Source: a virus
Taxonomy: Duplodnaviria > Caudoviricetes
IMG/VR virus record: IMGVR_UViG_3300032267_001530
Coordinates: 1-33,721 of that record
Direction: 5' to 3' (one strand)
DNA length: 33,721 bases
Positions 1 to 33,721 of the stretch are shown piece after piece (the first letter of the stretch is position 1; every line of letters starts with the position of its first letter). The position numbers and the translations under genes were made by a program. The notes below the pieces were generated by a model, which was not told the DNA's origin, made no database searches, and worked only from the letters and a program-made list of their open reading frames with translations.

Positions 1-1
1 A

Positions 2-196
2 ATCAGCGGCGTCAGCAACCTCCCTTACGACGGAGGAACGTATCGCCAAGCCCCGTACGAAGAGTGTACGGAAGAAGCGTACATTGCCCTCAAAGCTCAA
101 ATACCCGTCATCGATTGGACGACGCTCAAAGAAAACACAGACAACGTCGAAGGCGCGCAGCAACTAGCCTGTAGTGCCGGGTCTTGCGAGATTTAA
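2..196 (+). CDS. nrdJ: Class II (B12-dependent, RTPR/NrdJ-type) ribonucleotide reductase, C-terminal fragment, truncated by the window edge
   Basis: Not in the ORF track. Frame 2 reads ISGVSNLPYDGGTYRQAPYEECTEEAY...LACSAGSCEI*. It has the SGVSxLP and YxQAPYEE motifs and the C-terminal CxxGxC redox cysteine pair typical of phage class II RNRs. Confidence 0.85.
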   Translation: MSGVSNLPYDGGTYRQAPYEECTEEAYIALKAQIPVIDWTTLKENTDNVEGAQQLACSAGSCEI

Positions 197-220
197 AAAG
201 ATTCACATGGTGGTGAGTTT

Positions 221-245
221 GGGGAGCTTCGGCTCCCCTTTTTTT
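221..245 (+). terminator. Rho-independent terminator after the RNR gene
   Basis: Perfect 7-bp GC stem GGGGAGC-TTCG-GCTCCCC with a cUUCGg tetraloop, followed by T7. Confidence 0.9.
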
Positions 246-246
246 A

Positions 247-276
247 TGTTATACTGTCCAAAACAATACAAAGGAA
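247..276 (+). promoter_or_regulatory. Putative extended -10 promoter and RBS for the polymerase gene
   Basis: TGtTATACT at 247-255, immediately after the terminator. AAGGA at 271-275 precedes the ATG at 283. Confidence 0.5.
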
Positions 277-282
277 TCCACC

Positions 283-2199
283 ATGATCTATTCGATTGAC
301 TTTGAAACCCGTAGTAAAGCACCACTTAAAGATGTTGGGCTAGACATCTACGCCAACGACCCCACAACAGAAGTGTTGTGTATTGCGTACGGTATTGAGC
401 CGCATTCTGTAATTTGCGGCTCAATTTCTGAGCCGTATTTAAAACCCCTGTTAGACCACGTAGCCAACGGTGGCAAGATCCAAGCATGGAACGCCATGTT
501 TGAGTATGCAATTTGGAATTGTGTCTGTGTGCCTAAGTACGGCTGGCCTCCCTTAAAGCTAGAACAGTGTATTGACACCATGGCCATAGCCGCAGCCAAC
601 AACATCCCACAAAGCCTGGAAGATGCAGCCATTTTTATGGATGCCCACCACAAGAAAGACCCTATTGGCAAGAGGCTTATTCAAAAGCTTTCTAAACCTA
701 ATCTGAAGGGTGTCTTTAATGAAGACCCAGAATTGATGGCTCAGTTGTTTACATATTGCCAACAAGACGTACGTGCAGAGATGGCCATAGGAAGCGTTTT
801 AAGACCCCTTATAGACGCCGAACAGGACATCTGGACCCTCACCCAGCGGATCAACCTTAGAGGCGTTCCTGTGGACTCTAATGAGCTCCACAATGCCGTC
901 CTGGCTGTGGCAAGGGCACAGGATGCCATTGACAACGAATGCATCGCCTTGACCGGTTGTAAGCCGTCTGAGAGGGCTAAATTGTTGGAGTGGATTAATA
1001 AGAAAATCCCCCATGCACCCATGGCGGATTTAACAGCAGAAACCGTATTAAAAATGCTGCAGTGCAACATATTCCCGGTGATTAAAAAGGTGCTAGAATT
1101 ACGCCAAGAAGGAAGCCAAACTAGCGTGGCTAAGTACGCTAAGATGATGGAGGTTCAACGTGAAGGACGGATTAGGAATACATTGGTATATCATGGCGCT
1201 AGTACTGGCCGCTGGGCGAGCCGTGGTGGGCTCAATCTACAGAATATTGCCAGACCCACGATTGAAGATGAAGAGATTGAGCGAGCTATACAACGAGTCT
1301 TTGGACAAGGAATTGGCACAATGCGTGAGCTCTCGTCGCTCGTTCGATCGGCGATTGTATCCCCATTGGGGAAGACCTTCGTTGACGTGGATTTTAGCTC
1401 AATTGAAAACCGAGTTGGGGTTTGGCTCGCCGGACAAAACGACAAGGTGGCTCTCTTTCGGAAAGGACTGGATGAATACAAAGCCTTCGCTTCCAGCAGT
1501 CTTTACCAAATTCCCTACGAGGAAGTCACCAAAGACCAACGACAAGTAGCCAAGTCGGCGGTGCTTGGCGCTATGTTTGGTCAGGGTGCTAAGGGCTTGG
1601 TGAAGTATGCAGAAGGAATGGGAGTCACGTTGACCGAGGCAGAAGCTACGAATGCAGTAAGTAATTACCGTAGTTCGTATGCGAAGGTAAAGGACTTGTG
1701 GGGATCATGCGAAGCGGCTGCGATTGAAGCAATAAGAAATCCTGGCACTGCGTATAGTGCTGGAGACAAGTTGTCAATGAAGCGGGTAAAAGATACCCTG
1801 TGGATGAGTTTACCTAGCGGTAGATTGATCTGTTGGCAAAGACCACAGTTCGAGTTGTTGCCAATGGTTTTCGGTAAACAGCGTTGGGGTGTCACTGTCC
1901 ATAGTCAGAATACTGTTACTCGCCAATGGACTAGAAACATCTTGATTGGTAGCAGTATCTTCCAATCTGCCGTCCAAGGAACTGCTAGAGACTTCTTGGC
2001 TAACGCCATGATGAACTTGGAAGTCAACAATTACGAAATCATTAACTCGATTCATGATGAGGTGTTACTCCTTGTGGAAGAACAAAACGCAGAGTCTACG
2101 TTAGAAGATGTAATTTTAATTATGACCACACCACCAAAGTGGGCGCCAGACTTTCCACTAGCTGCAGAAGGCTGGGTAGGAAAACGTTACCGTAAGTAA
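283..2199 (+). CDS. Phage family A DNA polymerase (3'-5' exonuclease plus polymerase; SPO2/APSE-like)
   Basis: Exo motifs DFETRS, AWNAMFE and YCQQDV; TGRWAS; motif A DFSSIENR; motif B RQVAKSAVLGAMFG; motif C IHDE; C-terminal AEGWVGKRYRK. Confidence 0.95.
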   Translation: MIYSIDFETRSKAPLKDVGLDIYANDPTTEVLCIAYGIEPHSVICGSISEPYLKPLLDHVANGGKIQAWNAMFEYAIWNCVCVPKYGWPPLKLEQCIDTMAIAAANNIPQSLEDAAIFMDAHHKKDPIGKRLIQKLSKPNLKGVFNEDPELMAQLFTYCQQDVRAEMAIGSVLRPLIDAEQDIWTLTQRINLRGVPVDSNELHNAVLAVARAQDAIDNECIALTGCKPSERAKLLEWINKKIPHAPMADLTAETVLKMLQCNIFPVIKKVLELRQEGSQTSVAKYAKMMEVQREGRIRNTLVYHGASTGRWASRGGLNLQNIARPTIEDEEIERAIQRVFGQGIGTMRELSSLVRSAIVSPLGKTFVDVDFSSIENRVGVWLAGQNDKVALFRKGLDEYKAFASSSLYQIPYEEVTKDQRQVAKSAVLGAMFGQGAKGLVKYAEGMGVTLTEAEATNAVSNYRSSYAKVKDLWGSCEAAAIEAIRNPGTAYSAGDKLSMKRVKDTLWMSLPSGRLICWQRPQFELLPMVFGKQRWGVTVHSQNTVTRQWTRNILIGSSIFQSAVQGTARDFLANAMMNLEVNNYEIINSIHDEVLLLVEEQNAESTLEDVILIMTTPPKWAPDFPLAAEGWVGKRYRK

Positions 2200-3998
2200 C
2201 TTGGTTTTATTGCAGTTCTAAAATTAACTTTGGGCAATGATCCTATTGCGGAAGCAGGTTTACGTAATGGTGTTTGAGGCACAATAGGTTTAGGTTCAGG
2301 AGGCTTAACTACAGGCTTAACTACAGGCTTAACTACAGGCTTAACTACAGGCTTAACTACAGGCTTAACTACAGGCTTAACTACAGGCTTAACTACAGGC
2401 TTTGGTGTAGGTGTTGCTAAGTTACTAACAGGCAATCCGTTAGTTGGTGCCGGTGCAGGTGTAGTTGAATTTATAATTGCAGGGATTGTTGGGGTGATTG
2501 GATTGTTACCAGCTAGTAAGCCAGACAAACCACCACCGGTTGTCGGTGTAGCTGGTATTTGTCCACCTTGAGTGGCGTTTTGCTGCGCGGCGAAAGCTGC
2601 GTAAGCTGCATTTTGATCCGGATTGCGAATCCATGTACCATTTGCGTCAGTCGTACCTGCCCAAGGATCTAATGCGGTGGTTCTTGGGCCGTCACCAAGT
2701 GATGCTTGGTATTCAGCCAATGTAGCAGGCATCGGTTTGTATGGGGGCGGTGTTGTTGGAACAGTTGGATTGTTACCAGCCAATAAACCGGACAAACCAC
2801 CAAAACTATTGTCAGATGGCATAGCTCCCGAGTTTGGACCAGAAGGGACCCATTGGCCTTGGGTTTCGCTCCAAACCGTTCCAGGGGGAGGCCCGTTACC
2901 GGGCTCAAATTTACTTAAATTTGGTGATGGTGTTGCAACAGGATCAACAGGTGACATAGAACCACCCATTGTCGGTGAACCAGGGTATGCGCCTATTGTT
3001 GGCCCTATTGATCCACTGCCGGGATACACATATGGAGCTGGATCACTTGGGTTAGCAGCACCTATTACTTGTCCAGTAAAACCGCCGGAATAAAAGTGTT
3101 GCACAGAACCACCATTTGCTAAATGTTTAACTTTTTTTTTGTTTGACATTAAGTGCATGGCAGCAGCGTGGGCTTTTGACCGAGGTTTAACCTGACCACC
3201 TTCTGCCATAGCTGGTTTGTTTTTAAGGCTGTCTAAATAAGAATTAAGCGCTGTTGCGCCCATGCCAACAACTGTACCGCCAACACGAGCTATTGGATGA
3301 GGTATTAGTGAAGCAGCAGAACCAAGAGCGCCAAGACCACCAATCAATGCTCCACCATAATCACCTGTTTGAAAACGGTTATAAGCATCTGCTCCTTGAA
3401 AACCAGCTCCTGCTCCAGCAATACCGCGCCCAATAACTGCGGGTACTGTACCGCCCAAACCAGCGGCTCCAGCGGCTTTTAAGGACTGTAATGTAGGTGA
3501 AGCTGCAACACGACCGGCAGGAGCTGCTTTACTGGCAGCTTCAAAACTTTGAGGGATGGCTCCGGGTGTGGGTCCTTTAGGCACAACTTCAGGTGCCGTT
3601 AACGGAGCCCCTACAGTTGGGTTCGGTGGAACACCAAGAGGGTATTTAGTTTGCATAGCCATACGGTTTGCTTGCGGCATATCTCGACCGCCAAAAAACT
3701 CACCGCTGTGCATTTGGCGTGTCCAATTTTCTACAGCACCAAATTTACCACGAACAAAATCAGAAGCATCTTTTGGATTCCAACCACTTTTAATAAGTTT
3801 TTGGGTTTCCATAAACGCTTCAGAAGACTTATTAATTGCAGGCCCTAAAGCTTCAGCAACTAATGCACCGCCAAGAGTGGGCATTAGTGGATTTATTTGT
3901 TTATCTTCAGCAACAGATTTTTGTGATGAAGTTTGTTCTTGTTCTAAACGACGACGAAACTCAAACTCTTCTTGTTCTTGAGGTGTAATGTCTGCCAT
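2187..3998 (-). CDS. Putative internal virion/ejection-type protein with a hydrophobic Gly/Ala segment and a Pro/Thr-rich low-complexity tail
   Basis: 603 aa and the last gene of the late operon, after the SLT protein. Contains a GGALIGGLGALGSAASLI membrane-like segment, MAEGG/LANGG motifs and (KPVV)8. Function is inferred from position. Confidence 0.5.
   Translation of the reverse strand: MADITPQEQEEFEFRRRLEQEQTSSQKSVAEDKQINPLMPTLGGALVAEALGPAINKSSEAFMETQKLIKSGWNPKDASDFVRGKFGAVENWTRQMHSGEFFGGRDMPQANRMAMQTKYPLGVPPNPTVGAPLTAPEVVPKGPTPGAIPQSFEAASKAAPAGRVAASPTLQSLKAAGAAGLGGTVPAVIGRGIAGAGAGFQGADAYNRFQTGDYGGALIGGLGALGSAASLIPHPIARVGGTVVGMGATALNSYLDSLKNKPAMAEGGQVKPRSKAHAAAMHLMSNKKKVKHLANGGSVQHFYSGGFTGQVIGAANPSDPAPYVYPGSGSIGPTIGAYPGSPTMGGSMSPVDPVATPSPNLSKFEPGNGPPPGTVWSETQGQWVPSGPNSGAMPSDNSFGGLSGLLAGNNPTVPTTPPPYKPMPATLAEYQASLGDGPRTTALDPWAGTTDANGTWIRNPDQNAAYAAFAAQQNATQGGQIPATPTTGGGLSGLLAGNNPITPTIPAIINSTTPAPAPTNGLPVSNLATPTPKPVVKPVVKPVVKPVVKPVVKPVVKPVVKPVVKPPEPKPIVPQTPLRKPASAIGSLPKVNFRTAIKPSYLR
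2301..2402. repeat. Perfect 12-bp tandem repeat (AGGCTTAACTAC) x8.5, encoding (KPVV)8
   Basis: Directly visible with no mismatches between units. Confidence 0.97.
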
Positions 3999-5854
3999 TA
4001 TTTACCCTGACTTGCTTTCCATTTTTGATAACGTGCTTCTTTATCTGCATCATAATTAAACACAGCAGCCTTGTTTTGGGTTTGTGCCCCGCTTGGATTA
4101 GCTTCCAAATCTTTAGTAATATTTAACAAAGAATCACGGTGTTGCTGCACCAAAGCACGGTATTCTGGAGACTTTTTAAACAGTTGGAAATCTTGTGGCT
4201 TACCGGCTTGATAAGAATCTTCGTAAGCACGACCAACTTTGTCGTTAAATGTAGCACGGGCTTGCATAACTTGTTGAACACGACGCAACATATCCATACT
4301 GTTGGATGTTGATCCAGCAATTTGTTCAAACATTTGACGCTCAAAGTCAGACATTGCACCTTGACCGGAAGCCACTTTAGAAGCCTCAAGCGCATAACTC
4401 TTAAGAATCTGTTGTATTTCTTGACGGGCGTTAATTTCTTCTTTAGTCGCATTAGGCATAACTTTTTGGAATGCGTTTTCTAGTCCCTTAAAGCTAATTT
4501 GCCCAACAGGGGTAGTAAGACCTTCTGCAATTAGTCCTGCAACTGCACTAGTCATATCCGGATTATTTAGTAAGTTTACAATCCTTGGGTTATCTTTATA
4601 TTTAGTTGTTAGTTCACCTAAACGTTTAGCTAAATAAATTTGGTTATTTACACTACCCATTTCTGTAGCAGATTTAAATCCTTCAATTTCTTTTCTAGAT
4701 GCTTCAGCAGTTGTTTTAGCTTGTTCTTTTTGAAATGCTAAATTGGCTTCTGCTTGACCCATTGAAACACGTCCAGTAGGCGCAGCAACATTTTGTTCTT
4801 GACTACGATTTAATTGTGCGTTAGCTAGGCGTACGCGCCCAATGTATTCTTTTGTTTCTTGTGGCAATGAATTAAATGATGCTCCAGATTTTAACCACGC
4901 ATCTGTTTTACCTGGACCCATGTTGTAGGCAACAGCAGCTAAATCATCATTCTTATAACGATCTCGCATAGCGTTATAGTAGTCAACACCGACTCGTTTT
5001 AATTCTTCTGGGGATTTATCTTTAGCCGGTTTAACACCAAAACCAGGATCCGTTTGGGTGTTAGGCATTACTTGCATAACACCTTCAGCCCCAACACGAC
5101 TTACTGCCAACGGATTGTTGTTGCTTTCCACTTTTTGAACTGCTAATGGCGAAACTTGGTCAGCGGACTGTGCTTGGTTAAAAACAGCAACGTTTTGTTT
5201 ATTGTTAGGATCAGCCATTTTGGAGGCAAGATACAATGGTTTTTCGTCAATATTACCGTTTGCGTCTACGTATCTTGTAGGTTTCATCCATTCTGGACTT
5301 GCCATAATCTTAGCATTATCTTTAGCCCAGTCTGTGAATACTTTTTTCTTTTCTTCACTTGTTCCGGCTAATCGCATAGCTTGTTGTATTTCTGGAGGTA
5401 TTTGATAACCTGCTCCGCTACCAACTCCTCCTCCAGTTAATGATCCAAGTTCTTTATTTAATCGGTCTTGTTGCGCTTGACTAGATTTATATGCAGCCAT
5501 TTGTTGGCGCATACCAAATACTGATTCATCTTCTCGTTGCTGTTGTGCGTTAAGCATTGCTAAGGCTTGAGATGGCCCTTGTGCTCCGCCAGATCCCCAA
5601 GCAGAAGCACGTTCTAGACCACGCATAAATTGACTACCAGCGCCAGTGCGTTGATCAATCATGTCTTGCATATTGGCAAGCAACTCAGCAGTTTGTGTTG
5701 GGTCCATAGCAATGTTACCCACTGGAGTTAGCCCTCTTCCAGCAGCTTTAACTAAAGCGCCACTGCCACCTCGACCAGTATCTTGTACGTTGTCAGTATC
5801 TGCCGCTGAAGGGGTATCAGCGTTTGGTGTAAATTCTAATCCTGGAGTGTTCAT
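3998..5854 (-). CDS. Virion-associated lytic transglycosylase (SLT domain) ejection protein
   Basis: SLT motifs VESNNNPLAVS, GAEGVMQVMP, AYNMGPG and ETKEY inside a 618-aa helical protein. Confidence 0.85.
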   Translation of the reverse strand: MNTPGLEFTPNADTPSAADTDNVQDTGRGGSGALVKAAGRGLTPVGNIAMDPTQTAELLANMQDMIDQRTGAGSQFMRGLERASAWGSGGAQGPSQALAMLNAQQQREDESVFGMRQQMAAYKSSQAQQDRLNKELGSLTGGGVGSGAGYQIPPEIQQAMRLAGTSEEKKKVFTDWAKDNAKIMASPEWMKPTRYVDANGNIDEKPLYLASKMADPNNKQNVAVFNQAQSADQVSPLAVQKVESNNNPLAVSRVGAEGVMQVMPNTQTDPGFGVKPAKDKSPEELKRVGVDYYNAMRDRYKNDDLAAVAYNMGPGKTDAWLKSGASFNSLPQETKEYIGRVRLANAQLNRSQEQNVAAPTGRVSMGQAEANLAFQKEQAKTTAEASRKEIEGFKSATEMGSVNNQIYLAKRLGELTTKYKDNPRIVNLLNNPDMTSAVAGLIAEGLTTPVGQISFKGLENAFQKVMPNATKEEINARQEIQQILKSYALEASKVASGQGAMSDFERQMFEQIAGSTSNSMDMLRRVQQVMQARATFNDKVGRAYEDSYQAGKPQDFQLFKKSPEYRALVQQHRDSLLNITKDLEANPSGAQTQNKAAVFNYDADKEARYQKWKASQGK

Positions 5855-5857
5855 GAT

Positions 5858-6931
5858 TTATTCTTCTGAGTAATCAACACCGTTGTAGCCGTCATAACCT
5901 TCACCACCACCAGTGTCACCACCACCAGTGTCACCACCGCCGCCAGTATCAATAGAATTATCTGGACCAGTTGGTGAAGGACCATTATATATCCATGTTC
6001 CGTTTGGCGCTTTTGTCCAACCTGCATTTGGAACACCTTCATCATCTACCGGACTCATTCCTGTGTTCAACGCATCCTGAGTATTTTTGTCTTGACCATA
6101 GCTCCATCCAGCACCGCCAGGATTTTGCGCTGGGGTAAGACCACCGCTAATTCCAGTACCTTTAAGAAATCCAGATAGACCACCTTGAATACCTAAATTC
6201 TTTAACAGAGTATTAGTGCCAGCAACAGAACCACCAAGAGCAGAAGCAATAGAACCAATTTGATTAAGTGGCGATAGCTGTGTTGCGTTAGTAACAGTTG
6301 TTGGGGCATTAATACCACCAACAATTTTACCTAAGGCGGAAGCAGCTAATAGCGGGTCAGACTGTTGGGCTTGTCCCAAGTTAGTCATTGAAGTGATACC
6401 TTGTGAACCGACATTACCCATAGCGGAACCAGCTTGAACACCAGTTTGCTGGTTTTGTAATGCAGCTTGCATTTGAGCAGCATTTAAGTTAGCAAACGCA
6501 TCAGCTGTTGCTTTGTCAACAGCAGTTTGACCGCGTAGACTACCAAATTGTCCTGCACCAATTGAACTAGCAAGTGGTTGCGCTTGAACATTAGGCATTA
6601 ATTGATTAAGTTGTTGATTTTGAGCAGCAAACAAACCACCCATAGCTGTGCTCGTATCTGGCACTACATTACCAGAAGTATCTGTAATCCAGGGATTGGC
6701 AGCACCAGTGGCAATCTGCCCTAATGTGCCTTGAGCTTGTGTAAAAGGATTGGTATTGGGGTTACTAAGCTGATTGATGCCTTGACCAGCAACGGTATTT
6801 TGCAAACTAGGCACATTAGCTGCACCTTGGGTTGCTTGGTTTACAACGTTTTGCTGCGCGGTATCATACCACGTTGGCATCGTGGTAGATTGCGTTGCTG
6901 TATTTGATATGAAATTGCTTAGTCCGGCCAT
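5858..6931 (-). CDS. Putative DNA ejection/pilot protein (Gln/Ala/Gly-rich)
   Basis: 357 aa, Q/A-rich helical composition with a hydrophobic IGSIASALGG segment. Lies between other internal-virion-type genes. Confidence 0.5.
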   Translation of the reverse strand: MAGLSNFISNTATQSTTMPTWYDTAQQNVVNQATQGAANVPSLQNTVAGQGINQLSNPNTNPFTQAQGTLGQIATGAANPWITDTSGNVVPDTSTAMGGLFAAQNQQLNQLMPNVQAQPLASSIGAGQFGSLRGQTAVDKATADAFANLNAAQMQAALQNQQTGVQAGSAMGNVGSQGITSMTNLGQAQQSDPLLAASALGKIVGGINAPTTVTNATQLSPLNQIGSIASALGGSVAGTNTLLKNLGIQGGLSGFLKGTGISGGLTPAQNPGGAGWSYGQDKNTQDALNTGMSPVDDEGVPNAGWTKAPNGTWIYNGPSPTGPDNSIDTGGGGDTGGGDTGGGEGYDGYNGVDYSEE

Positions 6932-6932
6932 A

Positions 6933-8999
6933 TTATTTCTTCACTTTTTTCTTAGCTTCTAACAAATACCCTTTAACGCCTTTTGAATCTGGTGGCAGTT
7001 TTTTTGGGTCTGCTTTACGTTTATGTGCTCTAATCGTTTTCAAAAACTCATCTAAAACTTTAGCACCGCTATCGCTACTACCGTTACCTAAAGATGATAC
7101 CACATCAGCTGGAATTACAAACTCACCATTGGCAAGCATTGCTGGAATACTATCGCTTGTTCCATCACCACCACCTTTTAAGTAAGTGTGTTGTAGTGAA
7201 TTTAAACCACCCTCACTAAAGAACTCTGGGTTGTGTCCTTCAGGAGCATTTTGAATTGCACCACCCTCAGCAGCTAACTTCCACTCTTGCCCAAATGGAT
7301 AACCTGGCAAAGCATAATTAATTTTGCCTTTAATAATTTGTGGCTTAAGCGCCATAATGCTTTGATTACCACCACCTAAAAATGGTGATGCTGCTGTTGT
7401 GCTTAAATCATAAACGCCTTGCCCAGAGGTGTCGGGTGTGCTGCCAGTAGCCATGTGTTGCACAGCGCCACCAGAGGCCATACCTTCTTGGGGAGCAATT
7501 TCACCAAACAAACTATACTCTGGGTTTCCAGAAGAAGTTGATTGGGTTAAGTTACTGCCGTAAGACGTACCTAATCCAGACAAACCTGATGTGTCAGTAG
7601 CGCCGGATGGTGTTGTACCAGAGGATGTTTTGCCGGTTGTACCGCGAATAGCTCTAGTTTGAGCTGCACCTTTTCCTAAACGAAGACTTAATCCGCCTTT
7701 TGTTCCCCCCGCACTTGGATCTTCATAGTCCGTGGCTTCTGTAAAGTCAACTACTTCGCCATTTTCGGGATCGTATGTTAGCGTTGAACCGTCATCAAAA
7801 GTACTAATTACGTGACCGTTTTCATCTGTTGTTGTGCCAAGTACACCACTAAAGTTATTAGTTGGGGGAGTACTCGGTTCTTGTGGAGTACTCGGTTCTT
7901 CCGGAACATTTGGCCCTGTGGGTTCACCACCCGTTGCGTCAATTGGGGAAGATTCTTTTAATGGATCTACGTAGGGCTGCTCAGCTTTAGTAAGTTCGGA
8001 CGCATGTGGAAGCAATGCATCATATGTTGCTTGATCAATTTCTCCGTCACCTAGTTCTTTATCTAAATCTTCTTTAGATATAGACGCATAAGTTATTGGA
8101 CTTGTTGTGCCAATGGCATCAGAAGCCGGTGCACCCTCTACTGTTACATGTGCTCCAGCAATAGGATTAGAAACTTTTGGATTTTGACCTTCAATAGTTC
8201 CTTTTGCAATTGCTGCGGCTTCTTCTTGCGTAAAGCCTTCGTCAATAGCATCTTTAAAAATTTTAGAATTTAAAATTTCGTCTTTAGATGCTGCGGCATC
8301 TTTGTATGCAGTGTATTGTTCTGCGTTAGGATCAAAGTTTTTAGCAAGATCCGCAGCTTTATTAGCTTCAACACCAGCATTAACACCATCTTGGAAAATA
8401 CGACCTTGAACTAATTGTTTAGCATCTTCAGCAGCCAAGCCGTTATCACGAACAGCTTGATCATACATTCCTTTGTAATCAAAATTACGAATTTCACCGG
8501 CCATTGCGCCGGTACCAGCACCAATAATAGAATTTCCTAAGCTGCTACCAATGGCTTTGTTTACATCACCACCTTGGATGGCAGCACTAGCTGCGCTACC
8601 CAAAGCTTTATCGGCCATAAAATTGCCAGTGCTAACATCTAGATTGCTAGTAATACCTTGGGTCGCCATACTGACAGCCAAGTTTTGGGCAATTGCCGCT
8701 GGATCGGCCCCTTGTGCCAGTTGCAAACCAGTATTAAGAACCATTGCTGCTTCAGCAACAGTTGCGCCCTCCCATAATAACGGAGCAAGTTCCGGAGCCA
8801 CAACCGCTACAGCAATTAACGGAATTGCTTTAGCAGGGTCTTTAGCAATTGCCTCTACTGTTTTTCCAACGGCTTGACCAATTTCCTCAACAGCGTGACC
8901 AACTTCACTAACGGCGCTTTCAATAACGTCACCAACGTCACCAACAACTTCGGCAATAGGGTCAATTACGTCTGATACAACTTCTGCAACGGCGCCCAT
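6933..8999 (-). CDS. Putative internal virion protein with a C-terminal GDGTSDSIPAMLxNGEFV domain
   Basis: 688 aa. Acidic amphipathic N-terminus followed by a hydrophobic segment (AIPLIAVAVVAP). The C-terminal GGGDGTSDSIPAMLANGEFVIPADVV motif is familiar from phage tape-measure and internal virion proteins. Confidence 0.6.
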   Translation of the reverse strand: MGAVAEVVSDVIDPIAEVVGDVGDVIESAVSEVGHAVEEIGQAVGKTVEAIAKDPAKAIPLIAVAVVAPELAPLLWEGATVAEAAMVLNTGLQLAQGADPAAIAQNLAVSMATQGITSNLDVSTGNFMADKALGSAASAAIQGGDVNKAIGSSLGNSIIGAGTGAMAGEIRNFDYKGMYDQAVRDNGLAAEDAKQLVQGRIFQDGVNAGVEANKAADLAKNFDPNAEQYTAYKDAAASKDEILNSKIFKDAIDEGFTQEEAAAIAKGTIEGQNPKVSNPIAGAHVTVEGAPASDAIGTTSPITYASISKEDLDKELGDGEIDQATYDALLPHASELTKAEQPYVDPLKESSPIDATGGEPTGPNVPEEPSTPQEPSTPPTNNFSGVLGTTTDENGHVISTFDDGSTLTYDPENGEVVDFTEATDYEDPSAGGTKGGLSLRLGKGAAQTRAIRGTTGKTSSGTTPSGATDTSGLSGLGTSYGSNLTQSTSSGNPEYSLFGEIAPQEGMASGGAVQHMATGSTPDTSGQGVYDLSTTAASPFLGGGNQSIMALKPQIIKGKINYALPGYPFGQEWKLAAEGGAIQNAPEGHNPEFFSEGGLNSLQHTYLKGGGDGTSDSIPAMLANGEFVIPADVVSSLGNGSSDSGAKVLDEFLKTIRAHKRKADPKKLPPDSKGVKGYLLEAKKKVKK

Positions 9000-9463
9000 T
9001 ATGAACCCATCCTTTGTTTATCTAATATCAAAGTGATGCTGTAGCCACCGTCTTTTGTTTTACCTACAGCGTATCCCATGTTGGTGTTACCTTTAGCCTG
9101 TTCATCACGAGCAACCATCTTAAAAAGTTTTAAAATTGCAGGATCAGTAAACTGAACTTTTAGCGCAGCAAAACCATCTTCCATTGCTTTTGCAGTAAAT
9201 TGTTTACTGTTTTCTATATAGTTTTCGGCAATATCAGCATTAAGGGCGCGAAAGATACCAAATTTGGGGTCTTGTTCAGAAGGGTGAATAACAAAAAGAG
9301 TGTTACCAAATCTGTATAATTTCGAATTTGGAAAACCTAATTCTGATACAAACATTAAATAAACTTGTTTAAAAGAATAAGGCGAATGAGTATTTTCAGC
9401 CGCGATCTTGACAATCTCGTCTGTACCTAATTGTTGTTGTCGGCTGTCAACCATTTGACTCAT
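8999..9463 (-). CDS. Hypothetical protein (position analogous to T7 gp13/P22 gp14 assembly factors)
   Basis: 154-aa alpha/beta ORF, coupled to the next gene (TAATG) and preceded by the repeated promoter-like motif. Confidence 0.55.
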   Translation of the reverse strand: MSQMVDSRQQQLGTDEIVKIAAENTHSPYSFKQVYLMFVSELGFPNSKLYRFGNTLFVIHPSEQDPKFGIFRALNADIAENYIENSKQFTAKAMEDGFAALKVQFTDPAILKLFKMVARDEQAKGNTNMGYAVGKTKDGGYSITLILDKQRMGS

Positions 9464-9479
9464 ATTAAACCTTTATGTT

Positions 9480-9517
9480 CTACATATACTAATGCAAAGA
9501 TTAGTACTTTTTCGCCC
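9480..9517 (-). promoter_or_regulatory. Putative phage late promoter, copy 1 (GGGCG...TCTTTGCATTAGTATATGTAG)
   Basis: The 21 bp at 9480-9500 are identical to 16417-16437, and CGCCC lies at the same 33-nt offset. It is intergenic and upstream of a - strand gene. Confidence 0.75.
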
Positions 9518-9521
9518 TAAA

Positions 9522-9788
9522 TCAACGACTTGGGCCGTTAATTATGGTAGTAAATTCTAAAGCCCATTCTTGCCAGGTTGCGTAAACATCCGGATTTGGA
9601 ACAGGGTAGCGGCTAAAAGATTGTGATTGAACAATGTTCATAGCAGCATCTTGCCAAGTTTCTTCAGGCGAAGTTACAATATTCTTTTGACCATAGTAAA
9701 TAACCAATTCTTCATTCCAATTTTCCCAAGTCATATAGTCTGGGGACACTGGAAAGAACGGCTGAAAATTAAGGTCGCTCGTCGCCAT
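9522..9788 (-). CDS. Hypothetical Trp-rich structural-region protein
   Basis: 88 aa with WENW, WQD and WQEWA; overlaps the end of the upstream nozzle gene. Confidence 0.65.
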   Translation of the reverse strand: MATSDLNFQPFFPVSPDYMTWENWNEELVIYYGQKNIVTSPEETWQDAAMNIVQSQSFSRYPVPNPDVYATWQEWALEFTTIINGPSR

Positions 9789-11916
9789 ATTCTGCAGTAA
9801 TTAAGTTACGACCCATTTGGTAGTTACCATTAACTTCATTGGATTCAAACTTTAAACGCACTAAACGATGCTCTACCCGCAGGTCAATTTTACCAGTGTT
9901 CTTGGTAAAGTAATATGGCCCAGAAGATTCCTCATACGGGCCAGAAGCAAACTTACGACCTAAGATGGTCATCGCCATGGTGCCTTCTTGTAAGAAGTTT
10001 GGTTCAACACGACGTAAATGCATACGACGGTTAATACCTTGTAAAGAATTTTGGCTTGGGTTTCCAGTTAACCAACTAATATCACTCGTAGTAATACTAG
10101 AGTATACGGCAATTTCACCAAGTAAATTAATTTCATTAACCCCATATTCATGTTGCCAAATATTAAATCCACCAGTGATATAAAACACCGATTCGCCCAC
10201 TGGCGGAACCGTTGGAAAATTGGCAGAACAAGTAATTAATGTTACTCCATCTGGAGCAGTGTTATCATTAAAAATAAATTCACTAGTGGTTACCAAATAA
10301 GTATTATTAAGTGTATCGGTTGTGCTAAAACACAATGAATCGCCAGGGCTAAACAACTGGGTTTGGTTACCAGATAAATACAACTGGTTCTGATTTGGTG
10401 CAGCCTCTCCAGAAGGTGTTGCTATGACAAAATGCGGAGTACTAAAAATAGGATCATAGTTCCAGTCACACCAAATAGGTGTTGGAAACAATTCTGTGGT
10501 GTAACCACAAGAGCGCTGCGATCCTTTTGCTTGACCGGCGTCATACCACAACTGATCTTTTACATTATAAATAATCGCATCGGTACATTCAGTAGCGGTG
10601 CCTCTGGGATAAAAGAACCAAATCTCATTAAAACGCGGCACTTTAGTCGCCCAGACTTTTTGGCGTTGTGAATAGTTTAAGTTGTCAAAAAGGTAGTTTA
10701 CGTTTTTATCATTAGGCAATACTTTTACCGTACCGCCGTACAAATAGAATCTGTCTACGCCCATCCAGAAATAAATACCGTCCATTTCCACAACGGCATT
10801 AGATGACATAATGGAAATTTGACTAGAAATAATATCATATGTCCAGTAAATCGATGTTGCTTGCGGGTTAAAAGACACCCTAATTAAACTGTCAGTAGCC
10901 CAAAACAAACCAGATGGTGAATTAGTACCGCCCCGCATCGTCATTCCTTTGACAATTTTGGAGGATGATACGTTATTCTGGTTGGCAAACGGCCCGTTCC
11001 AATCATAAAAACTTCTATCACCATAAGTTGCGCTGACATTATTATTGGCGATATATCCATTTGATCCATACACAAAAATAAACGGATACAGCACACAAAC
11101 ACCGCCATCAACACTAACTGGTTGGTAAGTTGGGTTTTGACCTTCGCTATCAGAAAGACCAGTAAATGACCATTGATATTGGTTGTCAGGGGTAATCGCT
11201 CCAACTAAAACTTGCGATTTTACTCCATTATCAATGTTCACTAAATTTTTGCCGGGGTGGGCAAAGATTGCTAAGTCACCACCTTGGGGGCTAAACTGTG
11301 CGTCAAACTGCCAAGTATTTCTAAACGGTCCATTTTCTGGATCCGGCTCAAACACCGCTGCATCGTTTAAATATACCGTTGTGGGTGATCCAACAATCGT
11401 GCCGCCAGTCACATCTACTACGGTGTTGGGTGAACTATAAGTTGCCGTGCTTACTGTATAGTTTGTAGCAGTGTCAGTCTGTTCAAATATAACTTGTGTG
11501 CCAGCGGGAAACGTAGTGGTTAAATCACCAGCTACCGTAAACGATGTAGTAGTGTTAGACACTAAACTAACAAACGCTGTGCCGGGCAAGATGTTTGCCG
11601 TAAACGGACCACTACCAGTACCATAGTTGGTGCTGGTGGTATATACATCTAGCTCTTTGTAATTACCAGAGAACAAGTAATTAACGCCGTTGTATGGCTG
11701 GGAAATTAATCCTCTAGCAATTCCTATCAAGCCATTAAACAGTGTGCGATAGCCACCAATTTTCTTTGGTTCACCACGCTGAAAACGACACCACACACCA
11801 TCGGTGTATTGATCGTTTTGAAATACGGTACCATCGCGCCTAATTCCAGCCGGTATTGCTAGGCTGTAGATTGAGGTATATTGCGACGTATCTTGTTGCT
11901 GATTATCAGCTGGCAT
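9769..11916 (-). CDS. Tail nozzle/DNA stabilisation protein (P22 gp10 / tail tubular B-like)
   Basis: 715 aa and beta-rich. N-terminal GIRRDGT..YTDGVWCRF, central FWMGVDRFYLYGG and FNEIWFFYP, and C-terminal DLRV..RLVRLKFES...G.R are typical of podoviral stabilisation proteins. Confidence 0.7.
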   Translation of the reverse strand: MPADNQQQDTSQYTSIYSLAIPAGIRRDGTVFQNDQYTDGVWCRFQRGEPKKIGGYRTLFNGLIGIARGLISQPYNGVNYLFSGNYKELDVYTTSTNYGTGSGPFTANILPGTAFVSLVSNTTTSFTVAGDLTTTFPAGTQVIFEQTDTATNYTVSTATYSSPNTVVDVTGGTIVGSPTTVYLNDAAVFEPDPENGPFRNTWQFDAQFSPQGGDLAIFAHPGKNLVNIDNGVKSQVLVGAITPDNQYQWSFTGLSDSEGQNPTYQPVSVDGGVCVLYPFIFVYGSNGYIANNNVSATYGDRSFYDWNGPFANQNNVSSSKIVKGMTMRGGTNSPSGLFWATDSLIRVSFNPQATSIYWTYDIISSQISIMSSNAVVEMDGIYFWMGVDRFYLYGGTVKVLPNDKNVNYLFDNLNYSQRQKVWATKVPRFNEIWFFYPRGTATECTDAIIYNVKDQLWYDAGQAKGSQRSCGYTTELFPTPIWCDWNYDPIFSTPHFVIATPSGEAAPNQNQLYLSGNQTQLFSPGDSLCFSTTDTLNNTYLVTTSEFIFNDNTAPDGVTLITCSANFPTVPPVGESVFYITGGFNIWQHEYGVNEINLLGEIAVYSSITTSDISWLTGNPSQNSLQGINRRMHLRRVEPNFLQEGTMAMTILGRKFASGPYEESSGPYYFTKNTGKIDLRVEHRLVRLKFESNEVNGNYQMGRNLITAEYGDERP

Positions 11917-13188
11917 TTAGAACTGCCCACCGCTAATCAATTGAGCGTTTAAGGTTGCAGCAACCGTAACCAATGGTGTGGACGTATTAGAGTTATCTAT
12001 TTTAATAATGTCCGTTGAGTTTGCTGATAATCCTAAGATGCCAGTACTAACCAAATACATACCAGTGTGGGTATCACTGTTAAACGAATATGCTGGTAAC
12101 GAGGCTGTACCATCAGACGCGTAAAATGCGCCGGTAGTGGCAGAGGTTAGTGGATATAAATACTCACCATCACTAAGCACTGTAACAATTTGACCAGCAG
12201 ATAATATTAACGGTATCTGGGTACTGTTTTCGTTTTGGAAAGTGATGTTATAACCAGATTGCTCAGTGTTGTTAGCCAACACATAAATCTGGGTAATCGC
12301 TGGTAAAGTTACTGCTAAGTTCTGTGTACGAGTACCAGATTGCGCAATATAGGTTTGAATGATAGGGGCAAAGTTTACCAAACTAAACGTGTTAGTTGGA
12401 ATAGAGTCCACATCATATGTCGCTGCAGTAAACGTCAAAGCATTTGGGTTTGCCAAGCCAACAGTAATAAACCCGGTTTGGGCGGCATTTAAAAAGATAA
12501 AGCCTGAGTCACCAGGGTTGGTATTAATGGAAGTTTGGCCATTAATGGTGTTTGGTGATGTTGGGTTGATAGCCAGTGTGCCAGTACCGTTGTTTCTAAA
12601 ACCGATGTACCAGCCAGTTGATAATGACTGGATAGAAGGTAGTGTAAAGCTACCAGCGCCAGCGTTCCAAACAAACGTTGCAGCACGACTACCATCAGTA
12701 ATGTTAGGAGATACTGTTACGTTAACTGGGTTTTGGGTGGCGGCTAGTTGACCATTAACTGTGGTTAAACCAGCGCCAGCCAAAGTGGCGGCATCAGCAA
12801 ACGAGGTTCCAGCAGCAAACGTTACGTTTTGCCAAACGCCAGCAGCAGATGTATTATCAGTAAGATAAAAGTACTTACTAATACCCACAGGTACAGTAAC
12901 ACTTGCTCCGCCGGTAAAGTCTGTAATAATAAATTCATGCGCGCCCAGGTTGCGGAAAAGAATGTCCGCGCCCAGTGTTCCTTGATCAGCTTGCGGTAAA
13001 GCAATGGTGAGACCATCACTAGCAGCAACGCAATCAATAATACGGGCAGCAGGAGGCTGACTACCGTTGACAGTAGAAGGCCAGTAGAGAATTTGATCTG
13101 TACTAAATGGGAGAGCAAGATAAGATACATCCGTTGGGGTAACAACGGTGCCTGTAAAAGGTGATGTATAGACTGGTGTCGTAGACAT
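11917..13188 (-). CDS. Putative tail fibre/adaptor-linked structural protein
   Basis: 423 aa and Thr/Ser-rich. Has repeated beta modules (T.ALP....G....FRN.G), a DGTASLPAYSFNSDTHTGMY fibre motif, and ends in ISGGQF. Confidence 0.6.
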   Translation of the reverse strand: MSTTPVYTSPFTGTVVTPTDVSYLALPFSTDQILYWPSTVNGSQPPAARIIDCVAASDGLTIALPQADQGTLGADILFRNLGAHEFIITDFTGGASVTVPVGISKYFYLTDNTSAAGVWQNVTFAAGTSFADAATLAGAGLTTVNGQLAATQNPVNVTVSPNITDGSRAATFVWNAGAGSFTLPSIQSLSTGWYIGFRNNGTGTLAINPTSPNTINGQTSINTNPGDSGFIFLNAAQTGFITVGLANPNALTFTAATYDVDSIPTNTFSLVNFAPIIQTYIAQSGTRTQNLAVTLPAITQIYVLANNTEQSGYNITFQNENSTQIPLILSAGQIVTVLSDGEYLYPLTSATTGAFYASDGTASLPAYSFNSDTHTGMYLVSTGILGLSANSTDIIKIDNSNTSTPLVTVAATLNAQLISGGQF

Positions 13189-13191
13189 ATT

Positions 13192-13806
13192 TTATGGTTC
13201 CTGAACCGTAGTATTGCGATCTATACGACGAGAATTATCTTCTTTCTTAAGCGCCGCTAGTGCATCTGTGTAATAGCCTTTCCACATTGGCAATTTATCT
13301 AATGCTTTTAAATAGCCTTGGGCTTGCAAAAGTGTGCCATATAACATGGCTTGTGGTGCGATAGCTGTCCATAGGTTTTGCTGATTAACTTGATCCAAAG
13401 GCTGAATCTCAGCGTAGTAAATAATTTCAACCGGATAGTTTTGATCTGGAGCTGGTGCGAAATTCCAGTTGTTGTAATCGTATTCTGCGTAGTAAATAGG
13501 TTGTCCGTTATCAGATTCTGAAAGGTACTGTGCCACATAGTCTTGACTACGCATCAACACTGGAGCACCGTTTACTTTCATAGACACGGTTTTACGCCAA
13601 CGTGCTGGTTTGTTGAGCACCGTTTGGTTTTGTGCTAAATTGCTTTCGACCACAATGAGCTGCAAATAAGTCTTAAGTTCAGCAGCAATAGAAGACTCAG
13701 CCAACGCAATGAGGTTAGGAATCTGCGCAATGAAGTCTGCGTCATTACGCTCCATATATTGCTGGACATTAAGTACCAGCGAATCATAAGTCATGATTAC
13801 GCTCAT
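13192..13806 (-). CDS. Head-tail adaptor / tail tubular protein A-like
   Basis: 204 aa with MTYDSL...QYMER..IPNLIALAE, P.YYA, FAPAPDQNY, NLW...APQAMLYGTL. This is the typical podoviral adaptor pattern. Confidence 0.7.
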   Translation of the reverse strand: MSVIMTYDSLVLNVQQYMERNDADFIAQIPNLIALAESSIAAELKTYLQLIVVESNLAQNQTVLNKPARWRKTVSMKVNGAPVLMRSQDYVAQYLSESDNGQPIYYAEYDYNNWNFAPAPDQNYPVEIIYYAEIQPLDQVNQQNLWTAIAPQAMLYGTLLQAQGYLKALDKLPMWKGYYTDALAALKKEDNSRRIDRNTTVQEP

Positions 13807-14882
13807 CGTGTGTAGTAGCTTATGTTAGGTTGGAAGTAGATTGGCGACTTGTCACGATCCTCTTCTTCAAATTGGGTACGAGCGTCCAGTGCCAGTTTTT
13901 CCAAATATGTGACACGTTGTAAATCAATCTCTGGCAATTGAATTGCCAGTTTGTGTGATAGGGCTGCTTGAAAATAAGGAATAGCACGATCTGGCATGTA
14001 CAGCTCGTTGGTTAACGAACCAACATCTTGGGGCTGCAATTCCAAAATAAGCGAGAACACTTGGAAGTTGTTATTAGGCACAGGCCACAAATACATCTGT
14101 GGCACAATCTGGCGATCAAACCAGTATTGTAATGTGCGCTGACTTGGGAATTGCTTGTTTGGCAGCGAGAAATAATCAGTACGATTAAGACGTGCCATAG
14201 GAATGACTTGCTGGCTTTGAGCAAATTGAATGGATCTTAGCGAAAATACGTTGGCCGTATCACGGTTATTTAATCTGTAGTAGTAAAACTGTTGGGTTAC
14301 GTTGATGCCAAAGTAAGCCCAGTTGCGATCAGACAAAGTAGTCTCTGGCAATGATTCCCATAAAGACCAATTGATGCCATCGTTACTTACTTCAAGGTCC
14401 AGATTATAGGTAGCAGTACCAGAAGGAGCATAGGCATTAAAGCCAACATAGAATATACGAGTCTGTGGGCTGTAAGCTGCACCAAAATAATTTTCAGATA
14501 GCGTTGATGTGGCATGTAAGTTTAAATCACTATTGTAGTTTTGATCAAACAATACTGCTGAATCAGGGTTGTCTACTGGCAACGCACTAGAAATAGTTGG
14601 GTTGACAATGTATACCCAATTTGCTTCCAAGACATCCACGCAGTTTGCTGGCATGTCAAGGATTTGCTGATTGGTTTGTGGTCCCAATACTTCAATCTTT
14701 TGCAACCAAATATTAATGCCACGGTTGGCACTGTTTTGCAAAATATAAAACAGCGCTTGACGGCCTGCGTTAATATACTCAGGGGTCATCTCTTCTGCCG
14801 TTTTACCAGCATCACGATAGGCGTACGAGATCAACTGGTCTACAGTAATCTTAGTCTTGTTGTACGTATCTGAATACGCCAT
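13803..14882 (-). CDS. Head-tail connector-like protein (P22 gp4-like) with an inserted beta-sandwich domain
   Basis: 359 aa with LISYAY..AG, NRGINIW, Y.SLPNK...YWFDRQ..LWPVP and AL..KLA. A central insert contains LEVSNDGINW...YYYRL. Confidence 0.6.
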   Translation of the reverse strand: MAYSDTYNKTKITVDQLISYAYRDAGKTAEEMTPEYINAGRQALFYILQNSANRGINIWLQKIEVLGPQTNQQILDMPANCVDVLEANWVYIVNPTISSALPVDNPDSAVLFDQNYNSDLNLHATSTLSENYFGAAYSPQTRIFYVGFNAYAPSGTATYNLDLEVSNDGINWSLWESLPETTLSDRNWAYFGINVTQQFYYYRLNNRDTANVFSLRSIQFAQSQQVIPMARLNRTDYFSLPNKQFPSQRTLQYWFDRQIVPQMYLWPVPNNNFQVFSLILELQPQDVGSLTNELYMPDRAIPYFQAALSHKLAIQLPEIDLQRVTYLEKLALDARTQFEEEDRDKSPIYFQPNISYYTR

Positions 14883-15049
14883 TAACGACCTCTGCCAGCG
14901 GCTCTCTTAGCTACAGTTTTAGGTAGGTTAGGTTGCGACTTGCCAGCTTTGATAAACTCTTTGCCAACTTTTTTAGGGATGCCAAGAGTAGACTTACCAG
15001 CAGCCGCAGCGTACATTGCCTTTTGCTGTTGTTCGGATTTGATTGGCAT
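14882..15049 (-). CDS. Small basic hypothetical protein (55 aa)
   Basis: Below the ORF-track cutoff. Reads [36 protein letters not shown]...AGRGR*. It fills the gap exactly, with TAATG coupling to the next gene. Confidence 0.8.
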
Positions 15050-15050
15050 G

Positions 15051-16388
15051 TTATACCTTTGGTTTGTTTAACGCATCTAAAAGACTAGAAAACGAAGGTG
15101 TTGAACCCGGTGTAGTTCTGCCAAAGTTTTTACGAGCTTGTGCACCACGTTGAAAATTAGCAGCTTGCTCAGCAGGAGTAGCAGTAAAGAAACGTTGCAT
15201 GGCAGAAGGTTGACGATTAGCGTACATATTAGGAGCAGGTTTACCCTGCGGGTAAGCCACGCCAGAGTCTTGTTCTACGTTAGGGGCAGCGTAGGGGCGA
15301 GCATTACGCATACGCAAACGTTCATCAGCACTTGGGCCTGCTGGCAAAGCCGCAGGAGCACGACGCATTGGGGCGGTGCGTATTTCATTTTCTTGTGGGT
15401 ACGCTAAACCAGAATCTTGTTCAACATTAGGTGCTTGGTAAGGTTTGGCCATTCCAACGTCACGATTATCCATCGCAGGATTAGCATTAGGGATGTAAGA
15501 ACCTTGAGGCTTTTTCTCACCAAGGGCTGAACGCATACGTGCTAAAATAAATGGGTCAGTGCGATCAGCACCTCCTAGCCATTTTTCTTCATCAGTAGTA
15601 AAGCCACCTTCAGCAAACCTTTTAACTTTGCCGCCTTTTTTCTTATTGATATTGCTACGGTCTGTTTCGGTAACAGCACCTTGGCCTTTGATTGCTGACT
15701 TAGCAGCATCAATGCCTTTAGAAATTACTTTCCCAACAGCGCGGATTGGTTTCATTACCAAATCACGGTCAGCTTCATTTTCTTCACGAGCAATTTTATC
15801 GGTTAAAGCTTTTGGGTCTTTGACATCAACGTAGCTACCGTCGGTGTCACCCGCATACTTTTTTACTTTACCACCCTTCTTCATGGCAGCGCTTTTTGTG
15901 TTAGCCTTAGATGGGCCCATTTTGGTTTTAACGGTAGCGTCTTTGTCGCCAGCTTTTTTGCCGGTTTCAGAAATGTTGCCACCTTTTTTGAAAGCAACGC
16001 TGGTGTTTCCAACGCCTTTCATTGCAGCGCTTGGAGAAGCCGCTTTAGTAGGAGTGATTTGTTTTACTTTGCGGATGTTGTCTTTGTCGCCAGATTTTTT
16101 CTTAGCTTCATAAACGTTAGTTACATCACCGCCAGCTTTATACTTACGCACAGTGCCAGCTTCTTTTTTGGAGCGGCCACCTTTTTTAAGCTTGGACAGG
16201 TCAGTCTTCTCGCCAGGGTGCTCTTGTTTGTCGTGCATGGCAAACGCTTTTTTAACAACTTTTTTGTCTTGGGCAAGGTCAGATTTTCCGCCTTCTTTCA
16301 TTTTGCCACCGTAGCACATTGCTTTAGCTTCGACTTTGCCGCCGGTTTTAAAGCACTGCATTTTAGGTAATTTTTTGAATCCGTCCAT
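15051..16388 (-). CDS. Lys-rich low-complexity protein with nine xxxGG motifs (putative internal/DNA-binding virion or scaffolding-type protein)
   Basis: 445 aa with repeats such as FKTGGKV, LKKGG, YKAGG, FKKGG, MKKGGKV and FAEGG, plus a duplicated [17 protein letters not shown]. GAGG RBS and late-promoter motif upstream. Confidence 0.6.
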
Positions 16389-16416
16389 GATATTTCCTCA
16401 AGTTTAAAATCAGTTC

Positions 16417-16454
16417 CTACATATACTAATGCAAAGAAAAAGGCTTTTACGCCC
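16417..16454 (-). promoter_or_regulatory. Putative phage late promoter, copy 2
   Basis: Same 21-mer and same CGCCC spacing as 9480-9517. The distal element overlaps the last codons of the lysozyme gene. Confidence 0.75.
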
Positions 16455-16965
16455 CTAAAAATAGTGCTCTTTCCCGTTTTCTGCGGTTAATGAGCACTTC
16501 CGGTTTGTTCCACATTAAAATGGCATCAGCCGCCCCTTTGAGGTCGTTTTCGTTCACCTTACGCAAGACCGTGGATTTGCGAAAATTAGTCTCACCAATA
16601 TTAAAGCACAGGCTGTACAAGGCGTCGTATTGGTTCTGGGTAAGGGGTACCTTCACGTGGTTGTCAACGGCGTCTTGGCACCACTTTAAATCGCTTTGTA
16701 GGAGCTCTTGTACTTCTTGGTCTGTCAGGGTGGCAGTAAGAAGGTGCTTTTCATCGGGTTTGATGAGGTGCCCTACACCGATCGTCCACAAACCCTTGGA
16801 GTCTTTGTAAGCCTTATTGCGTAGGCCCTCTTCCTTGGTAATAAACGATAAAGTGGATTTTGCTATTGCCATGACGTTTTCTTCAATATGGGTGTATTTG
16901 TCGGTGTAGTGGATTACTGCCACACTGCCTAACAACCACAATAGTACTGCTATAAATCGTTTCAT
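16447..16965 (-). CDS. GH24 lysozyme (endolysin) with an N-terminal signal-anchor, probably SAR-type
   Basis: E-x8-D-x5-T triad (EGLRNKAYKDSKGLWTIGVGH), QYDALYSLCFNIG and LINRRKRERALF. Hydrophobic N-terminus MKRFIAVLLWLLGSVAVIHY. AAGGAG RBS. Confidence 0.93.
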   Translation of the reverse strand: MKRFIAVLLWLLGSVAVIHYTDKYTHIEENVMAIAKSTLSFITKEEGLRNKAYKDSKGLWTIGVGHLIKPDEKHLLTATLTDQEVQELLQSDLKWCQDAVDNHVKVPLTQNQYDALYSLCFNIGETNFRKSTVLRKVNENDLKGAADAILMWNKPEVLINRRKRERALFLGA

Positions 16966-17006
16966 TTTCGCTCCTTACTTTGCGCATAATACCGCAAATT
17001 GGGGTG

Positions 17007-17225
17007 TTACTTGTCTTCGGTGCCAATCTTAATGCCAGTAATCAACCCAATGAAACCACCAACGATGGTTTGGAATGCTGGCGTAACGGCTTTAAATATT
17101 TCGGTGTTATCTATGTTGGGGTTGAATAAACCCACAAGCAAAACAAAAACCATACTAAGCACAATAACGCTAAGGGTTATAGTGGCTAAGAGGGTAACAT
17201 AAGTACTTAGTTTTTCCTTGTTCAT
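17007..17225 (-). CDS. Small two-TM membrane protein (holin-like)
   Basis: Start re-called at ATG 17225 (MNKEKLSTYV...), which forms an ATGA overlap with the upstream stop. Two hydrophobic segments. Confidence 0.6.
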   Translation of the reverse strand: MNKEKLSTYVTLLATITLSVIVLSMVFVLLVGLFNPNIDNTEIFKAVTPAFQTIVGGFIGLITGIKIGTEDK

Positions 17226-17608
17226 TTTTTCATAATCTTCTCTAGTGTCCGACCACCAAAGTAGAAAGACATAATGAGCATACCCCACTGACCTAGCAAC
17301 TCCACATAGCGTTCATTGGTATCCATGTCAAAAGCAGACATAAACGCAAAGATAAAGTAGCCCGATATGATGGCAATGAGCGTCATGGGGCGAATGTTTT
17401 TAGCCAGCCAAGAGTCGCTTGTTGTATCGGCCTCTAGCCGTTTGGTAAGCTCCTGGGCCTCTGTAATGTCAGCCTGGATGTCTGCTAGTTTGCCCTCTTG
17501 AGCCAGTTTGGTGAGCTCAATTTGGGCTTGTGCTTTTTGGGCAGGGTCGGGGATCACCTTGTCGATGATCTTCAGACCAGCGCTAACAATCTCGTCTATC
17601 CCAAACAT
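17222..17608 (-). CDS. Holin (GTA 3TM-type family)
   Basis: 128 aa with KIIDKVIPDP...K, DSWLAKNIRP, TM segments and FYFGGRTLEK, the signature of 'holin of 3TMs for gene-transfer release' proteins. Confidence 0.8.
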   Translation of the reverse strand: MFGIDEIVSAGLKIIDKVIPDPAQKAQAQIELTKLAQEGKLADIQADITEAQELTKRLEADTTSDSWLAKNIRPMTLIAIISGYFIFAFMSAFDMDTNERYVELLGQWGMLIMSFYFGGRTLEKIMKK

Positions 17609-17778
17609 TAGTGTATCTTTAATACAATCGTGAACAGAGTTACAATAATAAATCCGGCCGAACCGATAAGAATCTGCTCCAGACGTTTTAGTCTGGCACA
17701 GATGGCCTCATATCGGACTTCACAAATTTGCTCGTGGGCAGATAGGGCTGCCTCGTTTTTATCAATGAACTCGCTCAT
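17608..17778 (-). CDS. Small coiled-coil plus C-terminal TM protein (56 aa; XhlA-like lysis accessory)
   Basis: Below the ORF-track cutoff. Reads MSEFIDKNEAALSAHEQICEVRYEAICARLKRLEQILIGSAGFIIVTLFTIVLKIH*, with TAATG coupling to the holin. Confidence 0.75.
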   Translation of the reverse strand: MSEFIDKNEAALSAHEQICEVRYEAICARLKRLEQILIGSAGFIIVTLFTIVLKIH

Positions 17779-17790
17779 TATCACTTTTTG

Positions 17791-18009
17791 TTATTGTTGC
17801 GTGGGTGCTGGTTTGGCAAGCGACTCCTCTAACAGCTTGATGAAGGCCTGCTTGCCAACGTTGAGCTGGTCTAAATTAAATGCCGCTGAGCTGATCTTGC
17901 GATCCAAATCAATACAATGGTTGAACAGGGCCTGTTGCTCTGGTGTCAAATCCTCGTACTGATACTCTACGTCGTTGATTGTAACGGGGGTCTTTTTATC
18001 TTGTCCCAT
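17791..18009 (-). CDS. Hypothetical protein (VTINDVEY..EDLT plus coiled coil), fibre-associated region
   Basis: 72 aa with an AAGGA RBS; located downstream of the tail fibre. Confidence 0.7.
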   Translation of the reverse strand: MGQDKKTPVTINDVEYQYEDLTPEQQALFNHCIDLDRKISSAAFNLDQLNVGKQAFIKLLEESLAKPAPTQQ

Positions 18010-18028
18010 TATGTTTCCTTTTTAAAGT

Positions 18029-18050
18029 GCCACCAAGGTGGGCTGGTGGC
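18029..18050. promoter_or_regulatory. Intergenic hairpin (possible weak terminator or processing site)
   Basis: GCCACCA-N8-TGGTGGC inverted repeat between two small genes, with only a short U-run on the - strand. Confidence 0.4.
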
Positions 18051-18061
18051 TTGCCCTGATC

Positions 18062-18286
18062 TTATTTTATTGCGTTCTCAAATGGTGTCAAGTCGTTTGA
18101 GCCATAAAAGTCTGCACCCTTGGCAATTTGGATCTTGAGGTGATCGATGTTGCGCTGTTTGCAGTCAGCCCAATCAGCGTCTTCCATATCTTCAGGCTTA
18201 CCAGCGTTGAGTAGGTTTACGCTATCCATTGCAGCGTTGTAGTGCTGGGCGATTTCTTTTGCGGTTACTTCTTGAATGTCAGTCAT
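18062..18286 (-). CDS. Hypothetical acidic protein, possible tail fibre assembly factor
   Basis: 74 aa, coupled (TAATG) to the end of the S74-bearing fibre gene. Confidence 0.65.
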   Translation of the reverse strand: MTDIQEVTAKEIAQHYNAAMDSVNLLNAGKPEDMEDADWADCKQRNIDHLKIQIAKGADFYGSNDLTPFENAIK

Positions 18287-21162
18287 TATTTATTCTCCAA
18301 TGTGTTTACTTTTGCTTCTAGGGTTTCAATGCGTTCCATTGCTTCTTGTAATGCTTTAACTGCTTTCATATACAAAACAGAGTATTTGACGGATTTAGTT
18401 GTTGTATCAGCCAATCCTTTTACTAAACCATTTTCATCTCTAAGTTCATCTTGCAGTTCTTCAACCAAGCCAGCAGATATTTGTTCAATTTCTTGTGCAA
18501 TAACACCTATTTGCAATGGTGCATTAGGTTCAGATTTAAAACGATATTTTCTAACCTTGATATTTTTAATATCATTCCATTGACTAGCAGCATCAACAAT
18601 ATCTTGTTTTAATTTAATGTCAGATAATGCACCATAACTATTATTTGTATTTTTAATATCGCCATTTGTGTAAATTACAATTTTTTGTGCAGCAGCAGAA
18701 AGTGAATAACCTTCAAAATAACGATATGTTGTGCTTGAACTGTTATTTACAAGGCAAGATATTCCATAACCAGTAGCACTTTGATTGTAAATATTAAAAG
18801 CATTATCACCAGCTATTGATGTTGCAGCATTAATAAAAGCACCATTACTATTCCAATAAGCTCTAGGATTACCATCACCATCAGATAACACAATGTAGTT
18901 ACTTGCTGTACGGATGTCTAGACCACCTGTGTTACCGCTATAAGCACCAACAATAGTGTTCTTAGAACCTGATGTCATTAATACACCAGCACCACTACCC
19001 AAATAGCTGTTTAAAGTGCCAGTAGAGTTGTATCCTGAAGAATCACCAATAAAAGTATTTTGACCGCCAGTTGATAAATAACCAGCATAACGACCAAAGT
19101 AAGCGTTAAAAGCACCAGTAGTGTTTGTAAACCCAGCTTGAAAACCTGCTGCGGTGTTGTTAGATGCGGTGGAATTATTTGCTAATGCTAATTGACCAAC
19201 AGCCGTGTTTTGAGTGCCTGTGGTATTTGACACCAAAGCACCATATCCAAGAGCAGAATTATCACTTCCCGTAGTATTAGCAGCTAAAGCACCAACACCA
19301 ACAGCAGAGTTACTTACACCTGTTGTGTTAAAACGAAGTGCGGCATTATAAGTTCCACCTGAACCAACAGCCGTATTATTAGTTCCTGTTGTATTTGCAA
19401 ACAATGCCGTTGAACCTACTGCTACTAGACCAGAACCAGTTGTATTGCTGTATCCAGCATTATGACCGACGGCTGTGTTGTTGCTTGCAGTTGTGTTTGC
19501 TTGCAATGCTTGTTCACCTATTGCTACATTGTTTGTGCCAGTAGTGTTTGAAACTAATGGTTGGTTTCCAATTGCAACACATGAATTACCTGTTGTAAGA
19601 GCATATAAAGGTTTATAACCAACCGCCACATTCGCTTGTCCGGTGGTGTTTGAAAGTAATGCACCACCACCAACGGCAATGTTGTAGCTACCTGTTGAAT
19701 TTGTTGTTAAAGCATTTCCGCCTACAACAGTATTATCATGACCTGTTGATGTGCTTGAACCAGCGTTGTAGCCAATATAAACATCGCCAAGATTGGTTGA
19801 AGCATTATTAAATGTAGCGCCAGCGTATGTTCCAATAAAAGTGCCACTACCACCAGTTGTATTAGCATACCCAGCACGATAACCTACTGCTGTGTTATTA
19901 GATGCGGTGGTGTTGGCTTGTAATGCCCCATTACCGACAGCAGTATTGTAAGAACCAGTAGTGTTAGCGTACAAGGTAGCTAAAACTGCATAACCGCCAC
20001 CAACCGCCACATTCTCTGTGCCAGTAGTATTTGACTGCAAACATTGTGCGCCAACTGCTGTAACACCATTGCCTGTAGTGTGGTTACGCAAAGCGTAAAA
20101 ACCTAATGCCGTAACATTAACCGCAGTTGTTTCAGATAAAGCTGCATCTACACCAAAAGCGGTATTTTGCGTACCTGTTGTATTTGCAAATAAAGCTTTA
20201 TAACCAAAAGCAGTTACACCGCCAGTAGTATTACTATACCCAGCTTGGTAACCTACTGCTGTGTTATTAGAGGCTGTGGTGTTTGCTTGAAGTGCCTGTC
20301 TACCAATAGCCACGTTGTAAGAGCCTGTTGTGTTGCTATAAAGCGGTCTGTATGAACCAATAGCAGTATTATCAGCACCAGTTGTATTGCTATATGCTGC
20401 ACCTGAACCAACAGCGCACAGAGTCTGACCTGTATTTGAATAGCCAGCCTGATAACCAATAGCAGTATTTTCAGCACCGCCAGTTGATTGGCTATACAAG
20501 GATTGATAACCTACTGCTGTGTTATTAGATGCGGTGGTGTTGTTTACAAGTGAACCAGCACCAATAGCAGTATTTGAACTTCCGCTAGAATTACTTGCTA
20601 AAGCTACTTGACCAACACCAGTATTGCTATTGCCAGTTGTTAAACGCAAAGCATAATCGCCAACTGCAGTATTTTCATAGCCAGTTAAATTTGACATTAA
20701 AGCATAAGAACCTACGGCAGTATTTACGTAACCAGTGGTATTCATTTGCAATGCTTGCAAGCCAACAGCAGTATTTCTTCCAGTTCCGCTATTTGACCCT
20801 GCTAAAGCAGCAGAACCAACAGAAGTGTTATTTGTAAGAGAACCTGCACCCTTGCCAACAGTAAGACCTGATATAGAAGCATCATTAGCTAAAGTTAATG
20901 CTGTACCGCTAAAAGTCATATTGGCAGAACCAGCCAGTGAGCCTGAGCTGTTGTACTGAACCTGAGTGTCAGAACCGCCAGCCACACCAGCGCCGCCTTT
21001 GCCAGCGATGACTTGCACGTTACCGCTAGAGTCCTTATAGAACAACTTGCCGTCGTTTGTGTTAATTGCCAACTCACCGGCAACTAAATTACCAGCAGTA
21101 GGGGCCGTACTAGCAGTTGTGCTGTAGTACAGTTGTATTGGAGTGTATCCGGATTGTGCCAT
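18286..21162 (-). CDS. Tail fibre/spike: Mtd-N-like anchor, YadA-head-like NTAVG beta-roll repeats, C-terminal peptidase S74 intramolecular chaperone
   Basis: N-terminus IQLYYS...L.AGELAINTNDGKLFYKD; many ~14-aa repeats NTAVG..AL..NTTG; SDIKLKQDI...GVIAQEIE and a terminal coiled coil. Confidence 0.88.
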   Translation of the reverse strand: MAQSGYTPIQLYYSTTASTAPTAGNLVAGELAINTNDGKLFYKDSSGNVQVIAGKGGAGVAGGSDTQVQYNSSGSLAGSANMTFSGTALTLANDASISGLTVGKGAGSLTNNTSVGSAALAGSNSGTGRNTAVGLQALQMNTTGYVNTAVGSYALMSNLTGYENTAVGDYALRLTTGNSNTGVGQVALASNSSGSSNTAIGAGSLVNNTTASNNTAVGYQSLYSQSTGGAENTAIGYQAGYSNTGQTLCAVGSGAAYSNTTGADNTAIGSYRPLYSNTTGSYNVAIGRQALQANTTASNNTAVGYQAGYSNTTGGVTAFGYKALFANTTGTQNTAFGVDAALSETTAVNVTALGFYALRNHTTGNGVTAVGAQCLQSNTTGTENVAVGGGYAVLATLYANTTGSYNTAVGNGALQANTTASNNTAVGYRAGYANTTGGSGTFIGTYAGATFNNASTNLGDVYIGYNAGSSTSTGHDNTVVGGNALTTNSTGSYNIAVGGGALLSNTTGQANVAVGYKPLYALTTGNSCVAIGNQPLVSNTTGTNNVAIGEQALQANTTASNNTAVGHNAGYSNTTGSGLVAVGSTALFANTTGTNNTAVGSGGTYNAALRFNTTGVSNSAVGVGALAANTTGSDNSALGYGALVSNTTGTQNTAVGQLALANNSTASNNTAAGFQAGFTNTTGAFNAYFGRYAGYLSTGGQNTFIGDSSGYNSTGTLNSYLGSGAGVLMTSGSKNTIVGAYSGNTGGLDIRTASNYIVLSDGDGNPRAYWNSNGAFINAATSIAGDNAFNIYNQSATGYGISCLVNNSSSTTYRYFEGYSLSAAAQKIVIYTNGDIKNTNNSYGALSDIKLKQDIVDAASQWNDIKNIKVRKYRFKSEPNAPLQIGVIAQEIEQISAGLVEELQDELRDENGLVKGLADTTTKSVKYSVLYMKAVKALQEAMERIETLEAKVNTLENK

Positions 21163-21165
21163 ATT

Positions 21166-21612
21166 TTATTTCCTTAAATGTTCTATGACTTTCTGTGGTT
21201 CAACAAATCGATCGTTACTATGTTGCGTAGCTTCCCACCAGATAAACTGATTGGCAACTAAATGTGATCTATCTTTTAGTAAATTCGTGTTTTCGGGGTG
21301 TCCAAATATCAACGGATCAGACGGTCCCCATAATACTATTCCGCTCTTGCCTTCATCCCACGCAAGGTGTTGGAAAAAACTATCCACACCCACCCACGTG
21401 CGACATTCTTGTATCAATTCACGCAACCTTGGCAGTGACATATTTTTCACAAACATATCAACTAACTGCTCTTCACCCTCTACGCCAACTTGGATTACTT
21501 GTTCAAACTTCTGAACTTCGTTAACCACCTCTTTCCAATACTCGATTGGATAGTTCTTTGGGTTGAGGTTACCTGTCCTTAGTTTCTGTGCATACGGGGC
21601 GATGATAATCAT
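21166..21612 (-). CDS. Glycosyltransferase family 9 (heptosyltransferase-like) C-terminal domain
   Basis: Start re-called at ATG 21612 (MIIIAPY..., ATGA overlap). Motifs KNYPIEYW, VIQVG, GVDSFFQHLA and GIVLWGPS. Confidence 0.8.
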   Translation of the reverse strand: MIIIAPYAQKLRTGNLNPKNYPIEYWKEVVNEVQKFEQVIQVGVEGEEQLVDMFVKNMSLPRLRELIQECRTWVGVDSFFQHLAWDEGKSGIVLWGPSDPLIFGHPENTNLLKDRSHLVANQFIWWEATQHSNDRFVEPQKVIEHLRK

Positions 21613-22589
21613 AAGTACATCCCCAAAAACGCATCTTCTAAACTGCCAGTCCACTTGCGATGTGCCATCCACTTGTAGACGCTCCAGTTGTCAATGTCAC
21701 CAAACAACGCTCTGGCTTCTGCAATTGACTTGCCAGGAATAATGTCTGGGTAGCAAGTAAATACCAACGGGTCTTTTAATTTGGGCAATATGTGACTAAA
21801 CACAATGTGATCGCCCATACCGCAATTTAAAACCACTATCGTCTTATCACGACAAGCTAAGTAGTTTCTAAAAATCTGCTCGTCCTGCGCATACAACTCA
21901 GCTTTAGTCTCGCTACGAATGCCACCTTGCGGGTTCTTCATGTGCCATGTTGTTGCGTTTGGCACTGCTAAAACCTTATAACCTTTTTGATGCAAGCCGT
22001 ATGTAAACAGCGTTTCTTCCCGATGTGCTACTCGTGAAAGACCAGTATTAAAGTTGTGCACACCAGCACGGTATAAAAAAGTGCAGTGTAAATGTTCAAC
22101 TTCCCTAACCATTGGAATAGGGCTCCATTGGATATTGGGCTCACTATCAATGTGATCAATTTTACCAGTTGAGTTAACATTTTCAAATAGATTTGGCGGG
22201 GTTAAAACCGCTCCTCCAATTGCTCCAACGTCACTTAATGCATGTAAATACAAACTTCTTAGCACATTAGGCTCAGGGATTGCATCATCATCACAACGCC
22301 ACACCCATTCATAACCGTCGTTTACTGCCATGTCGTTGGCTTGTTGGTGGATGTGGTGCTGGCCTTTTTTGCCAGCGTAACGCCACTCCCATTTAATTGC
22401 CTTTAAATCTAACATCTGAAAAAAGTACGAATAAATCATCTCTTTTCGCATGTCTTGCGGTTCGTCATTATCATCAAAGATTACCAGCTTATCGACTGGT
22501 TTAGTCTGATTAATAATAGCGTTTAATACCAAGGGCAAGGTTGTATGGTAGCGCCCTCTTGTTGCTACCGAGCATAGCACCTTACTCAT
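21609..22589 (-). CDS. GT2/GT-A glycosyltransferase fused to a GT9-like N-terminal half
   Basis: VIFDDND, WRCDDDAIP (DxD) and REETLF; C-terminal VVLNCGMGDHIVF. Confidence 0.8.
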   Translation of the reverse strand: MSKVLCSVATRGRYHTTLPLVLNAIINQTKPVDKLVIFDDNDEPQDMRKEMIYSYFFQMLDLKAIKWEWRYAGKKGQHHIHQQANDMAVNDGYEWVWRCDDDAIPEPNVLRSLYLHALSDVGAIGGAVLTPPNLFENVNSTGKIDHIDSEPNIQWSPIPMVREVEHLHCTFLYRAGVHNFNTGLSRVAHREETLFTYGLHQKGYKVLAVPNATTWHMKNPQGGIRSETKAELYAQDEQIFRNYLACRDKTIVVLNCGMGDHIVFSHILPKLKDPLVFTCYPDIIPGKSIAEARALFGDIDNWSVYKWMAHRKWTGSLEDAFLGMYL

Positions 22590-23811
22590 TGTCCCACCTG
22601 CAAATCATCAAGTTGCTCAGGTTGTCGTTACTGACTGGCACCATCTCATGTGAAATGTTGCCGTTGTGGCTGATGTAGGTAAACTTAAAGCCAGGGAAAT
22701 GACTCTCGTTTAATCCATGCAACCGGTGGTGTTCACCCCAAAAGCCTTTTGGCTCGTTGTGTGGCACCGTAATCAACAAACGCCTGCAGTGCTGCTTTAA
22801 CTTCTCTACTACTTCTAAACCATTATCAAGGTGTTCAATGACTTCAAACGCCAAGATGGTGTCGTAATGCTCTAGCTCGTAGCTGTTAATATCTGCCCAG
22901 TTAAAGGTGCAATTCTCACCCCACTTCTGGTCACGCGCCACATCGACAATAATCGGGTCATAATCAAGTCCCAAATACTGAATACGTGGTGCAAAAAACT
23001 GTGTACCGTAACCGGTAGAGCAACCAATTTCTAATAGCTTGGTACCAAAAATATTACGTGCTGCCCATTCGTAACGCTGTGTCTCTCTAGGGAAAACCTC
23101 GTCGCCTTTGAGAAATACTGCTCGCTCGTAGTTGTTTGACAAGCGCCAGTAGTACCAATCTTTGTTGTACTTCTTAGCCAAACGCAATTCGTTTAGCAAA
23201 AACTTTTGTTTCCACTGTTGCACCAAGCTCTCATCGTGCATAGTGCCTTCTGCTGCGTGGTAGATTGGAAAGTCACCTTTGTAACCCACATCTACCAACT
23301 CAAACCCGGCGTCTTGTGCTTTTAAACAAAACTCAATGTCATCGCACCCGCCAGTGCCGTACTCTTCGTTGAGCATTCCAATCTTTTGAAATACTTTAGC
23401 GTCAATCATGGCACAGAAGAACACAATAAACTTGCGCTTTGTGATGTCTGAATTTTGTGTTAACACACCGCTAACATCACCCACATCCAAACGCTCCAAC
23501 CACTTATTCTGTGGTTGTTCTAAAAGCACTGTATCGTTGTTAAGCAATACAATCTTCTCACCCTTGCATACCCGAACGCCATTATTAACGGCCTTTGGGA
23601 AACCTAGCGCTTCATCGCTCCAAACCACTACCAGATTTGGCATGGTGGTTTGCAAATAACCTAAATAGGCTTTGGTGTTGTCAGTACATCCGTTTGCCGA
23701 TACAACCAACTCCACGTTGGTCATATCGGTGTACTTGATGATTGACTCAATACAAGGTTTTAAATACTTTTCACAATTGTTATATGTTGGTATAACGATA
23801 CTGTATTTCAT
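22582..23811 (-). CDS. GT2 glycosyltransferase fused to a class I SAM-dependent methyltransferase
   Basis: Start re-called at ATG 23811 (AAGGA RBS). GT2 motifs SIVIPTYN, NGCTD, LLNNDT and GCDDIEFC; MTase motifs LEIGCSTGYG and FEVIEHL. Confidence 0.9.
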   Translation of the reverse strand: MKYSIVIPTYNNCEKYLKPCIESIIKYTDMTNVELVVSANGCTDNTKAYLGYLQTTMPNLVVVWSDEALGFPKAVNNGVRVCKGEKIVLLNNDTVLLEQPQNKWLERLDVGDVSGVLTQNSDITKRKFIVFFCAMIDAKVFQKIGMLNEEYGTGGCDDIEFCLKAQDAGFELVDVGYKGDFPIYHAAEGTMHDESLVQQWKQKFLLNELRLAKKYNKDWYYWRLSNNYERAVFLKGDEVFPRETQRYEWAARNIFGTKLLEIGCSTGYGTQFFAPRIQYLGLDYDPIIVDVARDQKWGENCTFNWADINSYELEHYDTILAFEVIEHLDNGLEVVEKLKQHCRRLLITVPHNEPKGFWGEHHRLHGLNESHFPGFKFTYISHNGNISHEMVPVSNDNLSNLMICRWDNE

Positions 23812-23822
23812 GTTTTCCTTTA

Positions 23823-23852
23823 GAGGTTTATACAAACCTCCTAATTATAGCA
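23823..23852 (-). promoter_or_regulatory. Extended -10 sigma70-type promoter and overlapping palindrome upstream of the glycosyltransferase cassette
   Basis: The - strand reads TGCTATAAT at 23852-23844, a perfect TGnTATAAT. Inverted repeat GAGGTTT-atac-AAACCTC at 23823-23840. Confidence 0.65.
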
Positions 23853-23859
23853 CAACTAC

Positions 23860-26800
23860 TTAGAACGTACCGCCTTTGATACCGCTCGTAATTGCACCGT
23901 TGGTTGCGTTGTAAACTAATCCAGAGTTGGTGTATACCGACTGACTACCTGTCAATCCTGTTACCAATGTTGGGTAGGTTGTTGCTGCTGTGGTGTTGCT
24001 TACTGACACTGTGGTTGGAGCCACACCGCTGTAACCAGAGATACCTGACGCGCCAGAGAAGCCTGATACACCTGAGCCACTGTAGCCTGAGAAGCCTGAC
24101 AATCCAGAGCCACTGTAGCCAGAGAAGCCACTGTAGCCAGACAGACCAGAACCACTGTAACCGCTGTAGCCAGAGAAGCCTGAGATACCGCTGCCTGAGT
24201 AGCCAGAGAAGCCTGACAGACCAGAACCGCTGTAACCAGAGATACCTGATGCGCCGTTGGTGCCAGAGTAACCAGAGAAGCCTGATGTACCGCCTGTACC
24301 GTTTAGACCGCTGTAACCACTTGTACCACTGTAACCAGAGATACCAGATGCGCCAGAGAAGCCTGAGATACCTGAGCCGCTGTAACCACTAGTACCTGAG
24401 AAGCCACTGTAACCAGAGATGCCAGAACCACTATAGCCGCTGTAACCAGAGAAACCAGAGATACCTGAGCCACTGTAGCCTGAGAAGCCAGAGATACCTG
24501 AGCCACTGTAGCCGGAGAAGCCTGAGATACCAGATGCGCCGCTGTAACCAGAGATACCTGAATCGCCAGAGAAACCGCTGTAGCCAGAGATACCGCTGTA
24601 ACCGGAGATACCAGATGCGCCTGAGAAACCAGAGCGACCAGAGTAACCAGAGAAGCCTGAGATACCAGAGAATCCAGAATCACCTGAGAAACCACTGTAG
24701 CCAGAGATACCGGAGAAGCCTGAGATACCTGAGTCACCACTGTAACCGCTGTAACCAGAGATGCCAGAGCCGCTGTAACCAGAGAAGCCTGACAATCCAG
24801 AGCCACTGTAGCCTGAGAAGCCAGAGAAACCGCTTACACCAGAACCGCTGTAACCAGAAGTACCAGAGAAGCCGCTTACGCCAGATCCACTGTAACCAGA
24901 GAAGCCTGATAAGCCAGATCCACTGTAGCCGGAGAAGCCTGAGAAGCCAGAATCACCAGAGAAGCCTGAGATACCAGAATCACCAGAGAATCCAGAGTCA
25001 CCTGAGTAACCAGAGAAACCAGAGATACCAGACGCGCCACTGTAACCAGAGCGACCAGAGAATCCAGAGAAGCCAGACTCACCGGAGAAGCCGCTGTAAC
25101 CAGAGATACCAGAGTGTCCAGAGAAACCTGAGAAGCCAGAGTCACCTGAATGGCCGCTGTAACCAGAGATTCCAGACATGCCTGAGTAACCAGAGAAGCC
25201 TGAGATACCCGAACCACTGTAACCAGATTGACCGCTGTAACCAGAGATACCAGAACCACTATAGCCGCTGTAGCCAGAGAATCCACTGATACCAGATCCA
25301 CTGTAACCAGAGAAACCAGAAATACCAGATCCACTGTAACCAGAGAATCCAGAATCACCTGAATGGCCTGAAATACCAGAGTCACCAGAGAAACCAGAAA
25401 TACCTGAGAAACCACTGTAACCAGAGATTCCAGATGCACCTGAGAAGCCAGAGCGACCAGAGTAACCAGAGATACCAGATGCACCTGAGAAGCCAGATTC
25501 GCCAGAGAAACCACTGTAGCCAGATATACCACTGTCACCTGAGAAGCCAGAAATACCTGAGAAACCGCTGTAACCAGAAATACCAGAGTGTCCAGAATAG
25601 CCAGAGAAACCACTGATACCAGAGCCGCTGTAACCAGACTCACCGCTGTAACCAGAGATACCAGATCCACTATAGCCACTGTAGCCAGAGAAGCCGCTTA
25701 CACCAGAACCAGAATATCCGGAGAAACCTGACAGACCAGAACCTGAGTAACCAGAGAAACCAGACTCACCTGAGAAGCCAGAGAATCCAGAATCACCTGA
25801 GAAACCTGAGAAGCCACTGTAACCGCTGATACCAGATGCACCAGAGAAGCCAGAGCGACCACTGTATCCTGAAATACCTGATGCGCCAGAGAAACCAGAC
25901 TCACCAGAGAAGCCACTGTAGCCAGAGATGCCAGAGTCACCTGAGAAGCCAGAAATACCTGAGAAGCCACTGTAGCCAGAAGTACCTACTTCACCAGAGT
26001 AACCAGAGAAGCCAGAGATACCGGAGCCACTGTAACCAGATTCACCGCTGTAACCAGAGATACCAGAACCACTATAGCCGCTGTAGCCAGAGAAACCACT
26101 TACACCAGAGCCAGAGTAACCAGAGAAACCAGAGATACCAGAACCGCTGTAACCAGAGAATCCAGACTCACCTGAGAAGCCAGAGAAGCCAGAGTCACCA
26201 GAGAAGCCAGAGAATCCACTGTAACCAGAGATACCAGACGCGCCAGAGAAACCAGAACGACCGCTGTAACCAGAGATACCAGATGCGCCAGAGAAACCAG
26301 ACTCACCAGAGAAGCCACTGTAGCCAGAGATACCAGAATCACCAGAGAAACCAGAGATACCTGAGAAGCCACTGTAACCAGAAATACCTACTTCACCTGA
26401 ATAACCAGAGAAGCCTGAGATACCAGAGCCACTGTAACCAGATTCACCACTGTAACCACTGATACCAGAACCGCTGTAACCTGAATAACCAGAGAAACCG
26501 CTTACGCCAGAACCAGAGTAACCAGAGAAGCCTGATAGGCCTGAACCAGAATAACCAGAGAATCCAGATGTACCTGAGAAGCCAGAGATACCAGACGCGC
26601 CAGAGAAACCTGAGATACCTGAGAATCCACTGTAGCCAGAAATACCTGAGAAACCAGAGTAACCAGAAATACCGGAGAAGCCAGAGTAACCCGATAAACC
26701 ACCGGCACCTGGTAAACCATTTGGACCTTGTAGGTTAATCGTCCAAGGGTATGTTCCCATACCATTGTAACGAGTTACATTGAATGAGAATAATCCGGTT

Positions 26801-29800
26801 GTTGGGTTGTATGCTGTGACAATTACATCTGCAAAATTAGCAGCGTCGTAGGCAATAACACCGGTTTGACCAGCTGTCCAGCTCAATCCTGTGCCAACAA
26901 TAATGGCGCCAGAAACATCACCTAAAGCAAAGTCTGGATCAGTACTGGTAGTTAAATATTTATCACTAGCACCAGAAATACCAGAAGTACCAGAGTAGCC
27001 AGAGATACCAGAGAATCCTGATGCACCAGAGTAACCGGAGAAACCGGAGATACCTGAACCACTGTAACCAGATTCGCCGCTGTAACCACTTATGCCAGAT
27101 CCGCTGTAACCGCTGTAACCAGAGAAGCCTGATGTACCAATACCACTGTAACCAGAAAAACCTGACAGACCAGAACCTGAGTAACCAGAGAAACCAGACT
27201 CACCAGAAAAGCCACTGTAACCAGATTCACCAGAGAAGCCTGAGTCACCGCTATAACCAGAGATACCAGACGCTCCAGATTCACCGCTGTAGCCAGAGAA
27301 ACCAGATTGACCATCTGGGCCTACAATTTGACCAGCGCTAAACCAGGATGTGCCATTCCATACATACAAGTCGCCGTCGGCTGTAACAATGTATGCATCG
27401 TTTGGTTGATTGCCAATTAATGGCAAGTCACCTACGGTTGCAACAGTACCTTTGAGGTTAATTGAAGTACCTTGTGCACCGCTGTAACCAGAGTAGCCAG
27501 AGTAACCTGAAGCACCATCAATACCGCTGTAACCAGAAGCACCATCAATACCGCTGTAACCAGAGATACCGGAGAAGCCAGAGTCACCGCTGTAACCAGA
27601 GATGCCGCTGCCGCTGTAACCAGAATAACCTGAGAAGCCAGAGATACCAGAACCGCTGTAACCAGAGAAACCGCTTACGCCAGAGCCGCTGTAACCGGAG
27701 AAACCGCTGTAACCGCTGATACCAGATCCGCTGTAACCAGAGAAACCTGAAAAACCTGAAATACCAGAAGCACCGGATGCGCCAGAGTAGCCAGAGAAGC
27801 CAGAAATGCCTGAATCACCAGAAAAGCCACTGATACCAGAATCACCGCTGTAGCCAGAGATACCAGAATCACCGCTGTAGCCAGAGATACCAGAGTCGCC
27901 GCTGTAACCAGAGATACCAGAAAAACCGGAGATACCGGAGAAGCCGGAGATGCCAGAAGCACCAGAGAAGCCTGATATACCAGATGCACCTGAGAAACCG
28001 CTGTAGCCAGAGATACCAGAGCCGCTGTAGCCAGAGTAGCCAGAGAAACCAGAAACGCCAGAACCAGAGTAACCAGAGAAACCAGAGATGCCAGAACCTG
28101 AGTAACCAGATTCACCGCTGTAACCACTTATGCCAGAGCCACTGTAACCACTGTAGCCAGAGAAGCCTGATGTGCCACTGTAACCTGAGAAACCTGAAAT
28201 GCCTGAAAAGCCGCTGTAACCAGAGATACCAGAATGACCAGAGAAGCCAGAAATACCTGAGAATCCGCTGTAGCCAGAGATACCAGAGTCACCTGAAAAA
28301 CCGCTGATACCAGAGTCGCCACTGTAGCCAGAGATACCAGAATCACCAGAGAAACCAGAGAAGCCAGAAATACCAGAAGCTCCAGATTCACCTGAGAAGC
28401 CACTATAACCACTTACACCAGATCCGCTGTAACCGCTGTAGCCTGAGAAGCCAGAGATACCAGATCCACTGTAACCAGAGAAACCGCTAATACCAGATCC
28501 GCTATAGCCAGACTCACCGCTGTAACCACTGACACCCGATCCGCTGTAACCACTGTAGCCAGAGAAGCCTGAGATACCAGAGTCGCCAGAGAAGCCAGAA
28601 ATGCCTGAGAAGCCACTGTAACCAGAGATACCAGAATGGCCAGAGAAACCAGAAATACCAGAGAAACCGCTGTAGCCAGAGATACCAGAGTCACCAGAGA
28701 AACCACTAATGCCAGAATCACCACTGTAACCAGAGATACCAGAGTCGCCAGAGAAACCAGAGAAGCCAGAAATACCAGAGGCTCCAGATTCACCAGAGAA
28801 ACCACTGTAGCCAGAGATACCAGATCCACTGTAGCCAGAGTAGCCAGAGAAACCGCTGATACCAGAACCAGAATAGCCAGAGAAACCGCTAATACCAGAG
28901 CCGCTGTAACCAGATTCACCGCTGTAGCCGCTTACGCCAGATCCGCTGTAACCACTATAGCCTGAGAAGCCAGAGATGCCAGAGTCACCAGAGAATCCAG
29001 ATTCACCTGAGAAACCACTGTAACCAGAAATACCAGAGTGTCCAGAGAAACCTGAGATACCTGAGAATCCACTGTAGCCAGAAATACCTGAATCACCAGA
29101 GAAGCCTGAAATACCAGAGTCGCCACTGTAGCCAGAGATACCTGAATCGCCAGAGAAACCAGAGAAGCCTGAGATACCTGAATGACCAGAGAAACCAGAT
29201 TCACCAGAGAATCCACTGTAACCAGAGATACCAGAGCCGCTGTAGCCAGAATAACCGGAGAAGCCCGATACACCAGAGCCAGAGTAACCAGAGAAACCAG
29301 AGATACCGCTACCGCTGTAACCAGATTCGCCACTATAACCAGAGATACCAGATCCGCTGTAACCACTATAGCCAGAGAAGCCAGAGATACCGCTATCACC
29401 AGAGAAACCTGAGATACCAGAGTCGCCGCTGTAACCAGAAATACCTGAGTCACCAGAGAAACCAGAGATACCAGAAAAACCGCTGTATCCAGAAATGCCT
29501 GAATCGCCAGAGAAACCGGAAATACCGCTGTCACCAGAGAAGCCAGAAATACCAGAGAAGCCGGAGTCGCCAGAGAAGCCACTAAAACCGCTTATGCCAG
29601 AGTCGCCTGAAAATCCACTGTAACCAGAAATACCAGAGCCGCTGTAACCAGAGTAACCTGAGAAGCCAGAGATGCCAGAACCGCTGTAACCAGAGTAACC
29701 AGAGTCACCGCTTCCAGAATAGCCTGAGAAGCCACTATAACCGCTGTCACCGCTTCCGCTATAACCAGAATAGCCTGAGAAGCCAGAAAGTCCAGAATCG

Positions 29801-32800
29801 CCTGAGAAGCCGCTAATGCCGCTAAAACCACTATAACCAGAGATACCAGAATGGCCAGAGAAACCAGAAATGCCTGAGAAGCCGCTGTAACCAGAAATAC
29901 CGCTGTCACCAGAAAAACCAGAGATACCAGAATCACCACTGTAACCAGAAATACCCGAGTCACCTGAGAAACCACTGTATCCAGAGAATCCAGAGCGACC
30001 AGAGAAACCAGAAATACCAGAATCGCCAGAGAAACCACTGTAACCAGAAATACCAGATCCGCTGTAGCCAGAGTAACCAGAGAAACCTGAAGTTCCTACT
30101 TCACCACTGTAACCAGAAAAACCTGATAGGCCAGATCCACTGTAACCAGAGAATCCAGACTCACCGCTGTAACCAGAATCGCCTGAGAAACCAGAGATAC
30201 CAGAATCGCCACTGTAACCAGAAATACCTGAGTCACCACTGTAACCAGAAATACCTGAGTCGCCTGAGAAACCAGAAATACCAGAGTCACCAGAGTAACC
30301 GCTGTAACCAGAATCACCAGATCCACTGTAACCAGAATAACCAGAGAAGCCAGATGTGCCTATGCCGCTGTAGCCAGAGAATCCTGATAAACCACTACCA
30401 GAATAGCCAGAGAAGCCGCTGTAACCAGAATCACCGCTGCCACTGTAACCAGAATAGCCAGAGAATCCAGAAGTTCCTACTTCACCGCTGTAACCAGAAA
30501 TACCTGAGTCGCCAGAAAAACCTGAAATGCCAGAATCGCCGCTGTAGCCAGAGATACCAGATTCACCACTGTAACCACTGATGCCAGAGTAACCAGAAAT
30601 ACCTGAGTAGCCAGAGAAACCGCTGGCACCAGAAAAGCCTGATTCACCACTGTAACCACTGTAGCCAGAGTCACCAGATCCGCTGTAACCAGAGATACCA
30701 GATTCACCGCTGTAACCAGATATACCGGAGTCGCCAGAGAAACCTGAGTCACCACTGTAACCGCTAGTACCAGAATAGCCAGAGAAGCCGCTGTAACCTG
30801 ATGTACCAGAGCCACCGCCTTGACCGTCTTGACCGCTAAAACCGCTGTAACCAGAGAATCCAGATAAACCGTTTTGACCGCTGTAACCAGACAAGCCATC
30901 TTGTCCGCTGTAGCCAGAAGCGCCGTCTTGTCCAGAATAACCAGACTCACCACTTAAACCATCTTGACCGCTGTAACCAGAGAAACCTGATGCACCATTT
31001 TGACCAGAGAAACCTGAAATACCAGACGCTCCGTTTTGACCAGAGAAACCTGAAATACCAGAAGCACCATCTTGTCCAGAATAACCTGAAATACCAGACG
31101 CACCATCTTGACCGCTGTAACCAGATAGGCCATCTTGTCCAGAGTAACCAGAGAAGCCTGATTCGCCGTTTTGTCCAGAGTAACCAGATTCACCAGATGC
31201 TCCGTCGATACCGCTGTAACCAGAAAAACCACTTAAACCATCTTGACCAGAATAGCCTGATTCGCCAGACAAGCCATCTTGTCCAGAGTAACCAGAGAAT
31301 CCTGATTCACCATTTTGTCCTGAGAATCCAGAAGCGCCATCTTGTCCTGAGAAACCAGAAATACCAGATGCGCCATCTTGACCTGAAAAGCCAGAGATAC
31401 CAGATGCACCATCTTGACCGCTATAACCAGATTGACCATCTTGACCGCTGTAACCAGACTCGCCAGAGATTCCGTCTTGTCCTGAGTAACCAGATAAACC
31501 AGACGCGCCATCTTGACCTGAGAAACCACTTAAACCATCTTGACCACTGTAGCCAGAGAAGCCTGATTCACCATTTTGACCAGAGAAGCCTGAAATACCA
31601 GAGGCACCATCTTGACCGCTATAGCCAGACTCACCAGACAAACCATTTTGTCCGCTGTAACCAGAGAAGCCGCTAATACCAGAGTGACCAGAGATACCAG
31701 AGCCACTGTAACCAGAGATACCAGAAAAGCCTGAAATACCACTGTCACCAGAGAAACCAGAAATACCAGAGTCGCCAGAGAATCCGCTATAACCAGAGAT
31801 ACCAGAATCGCCAGAGAAACCTGAGAAGCCGCTGTAACCACTAGCGCCATCAGGACCGACAATTGGACCTACGTTGGTCCATGCTGCGCCAGTCCATACA
31901 TACAAGTCACCATTAGATTGAACAATGTATGCGTCGTTTAAATTGCCGGTAGGAGGCAAATCACCTGGAGTTGCAACGGTACCAATAATGTTAATTGATG
32001 TACCTTGCGCGCCACTGATACCAGAAAAACCGCTGTAGCCAGAAATACCAGAGTCGCCAGAAAAACCGCTGATACCAGAGTCGCCAGAAAAACCAGAAAT
32101 ACCAGAGTCACCACTGTAACCAGAGATACCTGAGTCACCTGAGAAACCACTGTAACCAGAGATACCGCTGTCACCAGAGAATCCTGAGAAGCCAGATAAA
32201 CCATCTTGACCTGAATAACCTGATTCACCAGACAAACCATTTTGTCCAGAGAAACCTGAAATACCAGACGCGCCGTCTTGACCGCTGTAACCAGAGTCAC
32301 CTGACAAGCCATCTTGTCCACTGTAACCACTTAAACCATCTTGACCTGAAAAACCAGAGAAACCTGACAAACCATTTTGTCCGCTATAACCTGATTCACC
32401 AGATAAACCATCTTGTCCGCTATAACCTGATTCACCGTTTTGTCCAGAGAAACCAGAAATACCAGAAGCGCCATCTTGACCAGAAAAGCCTGAGATACCA
32501 GATGCGCCATCTTGACCTGAGAAACCAGATGCGCCATCTTGACCGCTGTAACCAGACTGACCGCTTAAACCATCTTGACCGCTGTAACCTGATTCACCAG
32601 ATAAACCATCTTGTCCAGAGTAACCAGACAATCCTGAAACGCCATCAATACCGCTGTAACCAGAAAAACCAGACAAGCCATCTTGTCCGCTGTAACCAGA
32701 TTGACCACTTAAACCATCTTGACCGCTGTAACCTGATTCACCGTTTTGTCCGGAGAAACCAGAAATACCAGATGCGCCATCTTGTCCTGAAAAACCAGAG

Positions 32801-33678
32801 ATACCAGATGCTCCATCTTGACCACTGTAACCAGAGATACCAGAGGCACCATCTTGACCAGAGTAACCAGATTGACCACTTAAACCATCTTGACCGCTGT
32901 AACCTGACTCACCAGAAATACCATTTTGTCCAGAATAACCTGATGTACCATCTTGACCGCTGTAACCAGACAAGCCATCTTGTCCAGAATAGCCAGAGAA
33001 GCCTGACTCACCATTTTGTCCAGATTCACCACTGTATCCAGAATAACCAGAAGCAGAAGCTGCACCAGGTGCGCCGCTATAACCAGAAAAACCTGAGAAA
33101 CCAGAGTCACCAGATATGCCATCTTGACCGCTGTAACCAGAGTCGCCTGAAACGCCATCTTGACCAGAATAGCCAGAAAAACCTGATTGACCGTCTTGGC
33201 CACTGTAGCCTGATTGGCCATCTTGTCCAGAATAACCAGATTCACCGCTGTATCCAGAGTAACCCGATGCAGAAGCTTGACCATCTTGTCCAGAGTAGCC
33301 AGAAAAACCTGAAAAACCAGATGCGCCGTCTTGACCACTGTAACCAGAGTCACCAGATGCACCATCTTGACCAGAATAGCCAGAGAAACCTGAGTATCCA
33401 GAAACGCCAGACGTGCCACTACCGCCACCTGTTGGTGGTTGTAAAGATAAATTGCCAGCACCATCGGTGGTCATTACATAACCAGATGTGCCGTCAGTTG
33501 TTGGGTACACTAACCCAGTAATTGTAATTGCTGTTCCCGCTGTTAATACAGCGTTAACTATATTGTTTGGTGTTGCTTTGGTAGTCGTCGTACCATTGTC
33601 TGACACAAGAGGCAATACATCATTATCCGGTGCAACTGTCGTTACCGGAGGCAATTGTGTTATTTTTATATCTGCCAT
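23860..33678 (-). CDS. Giant (Ser-Gly-X)n repeat fibre protein, 3272 aa
   Basis: Uninterrupted ORF with phage-fibre-type N-terminal motifs (MADIKITQLP; YPTTDGTSGYVMTTDGAGNLS), three embedded globular domains and a C-terminal GIKGGTF. Synonymous variation among repeats indicates protein-level selection. Confidence 0.9.
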   Translation of the reverse strand: MADIKITQLPPVTTVAPDNDVLPLVSDNGTTTTKATPNNIVNAVLTAGTAITITGLVYPTTDGTSGYVMTTDGAGNLSLQPPTGGGSGTSGVSGYSGFSGYSGQDGASGDSGYSGQDGASGFSGFSGYSGQDGQASASGYSGYSGESGYSGQDGQSGYSGQDGQSGFSGYSGQDGVSGDSGYSGQDGISGDSGFSGFSGYSGAPGAASASGYSGYSGESGQNGESGFSGYSGQDGLSGYSGQDGTSGYSGQNGISGESGYSGQDGLSGQSGYSGQDGASGISGYSGQDGASGISGFSGQDGASGISGFSGQNGESGYSGQDGLSGQSGYSGQDGLSGFSGYSGIDGVSGLSGYSGQDGLSGESGYSGQDGLSGQSGYSGQDGASGFSGQDGASGISGFSGQDGASGISGFSGQNGESGYSGQDGLSGESGYSGQNGLSGFSGFSGQDGLSGYSGQDGLSGDSGYSGQDGASGISGFSGQNGLSGESGYSGQDGLSGFSGFSGDSGISGYSGFSGDSGISGYSGDSGISGFSGDSGISGFSGDSGISGYSGFSGISGAQGTSINIIGTVATPGDLPPTGNLNDAYIVQSNGDLYVWTGAAWTNVGPIVGPDGASGYSGFSGFSGDSGISGYSGFSGDSGISGFSGDSGISGFSGISGYSGSGISGHSGISGFSGYSGQNGLSGESGYSGQDGASGISGFSGQNGESGFSGYSGQDGLSGFSGQDGASGLSGYSGQDGISGESGYSGQDGQSGYSGQDGASGISGFSGQDGASGISGFSGQDGASGFSGQNGESGFSGYSGQDGLSGESGYSGQDGLSGFSGYSGIDGASGESGYSGQNGESGFSGYSGQDGLSGYSGQDGASGISGYSGQDGASGISGFSGQNGASGISGFSGQNGASGFSGYSGQDGLSGESGYSGQDGASGYSGQDGLSGYSGQNGLSGFSGYSGFSGQDGQGGGSGTSGYSGFSGYSGTSGYSGDSGFSGDSGISGYSGESGISGYSGSGDSGYSGYSGESGFSGASGFSGYSGISGYSGISGYSGESGISGYSGDSGISGFSGDSGISGYSGEVGTSGFSGYSGYSGSGDSGYSGFSGYSGSGLSGFSGYSGIGTSGFSGYSGYSGSGDSGYSGYSGDSGISGFSGDSGISGYSGDSGISGYSGDSGISGFSGDSGYSGESGFSGYSGSGLSGFSGYSGEVGTSGFSGYSGYSGSGISGYSGFSGDSGISGFSGRSGFSGYSGFSGDSGISGYSGDSGISGFSGDSGISGYSGFSGISGFSGHSGISGYSGFSGISGFSGDSGLSGFSGYSGYSGSGDSGYSGFSGYSGSGDSGYSGYSGSGISGFSGYSGYSGSGISGYSGFSGDSGISGFSGFSGDSGFSGISGFSGDSGISGFSGDSGISGYSGFSGISGFSGDSGISGYSGDSGISGFSGDSGISGFSGYSGYSGSGISGYSGESGYSGSGISGFSGYSGSGVSGFSGYSGYSGSGISGYSGFSGESGFSGHSGISGFSGFSGDSGISGYSGDSGISGFSGDSGISGYSGFSGISGFSGHSGISGYSGFSGESGFSGDSGISGFSGYSGYSGSGVSGYSGESGYSGSGISGFSGYSGSGISGFSGYSGYSGSGISGYSGFSGESGASGISGFSGFSGDSGISGYSGDSGISGFSGDSGISGYSGFSGISGFSGHSGISGYSGFSGISGFSGDSGISGFSGYSGYSGSGVSGYSGESGYSGSGISGFSGYSGSGISGFSGYSGYSGSGVSGYSGFSGESGASGISGFSGFSGDSGISGYSGDSGISGFSGDSGISGYSGFSGISGFSGHSGISGYSGFSGISGFSGYSGTSGFSGYSGYSGSGISGYSGESGYSGSGISGFSGYSGSGVSGFSGYSGYSGSGISGYSGFSGASGISGFSGASGISGFSGISGFSGISGYSGDSGISGYSGDSGISGYSGDSGISGFSGDSGISGFSGYSGASGASGISGFSGFSGYSGSGISGYSGFSGYSGSGVSGFSGYSGSGISGFSGYSGYSGSGISGYSGDSGFSGISGYSGIDGASGYSGIDGASGYSGYSGYSGAQGTSINLKGTVATVGDLPLIGNQPNDAYIVTADGDLYVWNGTSWFSAGQIVGPDGQSGFSGYSGESGASGISGYSGDSGFSGESGYSGFSGESGFSGYSGSGLSGFSGYSGIGTSGFSGYSGYSGSGISGYSGESGYSGSGISGFSGYSGASGFSGISGYSGTSGISGASDKYLTTSTDPDFALGDVSGAIIVGTGLSWTAGQTGVIAYDAANFADVIVTAYNPTTGLFSFNVTRYNGMGTYPWTINLQGPNGLPGAGGLSGYSGFSGISGYSGFSGISGYSGFSGISGFSGASGISGFSGTSGFSGYSGSGLSGFSGYSGSGVSGFSGYSGYSGSGISGYSGESGYSGSGISGFSGYSGEVGISGYSGFSGISGFSGDSGISGYSGFSGESGFSGASGISGYSGRSGFSGASGISGYSGFSGFSGDSGFSGFSGESGFSGYSGSGISGFSGYSGSGVSGFSGYSGYSGSGISGYSGESGYSGSGISGFSGYSGEVGTSGYSGFSGISGFSGDSGISGYSGFSGESGFSGASGISGYSGRSGFSGASGISGYSGFSGFSGDSGFSGFSGESGFSGYSGSGLSGFSGYSGSGVSGFSGYSGYSGSGISGYSGESGYSGSGISGFSGYSGHSGISGYSGFSGISGFSGDSGISGYSGFSGESGFSGASGISGYSGRSGFSGASGISGYSGFSGISGFSGDSGISGHSGDSGFSGYSGSGISGFSGYSGSGISGFSGYSGYSGSGISGYSGQSGYSGSGISGFSGYSGMSGISGYSGHSGDSGFSGFSGHSGISGYSGFSGESGFSGFSGRSGYSGASGISGFSGYSGDSGFSGDSGISGFSGDSGFSGFSGYSGSGLSGFSGYSGSGVSGFSGTSGYSGSGVSGFSGFSGYSGSGLSGFSGYSGSGISGYSGYSGDSGISGFSGISGYSGFSGDSGFSGISGFSGYSGRSGFSGASGISGYSGISGYSGFSGDSGISGYSGASGISGFSGYSGSGISGFSGYSGSGISGFSGYSGYSGSGISGYSGFSGTSGYSGSGISGFSGASGISGYSGTSGYSGLNGTGGTSGFSGYSGTNGASGISGYSGSGLSGFSGYSGSGISGFSGYSGYSGSGLSGYSGFSGYSGSGLSGFSGYSGSGVSGFSGASGISGYSGVAPTTVSVSNTTAATTYPTLVTGLTGSQSVYTNSGLVYNATNGAITSGIKGGTF
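24025..33420 (-). repeat. Degenerate 9-bp tandem repeat array (TCN/AGY-GGN-NNN) encoding SGX, with a 402-nt higher-order period in two blocks
   Basis: Visible throughout. Marker His codons at 29038/28636/28234 and Arg codons at 26257/25855/25453/25051 are each exactly 402 nt apart. Confidence 0.95.
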
Positions 33679-33679
33679 A

Positions 33680-33721
33680 TTAATTTGTCACCAATAAGTC
33701 GTTATTTTGGGTGGCAATTTG
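33680..33721 (-). CDS. 3' end of an upstream gene, truncated by the window edge
   Basis: Reads ...QIATQNNDLLVTN* and stops 1 nt before the ATG of the giant gene. Confidence 0.5.
   Translation of the reverse strand, partial: QIATQNNDLLVTN

Follow-up and report, generated by a model that had tools for sequence, protein, structure and literature searches.

The locus described here, from the IMG/VR record IMGVR_UViG_3300032267_001530, places a giant collagen-like protein with a serine in almost every repeat next to a cassette of glycosyltransferase genes, and we predict from the genes that the cassette enzymes probably O-glycosylate the serines of this fibre. What we observe is a distinctive sequence anatomy, a set of enzyme folds and motifs, and a tight co-inheritance of repeat and cassette; because the two are jointly present or jointly absent in close relatives, the phage likely sugar-coats its own fibre.

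Organisation of the locus

The window, that is the whole 33.7-kb fragment analysed, reaches only 43 bp beyond the upstream end of the giant gene, and the genes of interest all lie on the minus strand in the order giant repeat gene, GT2-methyltransferase, GT2-GT9N, GT9C and 958-aa fibre gene (Table 1). The original prediction of a 3272-aa protein with serine at about every third residue is borne out by a composition of 948 Ser (29.0%), 1049 Gly (32.1%) and 931 SG dipeptides, these being followed mostly by Y, F or I. The predicted succession of three enzyme genes and a tail-fibre gene also stands, resting on Pfam matches and, for the GT9N piece, on a motif and on gene fusions.

Table 1. Features of the repeat-cassette locus (window coordinates)
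Feature	Position	Strand	Observation
Giant Gly-X-Ser collagen-like protein, 3272 aa	23860..33678	-	about 2964 repeat residues with 932 Ser; 984 bits to Pfam Collagen, a model that scores any Gly-X-Y run
N-terminal domain, aa 1-84	33427..33678	-	fibre-slot gene family of related podophages, with or without Ser repeats
Knob domain 1, aa 562-607, small beta domain	31858..31995	-	PHROG tail fibre, 3e-14
Knob domain 2, aa 2073-2119	27322..27462	-	PHROG tail fibre, 8e-14
Third non-repeat domain, aa 2239-2317	26728..26964	-	no significant Pfam or PHROG match
C-terminal domain, aa 3221-3272, terminal GGTF	23863..24018	-	GGTF ending common to many slot proteins
TG-n-TATAAT extended -10-like element with 8-bp hairpin or palindrome, before cassette	23822..23852	-	single occurrence in window
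GT2 (GT-A) fused to class I SAM methyltransferase, optional cassette part	22582..23811	-	PF00535 1.5e-17; PF08242 8.8e-11; start by alignment, ATG 23811
Core GT2 (GT-A fold) with C-terminal GT9 N-piece	21609..22589	-	GT2 match 1.2e-05; invariant DD and DDD; G-x-G-D-H
GT9 C-terminal half, 148 aa	21166..21612	-	PF01075 1.1e-09; start by alignment, ATG 21612, overlapping the preceding stop codon (ATGA)
Tail fibre or spike with S74 chaperone, 958 aa	18286..21162	-	Ser-collagen absent from window copy

The cassette does lie inside the structural module, as had been claimed, but a late operon does not fully account for it: a conserved -10-like element with a hairpin lies in front of the cassette, and this promoter-like element recurs in 45 distinct contexts. 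A generic promoter scan returned 21 sites against 23.8 expected, and the cassette element is absent from its list.

A collagen-like fibre almost without proline

Within the 2964-residue repeat region glycines are spaced by three residues in 931 intervals and by two in 71, and such long runs with Gly at every third position are those of collagen-like proteins (PF01391). The proline-rich X or Y positions of collagen are lacking, with 5 Pro in the entire repeat region; Gly-Pro-X triplets do sit at the domain junctions, and repeat-free orthologues carry a classical GPT collagen in the corresponding place. Small domains like knob 1 break up the collagen runs of phage tail fibres and are present in 165 phage records. 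Knob 1 is modelled by AF2 at a pLDDT of about 90, and its Foldseek matches are collagen-repeat and tail-fibre proteins; knob matches to villin and gelsolin, from a sequence search of solved structures, were judged spurious. The domains common to fibre proteins and the position in the structural module mark the giant protein as a likely tail or head fibre. Its N-terminal domain, which has no Pfam match and found unnamed clusters only in an Atlas search, is likely the virion anchor. The same Atlas search listed Mtd_N at 0.88, which is a lead at most.

An alternative accepts that virion proteins are glycosylated but replaces the triple helix of the repeat by a polyglycine-II bundle, a mesh of kinked beta-sheets or a disordered brush of glycans. 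The near absence of proline, the many aromatic X residues, the 71 register breaks and an AF2 monomer model without confident structure in the repeats (pLDDT 25-29) are all compatible with this, but the strict glycine periodicity, the Gly-Pro-X junctions, the knobs shared with collagen-repeat fibres and the GPT collagen of the repeat-free orthologues make it distinctly unlikely. Taking a rise of 0.286 nm per residue, the 2964 residues would span at most about 0.85 micrometre when stretched out in full. That length, which far exceeds a podophage virion, would suit a protein that is no virion part and serves, inside the cell or after release, as a scaffold (decoy, matrix or condensate) modified by the cassette; yet the protein is encoded in a structural slot whose typical N- and C-termini it retains, and elsewhere the repeats are fused to tail-fibre N-termini, so that we regard such a role as very improbable.

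Giant size, a feature of the original prediction, proved dispensable, as repeat-bearing orthologues range upward from 385 aa. Other assemblies contain relatives of 3008 aa and 2460 aa and an open frame of 3229 aa. An assembly artefact was considered for the giant gene and rejected, given these long relatives, the lack of any exact DNA repeat of at least 100 bp, and a contig depth that stays even, at 14-26, across all 30 bins in one run that is possibly the source sample and that held no single spanning record.

The cassette enzymes

The core GT2 is predicted to adopt a GT-A fold (pLDDT 91), which fold searches confirm at that level only: its neighbours are peptide GalNAc transferases (Z 18.6), tied with lipid and polysaccharide enzymes (Z 17-18.5), and the acceptor is not singled out by the modelled fold. 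Its sequence profile matched no solved structure. DxD-type motifs accompany the GT-A fold, the methyltransferase-fused first GT2 having NND in the DxD place, and the catalytic motifs are invariant across the aligned cassette enzymes. For this first GT2 there is a weak match (4e-06) to a GtrB-like O-antigen conversion PHROG, and GalT1 is a distant sequence match.

GT9C carries the C-terminal donor-binding domain of the GT9 family and resembles residues 180-295 of the heptosyltransferase WaaC (E 1.6e-4), its sole solved match. The GT9N tail is only about 80 aa long and matches nothing in Pfam or PHROG; we assign it tentatively by its invariant G-x-G-D-H motif, the G-D of which recalls WaaC, and by its fusion in front of GT9C in two relatives (L424 and L633). 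Unlike WaaC, this GT9-like enzyme would be split over two genes, with its short putative N-piece fused to a GT2. No transmembrane segment was found in the enzymes (19-residue hydropathy peaks at 1.5, compared with 2.0 in the holin), no TPR was matched in the window proteins, the cassette has no significant similarity to a phage GT2-TPR, and no GT4 or Sec family occurs among the 21 window proteins.

The original prediction envisaged a cassette of three enzymes. Comparison of sequences retains the GT2-GT9 core as its constant part and reduces the other GT2 and the methyltransferase to optional additions. In a GT2 tree made by a quick method from 90 of 116 sequences, with 31 rows unlabelled, the podovirus label requires 11 changes and the siphovirus label 8, of which strong branches force 5 and 3, and this weakly suggests exchange between phage types.

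Co-inheritance of repeat and cassette

Whether such repeats and GT2, GT9 and methyltransferase genes co-occur had been posed as a check, and they do so in both directions and specifically for serine repeats. A Ser-repeat ORF is present at 107 of 111 cassette loci with at least 1.5 kb upstream, these being drawn from 147 loci without de-duplication. Conversely, the cassette accompanies the repeat on 24 of the 32 distinct contigs that continue for 4 kb or more downstream of it, and in 21 of 40 further whole records, including all six that are at least 90% complete; GT9C is absent from the other 8 contigs and 19 records, the latter being 11-74% complete. In one podophage group 44 of 80 loci are informative, with 17 having both elements, 27 neither and none discordant. 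Both trees of this group need only 3 changes, and its capsid tree has no strongly supported branch; podophage co-inheritance thus rests on few events, and linkage between neighbours can mimic function.

The 958-aa fibre gene provides a further comparison. In many cassette-bearing relatives its orthologous N-terminus is fused to Ser-collagen, and the repeat occurs in this second fibre gene in 40 of 66 cassette-bearing cases against 0 of 21 cassette-free ones. Beside Gly-X-Thr repeats the cassette core was found at none of 80 loci; among long Thr loci, an uncontrolled proportion of 9 of 39 have other glycosyltransferase families, three being GT2 plus TPR like SgtA. Podo-, sipho- and myovirus-type contexts all show the pairing of serine repeat and cassette, the repeat and cassette sometimes lying more than 10 kb apart, and some large phages have other glycosyltransferases near the repeat. 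A scan of 30 stretches from a genome collection placed long repeats with glycosyltransferases on phage-like contigs within bins (L400/401, L415, L424), and we therefore infer no host or cellular system.

These distributions bear on whether the cassette might instead modify host LPS or another surface glycan, in superinfection exclusion or in masking receptors on debris, and travel with the fibre as a host-range block. GT9 is known chiefly for its part in LPS core synthesis, and GT9, GT2 and methyltransferase are together typical of LPS and O-antigen pathways; the matches to WaaC and GtrB point the same way, and the cassette's own promoter-like element would fit early, host-directed work equally well. 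PMC7029224 proposes this reading for pelagimyophage glycosyltransferases. Nevertheless, we consider it unlikely, as it does not predict the dependence on serine repeats: the 27 relatives with a repeat-free slot gene lack the cassette, as do all the Thr-repeat loci, and repeats enter the second fibre gene only where the cassette is present. Moreover, the core is 56-77% identical in most aligned members across phage types, and the enzymes have no membrane segments. Serotype-converting Gtr cassettes, which belong to temperate phages, combine a membrane flippase with a transferase. Neither feature is apparent here, given the hydropathy values and the result for the cultured siphophage P19250A (KX815270), which infects a Methylophilaceae host and carries the module as gp23 (repeat protein) and gp24-26 (cassette), and whose complete genome yielded no integrase or base-modifying enzyme detectable by Pfam among the 52 of 58 proteins scanned.

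Phage glycosyltransferases that hypermodify DNA have a partner enzyme making a hydroxymethyl base. Protection of phage DNA against restriction is the role usually proposed for phage glycosyltransferases (PMC10202952, PMC12619734), but that scan of P19250A revealed no hydroxymethylating or oxidising partner; the window itself is a fragment. The P19250A non-structural ORFs without assignment are all of 145 aa or less, and the cassette tracks the fibre in location and co-variation. We hold DNA glycosylation to be extremely improbable, and fibre glycosylation remains our preferred reading.

Relation to known systems

The streptococcal serine-rich adhesins, which the original prediction cited among its precedents, are a less apt comparison than collagen-like spore proteins. 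Fap1, GspB and PsrP have SxSx dipeptides, a signal peptide, an LPxTG anchor, an accessory Sec system (SecA2/Y2) and GtfA/B. They share with the phage protein its giant size, serine richness and neighbouring glycosyltransferases, and GalT1, the distant match of the first GT2, belongs with this comparison; in contrast, the phage protein has a triplet repeat and a GGTF end, and SxSx, signal peptide, LPxTG, accessory Sec and GtfA/B were not seen. The Gly-X-Ser collagen register and the tail-fibre knobs make BclA3 and SgtA the closer model. In Clostridioides difficile, collagen peptides of BclA3 are glycosylated by SgtA on Ser as well as Thr (PMC7157674), and this system and Bacillus BclA (PMC8968730) share with the phage locus a collagen-like filament, a hydroxy-amino acid at Y and an adjacent GT-A gene. 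The BclA3 and BclA glycans are O-linked and capped, a chemistry also predicted for the phage. The repeats differ, being Gly-aromatic-Ser rather than Gly-Pro-Thr, as does the context of phage rather than spore; SgtA is a GT-A plus TPR, whereas the phage cassette is without TPR and includes a methyltransferase and a GT9 in two pieces.

There are also viral and animal precedents. Mycobacteriophage glycosyltransferases are reported to act on virion proteins (Freeman 2023, cited in PMC12619734), their targets being capsid and tail-tube C-termini rather than a collagen-like fibre with some 930 candidate sites. Mimivirus encodes collagenous Gly-X-Y proteins as well as L230, which glycosylates them (PMC9614988); there, however, the linkage is through hydroxylysine in a eukaryotic host, while the giant phage protein contains only 5 Lys and the window yielded no lysyl hydroxylase. 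In Riftia cuticle collagen, triple-helix stability is attributed to glycosylated Thr in place of hydroxyproline (Mann 1996, cited in PMC6953826), although this is an animal protein modified on Thr by host enzymes, and for the phage serines a stabilising role is proposed by analogy.

A model for fibre glycosylation

In proposing how the fibre is made, we suggest that a short, sometimes methylated glycan would be built on its serines by two GT-A domains, a GT9-like enzyme in two pieces and a methyltransferase. The reactions would take place in the cytoplasm and draw on nucleotide-sugars of the host. The constant GT2-GT9 core would form the Ser linkage and add a second sugar, and the optional GT2, GT17 and methyltransferase domains would extend or cap the glycan. 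Three chains would then come together in a kinked triple helix, with the knobs as nucleation points and the N-terminal domain as attachment to the virion. The likely benefit of the glycan is that a chain rich in aromatic residues and free of proline would stay soluble and folded, much as glycosylated Thr is proposed to act in the vent-worm collagen; any shielding or adhesion would be secondary.

Our literature search found no published account of the repeat-cassette pairing, though supplements and subscription journals might mention one, and no paper containing the string SGYSGYSG. With an estimated 1000 or so IMG/VR stretches bearing the repeat pattern and 2416 protein clusters matching the core GT2, the module is common among aquatic phages and still calls for an explanation, the glycosyltransferases of these phages being generally assigned a role on DNA or LPS; the cultured carrier P19250A makes the question directly testable. 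More speculatively, and with less than even odds, aquatic phages may possess a modular protein O-glycosylation in which each kind of repeat goes with its own enzyme family (Gly-X-Ser to the GT2/split-GT9 core, Gly-X-Thr to GT2-TPR or GT4), and in which Ser-linked sugars replace proline or hydroxyproline as stabiliser of the collagen helix, giving a small phage a sugar-coated filament of up to about 0.85 micrometre. If fibre glycosylation is correct, a widespread kind of virion glycosylation would come to light, together with a collagen built on Ser without proline and with new peptide O-glycosyltransferases, a split GT9 among them.

Results

The serine-rich giant gene followed by glycosyltransferase and methyltransferase genes, as originally described, was confirmed in the sequence. 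The window covers part (33.7 kb) of the genome of a podovirus-type phage, whose nozzle-like protein is ~39% identical to counterparts in Caulobacter phages RW and GB2A. Across the 2964 repeat residues of the giant protein, which include 932 Ser and 5 Pro, Gly spacing is 3 in 931 intervals and 2 in 71, and Gly-X-Ser is the best description of the repeat. Four short domains break up or terminate it; two are copies of one knob, which matches tail-fibre PHROGs and is also found in collagen-repeat fibres of many phages. That the protein is a non-virion scaffold seems very improbable. Structure prediction modelled the knob confidently and the adjoining repeats not; a non-collagen structure subject to the same chemistry is rather unlikely. 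The gene is real, since its exact DNA repeats are all <100 bp, long relatives exist (3008 aa and 2460 aa) and read depth is even in 30/30 bins (one run, which may be the source sample). Endings of the GGTF/GGQF type often lie 5' of a gene that encodes the conserved N-terminus of fibres, which points to a docking motif.

Features of the window and of compared loci (L-numbers)
Feature	Locus	Position	Strand
DNA polymerase A	window		+
Giant gene	window	23860-33678	-
Giant protein C-terminus, GGTF	window	23863-23874	
TG-n-TATAAT + 8-bp hairpin, single copy	window	23822-23852	-
First cassette gene: GT2 + class I methyltransferase	window		-
Second cassette gene: GT2 with 80-aa tail	window		-
Third cassette gene: C-half of GT9	window		-
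958-aa fibre, holin, lysozyme	window		-
SU10-type adaptor, nozzle-like protein, internal virion proteins	window		-
Putative internal virion protein ending in a (KPVV)n run and a Pro-rich tail; matches no family	window	2187-3998	-
423-aa structural protein C-terminus, GGQF	window	11920-11931	
P19250A_0023 (gp23)	L426	21390-24995	
GT2+TPR, SgtA-like build and size, just 3' of phage Gly-X-Thr collagen gene	L432	2375-3451	
Same	L494	7800-8861	
Same	L503	11675-12634	
GT4 or GT25 at Gly-X-Thr loci	L439, L477, L485, L486		
Open frame >4200 codons, 878 Gly-X-Thr triplets, truncated by locus end	L497	1-12843	
Gly-X-Gln and mixed Ser/Thr/Gln collagen repeats adjoining Ser-collagen genes (T4-like phages)	L389	15817-19998	
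Same	L392	3-13630	
Same	L385	9460-10491	
T4-like phage with several Ser-collagen genes, GT9C absent, possible alternative cassette	L383	14363-19433	
Ser-repeat genes and GT9C both split into overlapping pieces (one 187-kb record)	L634, L276	L634: 5052-9231	

Alignments of 20-21 relatives show no variation in the acidic motifs of the cassette enzymes. The second protein gives a GT-A model (pLDDT 91) whose structural neighbours, peptide, lipid and polysaccharide transferases, are tied, and the fold therefore gives no pointer to the acceptor. Its tail matches no family; an invariant G-x-G-D-H motif, and fusion of the tail immediately N-terminal to the GT9 C-half in two loci (L424, L633), support one split GT9-like enzyme. 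The complete five-domain set is present in 79 of 115 tallied loci; 12 lack the first GT2, 12 this methyltransferase type, 8 both, and 4 either the GT9 C-half alone or both of its pieces, absences that are inflated by contig ends. The GT2-GT9 core lies directly 3' of the repeat gene in L154, L170, L189 and L201, and larger phages add GT2, GT17 and FkbM-type domains. From these domain contents, GT2 and GT9 are the core, with extension and methylation variable.

The co-occurrence check put forward in the original prediction found repeat and cassette together, counted from either partner. Starting from the enzymes, 111 of 147 loci (a redundant set) extended 1.5 kb or more upstream, and 107 of these had an ORF with at least 10 SG[YFIW]. 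A DNA pattern search for the repeat, of which IMG/VR holds an estimated 1000 or so stretches, gave 154 loci (80 with flanks); of the 32 distinct contigs that continue for 4 kb or more downstream, 24 had the core. GT9C was found in 21 of 40 further whole repeat records, including 6/6 of those at least 90% complete, the 19 without it being 11-74% complete.

Many clade relatives carry in the slot of the giant gene a repeat-free fibre with a few Gly-Pro-Thr triplets, the next fibre gene lying immediately behind. Among 80 loci retrieved via the common N-terminus, 44 spanned the slot gene completely, with 4 kb beyond it: 17 had repeat and cassette, 27 neither, and none was discordant (12 and 15 after duplicate removal). 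Lowering the cut to 3 kb brought in one discordant locus, on a contig that stops short. Because the trees require only 3 changes, independence is overstated by the Fisher p of 6e-8. In a second fibre family, a test less linkage-bound than that of the slot gene, the repeat occurred in 40 of 66 distinct proteins with the cassette and 0 of 21 without it.

As a specificity control, 80 Gly-X-Thr loci were examined, 52 of them with 4 kb of downstream sequence; the core was present in none. Other glycosyltransferases were among the next genes in 9 of 39 long Thr loci, a raw count without a background rate, and three of the nine have the GT2-TPR build described for SgtA. In the L383 phage, a pair of PF11397 (GlcNAc transferase) genes and a gene for a carbamoyltransferase lie ~20 kb away, possibly an alternative cassette. 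The split genes of the 187-kb record could come from frameshifts introduced in sequencing, or both partners may be decaying.

Podophage and siphophage contexts show the pairing, as do T4-like or jumbo ones. Among 50,697 GenBank phage records, the core matched only the cultured Methylophilaceae siphophage P19250A (KX815270; 71% and 56% identity). Its gp23, a 1201-aa knob-bearing Gly-X-Ser collagen-like protein, is annotated as a tail length tape-measure protein, and gp24-26 behind it (methyltransferase, GT2-GT9N, GT9C) form a cassette unannotated as such. In 52 of its 58 proteins, Pfam gave no hit to an integrase or to an enzyme that modifies bases; modification of DNA by the cassette is the least probable reading of all.

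In a subset of relatives, the element between giant gene and cassette, extended -10-like with a hairpin or palindrome, is conserved ahead of the cassette. Of 45 distinct copies preceding a GT start, 43 have complementary bases at the variable stem position (25 C-G, 18 T-A) and 32 a -10-like hexamer, compared with 3 of 140 loose matches at other places; these counts are of sequences, not events. The element is a candidate promoter with an RNA leader, or operator, and the conserved hexamer and covarying stem suggest that the cassette may be transcribed on its own. This fits production of the enzymes ahead of their substrate; an early role directed at the host also fits. Modification of host LPS, for which the element is the strongest new point, is nevertheless unlikely, and we prefer glycosylation of the repeat.

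Discussion

The observed pairing is real. In a search of openly accessible papers, we found no publication on a Gly-X-Ser repeat with this cassette. Virion glycosylation is known in mycobacteriophages (as cited in PMC12619734), as is collagen glycosylation in mimivirus (PMC9614988). The system is not of the streptococcal adhesin type that had been cited as one precedent. It may by analogy work like BclA3/SgtA, the Clostridioides difficile spore collagen-like protein and its glycosyltransferase, but does not belong with it (PMC7157674), differing in its cassette without TPR, its Ser repeats and its phage context.

Anatomy, folds and co-inheritance are established; acceptor, sugar, order, trimer and location we infer. 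Probably, the cassette enzymes would O-glycosylate Y-position Ser of the repeat in the cytoplasm, drawing on nucleotide-sugars of the host, and the modified chains would then join as a long, kinked trimer carried by the virion. For the primary role we favour folding and solubility: the repeat is seemingly tolerated only with the enzymes present, and glycosylated Thr reportedly stabilises a vent-worm collagen (cited in PMC6953826).
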